From positions 37,155-101,154 of the forward strand of contig JARLHZ010000010.1 in the NCBI GenBank assembly GCA_031291995.1: 64,000 nucleotides of DNA. Direction: 5' to 3'. Source of the DNA: Candidatus Doudnabacteria bacterium. GTDB taxonomy: Bacteria; Patescibacteriota; Doudnabacteria; UBA920. Shown here one piece after another: positions 1 to 64,000 of the stretch. How positions within the stretch are numbered: position 1 is the stretch's first letter; each line of letters starts with the position of its first letter. The notes beneath the pieces were generated by a model, which saw nothing but the letters and a program-made list of their open reading frames with translations, searched no databases and was not told the DNA's origin. A program made the translations under genes and the position numbers.

Positions 1-873
1 TTAGGCTATCGCTTAGAGCGCTGGTGCGCGGCAACATTACAGCGTCCCGATCCGCAAATTATTTGGCAATGTTCCCTGCCCGTGGAAGAATGGAACAAAG
101 CTTGGGCGATTTTTGAATCGCCGAGCGGCAGTGAAAAGGGGCGATGGGAAATTAAACAGGCGCTACCGCATCCCTGGATAGTCAAATTTGGCGAGGTTCA
201 ATTTCAACTCAAACTCTCCCCGTTCAAACACACCGGCTTGTTTGCCGAACAGGCGGCAAACTGGGAATGGATGCTGGCAAAAATTTCAAATGGCAAATTT
301 CAAATTCCAAGCGACGGGTCTTCGGCATCAAATAGTTCCTCCGCAGATGGAAACAATAGAGTGCTAAAAATATTAAACTTATTCGCTTACACCGGCGGCA
401 CGACAATGGTCCTGGCCAAAGCCGGGTGCCAGGTTACCCACGTTGACGCTTCCAAGCCGGCGATTACCTGGGCAAACGAAAACCACAAGCTTAACAATTT
501 GCCAGCCGATTCGGTCCGCTGGATTTTGGATGATGCCGTTAAATTCGTTAAACGCGAATTAAAGCGAGGCGCCAAATACGACGGAATAATTATGGATCCG
601 CCGGCCTTTGGCCATTCGCCCACGGGCAAAACCTGGAAGTTTAACGACGACTTGCCGGGACTGCTCTCCGACTGCGTGGAATTATTGTCGGATGATGCAA
701 AATTTTTAGTTGTAAACGGCTACGCGACAAACTCTTCGGCTTTGGCATTAAATAACCTGCTGGAAGATTCTATATCATCCAAACACGGAAAAATTGAGTT
801 TGGCGAACTTTGTTTAAAACAAAAATCCGGCAGACTCCTGTCCACCGGAATATTCTCTCGTTGGTCAAAATAA
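1..873 (+). CDS. Class I SAM-dependent rRNA methyltransferase, RlmI/RlmK-like C-terminal catalytic part; 5' end truncated by the window edge (frame open back to position 1; the track ORF starts at GTG 82)
   Basis: Motifs LFAYTGG (SAM-binding motif I) and DPPAFG (motif IV DPPxF) typical of the RlmI/YccW m5C methyltransferases; no stop codon upstream in frame. Confidence 0.6.
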   Translation, partial: LGYRLERWCAATLQRPDPQIIWQCSLPVEEWNKAWAIFESPSGSEKGRWEIKQALPHPWIVKFGEVQFQLKLSPFKHTGLFAEQAANWEWMLAKISNGKFQIPSDGSSASNSSSADGNNRVLKILNLFAYTGGTTMVLAKAGCQVTHVDASKPAITWANENHKLNNLPADSVRWILDDAVKFVKRELKRGAKYDGIIMDPPAFGHSPTGKTWKFNDDLPGLLSDCVELLSDDAKFLVVNGYATNSSALALNNLLEDSISSKHGKIEFGELCLKQKSGRLLSTGIFSRWSK

Positions 874-996
874 CTTTTACCGGCAACTGTTTTTACTAAC
901 TACGAATCAGTACGAATATACTAATGAAAGTGCTCAAATCATAAGCATAAGATTAGTATATTAATAACCAATTAGTAGTTAGTAAAGGCAGTTTTT

Positions 997-1380
997 TTAT
1001 TTCTTCGGCTCCAGGTACTCCATAACCTTGCCATAAAGCTCATCCATGCTCATACTGCCTTTTATCCAGTATTCTTTGACGCCCTGATCCAAAAGCATCT
1101 GTTTTAATTCGGGCTTGTCCAAATTAGTCAGCGCGATAACCGGGACGTTCTCCAGGCGCGGGTCGCTTTTTATATAATCTAAAATACCGGAACTGCCGTC
1201 TTCCTTGGTTAACAGCAAATCGAGCAGAATAATATCCGGCGTCGCCGTTTGTAGAACCTGTTTGGCTTCTTCCGGCGTACCCACGGCGTAAACTTCGCTT
1301 TCCCAACTGTCAAAGCGCTGTTTTAACGTATTCAAAATAAGTTGGTCGTCATCGACGATTAAAATTGTGTGTTTACCCAT
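997..1380 (-). CDS. Stand-alone response regulator receiver domain (CheY-like)
   Basis: ILIVDDD ... D ... K pattern of the REC domain; 127 aa with no output domain. Confidence 0.75.
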   Translation of the reverse strand: MGKHTILIVDDDQLILNTLKQRFDSWESEVYAVGTPEEAKQVLQTATPDIILLDLLLTKEDGSSGILDYIKSDPRLENVPVIALTNLDKPELKQMLLDQGVKEYWIKGSMSMDELYGKVMEYLEPKK

Positions 1381-1417
1381 ATTTTTCCGGCGTCGCTCAT
1401 GGCAATCCTTTTAAAAA

Positions 1418-1972
1418 TTAAATTTCGTTGGGATCGGCGACAGCCCGTCCCAAAATAATTAAAAAAACCAATGGGGCGACCAGCCAAATAAAATCCGCCG
1501 GTCCGGAAAGGAAAATCAGGGTAATCAGGTCGGAAAAAGTTTTACCGCTGACCGCGAGGTAGCTTAAAATAGTGTTAATTAGCAGGCCGACCTGCAATAC
1601 GGCAAAAACGATGGCAAACGGAATGGCGGTAAAATGCCGGCCATCCGCCGAAGTCCGAAATGCGTACCGCGACAGCAGCACAAATAAAATTACAAAAATT
1701 ATCAGGAAACTGACCAATTGCTGGATGCTCGACAAAGTATTGGGCAGCGCCTGGCCGACGCTGTTACCCAGCCACGGCGCTTGTAGCACGAACAGTTTGG
1801 CAATATACAGACTCATGAGCAGGCTGATAATTCTGCCCCGTCCGGCCGAAAAAGCGTAAAAAATACTGGCCACCGCCCAAAACAGCAGAATAAACAAATC
1901 CCAGCTGGGCGTATGCCAGTTAAAGTTATGTATTATTTGATTGGCCCCGTCGACTGTTATTATGGCTAACAT
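1418..1972 (-). CDS. Integral membrane protein, possibly CvpA-like
   Basis: Four or more hydrophobic helices; weak resemblance to the colicin V production protein family. Confidence 0.3.
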   Translation of the reverse strand: MLAIITVDGANQIIHNFNWHTPSWDLFILLFWAVASIFYAFSAGRGRIISLLMSLYIAKLFVLQAPWLGNSVGQALPNTLSSIQQLVSFLIIFVILFVLLSRYAFRTSADGRHFTAIPFAIVFAVLQVGLLINTILSYLAVSGKTFSDLITLIFLSGPADFIWLVAPLVFLIILGRAVADPNEI

Positions 1973-2027
1973 TTTTATTTTAGCTTAAGCTCTACTATTA
2001 TAGCACATATCGATAATGAACCCTTAT

Positions 2028-2534
2028 TTAAGCTAAATTATCGTTATTGCCTCCATTTTTACCGTTTTCCGACTGCCAAATTTTATCCAGCTCGATTTTT
2101 AAACCGTTCATTTGCTGATGAATCGAACTTACCTGTTCCCGCACTCCGGCCATGCGATCATCTTCCGTCCTGACTTCTTTTTCCGTTTTTTCGGCGATTT
2201 TCTTTTCGCCTTTAAGGCCGGAAATTATTATTTCGTTTCCAATAAAGTTCGAGACAAACACTCCGGTCATCAGCAATAGTACACTGCCAATAATAAACGA
2301 CAGCGGACCGTCCCACCAGGCGCCCAGGTTTAAATCGACGCTGGACTGGGCCACAGTCGCTCCCGCGGTCAAAAACCCCATAATGTAATCCATGGTATGC
2401 CACACACCCCGCCAAAAAATTACCACCCCAATTCCGCCCGTAAAAGCATAAGCAATAGGGTAATGGCTCAAAAACCTGCGCACATGGTCTTCCAACCTAT
2501 CACCGGCATCATACAAAGTTTTATAAATTGACAT
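2028..2534 (-). CDS. Hypothetical membrane protein with a C-terminal coiled-coil or charged tail
   Basis: Two TM helices followed by a K/E-rich segment. Confidence 0.35.
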   Translation of the reverse strand: MSIYKTLYDAGDRLEDHVRRFLSHYPIAYAFTGGIGVVIFWRGVWHTMDYIMGFLTAGATVAQSSVDLNLGAWWDGPLSFIIGSVLLLMTGVFVSNFIGNEIIISGLKGEKKIAEKTEKEVRTEDDRMAGVREQVSSIHQQMNGLKIELDKIWQSENGKNGGNNDNLA

Positions 2535-2548
2535 AAATTATTTATTAA

Positions 2549-3301
2549 TTATTTTTCTGCGGGACAAAAGTCCCAAATTAATTTAAACCAGGTGCGATAA
2601 GTTTCAGCCAACTGCGGGTGCTTCATAACAAAAATTGTTACGTTTTCACCAACATTGCCAATATCCACGCTGGTAAAGGTGACAATATAGTCGCCGAACA
2701 TATCCGTCACTCCGGGCGTCGGATATTTTTTCGGCAAAAATTTATATTCGCCGCCAACATCTTTTATAGCCTGCGGGATTTTTTCTTTTACCCGATAATC
2801 GTAAAGGGTAAAATATTTTTTATTTTTCCGTTTCATGGCCGCCTGAAAATCTTGCAAATACTGCCTGTCGATGCTGGGTGTAAACCATAAAACCTTGGCT
2901 CCCAAAAAATAAGTATCTTCGGCCACCCGCGCCATATCGCGCATATAGTTTTTGTAGCCTTCCAAGCCTTTGTAAATATACGCGGCTTCTTGTAACGGTG
3001 TGCTTTGATAAAGTTTGTTCAATTCCGGTAAAATGTTCGTTAGTTTCCTTTCTTTTTCTTCCAAAACCTCGGCCAATTTATTTGGAGTTACCGCGCGAAA
3101 CTGATGTTCCCCTTTTTGAAAAATCCGAAAAACCAAACCTTTTTCCACCAACCGGTTTAGCGCGTCATAAACATTGCGGCGATGCACACTGGCCTTAAGC
3201 GAAATTTCCGCCACGCCAATCTCCCCGGCGCTCAACAGCGTCTCATAAATTTTAGCCTCATTTGGGCTAAGCCCAATTTCTTCAAAAACTTCGGAGTACA
3301 T
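2549..3301 (-). CDS. TrmB-family HTH transcriptional regulator; start reassigned to the internal Met (MYSEVFEEIGL)
   Basis: N-terminal winged HTH (GLSPNEAKIYETLL ... EISLKASVHRRNVYDALNRLVEKGLV) typical of the TrmB sugar-regulator family; the first 37 codons of the track ORF read through a palindromic non-coding element. Confidence 0.6.
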   Translation of the reverse strand: MYSEVFEEIGLSPNEAKIYETLLSAGEIGVAEISLKASVHRRNVYDALNRLVEKGLVFRIFQKGEHQFRAVTPNKLAEVLEEKERKLTNILPELNKLYQSTPLQEAAYIYKGLEGYKNYMRDMARVAEDTYFLGAKVLWFTPSIDRQYLQDFQAAMKRKNKKYFTLYDYRVKEKIPQAIKDVGGEYKFLPKKYPTPGVTDMFGDYIVTFTSVDIGNVGENVTIFVMKHPQLAETYRTWFKLIWDFCPAEK

Positions 3302-3306
3302 AATTT

Positions 3307-3417
3307 CTCCAGTTGTGTCATCCCGACCGAGGAGTGCATCCGACGAGTGGAGGGATCCCTTAAATCTAACTAAGGGATTCCTCGGCCAGAGGGCAAAGCC
3401 TCGGAATGACACAAGAA
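3307..3417. repeat. Nested inverted-repeat (palindromic) element: tgtcatcccgaccgagg ... gggatcccttaaatctaactaagggattcc ... cctcggaatgaca
   Basis: Read directly; shares the ggaatgaca / cccttaaa motifs with elements at 10380-10442 and 56742. Confidence 0.6.
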
Positions 3418-3540
3418 TAAAGGTTATTTATCTTATGGTGGCATTTACCACCCTATGGTGCTCTTGGCCACTCATTAAATATAGTTTATGCTATTTGGTC
3501 ACCATTGTCAACTTGATCATGGGACAAGAAGGGAGGAAAT

Positions 3541-4167
3541 ATGGAAGTAATAGTTGGGTTAAAGCTTTTGGCATTACAAGCGGTAATGGCGGGGTTTCAA
3601 AGGATGTACCACTACCACTCTCAGCCTCTTTGGGTTGAATCGGTAGAGGTGGTTTCGTCCGAAAAAATCGAAGGCAAAGATAATTGGAACGGGAAGAAAT
3701 ATGTCTTTGCTATTTCAGCTCTTTCCCGGAACAGAATCGACTCATGCCGGGCTGAAATTTCTGTGGTCAAAAAACCCGCTCCTCAGGACTTCACCGTGGG
3801 GTTGGCAGGATGGTGCCGTAGCCCTGTCGACGTATTATATGTCAATGGCTTTGCCGACAGCTGGCAAGAAATGAATATATCGGTGTTCAGCTCCGACAAC
3901 CCCAATAGCCTGGAAATCGATTCCGAACGTCGACTGCCGTTGACGATATATGAGTTTCCCGTCGCCGAATTGGAACAGCGCGTCAATCAAAGGGTGCAAG
4001 TAAGGCTAAAAGATTGGCACTATGTTGAAGGATCGCTTAACTACTACGGGCCCGGCGCGACCAGACAAGGGGACAACTTCGTCATCATCGACGGCGGCCA
4101 AAGCACTTCGGTTCACATATCAGAAATTGCTCAAGCCTGGGCAGTGGATCGCAGACGACAATTTTGA
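3541..4167 (+). CDS. Hypothetical protein within a GC-rich island
   Basis: Long ORF in a locally GC-rich stretch; no recognisable motif. Confidence 0.4.
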   Translation: MEVIVGLKLLALQAVMAGFQRMYHYHSQPLWVESVEVVSSEKIEGKDNWNGKKYVFAISALSRNRIDSCRAEISVVKKPAPQDFTVGLAGWCRSPVDVLYVNGFADSWQEMNISVFSSDNPNSLEIDSERRLPLTIYEFPVAELEQRVNQRVQVRLKDWHYVEGSLNYYGPGATRQGDNFVIIDGGQSTSVHISEIAQAWAVDRRRQF

Positions 4168-4210
4168 ACTTAAAAATCGCCTTTTGTGATGTGATTAGGA
4201 GAAATTACAA

Positions 4211-4792
4211 ATGAAAATGCGTTACGCATTGATCTACGTGGCGGTCGTAATCATCGGTTGGTTCGTGCCGATTGCGATTACCGGCCAATCAGCACTTAAC
4301 AGCACCGCCGTGACGGCGGTGACAATCACAGCGTTACTGGCTTCGCTCTTGGTAAAGTTCGCGGCATTCGACCGCGCGGAGCGCTGGAACCAATGGGTTG
4401 TGCTGTATGTGCCCATTATGCTCCTGGCTTTCCTGATGGGCGTAGCCATAAAAGACAAAGACACCCTGAGCTGCATCCAGCTTGGAATCGGCTCGCTCAT
4501 CCACGTGGCTTTCTGGCTGTCGTCCTGCGAGTCCGACAGCCTGCGCCTGAGCGAATTCCGGGCGAGCAACGGCGCCGGCATGCCGCACACCAACGATTTG
4601 CTGTTCTCGCTGTTCCTGAACGAACATCGCGGCGCGGCGTCAAACATCGTCAAAAGCCTCGGCAAAGGCTTTCCGGTGAAACTAAAGGAAATTGCGGCAT
4701 TGCTGCCAAATCTTTCCGAGGAGTTCATCGGGGAAGTCCGAAAGGAAATCGAAATCTACCAAAGGAGGAAGCACGGCAAAATATTGCAATAA
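4211..4792 (+). CDS. Hypothetical membrane-anchored protein (2-3 N-terminal TM helices plus a soluble C-terminal domain) within the GC-rich island
   Basis: Hydrophobic N-terminus; several overlapping long ORFs in other frames indicate high GC; RBS-like ggaga upstream. Confidence 0.45.
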   Translation: MKMRYALIYVAVVIIGWFVPIAITGQSALNSTAVTAVTITALLASLLVKFAAFDRAERWNQWVVLYVPIMLLAFLMGVAIKDKDTLSCIQLGIGSLIHVAFWLSSCESDSLRLSEFRASNGAGMPHTNDLLFSLFLNEHRGAASNIVKSLGKGFPVKLKEIAALLPNLSEEFIGEVRKEIEIYQRRKHGKILQ

Positions 4793-4802
4793 ACTATCAA
4801 AA

Positions 4803-4850
4803 AGGCGACGGATGGCTCATACCACCGTCGCCTTTGATTTTGTATAATTT
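4803..4850 (+). terminator. Rho-independent terminator (ggcgacgg ... ccgtcgcc followed by a T-run)
   Basis: Perfect 8-bp GC stem followed by tttgattttgtataatttt. Confidence 0.7.
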
Positions 4851-4897
4851 TATTTCGTTCAAGTAGCTCTTTACCGCCTTGGGCGTGAGCTCCGTTT

Positions 4898-5176
4898 TCA
4901 TTTGCGGACATGCTTACTTTTCTTGTATTTTTTTACCGATTCATGTAAAAAATCCACCATTTCTTTATGAGTATCAAACGGGCCATAAACTCTGCCGGCT
5001 CTAACATCTGCCAGACCCTCGGCAATTCCCTTGTCGACTAAATTTTTAGCCCTTAAAGTAATTTCACCTTTGTTGACGGTGGCTTCAAAAATATCGCCAA
5101 TGTTCACACCGGCTTTTTTTCTTAAAGCGACCGGCAGGGTGATTTGGTATTTTGTTTTAACTTTAACTAGTTCCAT
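4898..5176 (-). CDS. AbrB/MazE/SpoVT-family DNA-binding protein (antitoxin-like), likely starting at the internal Met MELVKVK
   Basis: ITLPVALRKKAGVNIGD swapped-hairpin motif. Confidence 0.55.
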   Translation of the reverse strand: MELVKVKTKYQITLPVALRKKAGVNIGDIFEATVNKGEITLRAKNLVDKGIAEGLADVRAGRVYGPFDTHKEMVDFLHESVKKYKKSKHVRK

Positions 5177-5242
5177 ATGATTACAAAATGTTAGAAAGTT
5201 AGACTTTCTTACATTATAAACCAAAATGACATTCTGTCAAAC

Positions 5243-5281
5243 TTCTAAATAAAAGCGGCGACGGCGCAAATCTGCCGTCGC
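5243..5281 (-). terminator. Rho-independent terminator downstream of hicAB (gcggcgacggcg ... ccgtcgc hairpin plus U-run on the minus strand)
   Basis: Hairpin followed on the minus strand by ttttatttag. Confidence 0.65.
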
Positions 5282-5307
5282 TTTCGATTGCCCAACCTAA
5301 TAAAATT

Positions 5308-5535
5308 TTATAAATTATTTAAAAAATCTTCCCGGTCAATTTCCGCTTCCCTTAAAATTGCTCTGAGCAATCCTCTGCCAATGTCTTCACCACGATGATC
5401 CGGTACGACTGTCGTACGACCATCGGGATGCGCAAAAAATCGATGAGAACCTGACTGGCGAATCTCGATGAACCCGAACATTTTTAAAGCGCGAATAACA
5501 TCGCGCGCTTTAAACATGGGCAAACGGGCAGACAT
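5308..5535 (-). CDS. hicA: HicA-family mRNA interferase toxin
   Basis: 75 aa; ...QSGSHRFFAHPDGRTTVVPDHRGEDIGRGLLRAILREAEI matches the YcfA/HicA fold; 4-nt gap to the upstream hicB. Confidence 0.75.
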   Translation of the reverse strand: MSARLPMFKARDVIRALKMFGFIEIRQSGSHRFFAHPDGRTTVVPDHRGEDIGRGLLRAILREAEIDREDFLNNL

Positions 5536-5538
5536 AAA

Positions 5539-5847
5539 TTACAAAGTTACCATTTCCATAGCTATAAAGCTGGGCTGATGGGACAAACCCAAAATTTTAT
5601 TCCTGTATGCAGAATTTTTTTTTGCAACCTCCAAACATAATTTTATGGCCTCTTTGATTCGCTTACGCAACTCGGTCAATGTTTTAGCCTGTGTATGACA
5701 ACCTGGCAATGTTGGTACCGAAGCTATAAAAAATCCATCCTCATCCTGTTCAATAATTACCGCGTAATTATTTTCCAAACGCGTTGAATAACCGACCATT
5801 TTTTCTCTAACCTTATTGGCGGGATAAATTTTAGATCTTTTCTTCAT
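5539..5847 (-). CDS. hicB: HicB-family antitoxin (may start at the internal Met at 5799)
   Basis: YAVIIEQDEDGFFIASVPTLPGCHTQAKTLTELRKRIKEAI is the HicB/UPF0150 RNase-H-like fold. Confidence 0.7.
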   Translation of the reverse strand: MKKRSKIYPANKVREKMVGYSTRLENNYAVIIEQDEDGFFIASVPTLPGCHTQAKTLTELRKRIKEAIKLCLEVAKKNSAYRNKILGLSHQPSFIAMEMVTL

Positions 5848-5895
5848 AAAAGACAGCTTAAATATCGGCTTGCATAAGTATTATATCATGAAAAT

Positions 5896-7071
5896 CTAAA
5901 AACTATCCTTAATGCTGTTCCAAAGACTTTCGTCTATATTTACCGTCTCTCCCCGTTCGTCGGCCAATTGTTTGAGCAGTTCTTTCTCCTTTTTGGAAAG
6001 TTTGGCCGGGGTGACGACGCGGACGGTAATTAACAGGTCGCCGCGGCGGTCGGGATTATCAATATTCGGGACGCCGTGGTTTTTAACTTTCAGCACCGTT
6101 CCGCTTTGTGTCCCGGCTGGAATTTTTAGTTCAATATCGCTGTCCAAAGTTTTAACAATCAATTTGGCGCCCAGCGCGGCCTGCGTAAAACCAACCGGCA
6201 ATTCCCTGAGCAGATTAATGCCGTCGCGGACAAAATCCTTGCCGGGTTTTACGCGAATGGACAAATACAAATCACCGGCTTCACTGCCGCGGTAACCGGC
6301 TTCGCCTTCGCCGCTTATGCGTACCCGCTGGCCGTTGTCTATACCGGCCGGAATTTTTACCATTATTGTTTTTTCCTGCCGCAAACTTCCAGACCCGCCG
6401 CAGGTTTTGCAGGGTTGTTCCGGAACCTTACCAGTGCCTTCACAGCGGTCGCAGGTTACACGGCTCTGGACCTGGCCAAAAATAGTGCTGCGGTTTGTGA
6501 CAATATTTCCCTGCCCGTGGCATTTGGGGCAGGTGTTAATTTTAGTGCCCGGCTGTCCGCCGCTGCCTCCACAGGTTTTACATTTGTCCTTTTTTTCCAG
6601 TGTAACGGTTTTCTCCGCGCCGAATACGGCTTCCTCAAAAGTTATTGTTAATCCCATTTCCAAATCAATTCCCCGCGTCCTGCGGCTCTGCCTCTGCTGC
6701 CCCCCGAACATCCCGCCAAAAATATCGCCCAAATCAAATTCTATACCGCCTTCGCCAAATCCGCCAAAACCTTCTCCAAATGGGGATCCTGCCGTTCGAT
6801 AACCGCCAAACGGACTTCCCTGGCCTTGATAGTTAAAGCCGCCGCCATTCCTGGCGGCCTGGTCAAAAGTCTGGCCATACTGATCGTATTGCTGCTTCTT
6901 TTCCGCGTTGCCCAAAACCTGGTAAGCCTCGTTGATTTCTTTGAATTTTTCCGCGTTGCCATTACCTTTGTCCGGATGGAACTCGTGGGCTTTTTTTCGG
7001 TAAGCGCGTTTGATTTCGTCCGCCGAAGAGCCTTTGGAAACGCCTAAAATGTCATAGTAATTTATTGCCAT
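5896..7071 (-). CDS. dnaJ: Chaperone DnaJ
   Basis: J-domain with HPD (YYDILGV ... HPDK), G/F-rich region and four CxxCxGxG zinc-finger repeats. Confidence 0.95.
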   Translation of the reverse strand: MAINYYDILGVSKGSSADEIKRAYRKKAHEFHPDKGNGNAEKFKEINEAYQVLGNAEKKQQYDQYGQTFDQAARNGGGFNYQGQGSPFGGYRTAGSPFGEGFGGFGEGGIEFDLGDIFGGMFGGQQRQSRRTRGIDLEMGLTITFEEAVFGAEKTVTLEKKDKCKTCGGSGGQPGTKINTCPKCHGQGNIVTNRSTIFGQVQSRVTCDRCEGTGKVPEQPCKTCGGSGSLRQEKTIMVKIPAGIDNGQRVRISGEGEAGYRGSEAGDLYLSIRVKPGKDFVRDGINLLRELPVGFTQAALGAKLIVKTLDSDIELKIPAGTQSGTVLKVKNHGVPNIDNPDRRGDLLITVRVVTPAKLSKKEKELLKQLADERGETVNIDESLWNSIKDSF

Positions 7072-7109
7072 AGCTAGATTGACATCATTTAAAAAATTTA
7101 AAAGACTGA

Positions 7110-7160
7110 CATGATTGGGTCGGCATTCTTGTCAATCTTGCTCAATCCTGTCAATTTTGT
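7110..7160. promoter_or_regulatory. Cluster of TTGACAA-like repeats (ttgtcaatcttgctcaatcctgtcaattttgtcaat) upstream of dnaJ
   Basis: Three or four tandem copies of attgacaa / attgagca on the coding strand of dnaJ; similar clusters at 37388-37450 and 56645-56815. Confidence 0.5.
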
Positions 7161-7168
7161 CAATTTCC

Positions 7169-7465
7169 TCATTCTGTTCTAAACCCAATCTTGTGCTCGG
7201 GTTGTTCGGACATTTTAATTTGGCCGAACTGCTTTTCGTAATTTTTCAAATTCTCTTCCATAGCCGCGACCACCCGCTTCATATGACCGGGCGACAAAAT
7301 AACGCGGGCGGAAATAATCCCGGAGGGCGGAAAAATATTCATAAAATCCAAAATAAATTCCTCGGGGCCGTGGCCAACCTGTACCATATTGGCATACACG
7401 CCCTTTAGCACCTCATCGGAAATTTTTACCTGGATTTGCTGTCCTTGGTCTTTTTGTTGATCCAT
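7169..7465 (-). CDS. DUF3467-family protein
   Basis: GVYANMVQVGHGPEEFILDF motif characteristic of DUF3467. Confidence 0.55.
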   Translation of the reverse strand: MDQQKDQGQQIQVKISDEVLKGVYANMVQVGHGPEEFILDFMNIFPPSGIISARVILSPGHMKRVVAAMEENLKNYEKQFGQIKMSEQPEHKIGFRTE

Positions 7466-7560
7466 AAAATTGAATTTCTACGAAGTACAAACAAATGTGA
7501 ACTCATGAACAAAGGAGTTTCTCTTCGTAAGTTCGTAAAATTTCGTACTTCGTAAACTGT

Positions 7561-8304
7561 TTAATATTGCGATTTTAGCTGCGAAATTTTAAGCTGTTCG
7601 GCGGGGCAAAAATCCTGTGATATGTATAAACCGAATGCCTCAAACGGCTGGCCATTTTGCCCGATCTGAGTATCCATAACACAGCTGTTATCTGTGGATT
7701 GGGTCTTTAACCCGATCTGGATGCCAAAATTCTGAAGCAGCGAAGATAAAATATAATTATTTAATTGCTGCGGCTCGGAGCGCAAAAAATCCATATAAGC
7801 AGATACGGAGATGGCCGTTCCCGACTCCAAGTATGTAGTCGACATTTCCTGGTCGGCCCTGGGGCTGTAATCCTGTAAAAAATAAACGTAAAATTTACTT
7901 CCCCCTCCCGGCACACGCGTGTCGGAACCGATTCTGGCCGCGTTAAGCGTCGTTAAAGGAACCGTACTGTCGCTCACCGAACCCCCGTCGACAACCTGGG
8001 CGGTCCGGCCGGTATATTTACTTACCAGCGACGCAAAGGCGTTCAGCGGGCTGACATCAACATCCAGCGTATCCGGCTTGAACCACACTATATAAATGGG
8101 GCCGGCTGCTTTAAAATATTCCGCCCTGGCATCTCCCGGTTTATGAAACCCAAATAGTGACCGCAATACCGGATATTGGCCTATGGTATACCTGGTCGAT
8201 TGGTTAAACTGGCTGTCCGGACTGCCCTTGGCCTGCAATTTGACGTAAAAGAACGCCCCTCCCGCCAAAAGCAGTATAATAAAGAAAAACGCTTTCCAGC
8301 TCAT
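7561..8304 (-). CDS. Hypothetical membrane-anchored or secreted protein
   Basis: N-terminal TM/signal anchor (FFFIILLLAGGAFFYV); no recognisable domain. Confidence 0.4.
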   Translation of the reverse strand: MSWKAFFFIILLLAGGAFFYVKLQAKGSPDSQFNQSTRYTIGQYPVLRSLFGFHKPGDARAEYFKAAGPIYIVWFKPDTLDVDVSPLNAFASLVSKYTGRTAQVVDGGSVSDSTVPLTTLNAARIGSDTRVPGGGSKFYVYFLQDYSPRADQEMSTTYLESGTAISVSAYMDFLRSEPQQLNNYILSSLLQNFGIQIGLKTQSTDNSCVMDTQIGQNGQPFEAFGLYISQDFCPAEQLKISQLKSQY

Positions 8305-8363
8305 AATTTTTATTTTACTTATAAGGTACCGGATATTATATACCCGGTACCTTATAGTTTATA

Positions 8364-10301
8364 CTATTTTGGGACTTCTTTATAATCCGCGTCAACAGTG
8401 CCGGAATTACCCCCGGAAGTTCCGCCCGAATTACCGCTTTCCGCCGACGGATTGGCGCCCGCCTGCCCGCCAGGTCCGGAACCCGCGGCAGGATTTGCCG
8501 GCCCGCCCGAGCCTTCGTACATAGCCGCGCCGACTTTTTGGACAGCCTCGCTCAGCGCGTCCATGGTTTTTTTAATCGCCTCAATGTCATCCTTGTCTTT
8601 TACTTCTTTCAGGGCTTTAATTTTTTCTTCCACAGACAATTTGTCTTCGGCTTTGAGCTTTGAGCCGGTCGCGGACCCCGAGCCTGTCGAGGCGGCATCC
8701 TTTAAAGTTTTTTCGGAAACGCTAATGAGCGTATCGGCCTGGTTCCGCATGTCCACGGTTTCTTTGCGCTTTCTGTCTTCGGCCGCGTGCGCTTCGGCTT
8801 CTTTTTTCATCCGTTCGACATCGTCTTTGGACAAATTGGAAGAACCCTGAATGGTAATTTTATTTTCCTTGCCCGTAGCCTTGTCTTTTCCTTTAACAGT
8901 CAAAATGCCGTTGGCATCAATATCAAACGTCACTTCAACCTGCGGTACGCCGCGGGGCGCCGGCGGAATGCCGTCCAAAATAAACTGGCCCAAAGATTTG
9001 TTATCCTTGGCAAATTCGCGTTCGCCCTGCAGAACGTGAACTTCCACCGAAGTTTGGTTATCGGCCGCGGTGGAAAATACTTGGGACTTGGAGGTCGGGA
9101 TGGTGGTATTTCGATCAATCAGCGCGGTACGAATTCCCCCCAAAGTTTCCAGACCCAGCGTCAAGGGAGTTACGTCCAGCAGCAAAATTTCCTTGCCCTG
9201 CACGTCCCCGCCCAAAATGCCGGCTTGAATAGCCGCGCCTTTGGCCACGGCTTCCATCGGGTCTATGCCGCCTTCCACCTGCTTGCCGACGTAAGTTTCC
9301 ACGAACTGTTTGACCGCGGGCATCCGGGTCGGGCCGCCGATTAAAATAATTTTGTCTATATTCTGCGGCGTCAGCTTGGCATCGTTTAATGCCTGCTCCA
9401 CGGGGTGGCGCATTTTTTCCACAATCGGCCGGATTAATTCTTCAAGTTTGGCCCGGGTAATCTTAATTTGCAAATGTTTCGGCCCGTTAGCATCCGCGGT
9501 TATAAAAGGAAGGTTAATATCCGTCTCCATGGTCGTCGACAATTCTATTTTGGCTTTTTCGGCCGCTTCCCTAACGCGGTTCATGGCCATCTTGTCATTG
9601 TTTAAATCCACGCCGCTGGAAGACTTAAAATCGTTTACAATGTAATCGATAAGCGCTTTGTCCATGTCCTTGCCGCCCAATTGCGTGTCCCCGGAGGTGG
9701 ATTTAACCTCAAAAGTAGCCTGATTATCTACCTCTGAAAAATCCATAATCGTTACGTCCAAAGTTCCGCCTCCCAGGTCGAACACGAGAATTTTTTGGTC
9801 TTTTGACGATGATTTATCCAAGCCATAAGCAAAAGCCGCGGCCGTGGGTTCGTTTATGACGCGAACCACTTCCAACCCCGCGATTTCCCCGGCGTTCTTG
9901 GTCGCTTGCCGCTGCGCGTCGTCAAAATAAGCCGGCACGGTAATTACGGCTTTAGCCACCGGTTCACCCAAAAAAGTTTCCGCGTCTTTCTTGATCTTCT
10001 GTAAAATAAACGCGCTGATTTGTTCCGGGGTGTATTCTTTGCCGTTAATCTGGTATTTAAAATTTGTACCCATCTTTCTTTTGGCTTCAAAGATGGTTCC
10101 CTCGGGGTTTGTGACCGCCTGGCGTCTGGCCGGCTCACCGACCAAAAGCTGGCCTTCTTTGGTAAAAGCCACATAAGATGGAAAAGCTTTCCCCGCGGCG
10201 GATGTGCCTTCCGCGGCCGGAATAATCACCGGCGTCCCGCCCTGCATAACACTGGCGGCGGAGTTGCTCGTCCCCAAATCTATCCCTATAATTTTTGGCA
10301 T
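8364..10301 (-). CDS. dnaK: Chaperone DnaK (Hsp70)
   Basis: [23 protein letters not shown], full Hsp70 signature; G/A/P-rich C-terminal tail. Confidence 0.97.
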
Positions 10302-10582
10302 AATGTGTTCTCCTTTTAAAATTTATTCATAATTCTTGTGATTCCCGCGGAGGCAGGAATCATAATTTTTTAGATGCCGGCTCGGGAGCCGGAATGACAC
10401 ATAAGTTAATCCCTTAAAGCCGATAAATCGGCACGCTACATACTTAGATTGCTTCGACATTGTTCACTAATAATTCGATGGCGACTCCTTGCCTGAATTC
10501 CGTCCGGTACGTGGCTCGCGATGACACGAAAGTTTAAATTCCGCGCCAGATCTGCGTCGCTATCCGCGTGCAGATCTGCGGT

Positions 10583-10915
10583 TTAGAGTTCCTCAATGTC
10601 CAAATTCTTAAACTGGTTCAGCGTCATTCCCACAACATTCTTGCTTGCTAATAATTTTTTGGAAGTCGGGAAATCTTTTATGTGGTCTTCTCTCAACTTT
10701 ACAAAGACGTTGCCTTCGCTGCCGTCGGATTCACGCTTAAAGTGAAGGATTATTTTTTTGTTATTTAACTGCTTGCCGGTAATTACGCAGTCATCGGCGG
10801 TCAAGGTTTTTATTTTCTTGTCCTTGTCTTCCCACTCCATTATTTCACCAACTTCAAATATGTCTTTTATGGTCATAGATTCTCCACAAATCACTAATTT
10901 CACAAATGAGGACAA
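10583..10915 (-). CDS. Hypothetical small protein (likely start at the internal Met near 10876)
   Basis: ORF only. Confidence 0.3.
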   Translation of the reverse strand: MSSFVKLVICGESMTIKDIFEVGEIMEWEDKDKKIKTLTADDCVITGKQLNNKKIILHFKRESDGSEGNVFVKLREDHIKDFPTSKKLLASKNVVGMTLNQFKNLDIEEL

Positions 10916-11048
10916 ATCTTACGGCAACTTATTTGCAGTATTTGTGAACATTTGTGATTAGTGGATAATTAATTTTTCTTCTTGCTTATTAAGATCCCTC
11001 GACTCGACCTTCGAGTAATATTCTATAAGGTCTCGCTCGGGATGGTTG

Positions 11049-11600
11049 CTATAATTTGCCACCTTCGGCGGCCTTCTTGCTGATAACCACTTGTGACGGA
11101 CGAATAACCTTACCGTTTAGCTCAAACCCGGACTGAAACTCATCTATAACAATTCCATCGTCTTTTTCCGATTCGACTTCCTTTATCGCCTCATGGAAAT
11201 TCGGGTCGAATTTTTTGCCAATGGCCTCAATTTTTTTGACACCTAAATCCGATAATACTTTATCTAACTGGATGACAATTCCGTTCACTCCCGTCTGCCA
11301 GTTTTGGTATTGTTTTTCAAAGTCCGTCTGCAGATTGCTGTCTGCTGATTGCTGATACTGCGGCAAATGCTTCAGCGCCTGCTCCAGCGTATCTATAGTG
11401 GGCAAAAGTTTTACCACCGTTACTTCTTTGGCAAATTCCAGCAGCTCCTTATTCTCGCGTTCCTTCTGTTTTTTAAAATTTTCGAAGTCCGCGGCCGTGC
11501 GCTTCCATCCGGCCATGGCACTTTCAAAATCGGCTTGGAGCTTTTCTAAAGAAACATCACTGGCTTGATTTTGGTCGTCTTGTTGTATATCGTCGCTCAT
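11049..11600 (-). CDS. grpE: Nucleotide exchange factor GrpE
   Basis: AADFENFKKQ ... FDPNFHEA ... GKVIRPSQVV GrpE motifs; lies between hrcA and dnaK. Confidence 0.9.
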   Translation of the reverse strand: MSDDIQQDDQNQASDVSLEKLQADFESAMAGWKRTAADFENFKKQKERENKELLEFAKEVTVVKLLPTIDTLEQALKHLPQYQQSADSNLQTDFEKQYQNWQTGVNGIVIQLDKVLSDLGVKKIEAIGKKFDPNFHEAIKEVESEKDDGIVIDEFQSGFELNGKVIRPSQVVISKKAAEGGKL

Positions 11601-11717
11601 ATGATTAATTCGGATTCATTGATTGAATGCGGATCTACTGATGCCTACCAACACACTTCGATCATCAGCATCCGTAGACATCAGTTGATCCGTGTACCAT
11701 CGGTAGATCCGTATTAA

Positions 11718-12473
11718 TTATTTAATCATGGTCAATAATATGACTGCCGCTCCCCCGCCCAACAGCTTGGCAATATACTCCATAAGGGACAAATTCTTTT
11801 CGTACTTCATGCTCTTGGGGCCGATTAAACCGATTACGCCTTTTTTGCCGCCGGGCAGGCTGAGGCCGCTGACTATCATAGAATAATCGGACTTTTTGCT
11901 GAGTTTTAACTCTTTTCCAATAAACGTTTCGGGTTTTTGCGAACCTGAATAATCCAGCATCATTTTTTCCGCGTACTGGTCGATGTTATCAAAAAACTGA
12001 GCAATCTCTTTGGCATCCTCCGCCGGCAGGGCCGGATTATCGAGAATATTGGACAGGCCCGTAGTGGAAGTTTCTTCGGGAAAAAGCGTGAAAGATGCCT
12101 GTTGGGAATGGTCGGACAGTAATTTCGCGATTTTCCTCCCCATTTCCGCGTGGATAATCTGCATCTTCATCAATTCGCGCCTGAGCAAATCCTGCTCCTT
12201 TAATGTCAGCTGTACGCGGTCCATAAGTTCGTTCACAAAAAACCGGAATCCTTTATCGGTTGGCACGCGACCCGCGGACGTATGAGGCTGGGTAATATAA
12301 CCGGTTTTCTCCAATACCTGCATCTCGTTTCGGATTGTAGCCGGGCTGACATCAAAAGTATATTTACCCGCCAAATCCTGACTGGCTACGGGTTGGCCGT
12401 TGTCGCAGTTCTCCTTAACTATGGCCGCAAGAATTTTGGCTTGCCTTTGAGTGATATCGGAATTTTTGTCCAT
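11718..12473 (-). CDS. hrcA: Heat-inducible transcription repressor HrcA
   Basis: N-terminal winged helix (RQAKILAAIVKENCDNGQPVASQDLAGKY) and HrcA C-terminal domain; CIRCE operator immediately upstream. Confidence 0.85.
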   Translation of the reverse strand: MDKNSDITQRQAKILAAIVKENCDNGQPVASQDLAGKYTFDVSPATIRNEMQVLEKTGYITQPHTSAGRVPTDKGFRFFVNELMDRVQLTLKEQDLLRRELMKMQIIHAEMGRKIAKLLSDHSQQASFTLFPEETSTTGLSNILDNPALPAEDAKEIAQFFDNIDQYAEKMMLDYSGSQKPETFIGKELKLSKKSDYSMIVSGLSLPGGKKGVIGLIGPKSMKYEKNLSLMEYIAKLLGGGAAVILLTMIK

Positions 12474-12499
12474 AATTTTTACCTTGATTAAACTGCTAC

Positions 12500-12535
12500 A
12501 ATGATAATATCATTAGCACTCTACCATGTCAAGTG
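12500..12535 (-). promoter_or_regulatory. Sigma70-type promoter of the hrcA operon (minus-strand TTGACA, 17 nt spacer, TATTAT) overlapping CIRCE
   Basis: Minus strand reads gcacTTGACAtggtagagtgctaatgaTATTATcatt. Confidence 0.75.
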
Positions 12536-12539
12536 CTAA
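12513..12539. promoter_or_regulatory. CIRCE operator (HrcA binding site) TTAGCACTC-N9-AAGTGCTAA
   Basis: ttagcactc taccatgtc aagtgctaa; one mismatch to the consensus TTAGCACTC-N9-GAGTGCTAA. Confidence 0.9.
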
Positions 12540-12608
12540 CTATCTCTGTAAAAATTTTCTTTTTTTGCTATAATTACGGAAAGATAAAATAATTAATAAT
12601 AGAGGTTT

Positions 12609-13883
12609 ATGAAACCCAAACACAAACAATCGACGGCAGGCCTGGCTATATTGGCTTTGTCGTTTTCTTTTTTTGCCGCGCCTCTCAGTAGTTCGGCGCA
12701 AGTGCCAAGCATGCCAATGTTCGCGATGCCGAGTCAACCGCAATTTAATAACTTTTGGAAACCCGACTTCCAAAAACCGTTCTTTCATGCCCGGGTTTGC
12801 GCCCAGGCATTAGCCGGTTTTGGCCTGGCGGGATGCGACGCCCATGTGATAACTGATGCGGGCGGCAAAGCAAAAACTTTTACCGCTCCTTCCGGTTACG
12901 GGCCGGCGCAATTCCAAGCCGCCTACGGCATAACCGCAGCATCCGGCCATCCAATAATCGCCATTGTTGACGCCTACAACGCGCCAAATATAACCTCCGA
13001 CTTAAATACCTACAACAAACAGTTTGGCCTGCCCTCCTTCCCGGCCTGCGCCAAAAATGTTTCCGGTTCCGCCGTGCCGTGCTTCCAAAAAGTCAACCAA
13101 AACGGCGGCTCGTTCCTGCCTCTGTCCAACTCCGGCTGGGCATTGGAAATTTCCCTGGATGTCGAAGTCGCCCACGGTGCCTGCCCACAATGCAGCATTC
13201 TGCTAGTGGAGACAAATTCCAGCAGCTACAACGACCTGCTCACGGGCATTGATCGAGCGGCCATAATGGGAGCCAAGGTTATTTCCGACTCCTGGGGCGG
13301 CGGGGAATTTTCCGGCGAAACTTCCTACGACAGCCATCTCAACAAACCCGGCGTAGCCATAACTTTTAGTTCCGGGGACAGCGGCTACGGGGTGGAGTAT
13401 CCGGCCAGTTCCCGTTATGTGACCGCGGTCGGCGGCACATCGCTTATGATGAACGGACTAGCGTACGCGGGTGAAACCGCCTGGAGCGGCGCCGGTAGCG
13501 GCTGTAGCCAATTTGAGAGCAAACCGGTTTGGCAAACAGATGCCGGATGCGTTAAGCGCACCATCGCCGATGTTTCGGCCGATGCAGACCCAAATACTGG
13601 CGCGGCTGTTTATGACAGCTACCACTTTAGCGGCAGAGCAGGTTGGTTCCAAGTCGGTGGCACTTCGCTGGCTTCGCCACTGGTTGCCGCGGCGTATGCA
13701 ACGGGAACGCCGATTCCTGCCGGCACTGCGCCAAACCAAATGCCCTATATTAACTCGTCGCTGCTGCATGATGTAACTGGCGGGGGCAACGGCACGTGCG
13801 GCGGAGAATATCTTTGCACCGCCATTTCCGGTTACGACGGCCCGACAGGCTTGGGCAGCCCCAATGGCGGCGGAGCGTTCTAA
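12609..13883 (+). CDS. Secreted sedolisin-like (S53 family) serine-carboxyl peptidase, paralog 1
   Basis: Signal peptide; ExxLD (WALEISLDVE), SGDSG and GGTSLASP motifs match the Glu/Asp/Ser triad layout of sedolisin/TPP1-type peptidases; multiple Cys. Confidence 0.65.
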   Translation: MKPKHKQSTAGLAILALSFSFFAAPLSSSAQVPSMPMFAMPSQPQFNNFWKPDFQKPFFHARVCAQALAGFGLAGCDAHVITDAGGKAKTFTAPSGYGPAQFQAAYGITAASGHPIIAIVDAYNAPNITSDLNTYNKQFGLPSFPACAKNVSGSAVPCFQKVNQNGGSFLPLSNSGWALEISLDVEVAHGACPQCSILLVETNSSSYNDLLTGIDRAAIMGAKVISDSWGGGEFSGETSYDSHLNKPGVAITFSSGDSGYGVEYPASSRYVTAVGGTSLMMNGLAYAGETAWSGAGSGCSQFESKPVWQTDAGCVKRTIADVSADADPNTGAAVYDSYHFSGRAGWFQVGGTSLASPLVAAAYATGTPIPAGTAPNQMPYINSSLLHDVTGGGNGTCGGEYLCTAISGYDGPTGLGSPNGGGAF

Positions 13884-13897
13884 GTCAATTAATAATT

Positions 13898-13931
13898 TCC
13901 GCCCTGATTCGGTTCGGGGCGGATTTTTTAT
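13898..13931 (+). terminator. Rho-independent terminator after peptidase paralog 1
   Basis: tccgccc ... ggggcgga hairpin followed by ttttttat. Confidence 0.7.
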
Positions 13932-14076
13932 GGTGGATAACTTTCCCAAAAACTCCTGATTTATTAAAAAATCAGGCTTTTGACATATGGTGAACGCTCG
14001 TTTACTATTTATTCAAGAGTTACCGGATAACCTTATATTGGGTTTCCGGTAATTTTTTATTATTAATCAAATTAAA

Positions 14077-15261
14077 ATGAAAACAATACTTTTTTTGCTG
14101 GCGCTAACAGCGCTTATTATCACACCCGATATTGTCCAAGCTGCCGCCATTCATAATGCCCGCGTTTGCAGTCTGGCTAAAAAACAAGGCCTGGCCAGCT
14201 GTAATGCCCGCGTAATCACCGATGCCAAGGGTAAAATGGTTGTAAATAATTCTCCAATCGGGTTTAGTCCGGCTGATTTGCGGCATGCCTACAATCTTTC
14301 GGGGAAGGCGGATAATCACCCGGTCGTCGCGATTGTGGATGCTTATGACGACCCGACAATCAAAAGCGATCTGGATGTGTACAGCAATCAGTTTGGTTTG
14401 GCGCACTTGCCGAACTGTAAAACCGATGCCGCCAAATCCTTAGTCCCATGTTTTCAAAAAATCAGCCAGCGCGGCACCGCCGCTTTGCCTTCAATAAATA
14501 AAGGCTGGTCAATGGAAATAGCGCTGGATGTGGAAGCGGTTCACGCTATGTGTGAAAACTGTTCAATTTTATTGGTGGAAGCGACTTCTCCCAATATGAC
14601 AAATTTAATGGCGGCCGTTGACGCCGCGGTTAAAGCCGGAGCAGTGGCGGTTTCCAACTCTTACGGCGGCCCGGAATTTGCGGAAGAAAAACAGTTTGAC
14701 AGCCATTTTAATCGTGCCGGAATCGCGTTTACCGTAAGCAGCGGCGACAGCGGCTACGGGGTACAGTACCCGGCCGCTTCTCCTTATGTCACGGCCGTGG
14801 GCGGGACTTCCTTATATTTAGGCTCGGGCGGCAAATATAAAAACGAGGACGCCTGGAGCGGGGCTGGCAGCGGATGCAGCCAATTTGAGGGCAAGCCGGC
14901 CTGGCAAACAGACAATAAATGCCAAAACCGAACCGTGGCGGATGTCTCGGCGGTTGCCGACCCGGACACCGGCTTTGCGGTGTATACCACGACGAGCGTC
15001 AAAGGCCAAAAGGGTTGGTTTACGGCCGGCGGGACATCCTTGTCTTCGCCGCTTATTGCCGCAGTTTATGCTTTGGCCAAAAATATTCCCAGTGGCCAAA
15101 AAGCCAACAGTCTTCCCTATAACCTGGGAACCAAATCCAACCTGCATGACGTGGTCGGCGGAAGCAATGGGGACTGCAACCCCGCCTATTTATGCGCCGG
15201 TAAAACCAAGTACGACGGCCCAACCGGTCTGGGAAGCCCCAACGGTATTGGCGCGTTCTAA
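14077..15261 (+). CDS. Secreted sedolisin-like (S53 family) peptidase, paralog 2
   Basis: Same motif set (SMEIALDVE, SSGDSGYG, GGTSLSSP); aligns along its length with the gene at 12609-13883. Confidence 0.65.
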   Translation: MKTILFLLALTALIITPDIVQAAAIHNARVCSLAKKQGLASCNARVITDAKGKMVVNNSPIGFSPADLRHAYNLSGKADNHPVVAIVDAYDDPTIKSDLDVYSNQFGLAHLPNCKTDAAKSLVPCFQKISQRGTAALPSINKGWSMEIALDVEAVHAMCENCSILLVEATSPNMTNLMAAVDAAVKAGAVAVSNSYGGPEFAEEKQFDSHFNRAGIAFTVSSGDSGYGVQYPAASPYVTAVGGTSLYLGSGGKYKNEDAWSGAGSGCSQFEGKPAWQTDNKCQNRTVADVSAVADPDTGFAVYTTTSVKGQKGWFTAGGTSLSSPLIAAVYALAKNIPSGQKANSLPYNLGTKSNLHDVVGGSNGDCNPAYLCAGKTKYDGPTGLGSPNGIGAF

Positions 15262-15338
15262 TGTAAAGTTAACTTGACATTAGTTTTTTGCCGGTTTAAA
15301 ATAAAAACAATAACTTAACACAAAAAGGAATCACCAAG

Positions 15339-17084
15339 ATGATCATACAAATACTTTTTGCCGTCCTGGCCGGCATATTAACCATTGCCGCCCCCTGCAT
15401 TTTACCCATGCTCCCGATTTTGCTCGGCGCTTCGGTCGGCCAGCAAAGCAAGCAACGGCCGCTGTTTATTGTGCTAGGATTTATTGTCAGTTTTTCTGCC
15501 GCGGCGCTGGTATTGTCCGCAATCATCAGCCACTTTGGTTTAAGCCCCAACCTGCTTCGCGATATTGCGGTAGTCTGCCTGGCTATTTTTGGACTGCTGA
15601 TGATTTGGCCAAAACCGTTTGAATTGCTGGCTATGAACATGTCCGGCACCATAAACTCCGCCAATAAATTGGGAGGCGGTTCCGGAAATACCGGCGGGCT
15701 GTTGCTCGGCCTGGTCTTGGGCATAGTCTGGACTCCCTGCGCGGGGCCAATTTTGGGATCAATCTTAACCCTGGTGGCAGTTTCCGGCAGTACCTCAAAA
15801 TCGGTGATACTGATGATTGCCTACGCGCTGGGAGCCGGCATCCCCATGCTCATAATCGCCTACGGCAGTCAGTGGATAACAACCAAGGTTAAATGGCTGG
15901 CGCAATATTCGGTGAGACTTCAGCAAATTTTTGGTATATTAATTTTACTATTGGCGGCTGCCATGTATTTCCAATACGACGTTGTAATTGAGGCGGCGCT
16001 GACCCAGGCTTTTCCACAATCCGGTCTGGAAACTCAGTTGGTCCAAAATGGCAACCCTATTTTAAACACCAACCATAATGCACCTATGGAATCTGCCGCC
16101 CTACCATCCCCGCCCGCGACCGGACAAAGCACCACAACGACATCGCAAAATTCCGTTAGACCGGCCACCCCTCTGGATGTTGTCCCTCTGCAAAATTTCG
16201 GCAAAGCCCCCGATTTTACCGGAATAGATCACTGGCTGGATCTTCCAAACAACGCGCAATCGCTGTCGCTGGCCGATTTAAAGGGCAAAGTTGTCCTGGT
16301 GGATTTTTGGACTTTGTCCTGCATAAATTGCATCCGCACCCTGCCATATGTCACAAAATGGTACGATACTTATAAAGGCCGGGGATTGGTTGTAGTCGGA
16401 ATTCACACGCCGGAATTTGATTTTGAAAAGGACACCGGGAACGTCCAAAACGCCATAGAACGTTTTAATATTCATTATCCTGTCGCGCAGGATAATGAAT
16501 ACACGACCTGGAACGCTTATAATAACGAGTATTGGCCGGCCGAATATCTTATTGACCAAAAAGGGAATATTGTCCACGAACATTTTGGCGAAGGTGAATA
16601 TGACGTTATGGAAAATGCCATCCGGGAATTGTTAAATGAAAATACGGCGGTCGGTCCTGAAAATGGCTCGAACTTACAGGGAGTCGGCTCCCCGGAAATG
16701 TATTTTGAAATCTCGCGGCTGAAAAATTTGACACCCGACCAGCAAGCATCGAGCCAGCCGCAAACTTATGCGCTTACTCAAAATTTGGCCCTGAATAATT
16801 TCGCCCTGGAAGGAACATGGCAATTTACCGGCGACCACGCGACTTTGGTAGGCGGACCCGGTAAAATCCGCCTGCATTATCATGCTTCCAATGTCTATAT
16901 GGTGGCCAGCAGCGATAAACCTGTAACCGTGACAGTCTTTGTGGATGGCAAACAGGCCAGCCAGGTGACAATTCAGTCCTCCCGGCTCTACCAGCTCGTT
17001 CAATCCGATTACGCGAACGATTACACCGTGGAAATTGACATCCCACAAGCCGGCCTTAACGCGTTCACGTTTACATTCGGATAA
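15339..17084 (+). CDS. CcdA/DsbD-like transmembrane thiol-disulfide transporter domain fused to a periplasmic thioredoxin-like (TlpA/ResA-type, CxxC) domain
   Basis: Paired Cys in TM helices (AAPCILPML, TPCAGP) typical of CcdA; C-terminal WTLSCINCIRTLP redoxin motif; promoter-like TTGACA-17-TAAAAT and RBS upstream. Confidence 0.7.
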   Translation: MIIQILFAVLAGILTIAAPCILPMLPILLGASVGQQSKQRPLFIVLGFIVSFSAAALVLSAIISHFGLSPNLLRDIAVVCLAIFGLLMIWPKPFELLAMNMSGTINSANKLGGGSGNTGGLLLGLVLGIVWTPCAGPILGSILTLVAVSGSTSKSVILMIAYALGAGIPMLIIAYGSQWITTKVKWLAQYSVRLQQIFGILILLLAAAMYFQYDVVIEAALTQAFPQSGLETQLVQNGNPILNTNHNAPMESAALPSPPATGQSTTTTSQNSVRPATPLDVVPLQNFGKAPDFTGIDHWLDLPNNAQSLSLADLKGKVVLVDFWTLSCINCIRTLPYVTKWYDTYKGRGLVVVGIHTPEFDFEKDTGNVQNAIERFNIHYPVAQDNEYTTWNAYNNEYWPAEYLIDQKGNIVHEHFGEGEYDVMENAIRELLNENTAVGPENGSNLQGVGSPEMYFEISRLKNLTPDQQASSQPQTYALTQNLALNNFALEGTWQFTGDHATLVGGPGKIRLHYHASNVYMVASSDKPVTVTVFVDGKQASQVTIQSSRLYQLVQSDYANDYTVEIDIPQAGLNAFTFTFG

Positions 17085-17093
17085 GCCGACACT

Positions 17094-17288
17094 ATGATTT
17101 TAAACTCTGTTAAACAATTTCGTGAGCGGCAAAACATCACCCAAGAACAGCTTGCGGCCGTAGTTGGCGTGTCCAGACAGACCATAATTGCCATCGAAAA
17201 AGGTAACTATGAACCTTCCCTGGGACTTGCCCTAAAATTGACAAAAATTTTTAAAATTAAGGTAGAAGATATTTTTGTGCTAAAATAA
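17094..17288 (+). CDS. XRE-family HTH transcriptional regulator (Cro/C1-type)
   Basis: QEQLAAVVGVSRQTIIAIEKGNYEPSLGLALKLTKIF canonical XRE HTH. Confidence 0.8.
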   Translation: MILNSVKQFRERQNITQEQLAAVVGVSRQTIIAIEKGNYEPSLGLALKLTKIFKIKVEDIFVLK

Positions 17289-17293
17289 ACTAT

Positions 17294-17656
17294 ATGAAAG
17301 TAATAATTTATTATCTACTATTATTGGTTTTTATAGCCTTAGTTGCCGGCTCACTTGTGCTGGGTAGGCCGCAAAGTATGGGTATGCAGCAAATGCTGGG
17401 CATTTCAGCGGCCTTAATTTTATATGTAATAGCCATGTCGTTCGTCGGGGAAGGCAAAAATCAGGACGAACGGCAAATTCTCCACAAAAACTTATCCAAC
17501 CGGGCGGGGCTCGTAGCCGGGTCTGTGATATTTTCCCTCGGGATTTTATATCAGCTATTTGTCTCCCACAACATAGACTATTGGCTTTGGGCCGGGCTTA
17601 TTGCTATAAATCTCACAAAAATTATCAGTTTAATTTTTCTGGAAAATAGAAATTAA
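17294..17656 (+). CDS. Small membrane protein co-transcribed with the XRE regulator
   Basis: Three or four TM helices; 5-nt gap from the XRE gene. Confidence 0.45.
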   Translation: MKVIIYYLLLLVFIALVAGSLVLGRPQSMGMQQMLGISAALILYVIAMSFVGEGKNQDERQILHKNLSNRAGLVAGSVIFSLGILYQLFVSHNIDYWLWAGLIAINLTKIISLIFLENRN

Positions 17657-17686
17657 AAAATACCCGCGCGAGCGGGTATTTTTAAC
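17655..17686. terminator. Bidirectional rho-independent terminator (tacccgcgcgagcgggta flanked by A- and T-runs)
   Basis: Read directly. Confidence 0.75.
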
Positions 17687-17692
17687 AATCTG

Positions 17693-17887
17693 TTATTTAG
17701 AACCGTTTTCCGTCACTGTCTTGTGGTGGGCTACCACAATCGGACCGGTATCATAGGTGCCGCTGTCGCTTAGCACTATATAACTCACCAACGAAATTCC
17801 TGTAACCACCAAAAAAACAATTGTCCAAATAAACCAACGGGAATCGTAATTTTTTACGGGCGGCTGGGTATTTCCAACATTAGCCAT
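17693..17887 (-). CDS. Hypothetical small membrane protein
   Basis: Single TM helix. Confidence 0.35.
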   Translation of the reverse strand: MANVGNTQPPVKNYDSRWFIWTIVFLVVTGISLVSYIVLSDSGTYDTGPIVVAHHKTVTENGSK

Positions 17888-17918
17888 ATTTTTATTTTAA
17901 TTATTTTATATATATTCT

Positions 17919-18236
17919 CTATAAATTACTGACTTGGTTTTTTGCAGTGCGCACGGCCAGGATGGCAAAAATCAGGCTGACTATCCACAGTGCCAAAATC
18001 GGCAAAAGCACGACCGCGCCGCGGGGATAAAAAAAGAAAAACGCGAAACTGACAATCCCCAATGAATATAATTCAATCAAAAATACCACCACGAGCGCCT
18101 TGATAAGTTTCCCCACGACCGACTCGGCAAACAGCTTATGGACTTTGTAACCTTCGACAATCAGATAAACACTGCCTAAAACCAGCAGGGCTAACGCAAA
18201 CCATAAATAAGCCCCTAATTGACTGCCGTCTTGCAT
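17919..18236 (-). CDS. Hypothetical membrane protein
   Basis: Three TM helices. Confidence 0.4.
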   Translation of the reverse strand: MQDGSQLGAYLWFALALLVLGSVYLIVEGYKVHKLFAESVVGKLIKALVVVFLIELYSLGIVSFAFFFFYPRGAVVLLPILALWIVSLIFAILAVRTAKNQVSNL

Positions 18237-18321
18237 ATACCAATAAATTTGATGTTTATATCCGGTCTTCCCTGTTTGCTATGATTATAGTTTACCATAT
18301 TTTTATGCGCCGGGCAAAAAT

Positions 18322-18762
18322 TTAAGTCTTCTGATGCTCGATATTGATATCCCATAAAAACAACAGGACGCTGATCAAGTCGGTGGTTAGACAATATTGG
18401 CAGATTTTTTTTAACACAAAAAACTGGATGCTTAAAAATGCCAATGAAGCCACGGCCCCAATACCCAGCAGCCAAGTCAGCAGCGTTTTCCAGGTGGCGT
18501 AATAATTGGCGAGTAAGGCGCACACCGCCACCGAAAAAAAATAGGCCACTCCCCATACCGATAGCGGCAAACCCAACAGCATGGAGTACTTGCTGTTTAA
18601 CACGGTCTCACAGCCGTGGGTCAAATCACACGGCACCGCAAAGCCCAAGTAGTGGGTAATGGCCAAATACAGGCTGACCCCTAAGCCAAAAATGGCTAAA
18701 ATTACAATGGCATCATGTTTATGTCTGTGCAGCATATAAAATATTTTAGCATAAATCCCCAA
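18322..18762 (-). CDS. Vitamin K epoxide reductase (VKOR) family membrane protein
   Basis: Loop cysteines (VPCDLTHGCETV) plus a CxxC (ICQYCL) at the start of the last TM helix, as in bacterial VKOR/DsbB-like oxidases. Confidence 0.6.
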   Translation of the reverse strand: MGIYAKIFYMLHRHKHDAIVILAIFGLGVSLYLAITHYLGFAVPCDLTHGCETVLNSKYSMLLGLPLSVWGVAYFFSVAVCALLANYYATWKTLLTWLLGIGAVASLAFLSIQFFVLKKICQYCLTTDLISVLLFLWDINIEHQKT

Positions 18763-18821
18763 AATAACAAAATCCCCTCTCCCGCCACTGGCAGGAGAGG
18801 GGATAAAATCAAAAGGTGATT

Positions 18822-19142
18822 TTAGTACTGGTCGCGCCGGCCGTAGCCGCCGCCGTTGCCGCCCTGGCCGCCAAAACTGCGGCGCGGTCGGTCTTCCAGC
18901 GGACGGGCTTCTTTGACAACCAAAGTTCTGCCGCCGTACTGGCTGTTGTTGAGCGCGTTAATCGCGGCTTCGGCTTCGGCGTCGTTTTCGAATTCGACGA
19001 ATCCAAAACCTCTGCTGCGGCCGGTCATCTTATCGGTGATGACGGTGGCAGTAGCCACAGTGCCGTGCGCGCTGAATAACTGCTTAAGGTCGTCGGATGT
19101 GGTTGCCCACGGAATGCCGCCGACAAAAAGTTTCTTAGCCAT
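18822..19142 (-). CDS. RRM-domain RNA-binding protein with a glycine-rich tail
   Basis: RNP-2 (LFVGGI) and RNP-1 (RGFGFVEF) motifs; C-terminal RGG/GGY repeats. Confidence 0.85.
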   Translation of the reverse strand: MAKKLFVGGIPWATTSDDLKQLFSAHGTVATATVITDKMTGRSRGFGFVEFENDAEAEAAINALNNSQYGGRTLVVKEARPLEDRPRRSFGGQGGNGGGYGRRDQY

Positions 19143-19302
19143 TTATGAATAGGCTTTCTTTTAAGAGCTCACCTTACACTCTTACTTATATATTAAGGCG
19201 ATTAATGCCGGACTAAACTCTTATAAAGATAAACTCTTAAAAGAAGCCTATTGCCCAAACGATCTTAATCGAAGATGATATTAGCATTATAGCCTATTCC
19301 GC

Positions 19303-19335
19303 CAAAAAAATCAACCCCGGTTCGTTGGGGTCGAT
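19303..19335 (-). terminator. Rho-independent terminator downstream of rplS
   Basis: accccaacgaaccggggt hairpin plus tgattttttt on the minus strand. Confidence 0.65.
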
Positions 19336-19355
19336 TTTAAAATTTATGTTTGAAT

Positions 19356-19715
19356 TTAAGCCGCTTTTTTCACGACCTTGGTCTTTCTGAATCTCGGCGC
19401 GCTATCCATGCGTTTACGGGTATAATAAAGCTTGGCTTTGCTTACCAGGGCGGGCTTGGTGACTTCCAACTTCACAATGTTCGGGGAATGGAGCGGAAAT
19501 ATTCTTTCCACGCCAACGCCGTAAGAAATTTTTCTGACCGTAAAAGTAGCGTTAACTCCGGTGCCGCCTTTAATGGCAATCACCAGTCCTTCAAACATCT
19601 GCACGCGTTCCTTGCTGCCTTCTTTAATCCTTTGGTGGACTTTAACGGTATAACCGGTCCTAAATTCCGGCAGCTGTTTGATTTGAGAATCGGTGATGTT
19701 TTTTACAATTGGCAT
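19356..19715 (-). CDS. rplS: 50S ribosomal protein L19
   Basis: Conserved L19 sequence ([10 protein letters not shown] ... [18 protein letters not shown]). Confidence 0.9.
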
Positions 19716-19811
19716 AAATGGATATTTATTGATATTAAAATATTGTGATATTAATTGTGTTTCGAAAATATCTATTAATATCTACTAATATCAACAAATA
19801 TCTACAACACA

Positions 19812-20819
19812 TTATACTTCTTTAACAGTTTTACTGTTTAAATCGACTAAAACTTTCCGCAGATCGTCAGCTAGTTCCGACTCGGCTTCTATCCAGGAAT
19901 TGTCCGGAAGGCGGACTTCAATTTTTTTTGCGTGAAGGAATTGTCTGTGTAGGCCTGGTAAAACAGTCCTTTTCCCGCCATAGAGCTCATCACCCATAAG
20001 CGGGTGTCCTGTGCTGGCAAGGTGGACCCGGATCTGATGTGTTCTGCCTGTATGCAATTTTACCAGAATTAGGGTGTATTTGTCAACCCCGGCCGCAGCT
20101 CTCCCCTCCTTTTCAAGGAGGGGTCCTCGCGAAGCGAGGGGGGTGGTTGGAGTTGGCAGATATTCCAAAACCTGATATTCGGTCACGGCTTCCTTGGCTA
20201 ACACCGGATCTTTGGCCGTTTGTTTCCGGAAATCAGTTTTGCTCTTACCAATGGGCGTTTCAATAAAACCATGCCGCTTTTCAATCTTGCCAAAAACCAG
20301 CGCGATATATTCTTTCTTGATTTTTCGTTCCGCAAACGCGTCTTTTAAAAACTCGTACATTTCCTGGGTTTTGGCCACTAAAATGACCCCGCTGGTATCC
20401 TTGTCCAGCCTATGCACAATCCCCGGCCGGTGATCTTCCCCCACAACCCTAATGTCCTTGAAATGATAGAGCAATGCCGAGGCCAATGTCTCCCCTTTAA
20501 ATCCCGCTCCCGGATGAACAGTCAGCCCTGCGGGTTTGTCTATAATGAGTAGTCCGTGATTATTATATAAAACTTTCAATGGCGTATTCGTCGCCTTCAA
20601 CTCTGTCTGCCGATTTGCGTCTGCTGATTGCTTATAGCTGACTTTATCGTTCAACCGCACCACAAACTTACTCTCCACAATAGGCTGCCCGTTAACCTCC
20701 GCCTGACCGCCCTCTATGTCGCGCTGAATCTGGCTGCGGCTTATCTGCGGCAGCTGCTTGGCCAGATATTTATCCAGCCGGGTTTTTAATTCTTCAACGA
20801 CAAAAGAATGTTCGGACAT
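19812..20819 (-). CDS. RluA-family pseudouridine synthase (RluD-like) with an in-frame hairpin-element insertion
   Basis: S4 domain N-terminus, HRLDKDTSGVILVAKT catalytic motif, TGRTHQIRVH; a 24-aa insert encoded by the palindromic element at 20088-20150. Confidence 0.85.
   Translation of the reverse strand: MSEHSFVVEELKTRLDKYLAKQLPQISRSQIQRDIEGGQAEVNGQPIVESKFVVRLNDKVSYKQSADANRQTELKATNTPLKVLYNNHGLLIIDKPAGLTVHPGAGFKGETLASALLYHFKDIRVVGEDHRPGIVHRLDKDTSGVILVAKTQEMYEFLKDAFAERKIKKEYIALVFGKIEKRHGFIETPIGKSKTDFRKQTAKDPVLAKEAVTEYQVLEYLPTPTTPLASRGPLLEKEGRAAAGVDKYTLILVKLHTGRTHQIRVHLASTGHPLMGDELYGGKRTVLPGLHRQFLHAKKIEVRLPDNSWIEAESELADDLRKVLVDLNSKTVKEV
20088..20150. repeat. GC-rich hairpin mini-element (ctcccctcc-ttttca-aggagggg; cctcgcgaagcgagg) inserted in-frame in the rluD-like gene
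   Basis: Read directly; same family at 52878-52920, 56944-57070 and 32245-32300. Confidence 0.7.
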
Positions 20820-20837
20820 AAATGCGATTCAATAATT

Positions 20838-21608
20838 TTATTGGTTGTTCAGCAAATCCGGACGGCGTTTTTTTGTGCGCTTCATTGCCTCATCCATTCT
20901 CCATTTTTCTATATTCGCATGGTGCCCGGATAATAAAACTTTCGGCACCTTCAAAATTTTTCTTCGCTTTGTAGGGACGGGTCTAGACCCGCCCCTACCC
21001 AGGGCAGGAATCATCAAAATTTCCGGTTTTGTATACTGCGGAAATTCCAGGCTATTTTCGGAAAAAGATTCTTTATCTGCGGATTCATCCTTGCCCAAAA
21101 TCCCTGACCTCAATCTCATTACCGCTTCGCTGATAACCAACGCGGGCAATTCTCCGCCCATTAAAACATAATCCCCGATGGAGATTTCTTCGTCTACAAA
21201 ACTTCTCACCCGCTCATCAAAGCCCTCGTATCTACCGCAGACAAAAATTAACTCATTAAATTTTGCCAATCGCTGGGCCATTTTTTGGTCAAACTTTTGG
21301 CCCTGGGGTGTTAACAAAATTATACGTGCCTGTGTAGGGGCGGATATTATCCGCCCCCTATGATCAGAGACCGACTTTATCGCTTTATATAAAATATCCG
21401 CGCGTAACACCATACCCACACCGCCGCCATATGGCCGGTCGTCAACAACCTGCCTCTCACCCAAACCAAACGAACGTAAGTTTATCGGCTGAATTTGTAA
21501 AAGCCCTAACTTAATAGCTCTTTTTACAATTCCAAAAGACTCCACAAAATTTTCTATAAATGAGGGAAATAACGTAATAATTTTAATCGATAACTTTTTA
21601 GACCTCAT
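20838..21608 (-). CDS. trmD: tRNA (guanine37-N1)-methyltransferase TrmD carrying two in-frame palindromic insertions
   Basis: TrmD motifs ([13 protein letters not shown]; [13 protein letters not shown]); extra segments [20 protein letters not shown] and IISAPTQAR coincide with the palindromes at 20971-20998 and 21333-21360. Confidence 0.85.
20971..20998. repeat. 28-bp palindrome gtagggacgggtctagacccgcccctac (in-frame in trmD)
   Basis: Near-identical perfect palindrome gtagggacaggtctagacctgtccctac at 54214-54242. Confidence 0.8.
21333..21360. repeat. Palindrome tgtaggggcggatattatccgcccccta (in-frame in trmD)
   Basis: Read directly. Confidence 0.7.
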
Positions 21609-21763
21609 GCAATTATTTTAGTAACTTTCGTGCTCTTTAATATTTGGTAGAGACGTCAATATTATAGCATTAAAATAACCCCGGAACGCCGGCAGCCGCC
21701 GGAAATTTCGGGGTTATTAAATTTATAGATTCCGCGTTAGATCCGCGTGCGGATCCGCGTATC

Positions 21764-22129
21764 TTAGAGTTTGAACTCGTCAATAGACTCTTCGGAACTC
21801 TGGCTCATACCCATCGGGCTGCCCATTTGGCTGCCCTGATGACCCATACCACCGCTCATTTCGCGGCGAGGACCACGGTGAGAACCTTCCGGTTCATAGA
21901 TTTTCAAGTTCACACGGGCTTTATGCTTGGCGCCAACTACGCGCAATAAAGTGCGGATGGCTTTGGCCGTCTGGCCCATGCGGCCAATTACCTGGCCCAT
22001 ATCTTCGGGGTTGAGATGCAGAGTAATTAATACTCCCATTTCATCCACGACGCGTTCGGTCTTTACGTCTTCCGGATGGTCGACAAGAGACTTTACAACG
22101 TATTCAACAAAAGCTTGGTCTTGCTCCAT
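21764..22129 (-). CDS. KH-domain RNA-binding protein (UPF0109/YlqC-like) in the rpsP-trmD cluster
   Basis: GxxG-containing KH motif (VIGRMGQTAKAIRTLL); conserved position between rpsP and trmD. Confidence 0.7.
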   Translation of the reverse strand: MEQDQAFVEYVVKSLVDHPEDVKTERVVDEMGVLITLHLNPEDMGQVIGRMGQTAKAIRTLLRVVGAKHKARVNLKIYEPEGSHRGPRREMSGGMGHQGSQMGSPMGMSQSSEESIDEFKL

Positions 22130-22285
22130 AATAGTGCAATTTCTGTGATAGCGTAATTCTGCTTCGACCTTTTCGTTAAATTAGCGCGAGCTATCTTGGG
22201 GATATTATAGGCGAAAGCGGGCTTAGCTGTCAATTATAAAATCCCCAGATGGGAATCTTCTGGGGATTTAGAATTGAATTCTGAA

Positions 22286-22681
22286 TTATTGGGCCGCGGC
22301 TTCCTCGGGCTTGGCTTGTTCGGCGGGGGCGGCGGGTGTTTCGGCGGAGGCTGGAGTCTCGGCGGAAACCGGCGCGGCTTCCGGTTTTGCGGCGGCTTCG
22401 GCCACTACCGGCTTTTTGGGAATGCTGAAAGCTTTGACTTTCGGACCCGAATGCAAGCCTTTAGTAACAAGCAGGTTGTTTAAAGTTTCGCTGAGGGCAA
22501 CGTGCTGGCCCAGCCAGTGCTTTAACCGGTCTTCTTTCACCTGAAAATATTTCTTGCGCGGATTATAGCTTCCCAAAACTTCCAAAAACTTTTTTTGCAC
22601 CGGCGCGGCTTTTTCCGTAAGCACGATTCTAAAATCGGCCTGGTTCTTTTTACCGGTACGCTGTAAACGAATAATGAGCAT
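22286..22681 (-). CDS. rpsP: 30S ribosomal protein S16 with an Ala/Pro/Glu-rich C-terminal extension
   Basis: MLIIRLQRTGKKNQADFRIVL ... S16 N-terminus; start reassigned to the internal Met (ATG at 22681). Confidence 0.85.
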   Translation of the reverse strand: MLIIRLQRTGKKNQADFRIVLTEKAAPVQKKFLEVLGSYNPRKKYFQVKEDRLKHWLGQHVALSETLNNLLVTKGLHSGPKVKAFSIPKKPVVAEAAAKPEAAPVSAETPASAETPAAPAEQAKPEEAAAQ

Positions 22682-22882
22682 AACTGATAATTTATAATTG
22701 ATAATAAATAACCGATATTGCCAGACATAAAAATCTATAAGCAGCAACTTTAGATTTGAATACCGGCGCTTGAGCGTGCTGATATCTTAACATTTAATGG
22801 AAGAAGCGTCAACCTCAGTATTTCGACATGTACTGATGACAAAACCAATTATCAGGAATAAACTTGGGTTAAGAAGGGCTTT

Positions 22883-23098
22883 ATGATTCACTGTGGCAAC
22901 AATCTCAAAGCCGTCAAAACGATCTACGAGAGGCGTAATGCCGACCAAGCCGGATACGTTAAACTTATTGCGCACGCCGCCACTTGCGCGAGTTGCGCAA
23001 GAAACCTGCAAACGCTAAAAGACGAGGAACTTCGTCAATGTTCAACACCCCAGCCTGTCAAACTCAGGTTTGATGGAAAGGAGAACCGCCGACGATGA
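22883..23098 (+). CDS. Hypothetical small Cys-containing protein (possible zinc ribbon)
   Basis: ORF with Cys4, CxxC (CASC) and Cys52; followed by the terminator at 23117-23160. Confidence 0.3.
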   Translation: MIHCGNNLKAVKTIYERRNADQAGYVKLIAHAATCASCARNLQTLKDEELRQCSTPQPVKLRFDGKENRRR

Positions 23099-23116
23099 TG
23101 TTGGCCACAACGCACG

Positions 23117-23160
23117 AAACCCGCACCAAGCCGAATGTTGTGCGGGTTTCTTATTCCTAA
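23117..23160 (+). terminator. Rho-independent terminator (aaacccgcac ... gtgcgggttt followed by a T-rich tract)
   Basis: Read directly. Confidence 0.6.
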
Positions 23161-23173
23161 TTCCTAATTCCTG

Positions 23174-25792
23174 CTATTTCGCGTACTGCTTAGCCTGATC
23201 CAATTTTACGGAAAGCAATTTACTTACGCCATCATCACCCATCGTAACACCATACAAAATGTTGGCCTGGGTCATGGTTTCGCGGTTGTGGGTAATGGTT
23301 AAAAATTGGGTCTGGTGAGCCAGGGTGCCTAAAATTTGGCCGAAGCGGATGGTGTTGGCGTCATCCAAAGCCGCGTCCACTTCGTCCAAAACCACGCAGG
23401 GGGACGGAAAGCAGGTTAGCAGGCTGCACAGCAGGGCAATGGAGGTCATAGCCCGTTCTCCGCCGGACAGCGCCTGAATGCTGGCCAGTTTCTTGCCCGG
23501 AGGCGTAGCCTTAATATCAATGCCGGAAATCGCGTTGCCGGTATGCTCGTATTTTTGCAAAACTTTTTCTTCAGGCCGCAAATCCTGCGGCTGGTTGTCG
23601 TCGGCTTCCGCTCCGGCTTCCACCGGCAATTCTTCGGGTGGCTCATTTTTTATAACGCTTAAATACCCGCGGCCACCGTTAAACAATACTCGGAAATAAA
23701 ATTCAAATTTTTCGCTAATCTTACGGAACGCCTCGTTAAAAGTATCCTTAATCCGCCCGTCCAAATCATCAATAACCTGGCGCAAATCCGTCATGCCTTT
23801 TTGCAAATCCGCCACCTGCGTGCTCAGATTCTGGTGCCGGGTTTCAGTTTCCTGATATTCTTTAAGTGTTAACTCATCCATTCCGCCGATGGTTTCCAGC
23901 TGATTTTTTAACCTGGCTATTTTGTTTTCCAAATCGTCAGTACTGGTTGCCACTTTGCTTTCCCCCAGCGTTTGCCACTCCGGCTGCCCCAAAGTTTTGA
24001 CTACCTCTTCAGCGAGAAGCTGCAGTTGAGTATCTATCTTGGCTTTTTCAATATTTATTATCGACTCTTTGTCTTTAATTTTGGACAGTTCATCCTGGGC
24101 AAGGCGGAACTGGCCTTCGGCGCCCCTCAAACCAGCCTGCCTTTTTTCCTGTTCGCTGTAATGCAGCTTTAGTTCAGTTTCAACTTTGGCCATTTCCTGG
24201 CCCAATTTGTCAACGTCAGCCTGGATTCTTTTTTCCTCCGACAGTAAATTCTGCCAAAATTCATCGGGAGAACTGCTCTGGACCTTTTTTAGTTCCAAAT
24301 CCAAATGCAACTTTTCCTGCTGCAGAGCGGCCAGTTCGCGCTGTAAAAAGTCGACGGCTATCTTGCCCTTGCTCATTTCCAACTGGGCATTATTGACTTC
24401 CTGGTTTAAAACTTCCTTTTGCTTAAGCAACTGATCCAATTCTTGTTTAACCGCTTCCAAACCCAGCCGCGGGTCAGCCACCGTCTGCTTGGCCGCCTTG
24501 CGGAATCTGGTAAAGCTTTCTTCCATGCTATTAGCCTGGTGTTTTATTTCCTCTAGGTTTACCGCCTGTACCAGCATCTGGCTAAATTTTTGCCAGGCTT
24601 CTTCCAGCACGCGCAATTCCAACTCCACAAGATTCCAGTCTATCTGGGCGGGATTACTCAGTTTTTTTGACAGTTCATCAAGTTTTTTATTGACCGTTTC
24701 CAGGCTTTTAAATTGATCGACAAATTTATTCTCCAGCTGCTTTTGCGTTTCCAGCGTATTTTGAATTTGGCCGGTAACTTCCTGAATTTTTCCATGTTTG
24801 TTGTGGACTTCCACCGTCAGGCTTTGGGCATCGCCGGCCACGGCTGTTTTTTGGCTTTGCATTTTCCCCCGTACCAGGCTCAAATCTTCAAGCAAGCGGT
24901 TTTTTTGCGCCTGGAGTTTGTGGAATTCTTCCTGAATTTTTGCAAACGTTCCGCCGCTTTGCTGCCCCGCCTGTTCCAATCCTTCGGCCTGCTGTCTTAA
25001 ATTTGCGGCCTTGGTTTCGCCCGCTTTTTTATGTTCTTCGATTTCCGACAGCTGTTGCAAAATTTTATCGGAAGTCTCTTTAAATTGCCAAAAACTGCGT
25101 CCGTAAAATTCCCGCCGGTAAATTTTTAATTCCTGTTCCAATTCGGCCCTGGCTTCCAACTTTTTCGCCTGGCGGCGCAAACTTTTTAATCTTGGTTCAA
25201 TTTCGGCGATTAAATCTTCCGCCCTCATTAAATTCTGGGCGGTCTGTTCCAAACGCCTTAAAGTTTTATCGCGCTTTATATAATAATTTTTAACCCCGCT
25301 TGCCTCGTCAACCAGATCTTTTACGCCCGGCGGCCCCTGCATAACCATTTGGTCTATAGTGCCCTGGCCGATTACCGTATAGCGGGATGTGCCGATGTTG
25401 CTTTTTAAAACCAAATCCACAATATCCAAAAGCCTGACTTTATTGCCGTTTATCAAATATTCGCTTTCTCCGCTTCGGTCGATTCGCCGCCCAATGCTGA
25501 CTTCCGAAGCATCCAGAGGTATCCGGTGATCGGAATTATCGAACGTGGCGACAACTTCGGCAAAACCCTGCCTCGTCTTTTTATCGCTGCCCGCAAAAAT
25601 CACGTCATCGCTTTTTTTGCCGCGGATAGCCTTGGCGCTCTGCTCGCCCAAAACCCAGCGCATAGCGTCGGCGACGTTGCTCTTGCCGCTGCCGTTGGGG
25701 CCGACAATCGCAATAATCCCCGCTGAAAATTCCAGCGCGGTTTTTTGGGCGAAACTTTTAAATCCGTGGATTTCGAGGCGTTTTAAATACAT
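23174..25792 (-). CDS. smc: Chromosome segregation protein SMC
   Basis: N-terminal Walker A (GPNGSGKSN), long coiled coils, hinge, C-terminal signature LSGGE and Walker B (VLDEVDAALD). Confidence 0.93.
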   Translation of the reverse strand: MYLKRLEIHGFKSFAQKTALEFSAGIIAIVGPNGSGKSNVADAMRWVLGEQSAKAIRGKKSDDVIFAGSDKKTRQGFAEVVATFDNSDHRIPLDASEVSIGRRIDRSGESEYLINGNKVRLLDIVDLVLKSNIGTSRYTVIGQGTIDQMVMQGPPGVKDLVDEASGVKNYYIKRDKTLRRLEQTAQNLMRAEDLIAEIEPRLKSLRRQAKKLEARAELEQELKIYRREFYGRSFWQFKETSDKILQQLSEIEEHKKAGETKAANLRQQAEGLEQAGQQSGGTFAKIQEEFHKLQAQKNRLLEDLSLVRGKMQSQKTAVAGDAQSLTVEVHNKHGKIQEVTGQIQNTLETQKQLENKFVDQFKSLETVNKKLDELSKKLSNPAQIDWNLVELELRVLEEAWQKFSQMLVQAVNLEEIKHQANSMEESFTRFRKAAKQTVADPRLGLEAVKQELDQLLKQKEVLNQEVNNAQLEMSKGKIAVDFLQRELAALQQEKLHLDLELKKVQSSSPDEFWQNLLSEEKRIQADVDKLGQEMAKVETELKLHYSEQEKRQAGLRGAEGQFRLAQDELSKIKDKESIINIEKAKIDTQLQLLAEEVVKTLGQPEWQTLGESKVATSTDDLENKIARLKNQLETIGGMDELTLKEYQETETRHQNLSTQVADLQKGMTDLRQVIDDLDGRIKDTFNEAFRKISEKFEFYFRVLFNGGRGYLSVIKNEPPEELPVEAGAEADDNQPQDLRPEEKVLQKYEHTGNAISGIDIKATPPGKKLASIQALSGGERAMTSIALLCSLLTCFPSPCVVLDEVDAALDDANTIRFGQILGTLAHQTQFLTITHNRETMTQANILYGVTMGDDGVSKLLSVKLDQAKQYAK

Positions 25793-25799
25793 AAATAAA

Positions 25800-25935
25800 A
25801 TGCCAAATAGCAAATACCAAATTACAAATCAATTCCAAATGTAAAATTTAAAATCAGTTTGCGATAAATGTTGGAAATTTGATATTTGGACATTTGGATT
25901 TTGTTTGATATTTGAAATTTGATACTTGAAATTTA
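25800..25935. repeat. AT-rich simple-repeat tract (atttgatatttgga / aatttgatacttgaaattt units)
   Basis: Same repeat family at 46720-46860 and, in shorter form, inside murF at 57505-57530. Confidence 0.6.
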
Positions 25936-26625
25936 ATACTGATTTTTCTTAAGCGCGTCTTCGGCCGCCGACAGTTCCGCTTCCTGTTTGCTCGGACCGG
26001 TTCCCCGCCCGACCTCTGTTTGCCCGACGTAAGCGGCCACCACAAAAACTTTGTTATGGTCCGGACCCGTTTCGCTGACCACGCCGTAAGTCGGCGTCAC
26101 GCCGTTTTTTTCCTGAATGATTTCCTGTAATTTACTCTTCGGATCAACATAACTGCCGCCGGCAATAATACTTGGCAGTTCGACCAAAACTTCGTTGATA
26201 ATAAATTGTTCGGCCGCTTTATAACCGGCATCCAGGTAGACCGCGCCAATGACCGCTTCAATGCAGTTGGCCAAAATTACCTGCCTGGCCCGGCCGGTAT
26301 CCTTGGCCTCGCCGCGGGACATTTGTAAAAAATTTTCAAAGCCCAATTTCTTGGAAATATCCGAGAGCATTTTATAATTCACCAGGGCGCTGCGAAAATT
26401 GGTCAACTCACCCTCGGGATGGGGATAATTTTTATAGAGATATTCGGTCGCCGCCAGCTCCAAAACGGCGTCGCCCAAAAACTCCAGACGCTCGTTATGG
26501 GGCAAACTAAATTTACGGTTCTCATTCAAATAGGACCGGTGGGTAAATGCCGAGACATAAAGGTCAAGATTGTTGACTTTTACTCCCAAAATTTTTTCTA
26601 GCTCCTGTTTATCAAGTGACGACAT
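25933..26625 (-). CDS. rnc: Ribonuclease III
   Basis: RNase III signature ERLEFLGDAVLELAATEYLY plus a C-terminal dsRBD. Confidence 0.93.
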   Translation of the reverse strand: MSSLDKQELEKILGVKVNNLDLYVSAFTHRSYLNENRKFSLPHNERLEFLGDAVLELAATEYLYKNYPHPEGELTNFRSALVNYKMLSDISKKLGFENFLQMSRGEAKDTGRARQVILANCIEAVIGAVYLDAGYKAAEQFIINEVLVELPSIIAGGSYVDPKSKLQEIIQEKNGVTPTYGVVSETGPDHNKVFVVAAYVGQTEVGRGTGPSKQEAELSAAEDALKKNQY

Positions 26626-26725
26626 CGCGATAATGGCGCAAGAATCACGAATCAGGAATTAAGAATGCTTAATTCGTGGTTCTTGGTTCTTGGGAATTAA
26701 ATTATAATACTTTAAAAAAGTCTCT

Positions 26726-26859
26726 GTGCCCCTCGACTACACCACGCTGCGCGTGATTGCGCTCGGGACACTCGACTCGCTCTGCACTTCTTCGTTGGTT
26801 GAGGCCTCCCAAAGGCCGAAACCACGAGCGAGCTTCGGCGTTAGCCGAAGCGAGTCGAG
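26726..26859. repeat. Structured repeat element V, immediately 3' of tRNA-Val (second copy 59769-59888, 3' of tRNA-Ala)
   Basis: About 130 bp alignable with 59769-59888; two internal hairpins differ by compensatory substitutions (cttcggcg-ttag-ccgaag vs ctttgacg-aaag-tcaaag; ggcctcccaaaggcc vs gccctttagggc). Confidence 0.7.
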
Positions 26860-26934
26860 TGGTGGGCGGCGAAGGAATCGGACCTTCGACCCTTTCTACG
26901 TCAAAGAAATGCTCTACCACTGAGCTAGCCGCCC
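26860..26934 (-). tRNA. tRNA-Val (anticodon GAC)
   Basis: Manual cloverleaf: acceptor gggcggc/gccgccc, D-arm gctc-agtggtag-gagc, anticodon loop ttGACgt, encoded CCA. Confidence 0.8.
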
Positions 26935-26945
26935 AAAAACGATAT

Positions 26946-27713
26946 TTAAATTTTATTGCCCGCCGGGGATACTATAAGCGCCGGCAATTCCTGCCTGACG
27001 GTTTCCGGATCTTTTTTTCTATTTATGGTATCTAAAAATAACAATACCACAAAACAATTCAAAATCGCCGAAAGATAAGCAATTAACACTACCACAGCTG
27101 CCAACAATAACCATATTGTAGCAGAATGTCCCGAAACTGAAAACTCCCTGATTAAATAAAGGTCTCCCAATACCCTGTGGACCAAAGCGTAAGATATGCC
27201 GTGCGCTACAATTAAGATGGCGGCCGCGGCTCCCGCAAACGATATTCTTTTATTCCAGGTGTCCATGGCCAGAGACAGGGCCGACGACAAATTTTGATCG
27301 CACAATGCAATATATAACAATGAAAGGCCTGCGGTGGAAGCCGTCACGGCAAAAACCAGCGTATGCAGCGGCCAAAAAGGGAAAATCCAGCGGGCTAAAA
27401 GCACTACAAAGACAGTCATTAAAATCAGGCCTATACCGGAAACGCTTTGGCTTTTAAAATTGTGCCGCGGCTTATCGGGATTGTTAATAAACTTATATGC
27501 CTCTATATCCTGCCACAACCGAATGGTTAATGGAGGCAGTACTGCCATAACCAGAACCAGCCACATTGCAGAAATATGGTTTAACGATTGCGGTCTGACC
27601 AGCTGGCCAACGGCGGAAAAAGCCCCTGCCTGTAAAATCGCCAAAATCCACCAGCGCGGAAACCGGCTGGTGGATAAAATAGACTCGAGTAAAATAGGTT
27701 TCAATTTCGGCAT
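26946..27713 (-). CDS. Hypothetical polytopic membrane protein
   Basis: Six or more TM helices; no motif recognised. Confidence 0.4.
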   Translation of the reverse strand: MPKLKPILLESILSTSRFPRWWILAILQAGAFSAVGQLVRPQSLNHISAMWLVLVMAVLPPLTIRLWQDIEAYKFINNPDKPRHNFKSQSVSGIGLILMTVFVVLLARWIFPFWPLHTLVFAVTASTAGLSLLYIALCDQNLSSALSLAMDTWNKRISFAGAAAAILIVAHGISYALVHRVLGDLYLIREFSVSGHSATIWLLLAAVVVLIAYLSAILNCFVVLLFLDTINRKKDPETVRQELPALIVSPAGNKI

Positions 27714-27733
27714 ATCCGGATTTTAAACAGCCA

Positions 27734-29623
27734 CTAAACCGCGGCAACCGCGGGCGTTTCCACAATCGGCGGGAACTCCGGAGCCCGCTGTTTTTCCGCG
27801 GGAATAATATCTTTTACAATCGCGAAAAAATCTTCCTGTTCCAAAGTTTCGTCTTTTATCAGCCTCTGGGCAATAGTTTCAAGATAATTTCTGTGTTTAG
27901 TCAGAACCTCAATCGCCCGTTCCAGGCCTTGCTTCATGATTTTGGAGACTTCCTCATCTATGGTCTTGGCCACCGCTTCGCTGTAATTTCTTTGTTCCGA
28001 AATTTCCCGTCCCAAAAATACCATTTCATGCTGGTCACCCAAAACAATCGGCCCGATTTCTTCACTCATGCCATAATTCATTACCAACTTTCTCGCCACT
28101 CCGGTCGCCACTTTCAGGTCGTTGGATGCTCCGGTCGTCAGCTCTTTAAATACAAGCTTTTCGGCCGCGTAACCGCCCAACAAAGCGGCAATTTCGTCCA
28201 AGAAACTCTGCTTGGTGTGCAAATGTTTATCTTCAAAAGGAAGTTTCATGGTATAACCCGCCGCGCGGCCGCGGGAAATTATGGAAACTTTGTGCACCGG
28301 ATCCGAATACACCAGAACACTGCCGATTAACGCATGGCCGCCCTCGTGATAAGCCGTAATTTCCTTTTCTTTGGTCGATAAAATATGGCTCTTTCTTTCC
28401 GGACCGAGCATAACTTTTTCTATCGATTCCTTTAGCTCGTCATTGCCGATTTCCCGCTTATTGAGACGCGCGGTAAGGATGGCCGATTCATTGATTAAAT
28501 TAGCCAAGTCCGCGCCGGAAAAACCGGGAGTGCGTTCGGCAATTTTCCGCAAGTCCACGCCTTTGGCCATGGGCTTGTTTTTGGAATGAACCTTTAAAAT
28601 AGCTTCGCGGTCGTTAATATCGGGCAAATCCAAAATTACCTGGCGGTCAAATCGTCCGGGACGGAGCAGTGCGGGATCTAAAACGTCGGGCCGGTTAGTG
28701 GCGGCCATGACAATCACGTTGGTGTCGGTTTCAAAGCCATCCATTTCCACCAAAATTTGGTTTAAAGTTTGTTCCCGTTCGTCATGCCCGCCTCCCAGGC
28801 CGGCGCCGCGCTGGCGTCCGACGGCGTCTATTTCATCAATAAAAATAATGCACGGGGCATTTTTTTTGGCTTTTTTAAATAAATCGCGTACGCGCGCCGC
28901 GCCAACACCCACGAACATTTCCACGAATTCCGAACCGGAAATATGGAAAAAGGGTACGTTAGCTTCGCCGGCCACAGCTCTGGCCAGCAGGGTTTTGCCG
29001 ACACCCGGGCTGCCGAGCAACAAGACGCCCTTGGGAATTTTCGCCCCCAGGGACAAAAACTTTTGGGGGAACCGCAAAAATTCGACAATCTCCTTTAGCT
29101 CTTCCTTGGCCTCTTTGGCGCCGGCGACATCGGCAAACTTTACGCGATTCTTTCGTTCGTCGTTCAGCTTTACCGAACTCTGGCCAAAACTTAAAGCGCG
29201 ATTATTGCTGCCCTGCACCTGTCGCATAAGGAAATAAACGAACAAACTGACTAAAGCCAGCGGCAATAAAATGGAAAGTATCGGGCTGGCCAGGTTGGAC
29301 CAGATACTGCCGGTATCGTATTCGATTCTTACTTTATCCGGGGTCAGCTTGGACGGATCAACGCCGGTATTTTTAAAAAATGCCACCACGTCCGTACCTG
29401 AAACAATTTTGGCCTGCTCTTGGGTTTCGCTATCTTTAACTTTGACCGTCACCAAACTGTCGGAAATCGTCATGGTGTCAACTTTCCCCTGGTTAAGCAG
29501 GGTGCTGACCTCCGACATGGATACCGAATTGACTTTTGGATTTTGGTTAAATGCCGAAAAAATCGCGGTAATAAACAAAAACCCGACTAATATTAATATG
29601 ATATTCTTAATAATTTTTCCCAT
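27734..29623 (-). CDS. ftsH: ATP-dependent zinc metalloprotease FtsH
   Basis: N-terminal TM helices, AAA Walker A ([17 protein letters not shown]), SRH, HEGGHAL zinc site. Confidence 0.96.
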
Positions 29624-29968
29624 ACTAGCTCCTGTTTAAAAGAATTAAGGTTATTAGATTATACAAATTATTTCGAATTTAATCAATGGCTTAATGGATG
29701 CCCCGCTTTGCTTCCATAAACCGCGCGGCCGATTAAATATCGAGCGTGGAATATTCGCGTTTGCGTTGCGGAGAATGTAAACATAATAGAACTTTCGGGC
29801 ATAAAATTAACTATACCCTAATTGAGCTCTTATTTTTAATTTTGAAAATTAAATTTTGCCCTGTACCAACTCGCTACGACCTAAAAGTCGGCTCGGGTGC
29901 AGGGAATGTACCAGTCGGCTAACTGGGTTCATGGCTGCGCCATGTACCGGAGCAAAGCGACTGGTACA

Positions 29969-30055
29969 TGGTGGGGACGGTGGGAGTTGAACCCACAAGC
30001 CCTTGCGGGCACAAGGTCCTAAGCCTTGCGCGTATGCCAATTCCGCCACGTCCCC
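29969..30055 (-). tRNA. tRNA-Leu (anticodon TAG), type II with a long variable arm
   Basis: Manual fold: acceptor ggggacg/cgtcccc, anticodon stem caagg/ccttg with loop ctTAGga, variable-arm hairpin gccc-gcaa-gggc, T-arm gtggg-ttcaact-cccac, CCA encoded. Confidence 0.8.
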
Positions 30056-30164
30056 AATGAACGATAATAACTCATTAAATCGCTTTAATTGGCAAATCTA
30101 TTTTAGCAGTTTAAGGCTTATGTTGGCAAAACAAAATGCCTCCACCCTAATTGGACAACGGCAA

Positions 30165-30365
30165 AATAAAGGTTCCCCGCCGCAAGCAGCGGGGTATTAC
30201 TGCAAGGAACAGCTGCATCTTCGCGGCAAGCCGCGAGGTATTGAACCTTTCTTTCCGCCAAAGGCGGATCCGCCTCCGGCGGAAGCTCCCTGCCTGGCGG
30301 CAGGCAGGCCTCGGCTCGCTTGTCCTTTGAAAGACAAAGGACAGACTCGCCTACGTCGCGAATAA
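30165..30365. repeat. Structured repeat element L between the pilin-like array and tRNA-Leu (second copy 59608-59760)
   Basis: Shared blocks aataaaggttccccgccgcaagc..ggggtattactgcaa and cctcggctcgct ... ctacgtcgc(g/t)aataaaa; internal hairpins differ (gtcctttgaaagacaaaggac vs cggccataaatggccg); minus-strand end forms a terminator-like GC hairpin plus U-run; carries an extra 28-bp GGATCC palindrome absent from the other copy. Confidence 0.65.
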
Positions 30366-30374
30366 AAACTACAA

Positions 30375-31268
30375 TTATTGCCCTTTGGTAATAACGCTGC
30401 TGATTACGGTAATTATAGCGTACGATAATAGCACGACAATGACGCCGATAATGGAATTAACAATGGCTTTTTTGCCTTTTTCCGACTGCTCCTCGTTGCC
30501 CGCGGAAGTAATATACCAAAAGCCGCCGACAATAAGCATTAGCACGGCAATAACTCCGGCCAGCGCCAACAGCAAAGTAATTATCTTAGTCAATAAATCT
30601 GTCAGGCTATTGCTGGCGCAAATTCCCCCGTTGCAAGCCGAACTGTTCGGCGGCAGGCATAAACCGTTAACCGAAACTAAACCAGCCGCGCAGTTACCTT
30701 GTGTCTGGCCAGTTCCGTTAGTACTTGCGCCGGTAAGCGAGATGCCCATTGCCGTTGCCGTATCAGAGCCGACGATTCCGTCATTGGTCAGGTTGTGTGA
30801 TTGCTGCCAAAGCTGAATTCCCTTGATTGTTTCTGAGTCGCAAGTTCCGCTGTAAGTGACATTGCTGTCAACACCCTGCACGATTCCCTGAATTTGCTTA
30901 ATAATATTTGGGTCGGTAGTGCCGCAAGACCCGCCGCCCTTCGGCGACCCAATAGCGTATTGAGAAGAATTGTTGTTAGCCGGCAATCCACATTTACCGC
31001 TGTTACATACCAGTCCGCTTTTGGAAGTACCGCAATCCGCGCTGGTGGAACAAGGCGTAGTATTCGTTACCGTCTCACAGGTGTTGCCGTTTGTTTTATC
31101 ACAAAATAAGCCGGTAGCGCAATCGGTATTAAAAGTGCATCCGTCCCCCAGCTGCGCGTCGGCAAAAACAAAAAAAGGGTAAGCTAAAAATACGCCAACA
31201 ATTAAGACGACTAATGCCGAAATATTTAAATACCTCAATGAAAACCCTTTTGCATGCGTCCCGTTCAT
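30375..31268 (-). CDS. T4SS-pilin-like (TrbC/VirB2-like) secreted protein with a Cys-rich N-terminal domain, member 1 of a five-gene array
   Basis: Signal peptide; C-terminal conserved block IVGGFWYITSAGNEEQSEKGKKAIVNSIIGVIVVLLSYAIITVI (two TM helices flanking an SAGNEE..EKGK loop) shared by all five paralogs; 12 Cys in the N-terminal domain. Confidence 0.6.
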   Translation of the reverse strand: MNGTHAKGFSLRYLNISALVVLIVGVFLAYPFFVFADAQLGDGCTFNTDCATGLFCDKTNGNTCETVTNTTPCSTSADCGTSKSGLVCNSGKCGLPANNNSSQYAIGSPKGGGSCGTTDPNIIKQIQGIVQGVDSNVTYSGTCDSETIKGIQLWQQSHNLTNDGIVGSDTATAMGISLTGASTNGTGQTQGNCAAGLVSVNGLCLPPNSSACNGGICASNSLTDLLTKIITLLLALAGVIAVLMLIVGGFWYITSAGNEEQSEKGKKAIVNSIIGVIVVLLSYAIITVISSVITKGQ

Positions 31269-31311
31269 TTTGTGTCTATTTTAATTTTCCGGATTCGAAC
31301 AGAAGGAAAAA

Positions 31312-31731
31312 TTAATAACCCGAAGCCACGTAATTGGAAATTACGTTGATAATTACGAATGATAAAACAATTATGACTATGCCAATAATGGCGTTAACCA
31401 CGTTTTGTTTGCCCTTTTCCGCGGCTTCTTCGTTGCCGGCGGAAGTAATATATTGGTAACCGCCGACAATGACAAACACAATGGCGATAGCCCCGGCAAT
31501 ATACAGCAGCATGGTTATTACCAAATAAATTAAACCGTTCTGGCCGGTCAGATGCGTCGCGCCGCCAATACCCATACCTCCCGTGCCAGGAAATAAACCA
31601 CCAACGCCGTTCAGGCCGCTTCCAAACGCGTCACCGCCCGTGCTTTGGGCCGATACTAATCGCGGCATCGCCAAAATGCTTCCAAAAACAACCGCCGCCT
31701 GCCAATATTTGAGTTGTAAATATTTTTTCAT
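31312..31731 (-). CDS. T4SS-pilin-like small secreted protein, member 2
   Basis: Signal peptide plus C-terminal IVGGYQYITSAGNEEAAEKGKQNVVNAIIGIVIIVLSFVIINV block. Confidence 0.6.
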   Translation of the reverse strand: MKKYLQLKYWQAAVVFGSILAMPRLVSAQSTGGDAFGSGLNGVGGLFPGTGGMGIGGATHLTGQNGLIYLVITMLLYIAGAIAIVFVIVGGYQYITSAGNEEAAEKGKQNVVNAIIGIVIIVLSFVIINVISNYVASGY

Positions 31732-31822
31732 TGTATTTTAAATTTTTTATCAAATCCGAAAACAAAAACAATTTGTTCTCGGATTTGATCCCAAACAATA
31801 CGCTTGGGACCAAAATTTCAAA

Positions 31823-32230
31823 TTACGGCGCGCTAGTCGAATTCGGACTGGCCACCAGGCTGGAAATAACGTTTATAATCACGTAGGACAAGATTATAAT
31901 CACGATACCGATAATTGCGTTAATGGCCGTACCTTTGCCTTTTTCCGCGGTTTCTTCGTTACCGGCTGAGGTAATGTACCAGAAGCCGCCAATAATCAGG
32001 AACAACACGGCAATACCGAAGGCAATGCCCAAGAGCCAGTCAATTACCGTGCGAATAAAACCGTTAATGCTGGTAGATTGACAGTTTAAACCCGTTGACG
32101 GGTCGCACTGAAAATTGGCATTTAACTGAGCGCTTGCCAACACCGGAGCGGAAATTAACATAACGGACAACATAACTTCCGCAATTTTAATCAGTTTTTC
32201 TTTTTTTATTATTTGTTTCAAGCTGTTCAC
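31823..32230 (-). CDS. T4SS-pilin-like small secreted protein, member 3
   Basis: C-terminal IIGGFWYITSAGNEETAEKGKGTAINAIIGIVIIILSYVIINV block. Confidence 0.6.
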   Translation of the reverse strand: MNSLKQIIKKEKLIKIAEVMLSVMLISAPVLASAQLNANFQCDPSTGLNCQSTSINGFIRTVIDWLLGIAFGIAVLFLIIGGFWYITSAGNEETAEKGKGTAINAIIGIVIIILSYVIINVISSLVASPNSTSAP

Positions 32231-32244
32231 CCCCTCTCTGTACC

Positions 32245-32300
32245 TTTCCCTCTCCCTCCTTGCCCGCCGAAGCCTTTTGGCAAAGGCGGGTGGGAGAGGA
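32245..32300. repeat. GC-rich nested-hairpin element (cctctccctcc ... gcccgccgaagccttttggcaaaggcgggtgggagagg) between pilin-like genes 3 and 4
   Basis: Read directly; an extended -10 (tgGTATAAT) lies just upstream on the minus strand at about 32330-32345. Confidence 0.55.
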
Positions 32301-32370
32301 CAAAGGTGAGGGATTAGGATTAATTTTTAATTTGACTTTATTATACCACAATAGTTACCTTGTTTCCATG

Positions 32371-32814
32371 CTAACTCCCATGCAACAGTAAATTTGAAAT
32401 AATTCTGACGATAACGGTGGCTAAAATTACCACCACCAAACCGATAACTGAGTTAATGATTATTTTTTTACCTTTTTCCGACTGCTCCTCGTTGCCGGCC
32501 GAAGTCACATAAAAGAATCCGCCAATTATTAAAAAGACCGCCGTGACCACGCCAACCAGGCCCATTGCCCAATAAAATACCGCCAAAACCAGGCCGCTAG
32601 CCGAGCAAAAATAAGGCAGGCTGCTGCTGGCTACCACATTGGCGCCGGAACTCAATCCGAATTGGCTCATAAAATTGGCACATCGCTGGTCAGAAGAAAT
32701 TACCGGCGCCTGATTTTGCGCCCCGGCCACAGCCGGCACCAACGCCAAAAATGACAAGTTGAATAGAACCAGCAGTGAGGCGATTTTCGCGAACTTGATA
32801 AATTTAATTCCCAT
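32371..32814 (-). CDS. T4SS-pilin-like small secreted protein, member 4
   Basis: C-terminal IIGGFFYVTSAGNEEQSEKGKKIIINSVIGLVVVILATVIVRI block. Confidence 0.6.
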   Translation of the reverse strand: MGIKFIKFAKIASLLVLFNLSFLALVPAVAGAQNQAPVISSDQRCANFMSQFGLSSGANVVASSSLPYFCSASGLVLAVFYWAMGLVGVVTAVFLIIGGFFYVTSAGNEEQSEKGKKIIINSVIGLVVVILATVIVRIISNLLLHGS

Positions 32815-32831
32815 ATTTTTGTTGTTAGATT

Positions 32832-33326
32832 TTATTGATGCAGTAACTGCTCGGGCAAATTGCTACAGGGATTTTGGTCAATGATCAGGTAATTCATGGG
32901 GTTAGTGAGATCAAGCCTGCAATTGGCGTTGTTCTTTAATGAAATATCGCGGGTCAGCAGGACATTAACCACCGTATTAATAAGCATAAAGGCGATTAGC
33001 ACCAAAATAAACCCGACGACCGCTTCCGAGATTCCGCTTTTATGTTTGGTAATCGCTTCTTCATTACCCATGGAAATGACCAGCCAAAATCCGTGGTCAA
33101 CAATTTTGTATGCCGCGTAAACTCCGGCCATGGCAATCAACCAGTTGGTGACCTTGGCAATGAGAGTAAATATATCTATAACCGTACACGGTTTTTCGGC
33201 CGCGCCACCGCACGGTACCAGCCCGGCCGCGTGCGTAACGTGCGGCATACTGACGGCAAATAAACTAACAGCCGATAAAGCCAGGATTCCAAGGAAAATT
33301 TTTTGTTTCTGTGCGGACATTTTCAA
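32832..33326 (-). CDS. T4SS-pilin-like small secreted protein, member 5 (most divergent)
   Basis: C-terminal FWLVISMGNEEAITKHKSGISEAVVGFILVLIAFMLINTVVNV block. Confidence 0.5.
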   Translation of the reverse strand: MKMSAQKQKIFLGILALSAVSLFAVSMPHVTHAAGLVPCGGAAEKPCTVIDIFTLIAKVTNWLIAMAGVYAAYKIVDHGFWLVISMGNEEAITKHKSGISEAVVGFILVLIAFMLINTVVNVLLTRDISLKNNANCRLDLTNPMNYLIIDQNPCSNLPEQLLHQ

Positions 33327-33641
33327 TACTAATCAATTACCCCGCAGCAGAGCTGCGAGGTATGAACTGCAGGTTGCAAAGGAGTTGCTATAACCCCGGA
33401 GCAGAGCTCCGAGGAAATCTTATTCATTATACCATAAGCTGACCGGAACCGCCAAACCATTACTGGTAACAGCTCTCAATCTTGAGTAGGACAAACCCGG
33501 AGGCCGGAAATACTGGCGATTTTATGCAGCGAGAATTGGGATGCGTTGTGATATCAGGCGCAGACTGATGAACGAGAAGCCCCCCAGGCCGCGGAAAATC
33601 GGAAGGATTTTCGGCCTCACTCAGGCTTGTGAATTTTGATC
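33327..33641 (-). promoter_or_regulatory. 315-bp ORF-free leader upstream of the pilin-like array with two tandem covarying hairpins
   Basis: ccccgcagcagagctgcgagg and ccccggagcagagctccgagg have an identical architecture with compensatory stem changes. Confidence 0.45.
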
Positions 33642-34937
33642 TTATTGATTTACCAGAGTAGCGGCCTGCTGTTGGCCCTGTTGCAGCGCTTGCTGGGCGG
33701 CCATGCCGTTCAAAATCACATTATCTATCATTTGCCCGAAAATTCCGTCCATCTTAACCTGGTCGGGCTTGTAAAAAGACTTCGCGGTCAAGTCGGAATT
33801 GGCGAACACGCCAATGTCCGGGTCCTGGACCTGCAGGCTGATTAAATCAAGACGGGAAGACGGCACCTTATTTTTCGCGTAATACTGGTCAAGGGAACTT
33901 TTGCTGGTTATAAAATTTATAAAATTCCAGGCCGTGTTCGGGGATTTGCTCTGTTTGCTGACCACTTCGCCCCAGTAATTGGCAAAGTTGACGGCCGGCT
34001 GGGTGAGGTTCGGCTGGGGCATGGGAGCCACGTCAAAATTTAAATTCGGATTTTTCTGCCTCAGACTGGCCAAAGTAAAAGAATAACTGATTAAAAACGC
34101 GGCGCGGCCGTTGGCAAAGGCGTCTATGGAATAATCGCTCCGCGCGTTCCAGTTATAATTTGGCGAAGCGGGATTGGCAAAAGAAGTGTAATAGTTCAGT
34201 CCGTCCAAACCCGGATTATCGCTTTGGCCGTTTTGGGTAACGGCATTAGCGAATACCGGCCTGGTCCCGTCCGTAGAAAACGGAGCGGCCCCTTTTTGAA
34301 GCATAAATAAATACAAAATATCCACAGCGCGATTGACGTTGGCGTTAGTGCCGGCGGCCAGGCCGCTCAGGGTAAAATAACCGGTCTGGTCGGCGCGTTT
34401 GATTTTTTGCACGTCCTGAGAAAGTTCGTCCCAGGTTTTCGGCGGGGTGGCTATGCCGGCGGATCCTAAAATATCCTTATTATAGTAAAGCCCCAGGCTA
34501 TCGACGCTTAAAGGTACGCCGTAAACTTTTTGGTTGAGCGTAAAATCCTTAACCGCCACATCCACGAAAGTATTTTTATAGTTGGTGTACGATAAGATTG
34601 TACTGGTCGCCGGACTGATTTTGTTTATATACTGGGGCAGCCAGGAATTATTGATGGCGAAAATATCGGGGCCGGACCCCGAAGCCAAGGCGTTGATTAA
34701 ATCCTGCGGATAAGTATTAATGTCTTTTTGCGTAAATACCACCTGGACATTGGGATATTTTTGCTGATACGCACTAATCAGCGGCTGAATTTGCGCGGTG
34801 GTAATAAACGGATCCCAAAAATTCAGCACAATCCGCTGCGATGCTGTCCCGCCGCCGCCGCATCCGGCGGAAACGAACACTATTCCCAAAATGGCCAATA
34901 ATATTTTTGATTTGAAAATTTGCGTTTTTTGTTTCAT
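33642..34937 (-). CDS. ABC transporter substrate-binding lipoprotein (sugar-type, solute-binding family 1)
   Basis: Lipobox (VFVSAGCGGG), size and sequence character of MalE-like SBPs. Confidence 0.65.
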   Translation of the reverse strand: MKQKTQIFKSKILLAILGIVFVSAGCGGGGTASQRIVLNFWDPFITTAQIQPLISAYQQKYPNVQVVFTQKDINTYPQDLINALASGSGPDIFAINNSWLPQYINKISPATSTILSYTNYKNTFVDVAVKDFTLNQKVYGVPLSVDSLGLYYNKDILGSAGIATPPKTWDELSQDVQKIKRADQTGYFTLSGLAAGTNANVNRAVDILYLFMLQKGAAPFSTDGTRPVFANAVTQNGQSDNPGLDGLNYYTSFANPASPNYNWNARSDYSIDAFANGRAAFLISYSFTLASLRQKNPNLNFDVAPMPQPNLTQPAVNFANYWGEVVSKQSKSPNTAWNFINFITSKSSLDQYYAKNKVPSSRLDLISLQVQDPDIGVFANSDLTAKSFYKPDQVKMDGIFGQMIDNVILNGMAAQQALQQGQQQAATLVNQ

Positions 34938-34953
34938 TGTTTAAAATATTAAA

Positions 34954-35826
34954 TTATTCTTTCAAATTTTTAAGATACGCGGCGAATTCATGTTTTAACT
35001 CATCGTGTTTTAGCCCAAATTCCACCACCGCTTTTAAATATTCCAGCTTATTGCCGGTGTCATAATATTTGCCGTTTTGGATTTCCACGGCATAAACATC
35101 CCGCTGTTTGGCCAATTGATTAATCGCGTCAACCAGCCACAACTCCCCGTCTTTGCCGGTTTTGGTTTTAGATAATATATCAAACAGTTCCGGCGGCATT
35201 ATATAGGCCCCGTGGGTCGCCAGATTGGAAGGCGCTTTGCCGACGGCCGGTTTTTCCGTAATTTGATTAATCTTAAATACTCCGGGCGCGACATCCGATA
35301 CCGCCGCAATTCCGTATTTATTTACCGCTTCGTCCGGCACTCTGACCGCGGAAATATTGGCCGCGCCGTATTTATCCCAAACATCCATCATTTGCTTCAG
35401 CCTCGGCGGAGTGGAATAAATAAATTCGTCTCCCCATAAAATCGCGAACGGCTCATTGCCAATGACGCGGCGGGCGTTTAAAATCGGGGTACCGTTGCCA
35501 TAAGGCCCTTTTTGCCGCACGTAAATAAAATTGGCCATCTCCGCGATTTTGCGGACTTGGTCGGCCTGCTGCTGTTTGCCGGCTTCCAGCAGGCGTTTTT
35601 CCAGCTCGAACGGATAATCAAAATGGTCCTCTATGCTGCGTTTATGCCAGCCCGTGACAATGACAATGTCTTCTATTCCCGAAGCGACCGCCTCTTCAAC
35701 GACGTACTGGATAATCGGTTTATCTACAATCGGCAGCATCTCCTTGGGCATAGCTTTGGTCGCCGGTAAAAAACGTGTCCCAAACCCCGCCGCCGGAATA
35801 ATCGCTTTTCTGATTTTTAGTTGCAT
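34954..35826 (-). CDS. galU: UTP--glucose-1-phosphate uridylyltransferase
   Basis: KAIIPAAGFGTRFLPATKAMPKEMLPIVDKP N-terminal signature of GalU. Confidence 0.9.
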   Translation of the reverse strand: MQLKIRKAIIPAAGFGTRFLPATKAMPKEMLPIVDKPIIQYVVEEAVASGIEDIVIVTGWHKRSIEDHFDYPFELEKRLLEAGKQQQADQVRKIAEMANFIYVRQKGPYGNGTPILNARRVIGNEPFAILWGDEFIYSTPPRLKQMMDVWDKYGAANISAVRVPDEAVNKYGIAAVSDVAPGVFKINQITEKPAVGKAPSNLATHGAYIMPPELFDILSKTKTGKDGELWLVDAINQLAKQRDVYAVEIQNGKYYDTGNKLEYLKAVVEFGLKHDELKHEFAAYLKNLKE

Positions 35827-35872
35827 GCCTATATTATAAGATAGTAATCGCGAATATACAAATTCGCGGTTA

Positions 35873-37378
35873 CTATTCTGTTTTTGGCCGGTAAATTAGG
35901 GCTTCACCGAGATGCCGGGCTGAAATTTCTTTCGCGCCGGCCAAGTCGGCAATGGTGCGGGAAACTTTTAATATTCGGTGGAGCGAGCGCCCGGAAAAAT
36001 TATATTTTTTCATGGCCGATTTCAGCACATCCTGCTCGGTTTTGGCCAGCCGGCAGTATTGCTTTAATTCCGGCAAATTCATCTCGCTGTTTGTCTTGCT
36101 GGAATTGTACCGCTTTTGCTGGACGGCGCGGGCGGCCGAAACCCGTTTTTTAATTGCCTCCGAACTTTCCGAGCGCTGCTGGTCTGTCATTTTTTCGTAA
36201 GGCAGCCGCGGTACTTCCACGTGCAGGTCAATGCGGTCTAGCAGCGGACCCGAAACTTTTTTTTGATATTTAAAAATTTGTCCGGGACTGCAAACGCAGG
36301 GTTTTTGCCGGTCTCCGGCATAACCGCAGGGACACGGGTTTTGAGCGGCGACCAAAGTAAATTTTGCCGGAAAAGTAAAACTGCCCGACGCGCGCGCGAC
36401 CGTCACCACGCCGTCTTCCAACGGCTGGCGTAGCGCCTCTAAGACATTGCGGGGAAATTCCGGAAACTCATCCAAAAACAAAATTCCCCTGTGCGACAGG
36501 GTAATTTCACCCGGGCGCGGATTTGCCCCGCCGCCGACCAAAGCGACATTGGACGTGGTGTGGTGCGGACTGCGCACCGGACGGCTGGACACCAAACTTC
36601 CGGAAAGTTTGCCGGCAATACTGTAAATTTTAGTCAGCTCCAGGGCTTCGCTTAGGGATAAATCCGGTAATATGCCGGCCATTGCCCGGGCCAAAAGCGT
36701 TTTGCCGCTGCCGGGCGGGCCGGACAACAGGAGATTATGCGAGCCCGCAGCGGCAATTTCCAAAGCGCGTTTGGCCAGTTCCTGCCCGGCGATATCAGCC
36801 ATATCCAGCGCCGCGCTCAAATTTTTTAAAATGTTTTCCGGTTTTTGGCGGGGCTCGGGCCGTAGGACGACAAGCCCCGACAAATGCCCGAATAATTTCC
36901 TTAAGCTGTCCACCGCGTAAACTTTAATGCCCTCGACCAAAGCCGCTTCTTTGGCGTTTTGTTTGGGCACGAATAATTCCTTAAAGCCCGCCTCCGCCGC
37001 TTTTATAGCGGCGGCCAGAACGCCGGGAACCGGACGCAGTTGCCCGTCCAAAGACAGTTCTCCCAAAAACATTTTTCCTCTACCGTCAAACACCAGCTGG
37101 TCTGAGGCCGCAAGCACTCCAAGCGCTATTGGCAAATCAAAATGCGTCCCCAGTTTGGGCACGTCGGCCGGAGCTAAATTTATCGAAACGCGGGTGGGCG
37201 GATAATTACACTCGGAATTCTTAATGGCCGCCTTGACGCGTTCGCGGCTTTCCTGGACCGCGGTATCCGGCAGTCCGACAACAATAGTCGCGGGCAACCC
37301 GTTGGTCACGTCGACTTCAACCTCAATCAGTTCCGCGTTTAACCCGATAACCGCGGCGGAAAAAACTTTGGCAATCAT
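35873..37378 (-). CDS. YifB/ComM-family Mg-chelatase-like AAA+ ATPase
   Basis: N-terminal Lon-like domain (AELIEVEVDVTNGLP), Walker A GPPGSGKT, C-terminal ChlI-like domain; start at the internal Met MIAKVFSA. Confidence 0.85.
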   Translation of the reverse strand: MIAKVFSAAVIGLNAELIEVEVDVTNGLPATIVVGLPDTAVQESRERVKAAIKNSECNYPPTRVSINLAPADVPKLGTHFDLPIALGVLAASDQLVFDGRGKMFLGELSLDGQLRPVPGVLAAAIKAAEAGFKELFVPKQNAKEAALVEGIKVYAVDSLRKLFGHLSGLVVLRPEPRQKPENILKNLSAALDMADIAGQELAKRALEIAAAGSHNLLLSGPPGSGKTLLARAMAGILPDLSLSEALELTKIYSIAGKLSGSLVSSRPVRSPHHTTSNVALVGGGANPRPGEITLSHRGILFLDEFPEFPRNVLEALRQPLEDGVVTVARASGSFTFPAKFTLVAAQNPCPCGYAGDRQKPCVCSPGQIFKYQKKVSGPLLDRIDLHVEVPRLPYEKMTDQQRSESSEAIKKRVSAARAVQQKRYNSSKTNSEMNLPELKQYCRLAKTEQDVLKSAMKKYNFSGRSLHRILKVSRTIADLAGAKEISARHLGEALIYRPKTE

Positions 37379-37387
37379 AGAATGAGC

Positions 37388-37450
37388 ATTTAAAAAATTG
37401 ACAAAATTGAGCAAAATTGAGCAAAATTCTTTAATACCATTTTTGACAAT
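37388..37450. promoter_or_regulatory. Cluster of TTGACAA / TTGAGCAA repeats upstream of the yifB-like gene
   Basis: attgacaaaattgagcaaaattgagcaaaatt ... tttgacaatttttt ... ttgtcatttttgtcaat. Confidence 0.5.
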
Positions 37451-37453
37451 TTT

Positions 37454-37933
37454 TTAAATTTTGTCATTTTTGTCAATAACTTTGGCGGGCTTGAGCGCTA
37501 ATAAGATAATTCCTAAAATAATATACCCATCGGCCAGATTATATATTCCCACCCAATGATAAAAAGCAATGTAAATAAAATCGCGCACGTAGCCAAGCGC
37601 GATTCTTTCCGCGATGTTACAAAATGCGCCGGCAAAAATAAGGACGAATGCCAGCCGCATTATGCCGGTAAACTCGCGGTGATGTTTAGCGGCGTAATAT
37701 ATCAAACCGGCCATAACGCCAAAATATATCAAATACATTAAAAAAACCGGCACCGGCAGGCTAAACGCGAATTGCCGATTTTGAAAAATATTTTGGGCGG
37801 CAGACTTACTGAACTGGTCAGCCGCCACCAAAAAAATAAATAAAAAAGCGATAAGCCAATTTTTTTTGCTTTCGCTTTTTTTGAAATCGGTAAAATTTTC
37901 CATAAAAAACAGTATTTGGCGCATCCGGTGCAT
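37454..37933 (-). CDS. lspA: Lipoprotein signal peptidase II
   Basis: LspA conserved motifs (DQFSK; GAFCNIAERIALGYVRDFIYIAF; IYNLADGYI). Confidence 0.8.
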   Translation of the reverse strand: MHRMRQILFFMENFTDFKKSESKKNWLIAFLFIFLVAADQFSKSAAQNIFQNRQFAFSLPVPVFLMYLIYFGVMAGLIYYAAKHHREFTGIMRLAFVLIFAGAFCNIAERIALGYVRDFIYIAFYHWVGIYNLADGYIILGIILLALKPAKVIDKNDKI

Positions 37934-37953
37934 CGGTAACTAATCGGCTAAAA

Positions 37954-38259
37954 CTAAATTGCCTTATCCGCCCATGGTATAGCTCTGAGCCGATCTTCGG
38001 AAATTTCCTTCCCATCGACTCCAATGCCATACGTCCCGTTTTCAATTTTCTCCAGCGCTTTATCAATTTTTTCCAAATCAAGTGTCACTCGGGCAATCAT
38101 ATCCTGACTGACTTCATCGTCTTCGACTTCCTGAGCGTTGGAATCTATGTCGGCTCCCAATTCTTCATGAGGGTTTAGCCCCGCCAAATCATTTTGCAAC
38201 TTTTGTTTCGCGGCCAGCAATTGCTGCTTCATTTCTTCAATAAATTCTTTGTTTAGCAT
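37954..38259 (-). CDS. DksA/TraR-like protein lacking the C4 zinc finger
   Basis: Coiled-coil N-terminus and a C-terminal ENGTYGIGVDGKEISEDRLRAIPWA resembling the DksA C-terminus without cysteines. Confidence 0.45.
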   Translation of the reverse strand: MLNKEFIEEMKQQLLAAKQKLQNDLAGLNPHEELGADIDSNAQEVEDDEVSQDMIARVTLDLEKIDKALEKIENGTYGIGVDGKEISEDRLRAIPWADKAI

Positions 38260-38284
38260 AAAAGTTTAATTAAATTAATTCTCA

Positions 38285-38410
38285 TATCCGCGGGCTCGGA
38301 CCGCCGTAAAATTTTTTTGCCCCGCGCCTTGCCCGCCCAAGCTTTACTACTACCAACACCGTTCGTTGGCAAGGCGTAGAGGCAAAACAAATTTTTCGGC
38401 GGCCCGAGCC
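38285..38410. repeat. About 125-bp GC-rich nested hairpin (gggctcggaccgccg ... cggcggcccgagcc enclosing cgccttgcc ... ggcaaggcg) in the leader of the dksA-like gene
   Basis: Read directly. Confidence 0.55.
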
Positions 38411-38958
38411 TTACCCGAAAGGCATATATTTTGCCTGTAATTCTTTCTTGCATTATATCCGATAACATTCGGTCTGGCAATTTTTTTGCCCTTAAGTAAG
38501 TTGTTAAGCCATAGAAAAAGGCCCTTTCGGGCCTAGCAAATTGAAAGCAAAATGTCTAGCGAAAAGGGCCTTGTAACCGGGTTTCGATCGGTCACGCGCC
38601 GCTTAAGCTCCAAGGCCAAAACTTTTTGGTCCTAAACCTTAAGCAGCGGGCAACACTCTGTCGAATTCCGGCCTTCCCGGCATAACAGCCAGGAGAGCGT
38701 CTGAATTCCAACCTAATGTCAAACTACACTCTAAACTTCTCTTGTGGTGAATTAACACCTTAACAATTTGATTAACCTAATTTTGGGCTAATCCTTCATT
38801 TTTATTTTTGTTTTACAAACAGCCTGGATTGGACAGGCTATGACGAGAAGTTTAAAGGAAAACTGATTTTAAAAACGATTAAAAGCAGGTTTCCTTCAGT
38901 GAGTTTGAACCGCCTTTGGGGCGGAGTTTTTAAAGAGCTACAATCTTTGTTTCAATAT

Positions 38959-39123
38959 TTATCCACAAAACTTATATATTTAGGATAACATCCATACTGG
39001 CTTTTGTCAATAAACACGAGTTTTTTTATACTGTTTCCTTTTAAATAAAAGGGGTTTTAAGTTCAAATCGACTAAAAAGAGATAAAAACCGTACTTTTCC
39101 ACAATTGTATAATTTGTGGATAA
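38959..39123. promoter_or_regulatory. Cluster of DnaA-box-like 9-mers (TTATCCACA at 38959; TTTTCCACA at 39095; TGTGGATAA at 39115) in a large ORF-free region
   Basis: Two perfect and one near-perfect consensus DnaA boxes within 165 bp; AT-rich tracts nearby. Confidence 0.4.
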
Positions 39124-39149
39124 GTTGTGAAATTCTCCATCAGCTAGAA

Positions 39150-41546
39150 CTATTCTGCCAATTTAGCCCCGGGCAGGGTTTTATAATAGTCCTTAAACAC
39201 TAAAGCGTAAGGTTTATCCAGTTTTTGATCAATAACATAGATGTCTTCCAGCTCGTCAGTATAAAAAAACTTTAATACTTCATGAAAATTCAATAAAGCC
39301 TTAGGCAGGGCATAATCGTTAAAAGCGTTATTTAAGGTTTTCCCCAGCGCTTCCTGGTACGGATGGGTAAACTGGTCAAAAGGCAGGCGGCATACTATCA
39401 ACCTTTTTACCGCCAGTTTGCCGACCGGCTCCACCGGGTTTTGCGCGGCCAAATGTTTAAGGATAAATTTATCGGTACATAGCAGGAGGCTGTTTTTATG
39501 AATAGAGAAGTTCCGAAAGATTTTATTGCTGCCGCCGGAATTATTTTGAACAAGCAGGGAAGCAAAGCTTTTTAACTCTTGATATGTCTGGTCATAAAAT
39601 TCCCGGACTTGAACTTGGCCGGCAAATAAAATCGCGGCCGGCAGAACATCGGCATCGGAGATCAATTCCCGAAGTTTATCCTGCGTTGCGCCCGCGGCCA
39701 GGCAATGGAAAGTAATACCCGCCTGTTTTTTTGCCAGACTCTTTTTCTCCCCGGAAAATAAGTCCCCTTGTTTTGCCGGCAAGGCTTTGCGCTTGGAACC
39801 GATAAACTCCACCGTGCCGCGATCAAAATCCTCCAAACCCAAACGAGCAATAAAAAAATCGGTAACGACCGCGTTATCCAGCGAATCGGCAAAACTAATG
39901 GAGACAAAAGGCCGGAGCGTTTTGCCCACCAGATCTTTAATATCCAGCGGCATGCTCAAAAACGCGCAGCGATTTTCCGCCAGTTCAATCCATTTAACAC
40001 GGTTTTCCTGCTGAGTAAAAAAATCCTCCAGGTTTAAAATAAATTTTTCGATTATCGCGGATTTAAAAACTTTATTGTGTTTGGCCAGCTTGACCGTATA
40101 ATTTTCCGCGGAATTTTTAATCTTCTGGTATTTTTCGTCATATTCGCTCTGTTCCGAAATTTTATAATACTGGAAGGTCGGGGGGTTGGTCTGGAGCAGG
40201 GCGCTTGCCAGCCCAAAAAATAAATCGCCGTCGGCCAAGGCCTGACTGACAGTCACCGCGTACTTTTCCAGGCCAAAGCCGCCTTCGGGGTCAAAATATG
40301 ATTTTAGTAAATAATTAATATAACCCCAGCTGACCTTGCTCCCCATATCGGCCGTGATTATTCTTTCAAATTCATTTAAGCCGCAAATAACCGTCTTGCG
40401 CTTTGTGTAATAGCCAAGGCTTGAAAGCTGCAGGAAAACTTCCTGGTCGCAGGCGATAAGCCCTTCGGCCTCCTGTCCGTTAAGTTCTCCTCCGCTGATA
40501 AGTTCCTTAAACTGGCCGCCAAAAAAAGACAAATTCAAATCCATAAATGTTTCGGTTTGCCAGTTCGTCTGGCGCCAGACCAAAACTTTCAGAATAAATT
40601 TAATTTGTTCAACCGATAAATTTTTTTGTTTTATCAGGGATTCAAACTTATTTTCGTTAAATGTCTGCTCCGGCAGAAAAATTGGTTTGGCCACTAATTT
40701 TTGGCGGTATAATTCCAAAACCTGCCTGGATTTTGGGATAACCAGGAGAGACTTGGCCTGTTGATTCGCCAGCGACAAGGCTAACCATGGAACGTAATCC
40801 GCGGCTAAAGAAAAATTATAAACCCGTTTTCCTTCGAGTTTAAAAACCCCGGATTTTGGCGCGATTTCCCGCGACCGGTCAGAAATTATTGGAAAACTCC
40901 AGGCGGGAAGATTAATATCCAGCAAGGGACTCCAGGTAAAATTGTACGGCTCAATAAATGACGCGATTTGCTTTTTTAGTTTATCCGGCAGACCCCGATA
41001 CAGCTGTAAAAGTTTCTCCAATAATTTTAGAGTCGCTTTGCTGTCGGCAAGGGCGCGATGGGCGTCTTTATGTTCAATGCCAAAAGTATGCATCAAGTTT
41101 TCCAAATTATAGCTGTGATGTGTCGGCAGCAGCCATTGCACCAAGTCCAATGTATCGATTGATTCTCCGGAAAACTTTATGCCAAAACCCTGTAAAAATT
41201 TTATATCAAAAGCAATATTGTGCCCGACAATTACGGCATCCTTAAGAAGTTCCTGCAGTTCATCGCGATGCTCCGAAAATGGTTCCGCGTTATCCAACTC
41301 CGCCTGTCTTATTCCGGTCAACCCCAAAATATTTGCCGGCACTTCGCCATGGGGTTTAAATACCCTGCTATACTCTTTGGCAATCTTAATTCGCGCCGGC
41401 TTCGCACCGGTCCCGTTTTTCGTGTCCGGCTTCGTGTCAAATTCAAAAAACACGAAGCCTATTTCCAAAACCTCATTCTTCAACGGATCAAACCCGCTGG
41501 TTTCAATATCCAAACTGCAATAAATTTTATCCTTTTTTAATGTCAT
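39150..41546 (-). CDS. DnaQ-like DEDDh 3'-5' exonuclease domain fused to a large (about 600 aa) uncharacterised C-terminal region, possibly a degenerate DinG-like helicase
   Basis: Exo I LDIETSGFD, Exo II VIVGHNIAFDIKFL, Exo III HRALADSKAT; no intact Walker A/B in the remainder. Confidence 0.6.
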   Translation of the reverse strand: MTLKKDKIYCSLDIETSGFDPLKNEVLEIGFVFFEFDTKPDTKNGTGAKPARIKIAKEYSRVFKPHGEVPANILGLTGIRQAELDNAEPFSEHRDELQELLKDAVIVGHNIAFDIKFLQGFGIKFSGESIDTLDLVQWLLPTHHSYNLENLMHTFGIEHKDAHRALADSKATLKLLEKLLQLYRGLPDKLKKQIASFIEPYNFTWSPLLDINLPAWSFPIISDRSREIAPKSGVFKLEGKRVYNFSLAADYVPWLALSLANQQAKSLLVIPKSRQVLELYRQKLVAKPIFLPEQTFNENKFESLIKQKNLSVEQIKFILKVLVWRQTNWQTETFMDLNLSFFGGQFKELISGGELNGQEAEGLIACDQEVFLQLSSLGYYTKRKTVICGLNEFERIITADMGSKVSWGYINYLLKSYFDPEGGFGLEKYAVTVSQALADGDLFFGLASALLQTNPPTFQYYKISEQSEYDEKYQKIKNSAENYTVKLAKHNKVFKSAIIEKFILNLEDFFTQQENRVKWIELAENRCAFLSMPLDIKDLVGKTLRPFVSISFADSLDNAVVTDFFIARLGLEDFDRGTVEFIGSKRKALPAKQGDLFSGEKKSLAKKQAGITFHCLAAGATQDKLRELISDADVLPAAILFAGQVQVREFYDQTYQELKSFASLLVQNNSGGSNKIFRNFSIHKNSLLLCTDKFILKHLAAQNPVEPVGKLAVKRLIVCRLPFDQFTHPYQEALGKTLNNAFNDYALPKALLNFHEVLKFFYTDELEDIYVIDQKLDKPYALVFKDYYKTLPGAKLAE

Positions 41547-41732
41547 AACTGCCTAATTTTACCACACCCCCGCCAATAAAAAAACCCACCCAAACTTAGG
41601 TAGCAGGTCCAATTGCTAGACCATCTCGGAACAGGTGGAAAACCTTTTTGGGCTTTGGCAAGAGATATTTATTTTACGATGATTAAAAATTCTGAAATCA
41701 AATTTGCTATAGCCGCCAAGTTAAAAAGATAT

Positions 41733-43584
41733 TTAAAGATAGCCATTCCTGCTTTTCTCTTCCAAGGCATTTGCTAAAGGAGAATCTAGATTAAGAACCA
41801 CCCATCTTTTTTGTCCACCATGATACAATGTGTTCCATTTCATTGCCATAGGAATTCTTTTAGCGGCTATTGCTTCCTCAGGAGTTTGCCAGTGAGCGTC
41901 GTTTGTTTGAATGGCTTGCTCTAAAATTTGGTCTTCTGCTCGATTTAATCTTTCAACTTGCACCGAATACAATTCTCTGTTTGGACCTTTGGGATTTATT
42001 CGTTGGTCAGATATTCTTAGAACCTCCATTGCAAAATGTATGTCAGCCAAGTCTAAACTGCTTGCATCTGACTTTTTTATCATCTGGACAATCCGCATGG
42101 CATCTTGTTCGGTTGGCTCTTTAAAATCATCAACGAAATGCCCCTTAGAGTCACGCCCTAAAAGAGTCCCGTTATATTCATCTTCAAGTGCTTTTATAGT
42201 AACAGCATTGTCTTTGGGTTCAGCCATTTCTGTTTTGGCGGCAGAAAGCTTCCCTGTTAAGAAGGCATTGTAATCTGATTCTATCTGTTTAACTGTCCCT
42301 CGAGCTTTTTCCGCCAACTCATAAAATTTAGCCTTCAGGTTAATTTCATCGCCAGATTCTGAAAGCTGTTTTATTTCTTGCACGGCCTGAGCCATATCTG
42401 GCCCAGTTTCAGGTAGTCCAATCCTACAAACCTCACTGCTAATAAATTTAAGCTCGTCTGGGATAGTTGAAACTCTTTTAGGCATGGACATGCTCCTTGG
42501 CGGCGGTTTCATTGGGTCAAATGACCCTTCCGGCATTGGAGGACAATCTTGCAATTCCACTTTGTCAGGATATAATTTAATCAACGTTTTAAAAAGTTCT
42601 GCGTAATTTGGACTGTAAACTTCGCTAATCATCAATTCTAGTTTTTCGTCCCTGTTCTGTCTATACCAATCCAGAAATGATGCCATTAGGTGGTATTTTG
42701 TAATCGTCGAGGCATATGGATCGGTACTGCCCGCTTCCATAGTTTGAGCATCAGCCGTAAACAGTTGTTCGAATTTCACCTGGAAAATTTTACCGTCATG
42801 GGAAACCGCATTAGCCAAGGGATGGTCTGAGTGTTCGCCTTTGAGCCAATACTTAAAAGATTCTATAAACCTATCACTTGGATCAACCCCGGCAACCCTT
42901 CTTTCTACCATAGTTGTTAAACCCTCATTATAAAGAATACTGTAAAAATAACTCTCTGGCTCTAGCGTATGGGTGTACTCGTGGACAAATGTATCTTCTG
43001 GAGCTGCGTTGGCACCAGAAATAATATTTATGTTTTTTTTTGACTGCTTTTTTGTCAGTAAAGCCGGCCGTGGTCTCCGTGGCAATATCTTTAGAGGTAG
43101 TTGCTCCGTGAATCAGTATCGGCGGGACTTCCGCCTGGGTTGCTCTTTTATATTTATCTGGCAAAAATTTATCCGCCAGTTCAAAATCTTTTTTATATTC
43201 GCCCTTTTTTAAATAATTCAAAAACCTATCTACGAGTTGTTGGTCGCTTGGCGCAATATCGGGGTCAACATAAACTGTTAAGCCAGTCTCTAATACTTCT
43301 TTTCTGAATTTCCTTTTTATAACCTCGGCGACTTCGGGCTGGGTGCTAAATACTTCGCTTATAACGTTACTACGTTCTAAAATAGAAAGTTCCGCTAATT
43401 CACTTTTTGTTTTTTCGTCATTTTCTAGTAACTCTTTTCTTTTATCCACCTCGTCATTGATAGTAAGGGCTTCTTCATGGTATTCATCCATCTTCGCCCG
43501 TTTTTCAGCATCAGAAAATTGACCAAATTTTTCTTGGTCAACAATTTTGCTAAAGTCGAATTGTTCGTTAGATCCTCTCGGCAT
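41733..43584 (-). pseudogene. HExxH-motif protein gene split by a frameshift at a T9-10 homopolymer (track ORFs 41733-43085 and 42928-43584)
   Basis: Two overlapping same-strand ORFs; homopolymer tttttttttt at about 43033-43044; VHEYTH motif in the downstream part; AT-rich region. Confidence 0.45.
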
Positions 43585-44004
43585 ATAACCTTATTTGCTA
43601 TATTATATACCTTTTTGGTCGTATACAAAACCAAAAAGTTTTCCAATTCCCAGTGGATTAGCAAATGGATTTTGAAAAAATTAAAATTTCAATTACTATT
43701 TGTACGCAGTCTAAATATTCATTTGATCTATTCCCAGTGGCGCTTGCATTTGGTAAACTTTAAAGCCCCACATTAGCCGGGGTTTAAAGTGGCTTAATTT
43801 TAGGTCAAAATCAGATTTTAATCTTTTTCTATCAGTCCATGTTTTTGCAAAAATTGGACTATCGGCTTGGCGCATTTTAGACAAATAGAATAATGGGGAA
43901 CCGGACTTAAATAACCAATGCTTATTTCATTATCGTATTCAACTTCTTTGAAACAAATATCGCATTTTGTGATATACATAAATTTTTGGTTGTTTTTTTA
44001 TAAT

Positions 44005-44119
44005 TGACAAAAAAAATTGAACTGCTATAATTTAATTACTTTTGGGATATACCCACCGATCCGGAGTTTAGGCTCCGGTGATTATTTGGAAACTCGAGCA
44101 ATGTCTCGAGTTTTTGTTT
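44005..44119 (+). ncRNA. Candidate small RNA: consensus sigma70 promoter (TTGACA-16-TATAAT) followed by two hairpins and a terminator, antisense to the 3' end of the mazF-like gene
   Basis: ttgaca 44005-44010, tataat 44027-44032; hairpins ccggagtttaggctccgg and ctcgagcaatgtctcgag followed by tttttgttt. Confidence 0.45.
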
Positions 44120-44476
44120 AATTTCAATAAGATCCTTATTTTCCAACGTCGCAAGCCTCCTCTGAAACCTGTTTACATGAAACATTCTAATCTGATACAA
44201 AAGCACAAATTGAGTAACGCCATTAACAAGAACACTTGAAAACCAAGAACCGATTTTTGGTTGAGTAGATAGCGGTATGCCAATAAAACTGACTGACGAC
44301 AACTTCCTAACAACCAAGACAGGCCTTCTAAAAGTAACCCCTTTACCACATGATTCACTGCCGATATTTATTCCAACGGAACACCACCAAATATCCCCAG
44401 ATTTGAAAAGAAATTTTTCAGACCTCCTTTCTAAAGCTTTTTTCTTTTCATTCCAATTATCAAAATCCTTTTGCAT
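44036..44476 (-). CDS. PemK/MazF-like endoribonuclease-fold protein (orphan; no adjacent antitoxin ORF)
   Basis: SGDIWWCSVGINIGSESCGKGVTFRRPVLVVRK ... FIGIPLSTQPK resembles the MazF/PemK core. Confidence 0.5.
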   Translation of the reverse strand: MQKDFDNWNEKKKALERRSEKFLFKSGDIWWCSVGINIGSESCGKGVTFRRPVLVVRKLSSVSFIGIPLSTQPKIGSWFSSVLVNGVTQFVLLYQIRMFHVNRFQRRLATLENKDLIEIKQKLETLLEFPNNHRSLNSGSVGISQK

Positions 44477-44560
44477 TTAGGCCTCCAAACTGTCTATTAA
44501 CAAGCCAGAGGCCACATATTGTGGCCTCTGGGGTCTATAGATTTAAATTTATAAGCCGAC

Positions 44561-45634
44561 TTATTTTACTTCCACTTCATCGGCTACTTCTTCCGTCTGC
44601 TTGACCGGAATTGCGTCGCCCGCTTTAACTTTGTCGCGGACGGCTTTGTCCACGTCTTTAAAGACTTTGGGATTGTCGCGCAAAAATTGTTTGGCTGTTT
44701 CTTTGCCCACGCCAAGTTTCACTTCTCCAAAACTGTGAGTATTGCCGCTTTTTTCTATGACGCCGATGAGTACGCCCGTATCCAATAAATCCCCGGCCGC
44801 GCTAATGCCTTCGTTATACATAATATCGAACTCGGCAATTTTAAACGGCGCGGCAACTTTATTTTTAACTATTTTCGCTTTTACGCGGTTACCGATAATT
44901 TTATCGCCGTTTTTTATTTGCGCGTTGCGGCGCACCTCAATGCGGACGGATGCGTAAAATTTTAACGCGTTGCCGCCGGTCGTTGTTTCCGGATTGCCGA
45001 ACATAACGCCGATTTTCATACGGATCTGGTTGATAAAAATAACTGTTGTGCTGGTTTTGGAAATAATCGCGGTTAATTTGCGCAGCGCCTGGGACATTAG
45101 CCTGGCCTGCAGGCCCATGTGACTGTCGCCCATTTCACCTTCAATTTCGTTGCGAGGAGTCAGCGCGGCGACAGAGTCTATAACAATTAAATCCAGCCCG
45201 TTGGACCGAACCAAAGTTTCGCAAATATCCAAAGCCTGCTCGCCGTTATCAGGCTGTGAAATTAGCAGGTCTTCCAATTTAACGCCGATGCGTTTGGCAT
45301 ATTCGGGATCCAGCGCGTGCTCGGCGTCTATAAAAGCCGCGAGTCCCCCCCGTTTTTGTACTTCGGCTATCATATGCAAAGTTAATGTGGTTTTTCCGGA
45401 TGACTCCGGACCGTATATTTCAATAACCCGCCCCTTGGGAATGCCGCCAACTCCCAGGGCTAAATCCAAACTAATACTGCCCGTGGGAATGGATTCCACG
45501 TCCATGGTTTTGGAATCGGACAGCTTCATAATGCTTCCGGCACCGAACTTTTCCTGGATCTGGTCCATGGCGCTGGTTACGGCTTTCCACTTCCCGGCAT
45601 CAGCCGCCGGCGTTTTTGTTGTTTGTTTCGTCAT
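44561..45634 (-). CDS. recA: Recombinase RecA
   Basis: Walker [11 protein letters not shown]; conserved RecA blocks throughout. Confidence 0.97.
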
Positions 45635-45761
45635 AAATTTAGCTTAGCTTATAACAATTGGTTAATAACCGGTAACTGTTATAAGTTATTTATTATAAAT
45701 TACCGATCATAATTATTTTATACGAACGTTCACCTATTGTCAAACAATGCTTGTGGATAAC

Positions 45762-46718
45762 CTACTTTGGAGCGGGAATAGATGTCGGCAAAGCAGGCGC
45801 GAAAAATGACACATTATTAAGAGGCTCTTTGCTCTTACCCATTGGCCCCAAATTTTGGCCATCCAGCCAAACTACCGTGGCGCCGGCATTGGACGTGGAA
45901 ATAACTATTTTTTGAGCCGCGGTAAAAACTTTACTGTCGCCTGAATTAAAACTGAACGTTTGGGAAGATTGATCGTCGATTGCGGCGTTTAGGGTTACAG
46001 CCGCGCTAAGATCAATTTTTAATGACAGCGGGGTACTGCTGGCTACCGCGGAGCTCGTTATATTTATACTTTGGCTGGCCGTTTTCCCAAATCGGTTGCT
46101 GGCGGTAACCACTATGGTTTTTGGTCCCGGAGTCAGACCGATTTGCGTTTCAAATTTTCCTTTTGCGTCCACAAAAACATTTTCCTTGTTTACCGTAACC
46201 TGGGCAGACGGGTCGGTTTGCCCGGCAACGTCGGTGGAAGATCCGGAAATGACCGAGTTGTTTTGCGGTGAAAAAACCGTCAGGCCCGGCGTTTTATTTA
46301 TCGATAAAACCTGCCAAACTATGTAGGCCACGGTAAGAGCGACAAATAGCATACTGCCGACTAAACTAATAATCTTCGGAGTCACCACCATCTTCCCCAA
46401 AAACCGCCGCTGCCAGGCCGCGGTGGCCTGTCCGGCCGAACGCGCAATCTGCTGGCTTATGCCTTTTTCCTTTTTAAATTGAGCGACCAATTCGTCAGGG
46501 TCGGCCGAGTATAAAACGGCAAGCTGCCGCAAAAAACCAAAAACATAAACATCGGCCGGCAGGCTTTTAAATTCCCCCAGCTCCAGGGCTTCCAAAAATT
46601 TAAGCTTGATGCCTGTTTTTTTTGAAACTTCTTCCAGCGTTAATTCCAAACTGACGCGAGCGGACTTTAAAAATTCGCTTAAAATTTCCGTCTGAATTTT
46701 TTTTCGTTCAAATAACAT
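45762..46718 (-). CDS. RodZ-like cytoskeleton protein (XRE HTH, TM helix, extracellular domain)
   Basis: N-terminal HTH (LTLEEVSKKTGIKLKFLEALE), single TM helix, S/T-rich C-terminal domain. Confidence 0.6.
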   Translation of the reverse strand: MLFERKKIQTEILSEFLKSARVSLELTLEEVSKKTGIKLKFLEALELGEFKSLPADVYVFGFLRQLAVLYSADPDELVAQFKKEKGISQQIARSAGQATAAWQRRFLGKMVVTPKIISLVGSMLFVALTVAYIVWQVLSINKTPGLTVFSPQNNSVISGSSTDVAGQTDPSAQVTVNKENVFVDAKGKFETQIGLTPGPKTIVVTASNRFGKTASQSINITSSAVASSTPLSLKIDLSAAVTLNAAIDDQSSQTFSFNSGDSKVFTAAQKIVISTSNAGATVVWLDGQNLGPMGKSKEPLNNVSFFAPALPTSIPAPK

Positions 46719-46719
46719 G

Positions 46720-46860
46720 CGGGCAATATCAAATTACAAATGTTAAATTACAAACAAAATCCAAATGTCAAAAATCAAATTACTCCGGCATTATAATAAA
46801 TTTGATTTTGATATTTGGATTTTGGTCTTGATTTGAAATTTTAAATTTGTAATTTTTAAT
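46720..46860. repeat. AT-rich simple-repeat tract (caaattacaaatg / atttgattttgatatttggattttg units), same family as 25800-25935
   Basis: Read directly. Confidence 0.6.
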
Positions 46861-46862
46861 TA

Positions 46863-49139
46863 TTATTGTTGTTCCTCTTCAATTCCATACTCCGCTTTTT
46901 CATCGGGCGGAATTACACCATAAACTTCGCGCGGTTTGGCGCCCTCGCCGGGGCCGATAATCCCCTGCCCTTCCAAAATATCCAGCAATCTGGCGGCCCG
47001 CGCGTAACCGACCCGCAAGCGGCGCTGGAGTAATGAAGCCGACGCCTTTCCCGCTCGCTTAACTTCTTCTATTGCTTCGGACAATAACGGATCGTCATCG
47101 TCTCCCCCGCCCTCGCCTTCTCCACCCCCAATACCCAATGCCCGTTTGGGTTTTTCCACCACATCGTCGTTATAAATAACCGCGCCAACCTGCGCTTTAA
47201 AGAAGTCCACGACTTGTTTAACTTCCTTTTCGCCAATATAAGCTCCCTGGATGCGTTTGGGTTTGTTGTATTCGGCGGATGTGTAAAGCATATCGCCGTT
47301 GCCCAAAAGTTTTTCCGCCCCCGAACTGTCTAATATCGTCCGGCTATCGATTTGTGAAGCGACCGCAAAAGCAATGCGGCTGGTAATGTTGGCTTTTATC
47401 AGGCCCGTAATAATATCCACGCTGGGGCGCTGGGTGGCCAGAACCAAATGGATGCCGACGGCGCGCGCCATTTGCGCCAATCTGACAATGGCCGATTCCA
47501 CGTCGGCCTGGGCTACAGCCATCAGATCAGCCAATTCGTCCACCAAAATCACTATATAAGGCAAAGCCAGACCTGCGGCTTCGTTGTATTCCAAAATATT
47601 CCGCTTGCCGGCTTCGGACAAAAGTTTGTAACGGCGATCCATTTCCGCCACCGCCCACTTTAAGGCGTTAACGGCTTTTTCGTTTTCGGTAATTACCGGC
47701 GTCAGCAAATGAGGGATGCCGTTATACAAATTCAGTTCCACCCTTTTCGGGTCCACAACAATAAATTTTACGTCCTGCGGCGTATTGCGGTAAAGCAAAC
47801 CAATAAACAAACTGTTAATGGCCACGCTCTTGCCCGTACCCGTGGCGCCGGCTATCAGCAAGTGCGGCATTTTGGCCAAATCCACCACCATGGGATGGCC
47901 GGCCACGTCGCGGCCCAAAGCCAGGCCGAGTTTGCTCTTGTGGTTTACAAAGTCTGTGGTCTGCATAACTTCGCGCAGGCGCACAATTGCCGTGGATTTG
48001 TTTGGGACTTCAATGCCGACCAAGGCCTTGCCCGGAATGGGTAATTCCATGCGGATGGAATGGGCGGCCAAAGACAGCGCCAAATCGTTCTGCAGCGCGG
48101 CGATTTGCGAAAGTTTTACTCCCACCGCCGGCCTTAAAGTATATTGCGTAACCGTCGGCCCCACGTTGACCTCGCCCATTTCCACGTCTATGCCAAAATC
48201 CGCCAACGTCTTTTTTATGATGGCCACGTTTACTTCGATGTTGCCGCTGTCCACTTCCGCGTGATTGTCGTCAAGTAAATCAAAACCCGGCAGTTTCCAA
48301 TCCTTGCGGTCTTCCAGGGTGATGGCTTCTATTTTTAACCCGTCAACCTTGCCCGCGTTAATTACCTTGGTAATCGGGGTAATGGGCGATTTGGTTTTAA
48401 TATTGGTGTTATTGTTATCGTGATCGTTATCATTTATCCTAGGATTTTTATCCAAAACCCTTTCTTCCACAAATCCTTCTTTGCCCATGGCGTTGATTTT
48501 CAAGACGGCGGGAGCTGCCTTGTCCGCCGCAGCCTTGGCGGCGGCGGATATTTCTTCCTTAGCGTTATCTTCCGACTCGGGTTTTTTGGCAAAAAATTGG
48601 CGCAGGGAAAAATCAAATATTATTAACAGCGAAATAATCGCCAAGGCCGTAAGAATCAAACTCCCCGCCCAAAAACCCAAAAAATTAAACAGGGGCTGGG
48701 AAAAAATCGCGCCCAAATACCCGCCGCCGCGGCCTTCCATGGCCAAATCAAAAGCGCTTAAATCGCTGCTCAAATAAAAAATGTGAACTAATCCGGCAAT
48801 GCTGCCCGCCAGGAGGACGGCGCCAAAATAGACCCGCCAGTAAAATCCGCCGCCGCGGCCGTCTTTTTCCAAATCTTCTTTATAGAGGGAAATGGCAACA
48901 CTTAATAAAATCAGCGGCACGGCATATGCCATTAAGCCGAAGCCCAGCGACAGGGAGCGGAACAAATTGACGCCCAGACTTCCTGCCACGCCGGCAATGC
49001 TTAAGACCACTATTAAAGCCAAAACTATAAAGATTACCACCGCTATCCCGCGCTTGGTTTCACCTGAAAGATTTAACGATGGAGTCGGTATTTTTCTGTC
49101 TTCTTTATCTCTGTCTTTGCCTTTTTTTCTTTTAGCCAT
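46863..49139 (-). CDS. ftsK: DNA translocase FtsK/SpoIIIE
   Basis: N-terminal TM domain, low-complexity linker, motor domain with Walker A GATGTGKS, C-terminal winged-helix gamma domain. Confidence 0.95.
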   Translation of the reverse strand: MAKRKKGKDRDKEDRKIPTPSLNLSGETKRGIAVVIFIVLALIVVLSIAGVAGSLGVNLFRSLSLGFGLMAYAVPLILLSVAISLYKEDLEKDGRGGGFYWRVYFGAVLLAGSIAGLVHIFYLSSDLSAFDLAMEGRGGGYLGAIFSQPLFNFLGFWAGSLILTALAIISLLIIFDFSLRQFFAKKPESEDNAKEEISAAAKAAADKAAPAVLKINAMGKEGFVEERVLDKNPRINDNDHDNNNTNIKTKSPITPITKVINAGKVDGLKIEAITLEDRKDWKLPGFDLLDDNHAEVDSGNIEVNVAIIKKTLADFGIDVEMGEVNVGPTVTQYTLRPAVGVKLSQIAALQNDLALSLAAHSIRMELPIPGKALVGIEVPNKSTAIVRLREVMQTTDFVNHKSKLGLALGRDVAGHPMVVDLAKMPHLLIAGATGTGKSVAINSLFIGLLYRNTPQDVKFIVVDPKRVELNLYNGIPHLLTPVITENEKAVNALKWAVAEMDRRYKLLSEAGKRNILEYNEAAGLALPYIVILVDELADLMAVAQADVESAIVRLAQMARAVGIHLVLATQRPSVDIITGLIKANITSRIAFAVASQIDSRTILDSSGAEKLLGNGDMLYTSAEYNKPKRIQGAYIGEKEVKQVVDFFKAQVGAVIYNDDVVEKPKRALGIGGGEGEGGGDDDDPLLSEAIEEVKRAGKASASLLQRRLRVGYARAARLLDILEGQGIIGPGEGAKPREVYGVIPPDEKAEYGIEEEQQ

Positions 49140-49284
49140 ATAAATTTGATGTTTGTTCCCTATTTTCCGTAGTATTCCGTAATCTTTTAATTCTTATTCC
49201 GTAGTTTATTTTAGCACTTTTTTGCCTAACTTAAAACCCCGCCAAAATTTTCACCCCGGATAGTTATAAGATTGCCTAAATAAA

Positions 49285-49500
49285 TTATTTTTCAAAATCC
49301 TCGGCTTTTAAATCTGCCTGCCTTAAAATGGAACTAAAAGTCCCTTTTGGTATTTGTTTCCTGCCGGCCGGGACAATCACGGTTAATATCCGGTTGCCAG
49401 TCTTACGATACTTAATATGACTGCCCTTCTGCGAGGCAAACAAAAAGCCCTGGTTTTCCAGGACTTTTAAAATCTCTTTTGATGAATATAATTTAGGCAT
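49285..49500 (-). CDS. hicA: HicA-family toxin (second copy)
   Basis: SSKEILKVLENQGFLFASQKGSHIKYRK ... VPAGRKQIPKGTFSSILRQADL. Confidence 0.75.
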   Translation of the reverse strand: MPKLYSSKEILKVLENQGFLFASQKGSHIKYRKTGNRILTVIVPAGRKQIPKGTFSSILRQADLKAEDFEK

Positions 49501-49711
49501 ATGCTACGGACATTTTGGTGAGTTCTGCCTTTTGGATTTTGCTTATTTTTGGCGTTTTTGCGTCTTCAAAATATAGTTCCAAAGCTTCCTGTAAATTTTT
49601 TATAGCTTCCCTTTTAGTCTTGCCAAAGCTGGAAACATCCACGTTCAAACACTGGGCAACATAAAATTTGTCTTCTTTCCAAACTGCCGATTGTAAATTA
49701 ATTTTAGCCAT
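49493..49711 (-). CDS. hicB: HicB-family antitoxin (short form, second copy)
   Basis: YVAQCLNVDVSSFGKTKREAIKNLQEALELYFED; 8-nt overlap with hicA. Confidence 0.7.
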   Translation of the reverse strand: MAKINLQSAVWKEDKFYVAQCLNVDVSSFGKTKREAIKNLQEALELYFEDAKTPKISKIQKAELTKMSVAYA

Positions 49712-49933
49712 AAAATAATAATTATTTTACCATTTCTTCCAATTCGCTTAAATCGACTGCCAGTTTAGATTTTTGCACAATCAACTTTAGATGTTTATAA
49801 AAACTTTGACTCACTTTTTTTAATTCAAAATATCTCTCTTCCGAGATACTGTCTAATGACGTCTTTTTTATCTGCATAAAATTTCCTTAATCACCATATA
49901 AGTATAAAACCGCATTAATAGGAAGTCAACATC

Positions 49934-49985
49934 AATTTAAAATCCCGCCCCTTTTCAGAGGCGGGATTGGTTTGTTGTTTTATCC
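49934..49985. terminator. Bidirectional rho-independent terminator (atcccgcc ... ggcgggat)
   Basis: Read directly. Confidence 0.65.
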
Positions 49986-50014
49986 TATTCTCTATTCGCT
50001 AAGCCCTATTCACT

Positions 50015-50605
50015 CTACAGACCCTTAACTTTGACCTTCTTCGTCTTCGCCTTTGCGGCTTTCGGGATAATTATAGTCAGAATCCCGTCTTTTAGGTCGG
50101 CCTCGATGCTTTCGCTTTCAATGTCCACGGGGATGATGACCGAGCGGGAAAAATTACCCCAGTAGCATTCCTGGTAAAAATAATCGTCCTGGGGAATCAT
50201 TTCGTCTTTGCGGCGGCTGCCTTTGACCGTAAGCATGTCGTTGGCCACGGTAATGTCTATGTCGTCAGGCCGGACTCCGGCAATGGTGGACTTGATAATC
50301 ACATTATCCTTGGTCTGGTACATGTCTATATTTAACTGGCCTTCAAAATCGCTGAGCCATTCTTCGTTGCCATTGCCGTTGGGCTGGGCTGATTCTTTGG
50401 TTTGTGTTGTTTGTGTTTGCTGCCTGGGCATAATCACTTCTTCTTCAACTTCCAGTTCGCGTTCTTCCACCGCGTCATCCGGAGACAGTTCTTCGGCTTC
50501 CACAACCTCTTCCTGGTATTGTGAAACAGGCTGGATCATTGGCTCTTCCGTCACGCTACCCCCCATTATCTTTCCAAAAAACGAAGTTTTTTCTTTCTTA
50601 GGCAT
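50015..50605 (-). CDS. Hsp20/alpha-crystallin family small heat-shock protein with an N-terminal acidic extension
   Basis: ACD block (FEGQLNIDMYQTKDNVIIKSTIAGV ... GILTIIIPK). Confidence 0.8.
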   Translation of the reverse strand: MPKKEKTSFFGKIMGGSVTEEPMIQPVSQYQEEVVEAEELSPDDAVEERELEVEEEVIMPRQQTQTTQTKESAQPNGNGNEEWLSDFEGQLNIDMYQTKDNVIIKSTIAGVRPDDIDITVANDMLTVKGSRRKDEMIPQDDYFYQECYWGNFSRSVIIPVDIESESIEADLKDGILTIIIPKAAKAKTKKVKVKGL

Positions 50606-50728
50606 AAATTTTTACCTGTTCCCCCGTCAAACTTCCCGGGGTAAATTAATCTTATGCTGTTATCTTAGAACAATAAATATATTGCGTCAAATGGATTTTT
50701 TGAGGTTTTTTCCGCCCCGTGCAACCTG

Positions 50729-51808
50729 TTAAACCAACCGCCCCACAGCCAGGGCGGCGGCGTCTTTAGGAAATAATACGTCAAGTTTCGGGTTCGATTT
50801 TAGGGCGGCCCTAAAACTTCCCGAGCGTACTTCGTCTATAGCCTGTTCGGCTATCTTGCCGTATTTGGGCATGACCAAATGGTTGTGCAAAAGATAATCA
50901 AAATTATATTGCTCCTGCCCGGGCAAGAGATGCGAAATTATCATCGGCAAATTCCAGCGCAGCGCTTCACTGACAGACAGCCCGCCGGGCTTGGTAATGA
51001 ACACGTCGGCTATGGCATACAACTCGTCCATTGCGGGATAAAATCCCAGCACAGTAACGTTGCCGGCAGAGGCCAGCTTGCTTTTTAGTTGCCTGTATAT
51101 AATTTCATTTTTCCCGCAAACGGCAAAAACTTTTATGTTCGGTTGATTGGCAAACTGGGCGACCAGATTCTCGTCCACCCCTGTTCCCAATGAACCGCTG
51201 CCGATTAATATAACTTTATCCCGCGGGCCGACGCTCAACTTATTTTTTATTGAGCTGATGTCTATTTCAACTTCCGGCTTTAGCGTCATTCCGCAGACAA
51301 AAATTTTATTCTCCGGCACGCCGAGCTTAACCATTTGTACTTTTTGCTCGGCAATGTTCGCCAAATAAAAATCTGCCTGCGGGTAAAGCCAGTAGCGATG
51401 CAGATGGAAATCGGAAAAGGCGATACCGAACAATCCTTTGTACAAATTTCGTTTTTTAAGATACGCAATGACCGCCGAAGCCGTGGTTTGAGTGGTTATA
51501 ATTATGTCCGGCTTAAACTCTTCCACGTAACTTTGCGTGAGCTTGTGATTAAAACCCGCTATAAAAACCCGAAAGGGCAAAATAAGAAAGTGACCATAAT
51601 CGTAAAGCCATCCCCAAACAAAAGGCAGACGGTTGTTTATAAAACTATGGATGGTCGTGACGGACTTTTCGAACATCCCCTTCTGGACAGATCCGATATC
51701 GTCCGACTTAACCGTAAATCCGTTAGCTTCCAGTTGCGTGCCAATATTCTCCGCAATGCTTTTGTGCCCAAGACCCACCGAAGTATATAAAATGAGAACT
51801 TTTTTCAT
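50729..51808 (-). CDS. GT28-family glycosyltransferase, MGDG-synthase/UgtP(YpfP)-like
   Basis: N-terminal KKVLILYTSVGLGHKSIAENI resembles the UgtP start (ILTASYGNGH); about 360 aa two-domain GT-B size. Confidence 0.6.
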   Translation of the reverse strand: MKKVLILYTSVGLGHKSIAENIGTQLEANGFTVKSDDIGSVQKGMFEKSVTTIHSFINNRLPFVWGWLYDYGHFLILPFRVFIAGFNHKLTQSYVEEFKPDIIITTQTTASAVIAYLKKRNLYKGLFGIAFSDFHLHRYWLYPQADFYLANIAEQKVQMVKLGVPENKIFVCGMTLKPEVEIDISSIKNKLSVGPRDKVILIGSGSLGTGVDENLVAQFANQPNIKVFAVCGKNEIIYRQLKSKLASAGNVTVLGFYPAMDELYAIADVFITKPGGLSVSEALRWNLPMIISHLLPGQEQYNFDYLLHNHLVMPKYGKIAEQAIDEVRSGSFRAALKSNPKLDVLFPKDAAALAVGRLV

Positions 51809-51875
51809 GGGACAATATCTACTGATTTTTTCCGGCTTTCGATGTACATCAGCGCAAAGAATTCCGGGATTACCC

Positions 51876-53234
51876 CTATGGGTGGAATAATTTAATTATT
51901 GCGTCAAATTCTTTGTTATTCAATAATTTCTTTTCCAATACCAATTCACGGATGGTTTTGTTGCTATTGACGGCTTCCTTTACTAATTCACTGGCTTGGT
52001 CATAGCCGAGTTTTGGACTGAGCAGGGTGGCGTAGGCTGTGGATTTTTCCAGGAGTTCTTTACAACGCGCGCGGTCGGCTTTTATGCCGTCCACGCATTT
52101 TTTGGCAAATTGCAAAATTAATTCATCCATCAATTTTAAACTTTCAATTAACCGGTCGGTCATTATTGGCAGCATTACTCCCAGTTCCAGCTGAGCCCCT
52201 TCGGCTCCGTGCTCAATGGTCAAATTATTGCCCGAGACCAAAAAGTACAGCTGGCTAACGGCTTCAAGTAAAACAGGATTCACTTTGCCCGGCATAATCG
52301 ACGAGCCGGCCTGCAGCTCCGGAATCATGATTTCTCCCAATCCCCCTTTGGGCCCGGCCGAGAGCCAGCGCAGGTCGTTGGAAATTTTGGACAGGTCGAC
52401 GCAAAACGCGACCAACGCCTGTGACATCCAGACAAAGTCGCTGTCACTACTGGTTTGAGGCATAAAGTTAGCCGCGGGCTTTAGCGGCAGTTTGGTAATT
52501 TTATCGAGTTCAATGTATAACTGCTTAATGTATTTTGGAGAGGCGTTTATGGAATTACCGACCGCCGTGCCGCCTAAATTCAGCTCCAACAGATTCTCCA
52601 TAGCTTTGCGGATTCGCTGCTGGCCGCGCCTGACGTATGCTTCGTACGAGGCAAATTCGCTTCCCAAGGTAATAGGTACCGCGTCCTGCAGATGCGTGCG
52701 ACCAAGTTTTACTATTGATGAAAAATCGCGGGATTTTTTTTGCAGGCTTAGCGCCAGTACATCCGTTGTCGCGAGCAATTTTTGCGCCAAACGGTAAGCG
52801 GCAATCTTAAATGCCGACGGCATAACATCATTTGTCGAATGCGACATGTTAACATGGTCGTTGGGATGCACCAGCGGAAGCTCTCCCCTTTTGAGGGGAG
52901 ATGCCCGAAGGGCAGAGAGGTTGCCTTGCAAAATCTCAGTAGCCCGGGCGGCAATTACCTCGTTGGCATTCATGTGGTTTGAAGTCCCGGCGCCGCCCTG
53001 AAATGCCGGCAGGACAAATTGCTCCCAGTGTTTGCCTTCCAGTATCTCATCGCAGGCCTTCACAATCGCGGTTTTCCTGGCATTATCCAATTCTCCCACT
53101 TTATTATGGGCAATGGCCGCGGCTTTTTTAATTTCCACTAATGCCAGCAAAAACTCTCTGGGAGCTTTACGGAAACTGAACGGAAAATTCTTAATCGCCT
53201 TTTCCGTTTGCGCACCGTAATATTTTTTATTCAT
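51876..53234 (-). CDS. Class II fumarase/aspartase family lyase (FumC/AspA) with an in-frame hairpin-element insertion
   Basis: Signature GSSIMPGKVNP; HPNDHVNMSHSTND block; extra LSALRASPLKRGELPL encoded by the element at 52878-52920. Confidence 0.85.
   Translation of the reverse strand: MNKKYYGAQTEKAIKNFPFSFRKAPREFLLALVEIKKAAAIAHNKVGELDNARKTAIVKACDEILEGKHWEQFVLPAFQGGAGTSNHMNANEVIAARATEILQGNLSALRASPLKRGELPLVHPNDHVNMSHSTNDVMPSAFKIAAYRLAQKLLATTDVLALSLQKKSRDFSSIVKLGRTHLQDAVPITLGSEFASYEAYVRRGQQRIRKAMENLLELNLGGTAVGNSINASPKYIKQLYIELDKITKLPLKPAANFMPQTSSDSDFVWMSQALVAFCVDLSKISNDLRWLSAGPKGGLGEIMIPELQAGSSIMPGKVNPVLLEAVSQLYFLVSGNNLTIEHGAEGAQLELGVMLPIMTDRLIESLKLMDELILQFAKKCVDGIKADRARCKELLEKSTAYATLLSPKLGYDQASELVKEAVNSNKTIRELVLEKKLLNNKEFDAIIKLFHP
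52878..52920. repeat. Hairpin mini-element (ctcccc-tttt-gagggga; cccgaagggc) in-frame in the fumC/aspA-like gene
   Basis: Same family as 20088-20150 and 56944-57070. Confidence 0.65.
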
Positions 53235-53260
53235 CGGATTATTTTAATGGATTTAAACAG

Positions 53261-53290
53261 TTGTATTATAGACCATTTTTCAGGTATAAT
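53261..53290 (+). promoter_or_regulatory. Promoter of tRNA-Ser (TTGTAT-18-TATAAT)
   Basis: Read directly; the tRNA 5' end lies 14 nt downstream. Confidence 0.55.
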
Positions 53291-53303
53291 AAACACCAGC
53301 CGC

Positions 53304-53393
53304 GGAGAGGTCGCATAGTGGTCTAGTGCGCTGGTTTCGAAAACCAGTAGGGGCGCAAGCCTCTCGAGGGTTCGACTCCCTCCCTCTCCGCCA
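53304..53393 (+). tRNA. tRNA-Ser (anticodon CGA), type II
   Basis: Acceptor ggagagg/cctctcc, anticodon stem ctggt/accag with loop ttCGAaa, long variable arm, T-arm gaggg-ttcgact-ccctc, CCA encoded. Confidence 0.8.
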
Positions 53394-53428
53394 CAGTCGC
53401 TCGCAGCGGCGTGGCTCCGCCAGAAAGT

Positions 53429-53456
53429 TAAACCCCCGAATTCGGGGGTTTTAGAT
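53429..53456. terminator. Terminator hairpin (aacccccgaattcgggggtt plus T-run) shared by tRNA-Ser (+) and rnhB (-)
   Basis: Read directly. Confidence 0.75.
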
Positions 53457-54212
53457 TGACCGCAAATTTTTGCAAAAACTTTTACGATGAACCGACGACA
53501 AGCCGTTTTGGAGAATCATTGTTCGATGAAACAAAGTACCGTAACCTTTGTGCTGGGCAAAGTTGTAGATTGGGTAGTCCTGATGAATTTTGGTCATAAG
53601 CCGATCGCGATAAACTTTCGCGATTATAGAGGCGGCGGCAATCGAAAGAATTTTATTGTCACCGTCTACTACGGCTTCCTGGTCAATATCAAAATTGGGG
53701 ATAGTAAATTTGCCATCGATAACCAAAAATGGTCTTTTCGTGCCTTTGTAGTGCAGGCCCTCGGCCTGCTTTTTCTTTTGGGGCAGGCCATGGGCCTGCA
53801 CTACATGAGAAAATAATAACCCTTCAACTGCCTTGCGCATTGCCAGCAATGTCGCGTTGTGAATATTTATTTCGTCAACTATTTCCTGCGAAACTTGCCC
53901 GATGCTCCAAGCGAGCGCCTGCTCTTTAATAATAGAGGATAATTCTTCGCGCTTTTTAACGGAAAGTAATTTGCTATCGCGCACACCCTGCTTCATGTCC
54001 CATGTTTCAAGATTCATGATTACCGCCCCGGCCACCACCGGTCCGGCCAGACACCCGCGTCCGACTTCGTCGCAGCCGATAACCATGTGATAACCATCGG
54101 ATATTTTTTTCTGTTCGTAGCGAAAATTCATAGGTTTAATGTCAAACAAGATTTCTTGCAAATCCGTTTCACCCTTTTCTGGCTTAACACCATCAAAGCG
54201 AAGATGAAACAC
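53451..54212 (-). CDS. rnhB: Ribonuclease HII with an in-frame palindromic insertion (N-terminal extent uncertain)
   Basis: VIGCDEVGRGCLAGPVVAGAV catalytic N-terminus, DSK ... motif; 21-aa insert VVQAHGLPQKKKQAEGLHYKG encoded by the nested palindrome at 53748-53810. Confidence 0.85.
   Translation of the reverse strand: MFHLRFDGVKPEKGETDLQEILFDIKPMNFRYEQKKISDGYHMVIGCDEVGRGCLAGPVVAGAVIMNLETWDMKQGVRDSKLLSVKKREELSSIIKEQALAWSIGQVSQEIVDEINIHNATLLAMRKAVEGLLFSHVVQAHGLPQKKKQAEGLHYKGTKRPFLVIDGKFTIPNFDIDQEAVVDGDNKILSIAAASIIAKVYRDRLMTKIHQDYPIYNFAQHKGYGTLFHRTMILQNGLSSVHRKSFCKNLRSI
53748..53810. repeat. Nested palindrome gtagtgcaggccc-tcggcctgc ... ggcaggcca-tgggcctgcactac, in-frame in rnhB
   Basis: Related copy gtagtgcgggccacgggcctgcactac at 58418-58445 (intergenic). 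Confidence 0.7.
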
Positions 54213-54213
54213 A

Positions 54214-54242
54214 GTAGGGACAGGTCTAGACCTGTCCCTACG
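54214..54242. repeat. Perfect 28-bp palindrome gtagggacaggtctagacctgtccctac (intergenic, rnhB-ddl)
   Basis: Same family as the trmD in-frame copy at 20971-20998. Confidence 0.8.
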
Positions 54243-54248
54243 AAAAAA

Positions 54249-55433
54249 TTATTGTCGAATTTTTTTGCCGCCTAACTTCGCTCCGTTCAATTGCTTTAGC
54301 ACGCTGCTTTCAAATGTAAAAGTTATTTCCCGCTTCTCTTTGAATTTTTCTTCCGCGAATTTTATCAGCTCTTTCAGTAATTCATCCAGCTCCAATCCAC
54401 TTGCCTTCCACAAGTGGTGGTACAATGTTCCCGGCATCGGATTAACCTCGTTGGCAAAAAATTGTTTGCTCTGTTTGTCAAACAAAAAATCCACGCGAGC
54501 AATTCCGCTGCACCCTAAAGCTTTATAAACTTTTAGCGCGGCATTTTGTAAGGCGGATGTGGTCGCCTCATCGAGTCTGGCGGGGATAATCAGGTTGTTA
54601 ACTGCTTTACCGGTCTGGGCTCCGCCGTCGCTGATATATTTGTCTTCAAAATTAAACAAGTCATTATTAAAAACCGATTCCTGCAATAAAGAGGCGCGCG
54701 GCTTTTTATTTCCAGTAATACAGCAAGTGACGTCCATTAAATTTTCCACAGCCTGTTCCACCAAGACCTTCTCGTCATAATGCAAAGCAACTTCAATCTT
54801 TTGTTCCAGGTCTTTGTCGTCTTTGGCTTTTCCAATGCCAATGGAAGAACCCAAATGAACCGGCTTGACAAACAATGGATACTTTCCTAATTCTCTAATT
54901 TTCTCTTTTACTAATTCTCTGTTTTCTTCCCAGTCTTGCTTATAAAAATAAACAAACTTCGTCGTCGGAATGCCCGCGTCCTTCATGACGATTTTGGTCA
55001 ATGCCTTGTCCATAGCCACGACCGAGGCTGGCACACCACAACCGACATAAGGAATACCGAGCATCTCAAACATGCCCTGAATGGTTCCGTCTTCCCCGTA
55101 AGTTCCATGAAACGCGGGAAAGGCCATATCAATTGTAATTGATTTTCCGGCAAACCCCTTGCGCTTAAACACCATCTTCCCCACCGACTCCTGCATGTCC
55201 AAATAGTATTCAAAATATTTTTTGTTGTCTTCCGGTTTATGGTTAGGGTCGGTAAACAATTTTAAGTTTCCCAAATCCTCGTCCAGCATCCACTTGCCGG
55301 TCTTGGTTATGTAAACCGGTGTTACCGGATAGCCCAAACCTTTCAGACCCGCGATGATGAGTTGGGCGGTAATAATAGATATATCATGCTCCGTACTGCC
55401 GGAGCCAAAAAATACGCCAATGTTTTTTGTCAT
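54249..55433 (-). CDS. ddl: D-alanine--D-alanine ligase
   Basis: IGVFFGSGSTEHDISIITAQ N-terminal domain, ATP-grasp motifs; start at MTKNIG. Confidence 0.9.
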   Translation of the reverse strand: MTKNIGVFFGSGSTEHDISIITAQLIIAGLKGLGYPVTPVYITKTGKWMLDEDLGNLKLFTDPNHKPEDNKKYFEYYLDMQESVGKMVFKRKGFAGKSITIDMAFPAFHGTYGEDGTIQGMFEMLGIPYVGCGVPASVVAMDKALTKIVMKDAGIPTTKFVYFYKQDWEENRELVKEKIRELGKYPLFVKPVHLGSSIGIGKAKDDKDLEQKIEVALHYDEKVLVEQAVENLMDVTCCITGNKKPRASLLQESVFNNDLFNFEDKYISDGGAQTGKAVNNLIIPARLDEATTSALQNAALKVYKALGCSGIARVDFLFDKQSKQFFANEVNPMPGTLYHHLWKASGLELDELLKELIKFAEEKFKEKREITFTFESSVLKQLNGAKLGGKKIRQ

Positions 55434-55448
55434 AATTTTTTTCTGTCG

Positions 55449-55491
55449 GTAGCGTGCCCATTTATGGGCGTTCCCGGATCGCCGATAAATC
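55449..55491. repeat. Hairpin gtagcgtgcc ... ggcacgctac enclosing gccgataaatcggc; a 22-mer is shared with 10420-10441 upstream of dnaK
   Basis: Exact 22-mer gccgataaatcggcacgctaca occurs at both sites. Confidence 0.65.
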
Positions 55492-55503
55492 GGCACGCTA
55501 CAG

Positions 55504-56658
55504 TTACATAATTGTTCTTCTCAAATGCTGCGGGATGTGCACCAAAATTTCGTACGGAATACATTCGCAAAGTTTGGCCAAATTCTCTATAGAGTTTTTA
55601 TCATTTTTGTTGGCGCTAATTACAAACACTTCATCTTCCAGCTTTACATCGGGAACTTCGGTTATATCTATGCTGCTCATGTTCATACTCACGCGCCCAA
55701 CAATCGGACAATAAATCCCACAAACCTGATAAGACCCTTTATTGGACAGCCGGCGATCCACTCCTTCAGTATACCCCACCGGCACGGTGGCAACAATCAT
55801 GGGTTTTGTCGCTTCAAACGTAACCCCATAGCCGACTTTTTCCCCGGCTCCGATTTTTTTTATTGAACTGAGTACGGACACGAGCTCCATTACGGGTTTT
55901 AATTCCAGTTTTACTTCACGTGAAGGGTTAATCCCATAAAGTCCAATCCCCAACCGGCTGACGTTGGCCTCGATTTTATCCGCGTAGGCCGCACCGGCGG
56001 TATTAGAAGCGTGAAAATATCGAATATATGAAAACTCTTTTTTAAATTGGACGGCCGTGGAATTCCACTTTGCAATCTGGCCTAAAGTAAACCGGTTATC
56101 CGCGCCGTCGGCATCGGCAAAGTGGGTGCAGAGGCCTTCCAAATTAATATTCCGATTGGATTTAATGGCCTTTATTGCTTCGGCAATTTCCGATTCCATA
56201 ATCCCCTGCCGGTTCATCCCGGTATTTATTTTCAAATGGATGTTCAGCGGCCGAGTTAATTTGGCGGATAAATTTTTTAAAATTCCCAAATCAATAATTC
56301 CAAAGCTGACCTCATTTAGCTTGGCGGATAATAATTCATTTTCCCGGCAATATCCCAAAACCAAAATTTTGGTTTTAATGCCGTGCTGGCGCAAAGTCAG
56401 GGCTTCGTAAAATGAATCAACCATAAAAAACGCCACATCTTGATTATCGAGGACCTCCGCGACCTGGACCATGCCGTGACCATAAGCGTTACTCTTTAAT
56501 ACCGGCGCGAAAATTAAATTTGGATATTTGCCCTGGAAGCCGTGCAAATTAAATAATAGAGCGTCTTTAAAAATCCGCACTTCAATTAACGGTTGGTAAT
56601 TTATTTTTGGTGACAATATTTTATTTAAAATTTTTCTAATGTTGCTCAATTTTGTCAA
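55504..56658 (-). CDS. alr: Alanine racemase
   Basis: PLP-site motif APVLKSNAYGHG; TIM-barrel plus C-terminal beta domain size. Confidence 0.88.
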   Translation of the reverse strand: MTKLSNIRKILNKILSPKINYQPLIEVRIFKDALLFNLHGFQGKYPNLIFAPVLKSNAYGHGMVQVAEVLDNQDVAFFMVDSFYEALTLRQHGIKTKILVLGYCRENELLSAKLNEVSFGIIDLGILKNLSAKLTRPLNIHLKINTGMNRQGIMESEIAEAIKAIKSNRNINLEGLCTHFADADGADNRFTLGQIAKWNSTAVQFKKEFSYIRYFHASNTAGAAYADKIEANVSRLGIGLYGINPSREVKLELKPVMELVSVLSSIKKIGAGEKVGYGVTFEATKPMIVATVPVGYTEGVDRRLSNKGSYQVCGIYCPIVGRVSMNMSSIDITEVPDVKLEDEVFVISANKNDKNSIENLAKLCECIPYEILVHIPQHLRRTIM

Positions 56659-56815
56659 TCTTATTTAATCTTGGTCAATTATTTATACAGGATTTCAGAT
56701 ATTTTTGACTGCCGATGAAATGCTAACTACAGTCAAAAATTCTGGAATGACAGAATTTCCTGTCCCCTCAATTTTGTCAATTTTATTTAATCTTGGTCAA
56801 TTTTGGTCAATTCTA
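56645..56815. promoter_or_regulatory. Two direct copies (56647-56680, 56770-56805) of caattttgtcaat(c/t)ttatttaatcttggtcaatt between murF and alr
   Basis: TTGTCAAT / TTGGTCAAT units, same family as 7110-7160 and 37388-37450. Confidence 0.5.
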
Positions 56816-58396
56816 AATGTACTGGTCTCCCCAGTCGTTCTGAAACATTACCACGTCGCCGGGTTTTAAAATATTTTTCAAGCCCGCGTGGGCTTCTAGT
56901 GCGCTGTCAAACCAAATAATTTGCGGTTTTTTGACTCCAACCACCTCCCCCGCTGACGCGGGTACTCCTCCTTGAAAAGGAGGAGAGCTCGACGTTTTTT
57001 CGGACAACCGCGGAGCCTCCCCTCCTGGCAAGGAGGGGTGTCCCGCAAAGCGGGACGGGGAGGTCTGAATTCCTTCTTCAACAAACCCCGTCACGCTATT
57101 TCTTATAAAAATTGCAACGTCCGCCACGCCGGCAAGCTCCCGGCCAATTTGCCGATGAACTTCGGCGGAAGAGTTCCCCATTTCCACCAAACCGGGCGTA
57201 ATATATATTTTCCGCCGGTTTGTGAATCGCGACAAAACCTTTATTGCCTCCCCCACCCCGTCCGGATTGCCGTTGTACGCGTCATCTATAACTAATACCT
57301 CGCCCGCCGATTTAATCGGCTGCAGCCGGTGCTCCACGGGCTTTATATTTGTAATACCCCGTTTCAGCTCATCATCCGACATCCCCAAATTTTTGCCGAT
57401 CTTGACCGCCGCGTCCACATCACCCAGCGCGTACTCTCCCAATAAGTTTACTTCAATTTTACCAAACGATTCCAATTCCGCTTCCCAGCAAAGTTTTTCG
57501 GTATTAAATTTTTGATATTTGATATTTGATATTTGTCCGCCAAAGGCGGATCCGCCTTTGGCGGAATATTTTTCCACCTTGTGGTCCGGCCAAATAAATT
57601 TTTTATAATTATCCATTACTCTTTTATCATCGGCGTTTAACAGCACCACAGCTCCGGGCTCGGAGCCGCTGACAATTTCAAAAATCGTGGACGCCACCGT
57701 TTCCATATTTTTCATTCGTTCCAAATGCGATTCGTTTATGCCGGTTACCACGGCAATATTAGGCTTTGCTATATCGCAGATCTCCCCAATGTCCCCGGCG
57801 TAATGTTCCCCCATTTCTACTATTAATACCTGAGTTTCATCAGTCACCTTATTTAAAATCCACCGCGCGATTCCCACCGGCGTATTTACACTGTCCGGAG
57901 TGGCTAATACCTTAAACCTAATACCTAATACCTTCCCCAGTACTTCCTTCATCGTAGTCTTGCCGTAACTGCCCGCTACCCCGATTATTTTTAAATCAGG
58001 CGGCATATTACCGATTTTAGATTTGGCGCGGATCGCCAATCTTTTTTTTGCCAAACTATCAAACGGTTTAAGCAGCAATAATACAACGCTAAATAACAAA
58101 AAATAAAAAGGCGACAAAATTATCGCCGCGATAACCGCGGCAACAAAAAAATTGCCGATTGAACCGGTTAAAATTACAGTTATTAAGCCGCTAAAAATTA
58201 TGACAAAACCGTGCAAAGCCACCGCCATAAGCATCATTGCCTTGGCTTTTACGCTCCACACCAATTCCTTCCGCTGTTCCCCTCTCGGCCATGGCCCCTT
58301 TTTAAATAACAACTTCCAATACCTGCCCAGCTCATAGTTTTCCAGCTGGAGCAGGTACAATTGATACCTTATAAATTTCGGAACAATAAAATCCAT
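56813..58396 (-). CDS. murF: Mur ligase family UDP-MurNAc-pentapeptide synthetase (MurF-like) with an N-terminal membrane extension and two in-frame repeat-element insertions
   Basis: Mur ligase P-loop GSYGKTT and middle/C-terminal domains; upstream of alr-ddl; about 100-aa N-terminal segment with 2-3 TM helices; inserts at 56944-57070 and 57505-57564. Confidence 0.75.
   Translation of the reverse strand: MDFIVPKFIRYQLYLLQLENYELGRYWKLLFKKGPWPRGEQRKELVWSVKAKAMMLMAVALHGFVIIFSGLITVILTGSIGNFFVAAVIAAIILSPFYFLLFSVVLLLLKPFDSLAKKRLAIRAKSKIGNMPPDLKIIGVAGSYGKTTMKEVLGKVLGIRFKVLATPDSVNTPVGIARWILNKVTDETQVLIVEMGEHYAGDIGEICDIAKPNIAVVTGINESHLERMKNMETVASTIFEIVSGSEPGAVVLLNADDKRVMDNYKKFIWPDHKVEKYSAKGGSAFGGQISNIKYQKFNTEKLCWEAELESFGKIEVNLLGEYALGDVDAAVKIGKNLGMSDDELKRGITNIKPVEHRLQPIKSAGEVLVIDDAYNGNPDGVGEAIKVLSRFTNRRKIYITPGLVEMGNSSAEVHRQIGRELAGVADVAIFIRNSVTGFVEEGIQTSPSRFAGHPSLPGGEAPRLSEKTSSSPPFQGGVPASAGEVVGVKKPQIIWFDSALEAHAGLKNILKPGDVVMFQNDWGDQYI
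56944..57070. repeat. Composite hairpin element (ctcctccttgaaaaggaggag; cctcccctcctggcaaggaggggtg; gtcccgcaaagcgggac) in-frame in murF
   Basis: Encodes about 39 extra aa (SPSRFAGHPSLPGGEAPRLSEKTSSSPPFQGGVPASAGE). Confidence 0.7.
57505..57564. repeat. (tgatatt)x3-4 microsatellite plus the 28-bp palindrome ccgccaaaggcggatccgcctttggcgg, in-frame in murF
   Basis: The same palindrome (one variant) sits inside repeat L at 30255-30282. Confidence 0.7.
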
Positions 58397-58453
58397 ATAT
58401 TATTTTTTATCCCGAATGTAGTGCGGGCCACGGGCCTGCACTACACGTCGCAA

Positions 58454-59209
58454 TTAGGTTATAAATTCTCCCACCGCTTTTGCGAATTCTTCCGGCTCAT
58501 CCGAAAAGCTGAAATGGCCGGCATGTTTGAGAATTAGGAATTTGGAGTTTGGAATTAGGAATTTCATAAGTTCCCCGAATTTTGGAGGCGTGTCTTTGTC
58601 ATTTTTCCCGTTTATAATTAGCGTCGGCACGGTAATTTTTTTCATGTCTTCCGATAAATCTTCGCTTGTAATATTGACAAAAGTTTTTTGCAGTTCCGGC
58701 GTAGCTAGGTAGTCTTCCGCCCCGATTGATTTATAAATTTTTTTTCGCAATCCGTGCATAAACTCCGGCTTAAAAAAAGGCTTTACAATTTTTGCGCCAA
58801 TCTTCATCATATTCTTTTTATCCGATGGCATGGCAAACCCGGCGCTGTCCGCTAAAATTAGCTTGCTGATTAATTCCGGATGTCCAGCCGCCAGTTTAAT
58901 TCCAATGCGGCCGCCGAACGAATGGCCGATGATTATTACATTAGTAAGTTCCAATTTTTTAATGAACCCCGCCACAACTTCGGCATAACCCCCTACTGTC
59001 ATCGCATGCATTGGGATTTGCGACCCACCAAACCCGGGCAAATCCAGGGCAAACAAATGACAATTGACAATTGACAATTTACTTAGCACATTTTGCCAAA
59101 TTTCTTTATTGGAACGCCAACCATGCAAAAAAAGCAAGGTTTTGCCGGCATCCCCCGATGTTTCCTGGTAACTAATTAAATAATTATTTACGATAACCTG
59201 CTTAGTCAT
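58454..59209 (-). CDS. Alpha/beta-fold hydrolase
   Basis: HGW ... nucleophile elbow GHSFGG. Confidence 0.75.
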   Translation of the reverse strand: MTKQVIVNNYLISYQETSGDAGKTLLFLHGWRSNKEIWQNVLSKLSIVNCHLFALDLPGFGGSQIPMHAMTVGGYAEVVAGFIKKLELTNVIIIGHSFGGRIGIKLAAGHPELISKLILADSAGFAMPSDKKNMMKIGAKIVKPFFKPEFMHGLRKKIYKSIGAEDYLATPELQKTFVNITSEDLSEDMKKITVPTLIINGKNDKDTPPKFGELMKFLIPNSKFLILKHAGHFSFSDEPEEFAKAVGEFIT

Positions 59210-59270
59210 GTTTAAATAATAGCATTACCTAGCACAAGATAAAACCCCAGCATTATGCTGGGGTTTTATC

Positions 59271-59344
59271 TGGTCGGGCTGCTGGGAATTGAACCCAGTC
59301 TACACGCACCCGAAGCGTGCGTACGACCGGCATACTCCAGCCCG
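59271..59344 (-). tRNA. tRNA-Pro (anticodon CGG)
   Basis: Acceptor cgggctg/cagcccg, anticodon stem cacgc/gcgtg with loop ttCGGgt, T-arm ctggg-ttcaatt-cccag, CCA encoded. Confidence 0.7.
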
Positions 59345-59607
59345 ATTGTTATTGTGGAAGGATAAAAATAACCCTGATTAGGGCTTTAATCCTTGATTAG
59401 ATTTTCTTTTTTGATTCTTGACCATTTTTTGACTTGGATTTCTCTTTGCCTTGCTTGTATTAAACTAAGGAAAGTTTCTGCGTAGACAATTTCCCCGCCA
59501 CCGTGTTGTTTTGTCCATTGAGCGCCTTTGCCTGAGTTATGCCGAAATTCTCATTGAGGCGGAAAATTTGTGCATCCAGTGTACTAAGTTCCGTCGTTAC
59601 AACTAAA

Positions 59608-59760
59608 AAAATAAAGGTTCCCCGCCGCAAGCAATGGGGTATTACTGCAAAGACATCGCTACAATTGCGCGGCGAGCCGCGCGGTATTGAACCTGTATTA
59701 GCTCCTCGGCTCGCTCGGCCATAAATGGCCGGACTCGCTCTACGTCGCTAATAAAACACA
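59608..59760. repeat. Structured repeat element P (copy of L at 30165-30365, lacking the GGATCC palindrome insert)
   Basis: See L; contiguous with element A. Confidence 0.65.
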
Positions 59761-59768
59761 CAGTTGTT

Positions 59769-59888
59769 TGCCCCTCGACTCGGTTGCGCTCGCTCGGGAC
59801 ACTCGATTCGCTACAAAGCTGGTGGTCGGTCGAAGCCCTTTAGGGCGTAGACCACGAGCGAGCTTTGACGAAAGTCAAAGCGAGTCGA
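59769..59888. repeat. Structured repeat element A (copy of V), immediately 3' of tRNA-Ala(GGC)
   Basis: See V. Confidence 0.7.
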
Positions 59889-59962
59889 GTGGTGGACCTG
59901 GAGGGAATCGAACCCTCGACTAATCCATGCCATGGATCCGTATTACCATTATACTACAGGCC
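59889..59962 (-). tRNA. tRNA-Ala (anticodon GGC)
   Basis: Acceptor gggcctg with G3:U70, D-arm gtat-aatggta-atac, anticodon loop atGGCat, CCA encoded. Confidence 0.8.
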
Positions 59963-60053
59963 CCTGCTCCGCCAAGGCTTCGCAGGGCAAGCCCCGCGTA
60001 ACCTCGACATTTGGTTTGACACTAAGATATATTACTCGATTTCTCTAAAATTA

Positions 60054-60425
60054 TCAATAGCCCTTTGGCAGATTTACCTGGATTTGCTGGCCGTTGGGCA
60101 AAGTGACAATTGTCGGCGTGCCGCTCCCCTGCTGGGCATTCTGATTATCGGATGGTGTTTGGCCTGTGGGAATTAATTTTTTCGCAGAGTTTACTAAATC
60201 TGTAAAATTTCCGACTTGATCCTCAAAAGGTTTTAACAAACCGGTTTTCTGTAATATCCAACCAAGAATAACAACAATTATTGCCAACCCGGCCACATAC
60301 CCCAAAGCGCTAAACATGCCGTTAAAAAAAGATCTCCAAATCCCGGCACTGCCGGTTTTCTTTTTAATTTCCGCTAAATTTTCATTCAGCTTCTCCAGCT
60401 CTGTTTTCAAATCCGGGTCAATCAT
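60054..60425 (-). CDS. Hypothetical membrane-anchored protein
   Basis: Single TM helix; C-terminal Q/G/T-rich region; start at the internal Met. Confidence 0.35.
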   Translation of the reverse strand: MIDPDLKTELEKLNENLAEIKKKTGSAGIWRSFFNGMFSALGYVAGLAIIVVILGWILQKTGLLKPFEDQVGNFTDLVNSAKKLIPTGQTPSDNQNAQQGSGTPTIVTLPNGQQIQVNLPKGY

Positions 60426-60491
60426 GACTTTATTATAGCAAATGCTTTTCTTTGGACACAGTGCTTGCACTGCGCAGCTTTAGCGAAGCAG

Positions 60492-60566
60492 TGGTGCCCT
60501 CGGCAGGAATCGAACCTACATCTCATCCTTAGGACGGATTTGCTCTATCCATTGAGCTACGAAGGC
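60492..60566 (-). tRNA. tRNA-Arg (anticodon CCT)
   Basis: Acceptor gccttcg/cgagggc, D-arm gctc-aatggata-gagc, anticodon loop gtCCTaa, T-arm gtagg-ttcgatt-cctgc, CCA encoded. Confidence 0.7.
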
Positions 60567-60676
60567 AAAATTGTACGTTTGCCTCAACGATTATAACACA
60601 AAAGTCGCGCTTGTGTTAGAATCATAAGTATGGTAACATAGCAAATTTTTGATAATTAAATAATATTTCTATAATT

Positions 60677-62026
60677 TTGTCAAATAGTACACAAAAAAAG
60701 TTCAATAAGATAAATATTGCACAGGCATTCTTTGTTTTATTCATTTTTAGCCTATTTTTTCCGATTAGATACGTTATTCCAACAAAAAGCGCCTATTTAA
60801 TAGGGGTCTATTCAGATTTTACATCAATATCCCTATATTTAAGCGATATTTTTTTAATTATCACGTGGTTTTTTTGCTTTCTACCACGTGATATAGGTTA
60901 TTTCTGGCTAAGGATAAAGGATAAAAGTTTAATAATATTCATAATATGGCTTATTTTAGGCCTTTTATGGCATCTGCGTGACAAAACTAGCCTAAACCTA
61001 TGGTATTCGCTTAAATATGCGGAATTAATTGTTGCATATGGAACATTTAGCCATTTATTCAGCAAAACATCAATAAAATCGAGTTTTTTGAAGCTATTTG
61101 CGTTTTTTTCCAGTTTTGAAGCCTTTTTGGCCATTTGGCAGTTTAAAACTCAAAAATCTCTAGGTTTTTACAAACTTGGCGAACAACACTTATCAAGGGC
61201 CATAACCGGCGTGGCAAAAATTGTTTCAGGTGGAACAACATATATTAGGGGATATGGGACGTTTCCGCATCCAAATATCCTATCTGCCTTTTTAACAATC
61301 GGACTGATGGTTTGCCTATATTTATTGTTAAATTCAAAAACCCTGACCTCAAAAATCGCTTTTAGCCTGGCTATTGCCATAAACACCTTAGGCTTGGCGG
61401 TAAGTTTTTCCCGAGCCGGCTATTTGGCATATGGAGCCGGTCTAATTGTATTTTTCGGTTATTTGTTCTACATGGAACGGATAAAAATGCCGTCTCTCAT
61501 AGCAAAACGAGTATGGATAGCAGCCGGGGTATGTCTTGTTTCTATATTGGCATCCTTAATTATGTTTCGGCCATTTTTACTGACCCGAGCGAATGTGACA
61601 GATGATTCCTCCCTGCAAAGAATTTTTTACGCGAAAATCAGTTTAAATATGATGGCTCAGCATTCAATATTTGGGCTTGGAGCAGGGGAGAGCCTGCTCC
61701 ACATGCAACAATATTCGCCAATTAAGCTTTGGACATACCAAATTCAGCCCGTTCATAATTATTTTTTGCTGTCCGGAGCGGAACTGGGAATTCCGGGAAT
61801 GTTAATTTTGATTTGGGTATTTCTTTCTCACCTGTCGGGACTACTAAAAAATAACCATACAACTTACAACATACTACTTACAACAATCCTTGTCGCGATA
61901 TTAGTCCTAATGCAGTTTGATCACTATTTCTACACCCTCCAGCAAACTCAGCTCTTACTCTGGACTGTCTTAGCACTCATCGCGGCGGAAATTAAAAACC
62001 CACTCATTTCAGAAGGGGTGAACTAA
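60677..62026 (+). CDS. O-antigen ligase/polymerase family (Wzy_C-like) polytopic membrane protein
   Basis: About 12 TM helices with a periplasmic loop (YGTFPHPNILSAFL ... H) typical of the WaaL/O-antigen ligase domain. Confidence 0.55.
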   Translation: MSNSTQKKFNKINIAQAFFVLFIFSLFFPIRYVIPTKSAYLIGVYSDFTSISLYLSDIFLIITWFFCFLPRDIGYFWLRIKDKSLIIFIIWLILGLLWHLRDKTSLNLWYSLKYAELIVAYGTFSHLFSKTSIKSSFLKLFAFFSSFEAFLAIWQFKTQKSLGFYKLGEQHLSRAITGVAKIVSGGTTYIRGYGTFPHPNILSAFLTIGLMVCLYLLLNSKTLTSKIAFSLAIAINTLGLAVSFSRAGYLAYGAGLIVFFGYLFYMERIKMPSLIAKRVWIAAGVCLVSILASLIMFRPFLLTRANVTDDSSLQRIFYAKISLNMMAQHSIFGLGAGESLLHMQQYSPIKLWTYQIQPVHNYFLLSGAELGIPGMLILIWVFLSHLSGLLKNNHTTYNILLTTILVAILVLMQFDHYFYTLQQTQLLLWTVLALIAAEIKNPLISEGVN

Positions 62027-62076
62027 AAATCCGTAGACATCAGTAGATCCGCAGACAATCAGTAGATCCGTGTTAA

Positions 62077-62547
62077 CTACTTATGGTATTCTTTGCCGGC
62101 CAATATTGTACACGCCCGATAAATTTGTTCTTCCAAAACTACCCGGGCCATGTTATGCGGGAAGGTAAGAGGGGACAGGGACAATGAATAATTGCTGTAT
62201 TGGCGCAAAGATTCGTGCAGGCCAATGCCGCTGCCTATTACAAAGACCAACTCCTTGCCCAGGCCGCCAATGCGCTCCAAAAAGACAGAAAAATCTTTGG
62301 AATTCCTTAAACTGCCTTTTTCTTCAAGTAAAATCACTACCGCGTCTTCCGGCAACTGTTTTACAATTTTTTCCGCTTCCTGCTCCTTTATTTTATCCAA
62401 ATCCTGATTTTTCCCGTACCCGATTTCCGGCAACTCAATCACCTTAACTTTAGCAAAAGGGGACAGGCGCTTTAAAAACTCAGCCTCCAAATCCTTGTAA
62501 GCCTTTTCCTTAAATTTTCCGAGTGCAATTATTTTTATCTTAAACAT
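62077..62547 (-). CDS. rlmH: 23S rRNA (pseudouridine1915-N3)-methyltransferase RlmH (SPOUT)
   Basis: MFKIKIIALGK ... VFVIGSGIGL ... SLSPLTFPHNMARVVLEEQIYRA; start at the internal Met. Confidence 0.8.
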   Translation of the reverse strand: MFKIKIIALGKFKEKAYKDLEAEFLKRLSPFAKVKVIELPEIGYGKNQDLDKIKEQEAEKIVKQLPEDAVVILLEEKGSLRNSKDFSVFLERIGGLGKELVFVIGSGIGLHESLRQYSNYSLSLSPLTFPHNMARVVLEEQIYRACTILAGKEYHK

Positions 62548-62607
62548 ATTACCATTGTAACAAATAATCGGGTACAATAACACCAAAGACCTATCAAAAA
62601 GTCAGCC

Positions 62608-63258
62608 GTGAAAAAACAAAATAAATATTCAAAAGCTTTAACACAAAATTCCGGGTTCACGTTAATTGAACTCCTGGTTGTTATTTCCATTATTGGTTTA
62701 TTGGCATCTGTTGTTTTGGTTACGGTGTCCAACGCCAGGGAGAGCGCCAAAAGAGCAACCGCGGTTGAAAACATAAAGCAACTACAGATTGCTCTGGAAA
62801 TTTATGCCACGGACATGGGATTTTATCCGCCTGATGTCAGCCGGGGATGGGATCCCGGCATTGCCCAAGCCCTGCCGTATGACACCACAGGCAGCGGTAA
62901 TGATTGCGCGACCAATTTGGCCAGCTGTATTTGCAACAATTACTTAACCTGTACCGGCAGTTCGCCCGATAATATCCCGGCGAACTGGATAAATATTGTT
63001 CAAACCAACTGGTGCGGTCCGTATACTATAAAATGGCCAATTTTCACGCCATGGGGAGGGGTTTACGATTATAATTACTGGCCCGTCACGACTGACCGCA
63101 ACGGCTGCATGGTTCCGCCCGGAATTTATTTGGGCATAGAATCCGGCAGCGGCTTTACTTTGGACCCGGGCACCGAACAAACTCTCTACAACGAAGGTCT
63201 GGACAACGACGGCTGCCCCAATAACGGTGAAGTCCAGATGTTACTTGTTAAGCTATAA
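62608..63258 (+). CDS. Type IV pilin / pseudopilin with a class III signal peptide
   Basis: Prepilin cleavage/methylation motif GFTLIELLVVISIIGLLA; Cys pairs in the C-terminal domain. Confidence 0.8.
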   Translation: MKKQNKYSKALTQNSGFTLIELLVVISIIGLLASVVLVTVSNARESAKRATAVENIKQLQIALEIYATDMGFYPPDVSRGWDPGIAQALPYDTTGSGNDCATNLASCICNNYLTCTGSSPDNIPANWINIVQTNWCGPYTIKWPIFTPWGGVYDYNYWPVTTDRNGCMVPPGIYLGIESGSGFTLDPGTEQTLYNEGLDNDGCPNNGEVQMLLVKL

Positions 63259-63281
63259 ATAAAAACCCCGATTAAGGGGTT
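63253..63281 (-). terminator. Terminator hairpin (aaccccgattaaggggtt) after tRNA-Ala(CGC)
   Basis: U-run on the minus strand (ttttatttatag). Confidence 0.6.
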
Positions 63282-63304
63282 ATCAAACGCTGTACAATAC
63301 CGAG

Positions 63305-63378
63305 TGGTGGACCTGGGGGGAATCGAACCCCCGCCTCGGCAATGCGAATGCCGCGTAATACCACTTTACTACAGGCCC
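63305..63378 (-). tRNA. tRNA-Ala (anticodon CGC)
   Basis: Acceptor gggcctg with G3:U70, D-arm gtaa-agtggtat-tac, anticodon stem cggca/tgccg with loop ttCGCat, CCA encoded. Confidence 0.8.
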
Positions 63379-63424
63379 GTAAAATCCCTATAATTTTAAC
63401 TATAATTACAACTTAAGTAAAGGC

Positions 63425-63664
63425 ATGTTTTATTTCTACATTTTAAAATGCAAAGACGGCACACTGTACTCGGGCAGCACGAATGATCTTAAAAAACGCG
63501 AGGCGGTGCACAACTCCGGCAAAGGGTCTAAATATGTTATTGCCCATGGCGGCGGAAAAATTGTTTATCATGAAAAATTCAGAAAGTGGGGGAAGGCGCT
63601 AAGTCGGGAGGCTCAAGTAAAAAAATTATCTCGCAGAAAAAAGCTGGAGCTCATTAAAAAATGA
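63425..63664 (+). CDS. GIY-YIG nuclease-superfamily small protein (UPF0213-like)
   Basis: FYFYILKCKDGTLYSGSTNDLKKREAVHNSGKGSKY ... matches the GIY-YIG core. Confidence 0.75.
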   Translation: MFYFYILKCKDGTLYSGSTNDLKKREAVHNSGKGSKYVIAHGGGKIVYHEKFRKWGKALSREAQVKKLSRRKKLELIKK

Positions 63665-63726
63665 ATGTGGATAAATGGTTTGACGTATGGTAAACGATTG
63701 TATACCATTAAACTATTACTAATTAA

Positions 63727-63897
63727 TATAGGACTTACGCGCTTGGCCGAATACGAGGCATTTTCCGCGGATTTTGCGAGGCGTAGTTCACCTACGGCGA
63801 GCAAAACCGCAAGGAAAATAACGAAGTAGTCGGACAAGCCCCTTGCGGGTTTCGTCTATTGTCTAAATATTTGTAGACGAAACGCGTAAGTCCTATA
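63727..63897. repeat. About 170-bp element bounded by 15-bp perfect terminal inverted repeats (tataggacttacgcg / cgcgtaagtcctata) with an internal 10-bp-stem hairpin
   Basis: Read directly; no ORF. Confidence 0.5.
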
Positions 63898-64000
63898 ATA
63901 GTTTAAATATGGAAATTTATACGGATCTACAAGTCGAAAAATTTACCCGATCTTTGCAAAGGCAGGCGGGCACCAAAATAGTAAGGACAATTGAACTTTT

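Follow-up and report, generated by a model that had tools for sequence, protein, structure and literature searches.

The locus analyzed here, five small pilin-like genes in tandem on the chromosome of a Ca. Doudnabacteria MAG, raises the question of whether such genes encode interchangeable surface proteins or distinct parts of a single structure. This question was addressed in a 64-kb window, comprising the whole stretch of DNA analyzed, and by comparison with related genomes. The evidence presented below makes it probable that five specialized VirB2/TrbC-type pilin paralogs are arranged here in an operon-like array on the chromosome and act as subunits of a single structure, pilus-like or a conduit. 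Arrays of this class have already been published; the synteny across the class Doudnabacteria, the orthology of each position, the expression signals of the third gene and the domains of the longest one are new to this work.

Identification of a T4SS pilin array

The five genes described in the first-pass annotation are all present in the ORF list as consecutive minus-strand ORFs (30375-33320). They are designated g5 to g1 in transcriptional order:

32832..33320, minus strand: g5, 162 aa from ATG; divergent first member
32371..32814, minus strand: g4, 147 aa; PF18895 52.5 bits; ectodomain Cys pair
31823..32221, minus strand: g3, 132 aa from a conserved TTG; PF18895 51.6 bits, PF04956 30.3 bits
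31312..31731, minus strand: g2, 139 aa; PF18895 40.9 bits; Gly-rich ectodomain without Cys
30375..31268, minus strand: g1, 297 aa; PF18895 47.6 bits, PF01471 24.2 bits

The ATG at 33320 is probably the g5 start, as both NCBI and Logan gene calls yield a protein of 162 aa, with a TTG at 33326 as the alternative. For g3, a start at the GTG at 32230 was considered and rejected in favor of the conserved TTG at 32221.

All five products share a C-terminal block composed of a TM helix, a (S/A)(A/M)GNEE-xx-(E/T)K(G/H)K loop and a second TM helix. The identification of this block as a T4SS pilin holds for g1 to g4, which score above the gathering cutoff of PF18895 (T4SS_pilin; 26.6 bits), and extends to g5 as a divergent member. 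The latter obtains 22.4 bits, under that cutoff, but the profile of its orthologues aligns to the g2-g4 profile with an hhalign probability of 98.6% (E = 9e-16), and precomputed PF18895 matches exist for roughly half of the 35 homologues found for it in the database. The TrbC/VirB2 model (PF04956, gathering cutoff 27.9 bits) is passed by g3 alone, with g1 (23.4 bits) and g2 (22.4 bits) falling below it and g4 and g5 yielding no match to this Pfam HMM. Patescibacterial VirB2 arrays are defined as at least two PF18895/PF04956 genes, in tandem or with one non-pilin gene between them, and with low mutual identity (Quinonero-Coronel et al. 2025); here, five such genes are consecutive and show an overall identity to g1 of 31-45%. 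The locus is hence assigned to the tandem VirB2/TrbC-like "T4SS pilin" arrays of CPR type.

The first-pass annotation had named two outcomes that would speak against a pilin identity, namely the lack of any T4SS pilin HMM match and a match to another family, such as holins. Both searches were run and neither outcome was observed. Holin-like or phage-derived lysis or toxin proteins would also be small and present two TM helices with a charged loop, but none of the five members has a PHROG match at E ≤ 0.01, their predicted cleavable signal peptides and long ectodomains are at odds with such a role, and the locus lies outside any phage context, among housekeeping neighbors at a chromosomal position conserved across the class. 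This reading can be regarded as effectively refuted.

Predicted topology and structure

Hydropathy profiles of g1 to g5 display an N-terminal hydrophobic signal and two hydrophobic 19-mers flanking the charged loop (in g4, the three hydrophobic segments span 11-29, 79-97 and 118-136), and A-Q is almost invariant after the signal segment in the orthologue comparison. This corresponds to the VirB2-type architecture, in which a predicted cleavable signal peptide precedes two hydrophobic helices separated by a short charged loop. Each protein would carry a Sec-type signal peptide, cleaved between A and Q of a conserved A-x-A-Q site, and the mature product would form a two-helix membrane hairpin with its SAGNEE..EKGK loop in the cytoplasm and its variable N-terminal segment outside. 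AF2 models, of moderate confidence (pLDDT ~70), place in g3 a signal helix and a helical hairpin at 50-84 and 89-124, and in g1 the hairpin helices at 222-255 and 259-295. A profile search of PDB sequences returned no solved pilin, and Foldseek returned nothing at E ≤ 0.001; its best pilin was the A. pernix conjugation pilin 8dfu (E = 5.2, TMt 0.63). Foldseek discriminates poorly among bare helical hairpins, and ATP synthase subunit c and other generic hairpins score equal to pilins.

Conserved synteny and orthology of the array

In about 35 of 38 Doudnabacteria species the array occupies the same locus, between an SBP gene and tRNA-Leu-FtsH, within the fuller order ComM-GalU-SBP-array-tRNA-Leu-FtsH-RNase III. 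At all five positions orthologue scores exceed paralogue scores (for g3, 505-533 versus 131-238). Each position thus constitutes its own orthologous group within a conserved order, which indicates that the paralogs are ancient and their functional specialization fixed. The five genes accordingly appear to be old, specialized and non-interchangeable.

Antigenic or host-range variation has been suggested for Patescibacteria VirB2 arrays (PMC12102498). Under this model, the locus would be a cassette of interchangeable major pilins that diversify rapidly through duplication, loss and recombination. Several properties of the array are compatible with it: the paralogs share little identity, cross-species conservation in g1-g4 is far lower for the exposed N-terminal segments (25-37%) than for the membrane block (52-80%), and copy number is five or six, since many relatives have an additional, large gene located between g5 and g4. 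The per-position orthology and the order and content preserved in most species run counter to this model, as do the lack of any sign of recent duplication or homogenization, the qualitative differences among members in both ectodomains and expression signals, and the high conservation of the g5 ectodomain motif, which at 61% is the best-conserved ectodomain in the array. We therefore regard an antigenic cassette as unlikely. The first-pass annotation had left antigenic and functional diversification side by side; the antigenic part finds no support, given orthologous groups that persist across ~35 species, and the functional part survives as fixed specialization, with drift confined to the exposed N-terminal segments.

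g3 as the candidate major subunit

The best-conserved member of the array is g3, with 64% mean identity to its orthologues and 80% in the TM-loop-TM block. It is flanked by a set of expression signals:

32340..32368, minus strand: g3 promoter, TGGAAA-17-TGgTATAAT, extended -10
32231..32313, minus strand: g3 5'UTR hairpin, long and GC-rich, z = -3.6
32219..32238, minus strand: g3 Shine-Dalgarno (SD) and start, invariant block GAGAGGGGGTGAACAGC-TTG; long SD, TTG codon
31749..31811, minus strand: g3 3' tandem hairpins directly after the stop, HP1 31787-31811 and HP2 ~31749-31789

The GC-rich hairpin and the extended -10 (32368..32340) are those reported by the first-pass annotation between members 3 and 4. 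In most of the 38 species, a TGnTATAAT or TATAAT sequence precedes the g3 orthologue, and the GAGAGGGGGTGAACAGC-TTG block is almost identical in ~33 of the 38; the signals include an invariant GAGAGGGGGTGAACAGCTTG, and GGGGGTGA occurs a single time in the window. The outer helix of the 5'UTR hairpin (CCCTC/GAGGG) pairs part of the SD. Folding of the g3 UTR from 36 species gives a mean z of -2.0. In 29 of the 36 MFE structures, three or more of the five SD G's are base-paired, and in 4 species the UTR is unstructured. After the stop codon, the tandem hairpins reach z = -6.7 in the window and a mean z of -4.87 in 36 species (86% of them below -2), as compared with -1.05 and -0.57 for coding controls. 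They are found at the same position in nearly all of these species and their stem sequences are unrelated, which points to selection for structure at this site. A canonical U-tract terminator follows g3 in only 9 of 40 loci, and the tandem hairpins are a candidate attenuator or 3' stabilizer.

With its own strong promoter, 5'UTR stem-loop, 11-nt SD and 3' tandem hairpins, g3 may give rise to more abundant and longer-lived mRNA than its neighbors. Conservation and expression signals together suggest that it is likely the major subunit; the 4 species with an unstructured UTR and the scarcity of canonical terminators after g3 speak against this picture.

The g5 leader and other spacers

Structured elements were also identified upstream of g5 and downstream of g1:

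33426..33455, minus strand: g5 promoter-like site upstream of g5, TTGGCG-18-TGgTATAAT, extended -10
33340..33414, minus strand: g5 5'UTR hairpin pair, two 21-nt copies one compensatory pair apart
30056..30374, minus strand: g1/tRNA-Leu spacer, hairpin-rich and GC-rich, z -5.1

The g5 leader (33327-33641), earlier described as 315 bp free of ORFs, indeed contains no ORF of at least 60 aa on the gene strand, but a mechanical ORF of 43 aa is listed within it. In relatives, an equivalent TGnTATAAT lies ~13 nt before the g5 ATG. The two covarying hairpins noted in this leader are both present (CCTCGgAGC-TCT-GCTcCGGGG at 33394-33414 and CCTCGcAGC-TCT-GCTgCGGGG at 33340-33360; 2 matches versus 0.02 expected, fold z = -4.0). 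They are, however, absent from orthologous leaders (L003, L005, L007) and thus genome-specific, the conserved RNA features being those that flank g3. The g1/tRNA-Leu spacer holds a terminator-like hairpin (30175-30194) and a dispersed palindrome (30289-30308), and matches no Rfam family.

The intergenic hairpins might be non-regulatory, a mixture of common terminators and of scattered palindromes, selfish or REP-like, such as build up in any long spacer. The genome-specific g5 pair fits this explanation, as do the palindrome CCTGCCTGCC-N4-GGCAGG, copies of which lie in intergenic regions of four other genomes at unrelated positions, and the g3 5'UTR hairpin, whose inner portion is highly variable in length, with nested insertions in L007. 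It fares less well around g3, where the post-stop hairpins keep a fixed position with unrelated sequences and an outer CCCTC/GAGGG or CCC-GNRA-GGG pairing recurs between species beside the invariant SD. Overall, a non-regulatory origin is possible but doubtful.

The predicted peptidoglycan-binding member and the likely minor subunits

The distal member, g1, presents after its signal peptide a Cys-rich beta-hairpin module, the three-helix bundle of PG_binding_1, a 4-Cys module close to the membrane and the pilin hairpin. The 12-Cys N-terminal domain initially attributed to this protein needs correction, since g1 contains 14 Cys, all of them in the ectodomain, and its additional part comprises the Cys-rich module and the PG_binding_1 domain. 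The PG_binding_1 (PF01471) match spans residues 139-174 with 24.2 bits, against a gathering cutoff of 23, and AF2 models helices at 120-130, 145-157 and 168-174 with pLDDT 83-93. Foldseek retrieves the peptidoglycan-binding pieces of EpsAB, SltB3 and CtpB, with E values of only 1.5-3.4. The g1 architecture recurs in homologues, which have precomputed PF01471 matches. A disulfide-rich, peptidoglycan-binding ectodomain would suit a low-copy subunit, likely either a base anchor in the cell's own wall or a tip adhesin for the wall of a host.

The remaining members are likely minor subunits. In g5, the signal peptide is followed by a conserved GLVPCGG..PC motif, a TM helix, the SMGNEEAITKHK loop, a second TM helix and, at the C terminus, a tail that contains 2 Cys; g4 and g2 have the ectodomains described above.

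Relationship to T4SS machinery

In agreement with the initial description of a pilin-only array, a search of all sizeable ORFs in the window identified no VirB4, VirB6, VirD4, VirB3 or TrsD-like genes, and the gene at 46863-49139 codes for a true FtsK that possesses the alpha, gamma and 4TM domains. T4SS machinery is likewise absent within 6 kb on either side of the array in the 38 related species, and the array falls outside T4SS clusters as delimited by virB4 or other T4SS genes within ~20 CDS. Support for a functional T4SS link consequently comes from homology and from other lineages. Such separation is common in Patescibacteria, in which pilin genes are distant from virB4 in 813 of 1948 assemblies and near it in the other 1135, and one Doudnabacteria assembly is VirB4-positive in Table S1 of the same study (PMC12102498). 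That study lists 441 VirB2 arrays of 2-11 genes, with a mean identity of 25% and a maximum of 54%. The pilin series of S. epibionticum is essential and forms part of the T4SS cluster (PMC10633639).

By analogy with the essential Saccharibacteria series, the five proteins may together build one structure, pilus-like or a conduit, which the cell would use at host contact and which would be assembled by a VirB4-type machine whose genes lie in another part of the genome. The alternative is that they are two-helix envelope proteins that derive from VirB2 by ancestry only, act independently of any T4SS as a wall-tethered scaffold or oligomeric pore and never form a pilus. The location of the array among housekeeping genes, away from T4SS genes throughout the class, is what such proteins would predict. 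In other genomes, solitary copies likewise lack neighboring T4SS genes, the peptidoglycan-binding domain of g1 suits a static anchor, and the hairpin fold is generic enough for ATP synthase subunit c to score as well as pilins do. Yet the homologous Saccharibacteria series is essential together with the T4SS cluster in which it resides (PMC10633639), most assemblies in the survey above have pilin genes near virB4, VirB4 has been reported in a Doudnabacteria assembly, and g3 passes the TrbC/VirB2 HMM. A T4SS-independent role is consequently improbable. In another reading, to which we also assign little probability, the array has become T4SS-independent in Doudnabacteria and encodes a class-wide, heteromeric, wall-anchored envelope filament, in which g3 would polymerize, g1 would provide the peptidoglycan anchor and g5, g4 and g2 would serve as adaptors. 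The conserved g3 RNA architecture would determine the stoichiometry of this filament, with the SD-sequestering 5' helix as a translational switch and the 3' tandem hairpins as an attenuator; if true, this would be a new type of VirB2-derived monoderm surface appendage. To our knowledge, a pilus has never been seen for the PF18895 family.

The reading of the locus as an array of specialized pilin subunits is favored by the combination of these observations. Throughout the class, the array maintains a fixed set of copies, in constant order and of differing architecture, among them a highly conserved member with predicted strong expression and another that is predicted to bind peptidoglycan, which argues for a heteromeric machine of major and minor subunits over antigenic variation. 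Family, topology elements, synteny, orthology and the conserved arrangement of promoter, SD and hairpins are shown by the data; that the proteins form a pilus, depend on a T4SS and divide into major and minor subunits, and that the hairpins have a function, is inferred.

Comparison with known systems

Few gene sets have been proven essential to the epibiotic lifestyle in a cultivated Patescibacterium, and VirB2-like pilin arrays are among them. The present locus is a real but ordinary case of such an array and no new kind of system, and the comparative picture directs structural and cryo-ET work to the protein worth seeking first.

The VirB2/TrbC/TraA conjugative pilins of Gram-negative T4SS share with the array a long signal peptide and two helices with a short charged loop. 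They differ from it in that only g3 passes PF04956, the host is a monoderm, VirB machinery is not adjacent and neither sequence nor Foldseek searches detect a similarity to solved pilins. For g1-g4, the best NCBIfam match is the Mbov_0395 family pilin-like conjugal transfer protein of mycoplasma ICEs (NF045849), which aligns over the same 2-TM block and also belongs to wall-less or monoderm bacteria; the scores of 31-37.5 bits fall below the 40-bit cutoff, and the array lacks an ICE context.

Fimbrial operons such as pap favor expression of the major subunit, an intercistronic stem-loop after papA leading to an excess of major pilin mRNA. Similarly, g3 has a promoter and a 5' stem-loop of its own on one side and stable post-stop hairpins on the other, ahead of downstream subunit genes, although the protein family and assembly machinery are unrelated. 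The VirB2 arrays of Bartonella and Anaplasma, for which antigenic variation has been proposed, likewise consist of several tandem paralogs with divergent exposed parts; unlike them, the Doudnabacteria paralogs are ancient, orthologous by position and architecturally distinct, and show no evidence of switching.

Known arrays of the same Pfam family include the essential pilin series within the T4SS cluster of Southlakia epibionticum ML1 (SEML1_0006-0019) and, in Nanosynbacter lyticus TM7x, the "Sec-secreted array". Like the present locus, such arrays encode, in monoderm CPR bacteria, tandem proteins (2-11) that diverge in sequence but resemble one another in structure, with a signal peptide and two helices. 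In contrast to these arrays, the one described here lies away from a T4SS cluster, at a housekeeping locus fixed across the class Doudnabacteria, and is distinguished by the Cys-rich, peptidoglycan-binding ectodomain of g1 and the distinctive conserved expression architecture of g3.

A tandem array of five pilin-like genes

The five consecutive minus-strand genes proposed in the first-pass annotation are all present as ORFs in the window, and are designated g5 to g1 in transcription order.

ORFs of the pilin-like array (window coordinates, strand, gene)
33326/33320-32832, minus, g5; protein identical to NCBI locus tag P4L74_01760
32814-32371, minus, g4
32230/32221-31823, minus, g3
31731-31312, minus, g2
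31268-30375, minus, g1; protein identical to NCBI locus tag P4L74_01740

The common C-terminal block ascribed to them aligns in all five proteins, as a hydrophobic helix, the motif (S/A)(A/M)GNEE-xx-(E/T)K(G/H)K and another hydrophobic helix. At the N-terminus of each protein is a signal-like segment, basic and hydrophobic, which in g1-g4 and their orthologues closes with a nearly invariant A-Q. The cysteines of g1, the long member, all lie in the exposed N-terminal part (ectodomain) and number 14 rather than 12.

Assignment to the T4SS pilins was confirmed by HMM search, with g1-g4 scoring 41-53 bits against PF18895 (T4SS_pilin; gathering cutoff 26.6 bits) and g3 also passing the threshold of the TrbC/VirB2 family PF04956. 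The g5 protein scores 22.4 bits, under the PF18895 cutoff; a profile of its orthologues matches that of the g2-g4 orthologues with an hhalign probability of 98.6% (E 9e-16), and on the basis of this profile match g5 is counted as a divergent family member, with its own signature of GLVPCGG..PC and a C-terminal tail containing Cys. NCBIfam yielded only sub-threshold matches, to NF045849, a "pilin-like" family of mycoplasma ICEs. A holin or phage identity was rejected, since a PHROGs search returned zero matches for such families.

AlphaFold2 models of g3 and g1 are of moderate confidence (pLDDT about 70). The g3 model comprises a signal helix followed by a two-helix hairpin with its turn at SAGN, whereas in the g1 model a signal helix is followed by small beta-hairpins rich in disulfides, then by a PG_binding_1 bundle of three helices and finally by the hairpin; the bundle is confidently folded and has an HMM match above threshold. 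Searching PDB sequences with a profile of the g2-g4 orthologue alignment gave a single chance match, to a quinol oxidase (E 3.5), and Foldseek comparison of both models with the PDB gave no match at E <= 0.001. With bare helical hairpins, a lack of significant matches to solved structures is to be expected. The models take the fold evidence no further than a predicted "helical hairpin" and, as the solved-structure searches were empty for both sequence and fold, the putative link to VirB2 rests on the HMMs.

Conserved order and orthology of the array members

The array was compared with 38 more loci, obtained from context look-ups of three relatives and a g3 scan of species-representative genomes. 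About 35 of the 38 share the order ComM-GalU-SBP-[g5-(extra)-g4-g3-g2-g1]-tRNA-Leu-FtsH-unk-tRNA-Val-RNase III, in which the extra gene is a sixth, large, variable member present in many relatives and lacking in the window's lineage. In one related locus (L007, 6883-8220) this pilin-fusion member has 445 aa and repeated "ACSPG..SDLSDVPN.AC.GK" motifs, and the equivalent position is occupied in about 20 other loci. Mobile insertions inside or next to the array of relatives comprise two endonuclease-like ORFs, a DUF559 one between g4 and g3 (L005, 8521-8856) and a faintly LAGLIDADG-like one after g1 (L007, 10905-11543), and a serine-recombinase island that lies just past tRNA-Leu in L003.

Position by position, the array members form separate orthologous groups. 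The g3 protein, for instance, scores 505-533 against its orthologues and 131-238 against its own paralogues; as orthologue similarity exceeds paralogue similarity at each position, the duplications are older than the diversification of these species, and gene order is fixed.

Mean identity of orthologues to the window protein
g3, 64%
g2, 52%
g1, 48%
g5, 46%
g4, 44%
SBP (neighbouring gene, for comparison), 65%
GalU (neighbouring gene, for comparison), 66%

Inside orthogroups, identity in the membrane block (TM helix, charged loop, TM helix) is 80% for g3 and 52-63% for the other members, the exposed N-terminal segments of g1-g4 share just 25-37%, and the ectodomain motif of g5 shares 61%. These comparisons portray a stable, specialised set of paralogs whose outward-facing parts drift between species. 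Antigenic diversification, one of the options raised at first pass, is not supported, given old orthologous groups in fixed order, and a stable, specialised set with drifting outer parts argues against an antigenic-variation cassette of the Bartonella or Anaplasma type. What the comparisons favour is a single heteromeric structure built from one major and several minor subunits.

Two solitary g3-like copies (L043, L046) have no T4SS genes among their neighbours, which are Nramp, MgtE, sigma factor, HlyD/ABC and decarboxylase genes, and were ruled out as T4SS-linked pilin copies on that account.

Expression signals of g3 and g5

Between g4 and g3, as had been noted, there are an extended -10 and, after it, a long GC-rich hairpin (z = -3.6 for folding energy against shuffled sequences). 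Across species, the order upstream of g3 is a TGnTATAAT promoter, a hairpin that varies in sequence and length, and an essentially invariant GAGAGGGGGTGAACAGC-TTG. The GGGGGTGA of g3 occurs only once in the window, and could pair with the anti-Shine-Dalgarno (anti-SD) sequence at the 16S 3' end over about 11 nt. The g3 5'UTRs are more stably folded than shuffled versions (mean z -2.0, n = 36). Their outer helix is CCCTC/GAGGG or, where the UTR is short, CCC-GNRA-GGG, and at least three of the five SD G's are paired by it in 29 of the 36 minimum-free-energy structures; in four species the UTRs are unstructured. Within 80 nt past the g3 stop, almost every one of the 36 species scored presents one or two strong hairpins of sequences unrelated between species (mean z -4.87, 86% below -2; coding controls -1.05 and -0.57). 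A simple test for a canonical intrinsic terminator, hairpin plus U-tract, was positive in only 9 of 40 loci, and these hairpins are therefore termed attenuator or 3'-stabiliser candidates, not terminators. The g5-g4 and g2-g1 spacers (17 and 43 nt) are too short to leave room for hairpin elements of the g3 type.

While g3 is bracketed by conserved features on both sides, the hairpins of the g5 leader are not conserved. The promoter-like site of this leader has an extended -10, and the leader also contains the two covarying hairpins described at first pass, which are 21 nt long and one compensatory pair apart (2 matches versus 0.02 expected; z = -4.0); the leaders of L003, L005 and L007 are unalignable with it and devoid of the hairpins. 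The extended -10 of L003 (about 7790-7815) and L007 (about 6440-6461) lies only about 13 nt before the g5 ATG, which implies a nearly leaderless mRNA, and the L005 leader is a mere 62-nt spacer. Compared with these relatives, the window has about 100 nt carrying the two hairpins between the extended -10 and the g5 ATG, which look like a lineage-specific insertion.

Some hairpins of the array locus are dispersed elements, as indicated by a GC-rich palindrome downstream of g1 (window 30289-30308), CCTGCCTGCC-N4-GGCAGG(CAGG), that also occurs in four other genomes, at intergenic sites that are unrelated (L003 7533-7552; L012 2543-2566; L029 11242-11261; L034 2328-2347) and looks like a REP-like element. 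The 319-nt spacer between g1 and tRNA-Leu (30056-30374) holds about six GC-rich hairpins (z = -5.1); it measures just about 110-240 nt in relatives, which makes it a lineage-specific expansion. In Rfam scans at gathering and permissive cutoffs, the intergenic regions of the locus matched no known RNA family. Perfect GC-rich hairpins, scanned for across the window, are not strikingly enriched between genes (5 of the 17 are intergenic, and about 21% of the window is non-coding). The tRNA-Leu(TAG) gene (29969-30055) that directly follows the array is conserved; in L003 the place of FtsH after it is taken by a serine recombinase gene and an island of genes that lack annotation (10915-12573), so that this site appears to be an integration hotspot.

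Genomic surroundings

The window is housekeeping chromosome (DnaK, DnaJ, GrpE, HrcA, SMC, RNase III, FtsH, RecA, a genuine FtsK, Mur and Ddl enzymes, tRNAs). The g1 and g5 proteins are found unchanged on a 105-kb contig of an NCBI Candidatus Doudnabacteria MAG. None of the window's sizeable ORFs is VirB4-, VirB6-, VirB3-, TrsD- or VirD4-like, and the description of the array as pilin-only is thus correct for this window. It also encodes a DsbD-like thiol-disulfide protein and VKOR, which fit a need for oxidation of the Cys-rich ectodomains. Together with two subtilases, they amount to a toolkit for disulfide formation and processing outside the cytoplasm, which would suit the Cys-rich secreted proteins.

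Disulfide-forming and processing genes (window coordinates, strand, gene)
12609-15261, plus, two tandem S8 subtilases
15339-17084, plus, DsbD-TM/thioredoxin fusion
18322-18762, minus, VKOR homologue

Elsewhere, the precomputed annotation of an identical Logan contig gives a plus-strand ORF (62608-63258) a weak Pfam match to N_methyl (type IV pilin-like prepilin); the ORF adjoins a Wzy_C/O-antigen ligase-like gene (60677-62026). Pfam offers no match for three minus-strand ORFs (41733-43085, 450 aa; 42928-43584, 218 aa; 26946-27713, 255 aa), of which the last is conserved beside FtsH in relatives. The window also contains scattered type II toxin-antitoxin genes, among them a PemK/MazF-like toxin gene (44036-44476, minus); HicA/HicB and a MazE-like gene (about 4800-5800) were seen on a matching Logan contig (L049).

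Proposed mechanism and relation to known systems

The analysis shows family membership, topology elements, synteny, orthology and the conserved promoter/SD/hairpin layout. In the mechanism proposed, the mature proteins would sit in the membrane as helical hairpins with the charged loop cytoplasmic, from which a VirB4-type machine encoded elsewhere would extract them into a pilus-like conduit. The g3 protein would be the abundant major subunit and g1 a low-copy one, because a filament with tight helical packing would have no room for a 190-residue ectodomain on each of its subunits. The latter may tether the structure to peptidoglycan, whether of its own cell or of the host, with g5, g4 and g2 as putative minor or adaptor subunits.

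VirB2-like gene arrays (PF04956/PF18895) of 2-11 genes have been catalogued in 383 Patescibacteria assemblies, with pilin genes near virB4 in 1135 of 1948 assemblies, and variation for host adaptation was suggested by the authors (PMC12102498). One Doudnabacteria assembly is listed as VirB4-positive. In S. epibionticum, a pilin series inside a T4SS cluster is essential (PMC10633639), and a 2025 review speculates about uptake from the host through a conduit (PMC12857230). The array is real, correctly identified and a member of an already published class, to which the present analysis adds the class-wide fixed position and orthology of five paralogs, a conserved RNA architecture at g3, which is the probable major subunit, and a member, g1, with a predicted peptidoglycan-binding domain.

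Follow-up and report, generated by a model that had tools for sequence, protein, structure and literature searches.

A conserved convergent small RNA as candidate antitoxin of a MazF/PemK-family toxin in Candidatus Doudnabacteria

[quoted passage not shown] The window analysed here, by which we mean the whole 64-kb stretch of DNA from a Candidatus Doudnabacteria genome, carries on its minus strand a gene for a 146-aa toxin of this family (44036-44476) that has no mazE or pemI upstream. What, then, controls this toxin? An original prediction, made from the sequence, had proposed that an orphan MazF/PemK-like gene is accompanied here by a promoter-driven candidate antisense RNA, with a role as RNA antitoxin as one possibility, and this proposal is supported by the comparative evidence below for an RNA that is conserved, promoted, structured and linked to the toxin.

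The MazF/PemK identity of the protein, which an HHpred-type search had been expected to confirm, was borne out at the level of sequence. The 146-aa ORF matches the Pfam family PemK_toxin (PF02452) with E = 7e-10 and 39.5 bits against a cut-off of 23.1, the match running from toxin residues 25 to 126 over profile positions 1 to 108 of 109. A profile search run against the PDB gave only EndoA, YdcE, PemK or MazF among its nine top matches (best E = 0.003). The resulting alignment places toxin residues R51 and S70 opposite R25 and T48, which we take to be the catalytic residues of B. subtilis MazF (PDB 4MDX). The toxin has 336 homologues. Across the alignment of the toxin family S70 does not vary, and R51 is kept in at least 90% of the sequences. 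We consider the toxin likely to be catalytically active. An AF2 model built on a 28-sequence alignment reached a mean pLDDT of only 55, with residues 125-146 below 50, and was too poor for a fold search; the fold assignment comes from the Pfam and PDB profile evidence. The toxin is thus of the same fold family as those of type II MazEF/PemIK systems, with conserved catalytic residues, but its apparent partner is an RNA, and it possesses an extra N-terminal helix that is lacking in classical MazF. This helix, FDxWNxxKK, is rich in Lys and aromatic residues and specific to the subfamily.

A ribosome-binding site (GGAGG, 44482-44486, minus strand) lies 5 nt before the toxin ATG. Further upstream, a 12-bp GC-rich hairpin without a proper U-tract (44505-44531, minus strand) follows a gene that reads as recA, and no promoter match of at least 9/12 was found between this hairpin and the toxin start. 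Because an RBS is present but a good promoter of its own is not, the toxin is probably expressed at a low level, and transcription of recA may possibly read through into the toxin gene. Among homologous loci, sequence conservation does not extend upstream of the toxin, where a strong promoter is lacking as well. The absence of an adjacent protein antitoxin, the other part of the orphan claim, also held: beyond the hairpin lies the recA-like gene, and when flanking ORFs of at least 45 aa were clustered, no family recurred in more than 3 of 37 loci. At most, flanking families were common to three related genomes that also share their gene order. A downstream 53-aa zinc-ribbon ORF (43818-43979), for which every Pfam match fell below the curated cut-offs (best E = 0.02), was rejected as a partner, being non-recurrent. 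Neither the PADLOC nor the NCBIfam library gave an informative match, and no PADLOC defence model fits.

In contrast to the toxin gene, the plus strand carries a strong promoter directed towards the toxin. Its -35 hexamer TTGACA (44004-44009) is followed after a 16-nt spacer by TATAAT, so that the whole element (44004-44031) scores 12/12, and a TG at 44023-44024 makes it a promoter of the extended -10 type (TGcTATAAT, 44023-44031), the TGnTATAAT form being common to many homologous loci. The original prediction had recognised this sigma-70 consensus and its spacer correctly but had placed the promoter one base too high, at 44005-44032. Perfect consensus promoters occur three times in the window, while 0.04 would be expected by chance, an approximately 75-fold enrichment, and because the other two precede real genes, the host evidently uses the sigma-70 consensus. 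With a start 7 nt past the -10 element and a 3′ end in a U-run, the predicted sRNA would comprise about 80 nt (44038-44119, plus strand). The promoter is followed by a structured stretch of the expected length. On the plus strand, where the original prediction had seen no following ORF, two mechanical ORFs exist, one of 34 aa (44017-44121, TTG start), which begins 5′ of the predicted transcription start, and one of 53 aa (44078-44239, GTG start).

Folding of positions 44038-44122 yielded three hairpins with an energy of -28.8 kcal/mol (z = -3.25), and none of 200 shuffled sequences was equally stable. The last hairpin (44087-44116) is followed by a T-run and is terminator-like, in agreement with the expectation of a structured RNA of about 80 nt closed by a terminator hairpin and U-run. 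From 5′ to 3′ on the plus strand, the predicted RNA consists of hairpin P1 (GGG-AUAUA-CCC, 44044-44054), whose GGG/CCC pairs are nearly invariant; junction J1/2 (ACCGAU, 44055-44060; module consensus ACYGAU), which is unpaired and likewise nearly invariant; hairpin P2 (44061-44078), which varies in sequence among genomes with its pairing always kept; junction J2/3 (UGAUUAUU, 44079-44086; consensus GUGAUnAU), which is conserved; and the intrinsic terminator P3 (44087-44119), with two CTCGAG arms, the loop CAATGT and the U-run, which lies within toxin codons 120-130. Beside P2, the two junctions could form tandem G.A/A.G pairs plus U.U pairs. A further helix, P0 (5′ CUUUU paired with the AGAAAG linker), was dropped because it is absent from loci with short linkers. 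No tandem repeats were found between 43500 and 44900, where the sRNA is present as a single module rather than a ToxI-like array.

The same RNA, in the same position on the strand opposite the toxin, is present in about 40 homologous loci, mostly from CPR (Patescibacteria) genomes. Because it recurs in some 40 other genomes, the arrangement of promoter, RNA and toxin lies far beyond chance. A covariance model derived from the homologues matches the window at 44034-44125 on the plus strand with 95.9 bits (E = 2e-27), the window holding no second copy. At a fixed offset, a promoter scoring at least 10/12 was found in 25 of 39 homologous loci, compared with 1.5% of random controls. Across the RNA alignment 96.5% of cells are paired and 12 of 16 pairs show compensatory changes; these values were attained by none of 500 shuffles, and slid controls were far lower. 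P2 stands out in this respect, with compensatory changes at all five core pairs and 100% of cells paired. The strands differ as well: the share of paired cells is 96.5% for the sRNA strand and drops to 88.6% for the toxin strand, and 50 cells are G.U. One P3 pair is G.U in 22 of 40 sequences, where the toxin strand would have A.C mismatches instead, and P2 is often closed on the sRNA strand by cUUCGg loops. Given that the sRNA strand alone accommodates both the G.U pairs and the cUUCGg loops, we conclude that the structure is selected on that strand.

The linkage of RNA and toxin is also seen from the side of the RNA. A pattern scan of metagenomes that started from the RNA gave 80 loci from 120 matching stretches, mostly chance matches, of which the covariance model kept 13, so that at least 13 such loci exist; a full toxin was adjacent in 10 of the 13. 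In one of the remaining three the contig is cut at the toxin tail, in the second (L105) the toxin is internally deleted while RNA and promoter are intact, and in the third (L116) the toxin is absent and the P1-P2 module has a replaced terminator. Tandem P1-P2 modules within one transcript were found in three lineages, with two-module arrays in loci L020, L021, L024, L026 and L048.

The RNA overlaps toxin codons 120-146 and the stop codon, a cis overlap of 82 nt, much as anticipated by the proposal that it is antisense to the last 25-30 codons and the 3′ end of the gene. Pairwise identity of the toxins is 62% for amino acids and 67, 80 and 42% for codon positions 1, 2 and 3, whereas the RNA leader, P1 and junctions are 86% identical, and 91% identical where the region is non-coding; in the interior of P2, identity is 56% with pairing retained. 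The sRNA is thus more conserved across CPR lineages than its partner protein. Codons 127-146 and the stop codon (44036-44098, minus strand) encode a C-terminal tail outside the MazF domain that corresponds to the reverse-strand reading of the sRNA gene. Toxin homologues end anywhere from 129 to about 160 aa, yet the underlying DNA is conserved. Because it is equally conserved where the ORF stops earlier, we rejected the conserved tail NHQSRSSGSVGNPKSN as a protein feature. The conserved unpaired nucleotides and tandem modules of the RNA suggest a sequence-specific recognition on top of antisense pairing, and the reader of this sequence is probably the toxin, although a host factor such as an RNase could read these nucleotides instead. 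Taken as a whole, the comparative data make it probable that the RNA is an antitoxin or negative regulator of the toxin.

The predicted RNA has no counterpart among the families that we searched. In Rfam, at the gathering score and at E values up to 10, only tRNAs elsewhere in the 64-kb window were matched, and at the locus itself ARAGORN detected neither a tRNA nor a tmRNA. Matches close by, to snoR11, Leu_leader and sX6, stayed below threshold and were dismissed as noise. The pemK RNA motif, which Weinberg et al. in 2017 reportedly named for its association with pemK genes, exists as an Rfam family and is likewise a pemK-linked RNA. This motif did not match the window at E values up to 10. 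In the homologous loci, too, it gave no match, five of them being searched at E values up to 5 and 27 others at the gathering score. In the literature that we searched, no RNA antitoxin for MazF in CPR bacteria is described, and to our knowledge almost no regulatory RNAs are known for CPR lineages. The predicted sRNA of about 80 nt is a well-defined RNA family missing from Rfam, and the pairing of a MazF-type toxin with a convergent RNA most likely represents an RNA antitoxin of an uncatalogued class.

More distant relatives of the toxin occur in CPR and alphaproteobacterial genomes, on Campylobacter, Helicobacter and Nitratiruptor plasmids and on phage contigs, and they carry different convergent small RNAs. 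Among these distant homologues, the sRNA promoter scored at least 10/12 in 29 of 39 loci versus 4% of controls, and a convergent placement of the RNA at the toxin gene's 3′ end is invariant across three unrelated RNA classes (the RNA of the window belonging to class 1) and toxins down to about 30% identity. One relative lies on the C. jejuni plasmid pVir, where the sRNA CJpv3 and the PemK-like pVir0047 are presumably the CjrA/CjpT system of Shen et al. 2016, with pVir0047 as the probable CjpT. By BLASTP, the window toxin is 37% identical to pVir0047 over 115 aa (E = 2e-22); the two proteins share an N-terminal FDxWNExKK motif, and neither has a recognisable adjoining MazE. CJpv3 itself is a convergent sRNA of 77 nt (31119 to 31043, minus strand) for which Dugar et al. 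(2013, PMC3656092, Table S12) obtained both dRNA-seq and Northern blot evidence. Both it and the window sRNA are convergent, about 77-80 nt long, preceded by their own TGnTATAAT promoter and folded into three hairpins, and both end at the toxin 3′ end. Their sequences and structures are nevertheless unrelated, the class-1 model giving CJpv3 6.7 bits and an E value of about 1 with filters off. Furthermore, CJpv3 stops 5 nt past the toxin stop codon whereas the window sRNA overlaps 27 codons and the stop, and the pVir pair is plasmid-borne whereas the window pair is on a CPR chromosome. A published account ascribes an RNA-antitoxin system, CjrA/CjpT, to pVir and calls the antisense sRNA CjrA a type I antitoxin (PMC10470494). 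In Pfam scans of ten pVir ORFs, the VirA/VirT pair was not singled out.

As a mechanism we tentatively favour a self-contained toxin-RNA antitoxin module that combines protein recognition with antisense pairing. The minus-strand gene would supply a MazF/PemK-fold endoribonuclease toxin at a low level, possibly via recA read-through, and the plus-strand sRNA of about 80 nt would be fired towards the toxin gene from its consensus extended sigma-70 promoter, its transcription ending at the intrinsic terminator embedded in toxin codons 120-130. The module of P1, ACYGAU, P2 and GUGAUnAU would be recognised by sequence and structure, most likely by the toxin, which would thereby be sequestered in the manner of type III systems. 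Because its complementarity to the final 27 codons and stop codon of the toxin mRNA is perfect, the sRNA would also pair with this mRNA in the manner of type I systems, leading to cleavage of the mRNA or to a non-stop message. Pairing in trans with the toxin 5′ region was rejected, the duplex energies being -20.8 for cognate, -20.5 for non-cognate and -19.4 for shuffled pairs. That direct RNA recognition is an essential part of the mechanism seems to us plausible, if somewhat short of probable.

A simpler possibility, which we take seriously while regarding it as the less probable outcome, is that the sRNA acts as a pure cis-antisense RNA of the type I kind, pairing only with the 3′ end of the toxin mRNA and making no contact with the protein. 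The duplex would cover the stop codon in class 1 and the 3′ UTR in the other RNA classes, and would result in RNase III-type cleavage, in mRNA decay or in non-stop translation, perhaps aided by transcriptional interference that the strong convergent promoter would cause. The invariance of the convergent 3′ position across the three RNA classes is the pattern that a purely antisense mechanism predicts, and the sRNA-complementary region includes the toxin stop codon in those class-1 loci that were examined. Like type I antitoxins, the window sRNA is encoded convergently in cis, is driven by a promoter of its own and is complementary to the 3′ end of the toxin mRNA, and the combination of a strong antitoxin promoter with a weak or missing toxin promoter is that of type I loci. 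In B. subtilis, the type I pairs txpA/RatA, bsrG/SR4 and yonT/SR6 overlap at their 3′ ends, and the first two act through these overlaps. CjrA, the sole studied relative, is moreover called a type I antitoxin in the account cited above. However, antisense pairing by itself sets no constraint on primary sequence, and type I antitoxins typically lack one, yet the unpaired non-coding RNA is 86-91% identical where third codon positions are 42% identical. P2 is capped by stable cUUCGg tetraloops that are unsuited to kissing contacts, and neither the tandem modules nor the toxin-less L116 module with its swapped terminator has an obvious use in cis-antisense pairing. The predicted toxin, a soluble 146-aa nuclease of the MazF fold, also differs from the small membrane peptides typical of type I, for which the enzyme toxins of SymE/SymR and RalR/RalA are exceptions.

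These same features bring the dual-mechanism reading close to type III systems (ToxIN, CptIN, TenpIN), in which, as predicted here, an endoribonuclease toxin is combined with a structured RNA. As in ToxIN, tandem RNA modules occur in some relatives of the window locus and the RNA sequence is strongly constrained. The type III RNA, however, is an upstream repeat array on the same strand followed by a terminator, whereas the window RNA is a single, convergent, downstream module, and the type III toxin is ToxN, whereas the window toxin belongs to PF02452 and has no PADLOC match. ToxN is itself a distant structural relative of MazF/Kid. A bolder version of the dual-mechanism reading, possible but in our estimation less likely than not, is that MazF-fold toxins with the FDxWNxxKK helix form a large and so far uncatalogued superfamily neutralised by convergent RNAs of at least three classes, and that the CPR toxin directly binds a k-turn-like module that would be made up of P1, a three-nucleotide bulge, tandem G.A pairs and P2. 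If so, the system would join a type I architecture to a type III mechanism, would provide the first RNA antitoxin to bind a canonical MazF-family toxin, and would be spread over CPR bacteria, Alphaproteobacteria, Campylobacterota plasmids and phages. Irrespective of mechanism, a whole MazF subfamily appears to be partnered by RNA, which makes the borders between types I, II and III less sharp and may explain many database annotations of an 'orphan MazF/PemK' or a 'type II toxin'. With covariance models for such RNAs, toxin-antitoxin systems would be better annotated in metagenome-assembled genomes, plasmids and phages.

It is unlikely that the two genes form a ribonucleoprotein or processing pair outside the toxin-antitoxin field, in which the MazF-fold protein would use the sRNA as substrate, guide or cofactor for a task such as RNA-guided or RNA-gated defence and would not by itself inhibit growth. 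Such a pair would account for the strict linkage of RNA and toxin and for the strongly constrained RNA sequence, as well as for the Lys- and aromatic-rich helix that classical MazF lacks and for the relatives on plasmids and phage contigs. Against it, the protein retains the catalytic Arg and Ser/Thr of MazF, the deleted toxin beside an intact RNA and promoter in L105 is how a decaying toxin-antitoxin pair would be expected to look, an RNA-antitoxin system has been published for pVir, and the PADLOC defence models do not match.

Still less probable is control by an unlinked protein antitoxin with the sRNA as an accessory regulator. The window does contain a candidate 39 kb away, a solitary MazE/AbrB-like gene (4898-5176, minus strand) that matches MazE_antitoxin (PF04014, E = 8e-9), has its own perfect consensus promoter and is adjoined by no recognisable toxin gene, and there is precedent in the solitary MazF-mx of M. 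xanthus, which is under the control of the unlinked protein MrpC (PMC4803016). But PF04014 describes a very general AbrB-type fold, the gene sits in a separate toxin-antitoxin gene cluster beside a HicA/HicB pair, and an RNA is the only conserved partner of the toxin in the approximately 40 class-1 loci and in most of the distant loci examined.

Finally, that a promoter-like site arose by chance in this AT-rich region, beside hairpins that form on both strands and do no more than provide the toxin mRNA with a 3′ end or terminator, is effectively refuted by the comparative data, since the promoter position is conserved in dozens of genomes, the G.U pairs and UUCG loops fit the sRNA strand only, the U-run follows P3 on the plus strand only, perfect promoters are so strongly enriched in the window, and the RNA of the homologous pVir locus has been detected experimentally (PMC3656092).

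The minus-strand ORF at 44036-44476, originally predicted to be MazF/PemK-like, encodes a member of the PemK/MazF toxin family. Its 146-aa product matches Pfam PemK_toxin above threshold and over the full profile (E = 7e-10, residues 25-126), and the nine best matches in a PDB profile search are exclusively EndoA, YdcE, PemK, and MazF chains. In the profile-search alignment, toxin residues R51 and S70 fall opposite R25 and T48 of B. subtilis MazF, which we take to be its catalytic residues (PDB 4MDX). The AF2 model of the toxin was poor (mean pLDDT 55). The subfamily has an N-terminal helix rich in Lys and aromatic residues, which classical MazF lacks. The second part of the prediction, that no protein antitoxin adjoins the toxin, also held. 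The upstream gene reads as recA from the Walker A motif GPESSGKTT in its translation, no mazE lies beside the toxin, and clustering of toxin-flanking ORFs of at least 45 aa from 37 loci of homologues revealed no family in more than three loci; the family reaching three comes from related genomes with identical gene order. Because no protein antitoxin is adjacent, the locus lacks the defining feature of a type II mazEF operon.

Detectable toxin homologues number 336, most of them in genomes of the candidate phyla radiation (CPR, Patescibacteria), and the best match places the window in a Candidatus Doudnabacteria metagenome-assembled genome. Protein alignment showed that a C-terminal tail, NHQSRSSGSVGNPKSN, is conserved in some homologues, while others end at ~129 aa. 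Reading the strand opposite the toxin in 80 fetched genomic loci of homologues revealed that the tail is a conserved RNA gene, here called class-1 RNA, read in reverse. This gene consists of a promoter, ACUUUUGGG-(4-5 nt)-CCC-ACYGAU, a sequence-variable hairpin, GUGAUnAU, and AGCUCGAG-CAAUGC-CUCGAG-UUUUU. RNAalifold analysis of 32 aligned class-1 RNAs yielded three helices (P1, P2, and the terminator P3). The family covariance model matched 39 of the fetched loci and the window (41 matches in all), always opposite the toxin strand and at the toxin 3′ end. The window carries one copy (44034-44125; 95.9 bits, E = 2e-27).

The original prediction had described this plus-strand element as a consensus sigma70 promoter followed by hairpins and a terminal hairpin with a U-run, antisense to the toxin 3′ end. 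All of this was borne out except the promoter coordinates, which lie one base lower, at 44004-44031: the site, TTGACA-16 nt-TATAAT, scores 12/12, with a TG before the -10 forming an extended -10. The 85 nt downstream fold into three hairpins (-28.8 kcal/mol, z = -3.25), the last of which was called as terminator-like (44087-44116, +) and precedes a T-run. The predicted sRNA is antisense to toxin codons 120-146 and the stop codon. Its P1 loop is atypical in the window. The window contains three perfect consensus promoters, versus 0.04 expected from a 64-kb shuffle, and the other two each lie directly 5′ of a real gene: one (5213-5240, -) fronts a MazE-like gene, and the other (TTGACA-N18-TATAAT, 22204-22233, -) fronts a KhpA/KhpB-type KH-domain gene (21764-22129, -; PF13083, E = 4e-22). 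The organism thus uses the consensus promoter. Promoter position is also kept among class-1 loci, 25 of 39 scoring at least 10/12 versus 1.5% of random controls, with the -10 ending 10 nt 5′ of the ACUU anchor.

Pair counting across the 41 sequences found 96.5% of cells paired and compensatory changes at 12 of 16 pairs. None of 500 shuffles equalled any of five pairing measures, and in slid controls merely 18-60% of cells were paired. P2, often capped by cUUCGg on the sRNA strand, is 100% paired and covaries at all five core pairs. Read from the toxin mRNA strand, 50 G.U cells would become A.C mismatches and pairing drops from 96.5% to 88.6%; the structure thus belongs to the sRNA strand. The P3 helix (44093-44110) can form on either strand because both arms are the palindrome CTCGAG; on the toxin strand each arm reads Leu-Glu (K-L-E-T-L-L-E). 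P3 is a dual-coded RNA/protein element, with strand specificity coming only from a G.U pair and the U-run. Across 22 loci, mean pairwise identity was 62% for toxin amino acids and 67, 80, and 42% for toxin codon positions 1, 2, and 3, respectively, versus 86% for the RNA leader, P1, and junctions, rising to 91% where these lie beyond the toxin stop codon. The P2 interior was 56% identical with pairing preserved. A second comparison of RNA and toxin conservation gave the same picture.

RNA-toxin linkage was also evident from an RNA-first search, in which metagenome contigs were scanned for the P1-P2 module pattern and filtered with the covariance model. Matches were mostly due to chance, as expected for a pattern of 19 specified bases, and 13 loci were kept. 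A full toxin is convergent and adjacent in 10 of the 13, and in one the contig ends within the toxin tail. Another (L105, 9497-9671) has lost toxin codons ~29 to 117 and retains an intact promoter and RNA (94 bits), as expected for a decaying toxin-antitoxin pair; 150 nt from it is a second, distantly related homologue of the toxin. The remaining locus (L116, 939-1035) carries an orphan RNA: the P1-P2 module is followed by a GC-rich terminator other than P3, there is no toxin, and the adjoining gene is not MazF. In three separate toxin lineages, the unit running from promoter to terminator holds two tandem P1-junction-P2 modules ahead of one P3, resembling a short type III repeat array (minus strands of L020/L021, 3400-3500; L024, 400-530; L048, 3300-3420; and L026, 3400-3520). 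L026 has a weaker second match (3620-3704, -; 33 bits), essentially a P3-like terminator ~180 nt beyond the main RNA, possibly left over from the 3′ end of another toxin.

Relatives of the toxin at 30-45% identity, from Kaiserbacteria, Microgenomates, Gracilibacteria, Alphaproteobacteria, and others, lack class-1 RNA and have a different convergent RNA of ~50-55 nt, comprising a promoter, a conserved (U)GGC-UUCG-GCC hairpin, and a GC-rich terminator that covaries and extends to the toxin stop codon (L033-L080, e.g., L039 3384-3442 and L071 2742-2800; alignment A4). Of 39 such loci, 29 have a convergent promoter of 10/12 or better within 200 nt, versus 4% of controls. A third type (L203-L217 from IMG/VR; L081, 1885-1998) accompanies homologues on plasmids of Campylobacter, Helicobacter, and Nitratiruptor and on 15 viral contigs. 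Here a TGnTATAAT promoter drives an RNA with several hairpins, the last of which directly adjoins the toxin stop codon, with a common 3′ hairpin, CCCCGG...CCGGGAUA, as in CJpv3 of pVir. The presence of homologues with convergent RNAs on plasmids and phage/prophage contigs indicates that the module is mobile. At the thresholds used, none of the three RNA types matched an Rfam 15 family, the pemK RNA motif included.

CJpv3 is a 77-nt sRNA of C. jejuni 81-176 pVir (minus strand, 31119 to 31043), detected by Northern blot and flanked by pVir0047 and pVir0048 with orientation ‘><>’ (Dugar et al., PMC3656092, Table S12). This position and orientation make it convergent to the PemK-like gene, 5 nt past its stop codon. 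According to papers citing Shen et al. (2016), the CjrA (antisense RNA antitoxin)/CjpT (protein toxin) system likewise comes from pVir (PMC10470494, PMC7826846). The window toxin and the PemK-like gene of pVir share 37% identity (E = 2e-22), and the mapped CJpv3 start lies 7 nt after the -10 that we read in the pVir sequence. CjrA/CjpT is presumably the CJpv3 and pVir0047 pair. With a homologous toxin and an equal layout, the pVir pair is the nearest relative of the window locus, although the two RNAs are non-homologous.

The strict RNA-toxin linkage, the lack of a protein partner, the strong RNA promoter opposite a weak toxin promoter, the toxin-dead but RNA-intact locus, and the Campylobacter precedent together suggest that the sRNA probably acts on the MazF-fold toxin as its RNA antitoxin or as a negative regulator. 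As to mechanism, we tentatively favor a model in which the toxin would recognize class-1 RNA directly, in a type III-like manner, as an essential step, and antisense pairing with toxin mRNA would provide a second layer; cleavage of the duplex would leave a non-stop message, as the stop codon lies within the complementary region. The constrained RNA sequence with its invariant junctions, the tandem modules, the L116 module without toxin overlap, and the N-terminal helix point in this direction. Invariant junctions on either side of a freely covarying, tetraloop-capped helix are a typical feature of protein-binding sites. The junction sequences bordering P2, 5′-GAU on its 5′ side and UGA-3′ on its 3′ side, could pair as U.U, A.G, and G.A, and together with the preceding three-nucleotide ACY bulge beside P1 these could adopt a k-turn-like geometry.

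The main rival is that the RNA acts purely by antisense pairing, as in type I systems. The convergent arrangement is invariant across three unrelated RNA classes, and the toxin stop codon falls within the complementary region in the class-1 loci examined, but the remarkable constraint on RNA primary sequence (86-91%, versus 42% at codon position 3) makes this the more doubtful explanation. The antisense and direct-binding modes are both possible and are compatible with each other. A search for conserved trans pairing of the sRNA with the toxin translation start found none. There is only a small chance that an unlinked protein antitoxin is involved, the candidate being the solitary MazE/AbrB-type gene of the window (4898-5176, -; PF04014, E = 8e-9), an unlikely trans partner for a toxin 39 kb away. 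No recognizable toxin gene lies downstream of this gene, which is followed by a membrane-like ORF (4211-4792, +), and it is possibly an orphan antitoxin. Together with a HicA toxin gene (5308-5535, -; PF07927, E = 1.5e-21) and a HicB-like ORF read directly upstream of it (5539-5847, -), it forms a small putative toxin-antitoxin cluster.

The window locus has the architecture of a type I system but not its toxin type, and it departs from type III architecture in having no upstream same-strand repeat array. In the searchable literature, we found no description of the class-1 family or of RNA partners of MazF-like toxins in CPR bacteria. The comparison defines class-1 RNA as a new small RNA of CPR bacteria with unusual conservation, and the finding would recast many ‘orphan type II MazF/PemK toxins’ as RNA-controlled.

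The 130 nt 5′ of the toxin are unconserved across loci, and a good promoter is rare there. In the window, a 12-bp hairpin (8 G-C) without a U-tract follows the presumed recA (44505-44531, -), and from there to the toxin start no promoter match reaches 9/12. Transcription of the toxin may depend on read-through from the presumed recA, in which case the toxin would be coupled to DNA-damage induction. On the other side, the sRNA 5′ end (UUUUGGGAUAUAC, 44040-44052) is identical at 12 of 13 bases to plus-strand 43965-43977, which is antisense to the start-codon region of the downstream neighbor, a 53-aa CxxC zinc-ribbon ORF (43818-43979, -). This region is a possible trans target; on a rough estimate, chance agreement to this extent would be unsurprising. 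Further downstream (41733-43584, -) are ORFs of 218 and 450 aa, neither with a Pfam match. G+C at 42-44 kb (0.385) is the lowest in the central part of the window, and this interval may be an island acquired along with the module.

Follow-up and report, generated by a model that had tools for sequence, protein, structure and literature searches.

A long and a short palindrome in the rnhB–murF region

The 64,000-nucleotide stretch of DNA analysed here (the window) contains a long palindrome within rnhB and a short one upstream of murF, in a region with the conserved gene order hydrolase–murF–alr–ddl–rnhB. The features are as follows.

53451–54131, minus strand: rnhB (RNase HII), 226 aa, identical to P0001 (MDR3642356.1); host gene of the long palindrome
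53748–53804, no strand assigned: long palindrome, 57-nt REP doublet, REPIN-like, with the GTAG tags outermost
53783–53804, minus strand: REP unit 1, GTAG tag followed by the 7-bp stem GCAGGCC/GGCCTGC with loop CAT, no mismatches to the unit pattern
53770–53782, minus strand: spacer, 13 nt, A-rich, CCCAAAAGAAAAA on the coding strand, encoding PQKKK
53748–53769, plus strand: REP unit 2, matching the unit pattern and inverted relative to unit 1
56813–58396, minus strand: murF-type Mur ligase gene, directly downstream of the short palindrome
58418–58444, no strand assigned: short palindrome, 27-nt single hairpin with both GTAG and CTAC tags, GTAGTGCGGGCC acg GGCCTGCACTAC
58454–59209, minus strand: alpha/beta-hydrolase gene, upstream neighbour of the short palindrome

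The long palindrome is defined by its arms, its fold and its recovery in an independent assembly. From 53748 to 53804 it consists of GTAGTGCAGGCC ctc GGCCTGC, the 13-nt spacer tttttcttttggg and GCAGGCC atg GGCCTGCACTAC, with 23-nt arms that are 91% complementary. On the coding (minus) strand the element is in-frame, and its 19 codons specify VVQAHGLPQKKKQAEGLHY, residues 111–129 of RNase HII. The first-pass annotation had rightly placed a nested palindrome in rnhB, but had given it 63 nt and 21 residues; the trailing KG belongs to the flank, and the coordinates and the peptide given there were offset by 6 nt from each other. Over 3115 nt, element included, the Logan assembly L123 (SRR23300986) matches window positions 52319–55433 without a difference, so the rnhB copy is not an assembly artefact.

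The short palindrome is intergenic, 9 nt past the hydrolase stop codon and 21 nt ahead of the murF ATG (58396). It spans 58417–58445 with its T/A flanks and includes one REP unit (58418–58439). The shorter relative that had been reported upstream of murF is present, with a length of 27 nt. An intrinsic terminator was rejected for this copy because its GC hairpin is not followed by a T-run, and no terminator-like or promoter-like site was found in the region 58250–58650.

The arm motif GTAGTGCRGGCC, with at most one mismatch, has four matches in the window, which are the four arms, against a mean of 0.29 in shuffled windows, and four matches were reached in none of 100 shuffles. The 22-nt unit GTAGYGCAGGCCNNNGGCCTGC, with at most three mismatches, is likewise matched at the rnhB and murF-upstream loci only (0.03 matches expected), giving two loci and three units in all. 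As single-stranded DNA, the long element folds into one hairpin (−26.8 kcal/mol, z = −9.1; none of 200 shuffles folds as well), and its minimum-free-energy fold is a single hairpin of 22 pairs on either strand. For the short element, the folding energies of the two strands are −12.6 and −15.2 kcal/mol. Among perfect palindromes, GTAG...CTAC was observed 3 times against 0.19 in block shuffles; this enrichment is weak on its own because the maximum over 300 shuffles was also 3.

The proposal that at least five housekeeping genes carry in-frame palindromes is only approximately correct. On our reading, such palindromes are present in rnhB, murF (two sites), trmD and aspA; the ortholog comparison covered the rnhB insert alone. 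The palindromes of ddl and a TrmB-like gene were discarded as in-frame inserts, since the true start codons of these genes are probably located downstream of them.

Copies of the family in other genomes

Members of the same family occur at other loci in Doudnabacteria (L013, L019, L021, L062 and L246:1042) and Saccharibacteria (L040, L098 and L108). Doudnabacteria GCA_038203095.1 has at least four loci on three contigs (L021, L062 and two in L246), and GCA_023245915.1 has at least two (L019 and L245). The copies in L148, L021, L062, L019, L013, L098 and L108, like that at 58418–58444, lie in non-coding spacers, and L040 contains a single REP unit inside a Mur ligase gene. In an unbiased genome scan, whose listed matches were mostly chance or coding ones in high-GC genomes, 6 of the 7 CPR matches among those listed were intergenic.

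Inverted doublets with spacers of 10–13 nt are formed by the rnhB copy and by L001, L244, L148, L021 and L062. The short forms are 27 nt and the long copies in rnhB and L148 are 57 nt, both divisible by three; L021 and L062 have long intergenic copies of 53 nt. The CPR copies have 3-nt loops, and all of them are flanked by T before GTAG and by A after CTAC. Paired changes that keep the pairing are found in L001 (T>C with A>G) and in unit 1 of L246 (GCAGCCC/GGGCTGC). On metagenome contigs, nearly all of 55–70% GC, we found 121 matches in short (27–28 nt) and long (52–57 nt) forms, and the same architecture is abundant on high-GC soil contigs. In these high-GC relatives the loops are 4 nt and the elements 28 and 52–53 nt long, and the palindromy often extends beyond the GTAG/CTAC tags (at least three complementary flanking pairs in 25 of 115 elements).

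Three genomes have a copy at the murF-upstream site. In the close relative L148, the orthologous hydrolase–murF spacer holds a 57-nt form with the same CGT loop as the 27-nt form of the window, and the stop codon that ends the flanking ORF is provided by the GTAG tag of this copy; L246 has a single REP variant at this site. The 27-nt form is the expected remnant of a 30-nt deletion between the direct GGCCTGC repeats of the 57-nt form. Long and short forms are also mixed in the rnhB clade P0032/P0083/P0092, where long and 9-residue forms occupy one position. The L148 copy, together with the common 12-nt arms and the GCAGGCC/GGCCTGC stem, confirms the proposed relationship of the two palindromes. 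As judged from these shared sequences, the rnhB and murF-upstream palindromes are copies of one non-autonomous, hairpin-forming family of the GTAG-tagged REP/REPIN kind. What had been listed as a third palindrome family, long and in-frame in rnhB and short upstream of murF, thus holds as one repeat family and is refined to a mostly intergenic GTAG-tagged REP/REPIN.

The RNase HII insert among orthologs

Our comparison places residues 106–131 of the query (26 residues) opposite a 2-residue turn of Thermotoga maritima RNase HII (3O3G). The element itself, residues 111–129, lies between helix 82–113 and strand 134–139. The AF2 model of RNase HII has a mean pLDDT of 89.8, with about 50–55 for the insert, and its top structural matches are the E. 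coli and T. maritima enzymes. The insert is modelled as a low-confidence surface loop on an otherwise intact RNase HII fold.

At this loop, 13 of 120 CPR orthologs carry the GTAG-REP family and 27 have no insert; the remaining orthologs, about 80, look like carriers of other inserts, so that the loop is apparently occupied in roughly three quarters of the set. The four orthologs nearest in the conserved core (76–77% identity) have a different insert or none. On this alignment, which the annotation had proposed as its check, the rnhB insert is not ancestral, given the two residues of T. maritima, the 27 orthologs without an insert and the lack of this insert in the nearest core orthologs.

At third codon positions, rnhB of the window is 41–47% identical to that of other carriers, yet the stems of the window, L001 and L244 are almost identical. 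Stems are conserved and the spacer between the REP units differs among orthologs; the number of residues between the end of the element and the DGKF motif also varies, from 3 to 11, and the copies in L245–L249 are decayed. Together these comparisons suggest element turnover in the rnhB loop rather than one old insert. A single ancestral insertion is disfavoured: carriers are scattered on a neighbour-joining tree of 118 orthologs with the loop masked, and the nearest core orthologs have other inserts or none. We used nearest-neighbour core identities in place of this tree, because it is star-like and carries no support values. No empty/filled pair was close enough for a target site or a target-site duplication to be read.

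The 13 carriers encode similar peptides, V.Q..GLP...KQ.EGLHY. The same frame is used in all 13 rnhB copies and in the Saccharibacteria Mur-ligase copy, although a second frame is also open, and this shared frame is not predicted by pure neutrality. In addition, several rnhB carriers have K-G/D/E right after the element, which could reflect insertions that were older and fewer in number than the scatter on the tree implies.

Search for a Y1 transposase

No Y1 homologue was detected in the 64-kb window by an HUH-motif regular expression, by tblastn with five Y1 proteins or by HMM search. The HMM was built from 120 Y1 homologues and run on the six-frame ORFs of the window and of all other collected sequences. 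Doudnabacteria L013 carries a Y1_Tnp gene (30.3 bits, cut-off 23), whose protein scores 26.8 bits against NCBIfam REP_Tyr_transpos (cut-off 80). Because the accession number of the Y1/RAYT-like protein P0122 (MDR3642604.1) is 248 away from that of RNase HII (MDR3642356.1), its Y1_Tnp gene probably belongs to the same MAG as the window. Furthermore, a weak Y1_Tnp match lies directly upstream of murF on the contig that encodes ortholog P0003.

The flanks of three CPR Y1 genes were read (L013, L250 and L251), and the GTAG-REP family was absent from them. The P0122 gene (L250) is flanked by GTGNCAAAGgtgctCTTTGCCAC hairpin repeats, the L013 gene by a motif related to GTGNCAAAGgtgctCTTTGCCAC and the L251 gene by GGGGAATCC hairpins. 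A pairing of the REPIN with its own RAYT was set aside, no RAYT flanked by the rnhB-element family having been found.

On the Planctomycetaceae contig L102, a weak RAYT-like ORF lies beside several clustered GTAG palindromes, among them a unit of the rnhB-element type. As a candidate REPtron, this arrangement is suggestive only.

Origin and role of the palindromes

We consider it likely that the rnhB and murF-upstream features represent a REP-type repeat, which in rnhB was inserted at a loop that tolerates extra residues. The rnhB copy would be a doublet of two inverted units, each with a GTAG head, a 7-bp GC stem and a 3-nt loop. Its length of 57 nt preserves the reading frame and the frame used has no stop codon, which may be why the doublet reached fixation in a tolerant surface loop of RNase HII; it would be translated as a 19-residue, probably disordered loop with the enzyme core unchanged. 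The murF-upstream copy may have lost one unit and the spacer through the 30-nt deletion, and would lie at the usual REP position, just past the 3' end of the upstream gene. A Y1 (HUH) REP-associated tyrosine transposase could make the copies by working on the single-stranded hairpin with its GTAG head, a step for which we put the chances slightly short of even. The copies themselves would be neutral passengers.

The shared frame, the similar peptides of the 13 orthologs and the K-G/D/E that follows in several could instead point to an old, lineage-specific functional loop of RNase HII under protein selection, with the palindromic DNA incidental or secondary. This reading is largely refuted, and we regard it as highly improbable: the same DNA recurs in non-coding spacers and as the single unit in the L040 Mur ligase gene, the stems are conserved as DNA while loop and spacer residues vary, the nearest orthologs have other inserts or none, and the insert is of low confidence in the AF2 model. 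Local production by template switching (quasi-palindrome correction or snap-back synthesis) in place of family transposition would account for palindromy past the tags in the high-GC relatives. It cannot explain why unlinked loci, different genes and several phyla share the 12-nt arms and 7-bp stems. These shared sequences contradict local production as the source of the family, and we hold it to be very unlikely, although it may help to keep the arms complementary.

A role for the host, maintained by selection on structure, has more in its favour. The hairpins could act as an mRNA 3'-end stabilizer or processing site between hydrolase and murF, as a translation-pausing hairpin in rnhB or as a site for a nucleoid protein, consistent with the very stable fold, the paired changes in L001 and L246 unit 1 and the occupation of the murF-upstream site in three genomes. 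A position near the 3' end of the preceding ORF is also typical of REPs, for which roles in the stability of mRNA have been proposed (PMC3733652). Nevertheless, the paired changes are equally expected if different subfamily masters inserted, the copies in L245–L249 are visibly decaying, the short copy has neither a T-run nor a terminator-like or promoter-like site nearby, and no Rfam family was found for the palindromes. Moreover, unrelated palindrome families sit at the same spots elsewhere, as in the hydrolase–murF spacer of L001, indicating tolerance of insertion rather than a specific function. We therefore judge a host-serving role to be quite improbable.

Returning to insertion of a REP-type repeat, a broader form of it is conceivable, though we think it unlikely. 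At least five apparent palindrome families would land in, and overwrite each other at, a few permissive loops of essential CPR enzymes, with elements targeting existing hairpins such that an occupied loop becomes a landing pad. The family consensus would be that of REPINs of soil Acidobacteriota, Verrucomicrobiota and Planctomycetota, implying that a REP-transposase system crossed phyla, possibly between CPR epibionts and their hosts.

Implications

This kind of element is already known, but has apparently not yet been described for ultra-small bacteria of the Doudnabacteria type. Selfish palindromes tolerated in surface loops would explain odd extra segments in CPR housekeeping proteins with no need for new protein domains. 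The inserts also call for care in annotation and alignment: they inflate the apparent similarity of orthologs, artificially extend N-termini and are found where assemblies break. A single loop with many unrelated inserts in a small enzyme, long and short forms at one site in close relatives and a candidate Y1 gene probably in the same MAG together appear to provide a tractable system for studying the spread of REP-type elements in very small genomes that have hardly any intergenic space.

Comparison with known systems

GTAG-tagged REPs form a superfamily of dispersed stem-loops of about 20–40 bp with a terminal GTAG, which also occur as inverted dimers, are mostly intergenic near the 3' end of an upstream ORF, include intragenic units encoding 20–30 residues and are associated with RAYTs (Di Nocera et al. 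2013, PMC3733652). The association of REPINs with the Y1 transposase RAYT (TnpA_REP) has likewise been described (Bertels & Rainey 2011, PMC3116915; Messing et al. 2012, PMC3479197). The present family resembles these REPs and REPINs in having GTAG at the end of a short GC-rich stem-loop (53748–53769, plus; 53783–53804, minus; 58418–58439), with the unit GTAG-T-GCAGGCC-nnn-GGCCTGC, and in forming inverted pairs that fold across a short spacer into one long hairpin. Its copies, at two loci in the window, at least four in GCA_038203095.1 and at least two in GCA_023245915.1, are also mostly intergenic and close to where the upstream ORF ends, with occasional intragenic dimers encoding about 20 residues and several coexisting families per genome. 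The differences include the host, a CPR bacterium (Doudnabacteria), and the flanks of the Doudnabacteria Y1 genes, which carry other hairpin repeats. Our literature search on palindromic, REP or MITE elements of CPR/Patescibacteria found nothing relevant.

With IS200/IS605 elements (Y1 HUH), the family shares the presumed recognition of a hairpin and an adjacent short motif in single-stranded DNA, and a Y1_Tnp gene probably lies in the same MAG. In contrast, the element carries no gene, and neither a left-end/right-end asymmetry nor a target tetranucleotide is definable here.

Rickettsia palindromic elements (RPE) were reportedly described by Ogata et al. in 2000; RPE-1 is longer, at about 100–150 bp. 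PMC3733652 also mentions these elements. The present elements are similar to RPEs in being in-frame palindromes in housekeeping genes of a reduced genome, translated into surface segments that do not destroy the protein. They differ in that RPEs are longer and that the short Rickettsia palindromic elements are CGTC-tagged, not GTAG-tagged (PMC3733652). Kinship in sequence is not expected, and the resemblance is one of behaviour only, namely in-frame insertion in a conserved gene with absence from orthologues.

Structure of the rnhB and murF-upstream palindromes

The family studied here is a GTAG-tagged, REP-type palindrome, represented by a long copy within rnhB and a short copy upstream of murF:

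53451-54131, minus strand: rnhB, with the long element at residues 111-129
53748-53804, plus strand: long element, read from the sequence as GTAGTGCAGGCC ctc GGCCTGC tttttcttttggg GCAGGCC atg GGCCTGCACTAC
58418-58444: short element, read from the sequence as GTAGTGCGGGCC acg GGCCTGCACTAC

The long element is a nested palindrome of 57 nt, made up of two inverted 22-nt units and the 13-nt spacer between them; every unit has a GTAG head and then a GC stem of 7 bp that encloses a 3-nt loop (degenerate form GTAGYGCRGGCC-N3-GGCCYGC). The first-pass annotation had assigned 63 nt and a 21-aa insertion to this palindrome; the correct values are 57 nt and 19 aa (VVQAHGLPQKKKQAEGLHY), the trailing KG being flanking sequence. 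The short element is one 27-nt hairpin that carries both tags, GTAG and CTAC.

Both palindromes are a real, non-random feature. The window contains four occurrences of the 12-nt arm, where 0.29 would be expected, and the 22-nt unit, with up to 3 mismatches, matches only the long and short loci there (0.03 expected). Folded as a single strand, the long element gives one hairpin of 22 pairs (-26.8 kcal/mol, z = -9.1), and the short element has a fold energy of -12.6 to -15.2 kcal/mol. An independent Logan assembly is identical to the window over 3115 nt, including the long element.

The short element is intergenic, lying 9 nt past the stop codon of an alpha/beta-hydrolase gene and 21 nt ahead of the murF start. 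A T-run, a terminator-like site and a promoter-like site were looked for at this element and none is present; Rfam gave no match for it.

The long and short forms represent a single element. In the low-GC contig L148, whose hydrolase and murF are, as judged by eye, closely homologous to those in the window, the hydrolase-murF spacer carries a 57-nt form at the exact place of the window's 27-nt form; the flanks align, the first loop is CGT in both, and in L148 the GTAG of the element provides the hydrolase gene with its TAG stop codon. This bears out the proposed relationship between the murF-upstream and rnhB palindromes. Loss of 30 nt between two direct GGCCTGC repeats would convert the 57-nt form to the 27-nt form. 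In addition, the corresponding spacer of locus L246 holds one variant unit, and long and short forms are mixed at one position in an rnhB clade (orthologs P0032, P0083 and P0092).

The RNase HII loop and the origin of the insert

The RNase HII of the window is identical to MDR3642356.1 from a Candidatus Doudnabacteria MAG; its gene is intact and has the motifs conserved among orthologs. Residues 10-96 and 99-185 of the T. maritima RNase HII chain (3O3G) align to query residues 14-105 and 132-220, so that 26 query residues stand in for a 2-residue turn, located between a helix and the strand bearing the catalytic DG motif. The AlphaFold model (mean pLDDT 89.8) has E. coli and T. maritima RNase HII as its best structural matches, and draws the insert as coil with a pLDDT of only ~50-55.

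We aligned the best 120 RNase HII orthologs, all CPR-like, and sorted the extracted loop peptides by motif.

Loop content among the best 120 RNase HII orthologs
Studied family: 13 of 120 (ten long forms and three 9-residue forms)
Short loop without insert: 27 of 120
Other longer inserts, by peptide motif: about 80 of 120

The 9-residue forms, such as VKQARGLRY, are the translation of the 27-nt form. With the loop masked, the four closest relatives of the window RNase HII (76-77% core identity) have another insert type or none; likewise, the closest relative of carrier P0053 (84%) has no insert and that of P0002 (85%) another type. The carriers are scattered on a neighbour-joining tree that is star-like and without support values, and the distance from the element end to DGKF varies among them from 3 to 11 residues. 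The insert is common to small clades (P0032, P0083 and P0092; P0018 and P0053; partly P0002, P0080, P0012 and P0028). We conclude that the rnhB insert is not ancestral to the lineage, in line with its initial description as an insertion, and that several gains or replacements are required. Because K-G/D/E recurs directly behind the element, there may have been fewer events than the tree would indicate.

The loop, equivalent to window positions 53742-53816, appears occupied in about three-quarters of the 120 CPR orthologs, and the occupants fall into at least five types of peptide motif, the studied family included. The others comprise IPSECSRVEES..SLHSSDALLGRDDT; CHCEGVHPTEAI..ASSPVKALAPRNDK; VILRPSASEAEES..QDDA; and NHPAS..QGGVPRA, and ortholog P0028 has a nested insert. 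Two other motif groups recur in the window as palindromic or hairpin DNA, GSLHSSDALLGRDDT matching 3313-3414 and PPFQGGVP..GEV matching the murF C-terminal region; only these two of the other types are linked to palindromic DNA, through such copies elsewhere in the window. The loop is either an insertion hot spot or else very permissive.

DNA was read at eight rnhB loci. Nearly perfect doublets are found in the window, L001 and L244; between L001 and the window, a T>C change in one arm is paired with A>G in the other. L246 has one unit in which GCAGCCC/GGGCTGC replaces GCAGGCC/GGCCTGC, and the copies of L245 to L249 are degraded, with mismatches, loss of GTAG (L248) or decay of the second unit (L249). 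The flanks read T-GTAG...CTAC-A in all CPR copies. Third-codon identity of the surrounding rnhB between the window and the other carrier loci is 41-47%, near saturation, and near-identical stems at such divergence rule out a neutrally drifting relic of a single old insertion. Instead they imply that the stems either are constrained or were copied recently from conserved masters; the decayed copies speak against a general constraint.

Spread of the family

The unit pattern was scanned over one genome per species, where the matches listed are mostly chance or coding, in high-GC genomes. Among them are at least seven CPR loci, from Doudnabacteria (L013, L019, L021, L062) and Saccharibacteria (L040, L098, L108); six of the seven are intergenic, and the remaining one, which reads DVVQALGLP, is inside a Mur ligase gene. 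Clear doublets were also listed for Acidobacteriota and Verrucomicrobiota. When metagenomes were scanned with both arms required, at least 121 matches resulted, nearly all on contigs of 55-70% GC. The high-GC copies listed have 4-nt loops and come in the same two forms, here of 28 nt and 52-53 nt, which makes the studied family a widespread REP family. CPR copies have 3-nt loops; their short forms are 27 nt and the long copies in rnhB and L148 57 nt, multiples of three, while L021 and L062 have long intergenic copies of 53 nt.

In the high-GC relatives (metagenome contigs L124-L243, 55-70% GC), palindromy often continues past the GTAG/CTAC tags into flanks that differ in sequence between copies, with at least three complementary flanking pairs in 25 of the 115 elements listed. 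This suggests insertion into existing hairpins, or a palindrome growing outward.

Other palindromic elements in the window

Further palindromes accompany the studied family. A second GTAG...CTAC family, the perfect 28-nt palindrome GTAGGGACAGGTCTAGACCTGTCCCTAC, lies between rnhB and ddl (54214-54241) and in frame in a trmD-like gene (20971-20998, residues 204-213). A third (GTAGCGTGCCCATTTATGGGCG ... CGCCGATAAATCGGCACGCTAC) occupies 55449-55501, between alr and ddl. In the longest ddl ORF it would be part of an N-terminal extension, but a separate gene call has ddl begin at MTKNIG, which makes the element probably intergenic; L019 and L244 contain related units, and Logan contig L123 stops at 55433, just before this element. 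murF contains an in-frame 30-nt palindrome, TCCGCCAAAGGCGGATCCGCCTTTGGCGGA (SAKGGSAFGG, 57536-57565), with an intergenic relative at 30253-30284 and the same peptide in the RNase HII P0014, and near its C-terminus a composite, hairpin-rich segment (56896-57084; ..PPFQGGVPASAGEVV..). An aspartase/fumarase-type gene carries the in-frame hairpin TCTCCCCTcaaaAGGGGAGA (..SPLKRGEL..) at 52880-52917.

Two related elements of ~93 nt, 26769-26861 and 59800-59891 (CACTCGACTCGCT ... AGCGAGTCGAGTG, then TCCCGAGC), overlap the encoded 3'-terminal CA of tRNA-Val(GAC) and tRNA-Ala(GGC) and continue directly downstream of these minus-strand genes; neither matches Rfam at gathering score. Long AT-rich imperfect inverted repeats of AAATTACAAAT-like units are intergenic at 46725-46854 and 25795-25937. 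The 102-nt palindrome at 3313-3414 (TTGTGTCATCCCGACC ... GGAATGACACAA), at the 5' end of a TrmB-like ORF, encodes ..GSLHSSDALLGRDDT.. only under a long GTG-start ORF, and thus probably lies upstream of the true start (MYSEVF..).

Transposase genes and comparison with known REP systems

GTAG-tagged REPs are associated with genes for RAYTs, the REP-associated Y1 tyrosine transposases (Di Nocera et al., PMC3733652), and in this feature the window element differs from them, the 64-kb window containing no Y1 gene. The Y1_Tnp gene of P0122 (MDR3642604.1) probably belongs to the same MAG, since its accession and that of the RNase HII are 248 apart; in its contig, L250, direct copies of GTGNCAAAGgtgctCTTTGCCAC flank the gene, and this repeat has four occurrences in 10.6 kb. 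The Y1 genes of L013 and L251 are flanked by hairpins other than the studied family. The L013 protein passes the Pfam Y1_Tnp cut-off (30.3; cut-off 23) and fails that of the NCBIfam RAYT equivalog (26.8; cut-off 80). A weak Y1_Tnp match lies directly upstream of murF in the P0003 contig. A Y1 enzyme may thus mobilise the studied family, an inference drawn from its GTAG tag and its relatives.

The flank repeat AGTGNCAAAGgtgctCTTTGCCACT by the L250 gene (2847, 5779, 9959 and 10629) includes one inverted doublet, and direct copies of TGTGNGCAAtgggaatcTTTGCNCA flank the L013 gene (378-410 and 1072-1100). These repeats and the studied family have a common foot, AGTGC/GCACT or TGTGCA/TGCACA, which may or may not be meaningful.

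The kind of element is already known. Less ordinary are the group that hosts it, the very large share of orthologs in which a single loop holds inserts of one type or another, and a consensus common to CPR copies and high-GC soil bacteria; we found no description of CPR REPs in the searchable literature. The most plausible reading of the rnhB copy is that a GTAG-tagged REP doublet became fixed, without loss of frame, in an RNase HII loop that tolerates insertion; the murF-upstream copy would then be a collapsed member of the same REP family at a typical REP position. In structure and position the window element agrees with the described GTAG-tagged families, which include inverted dimers, lie close to the 3' ends of upstream ORFs with tags providing stop codons, and occur as intragenic units and dimers coding for 20-30 residues (PMC3733652).
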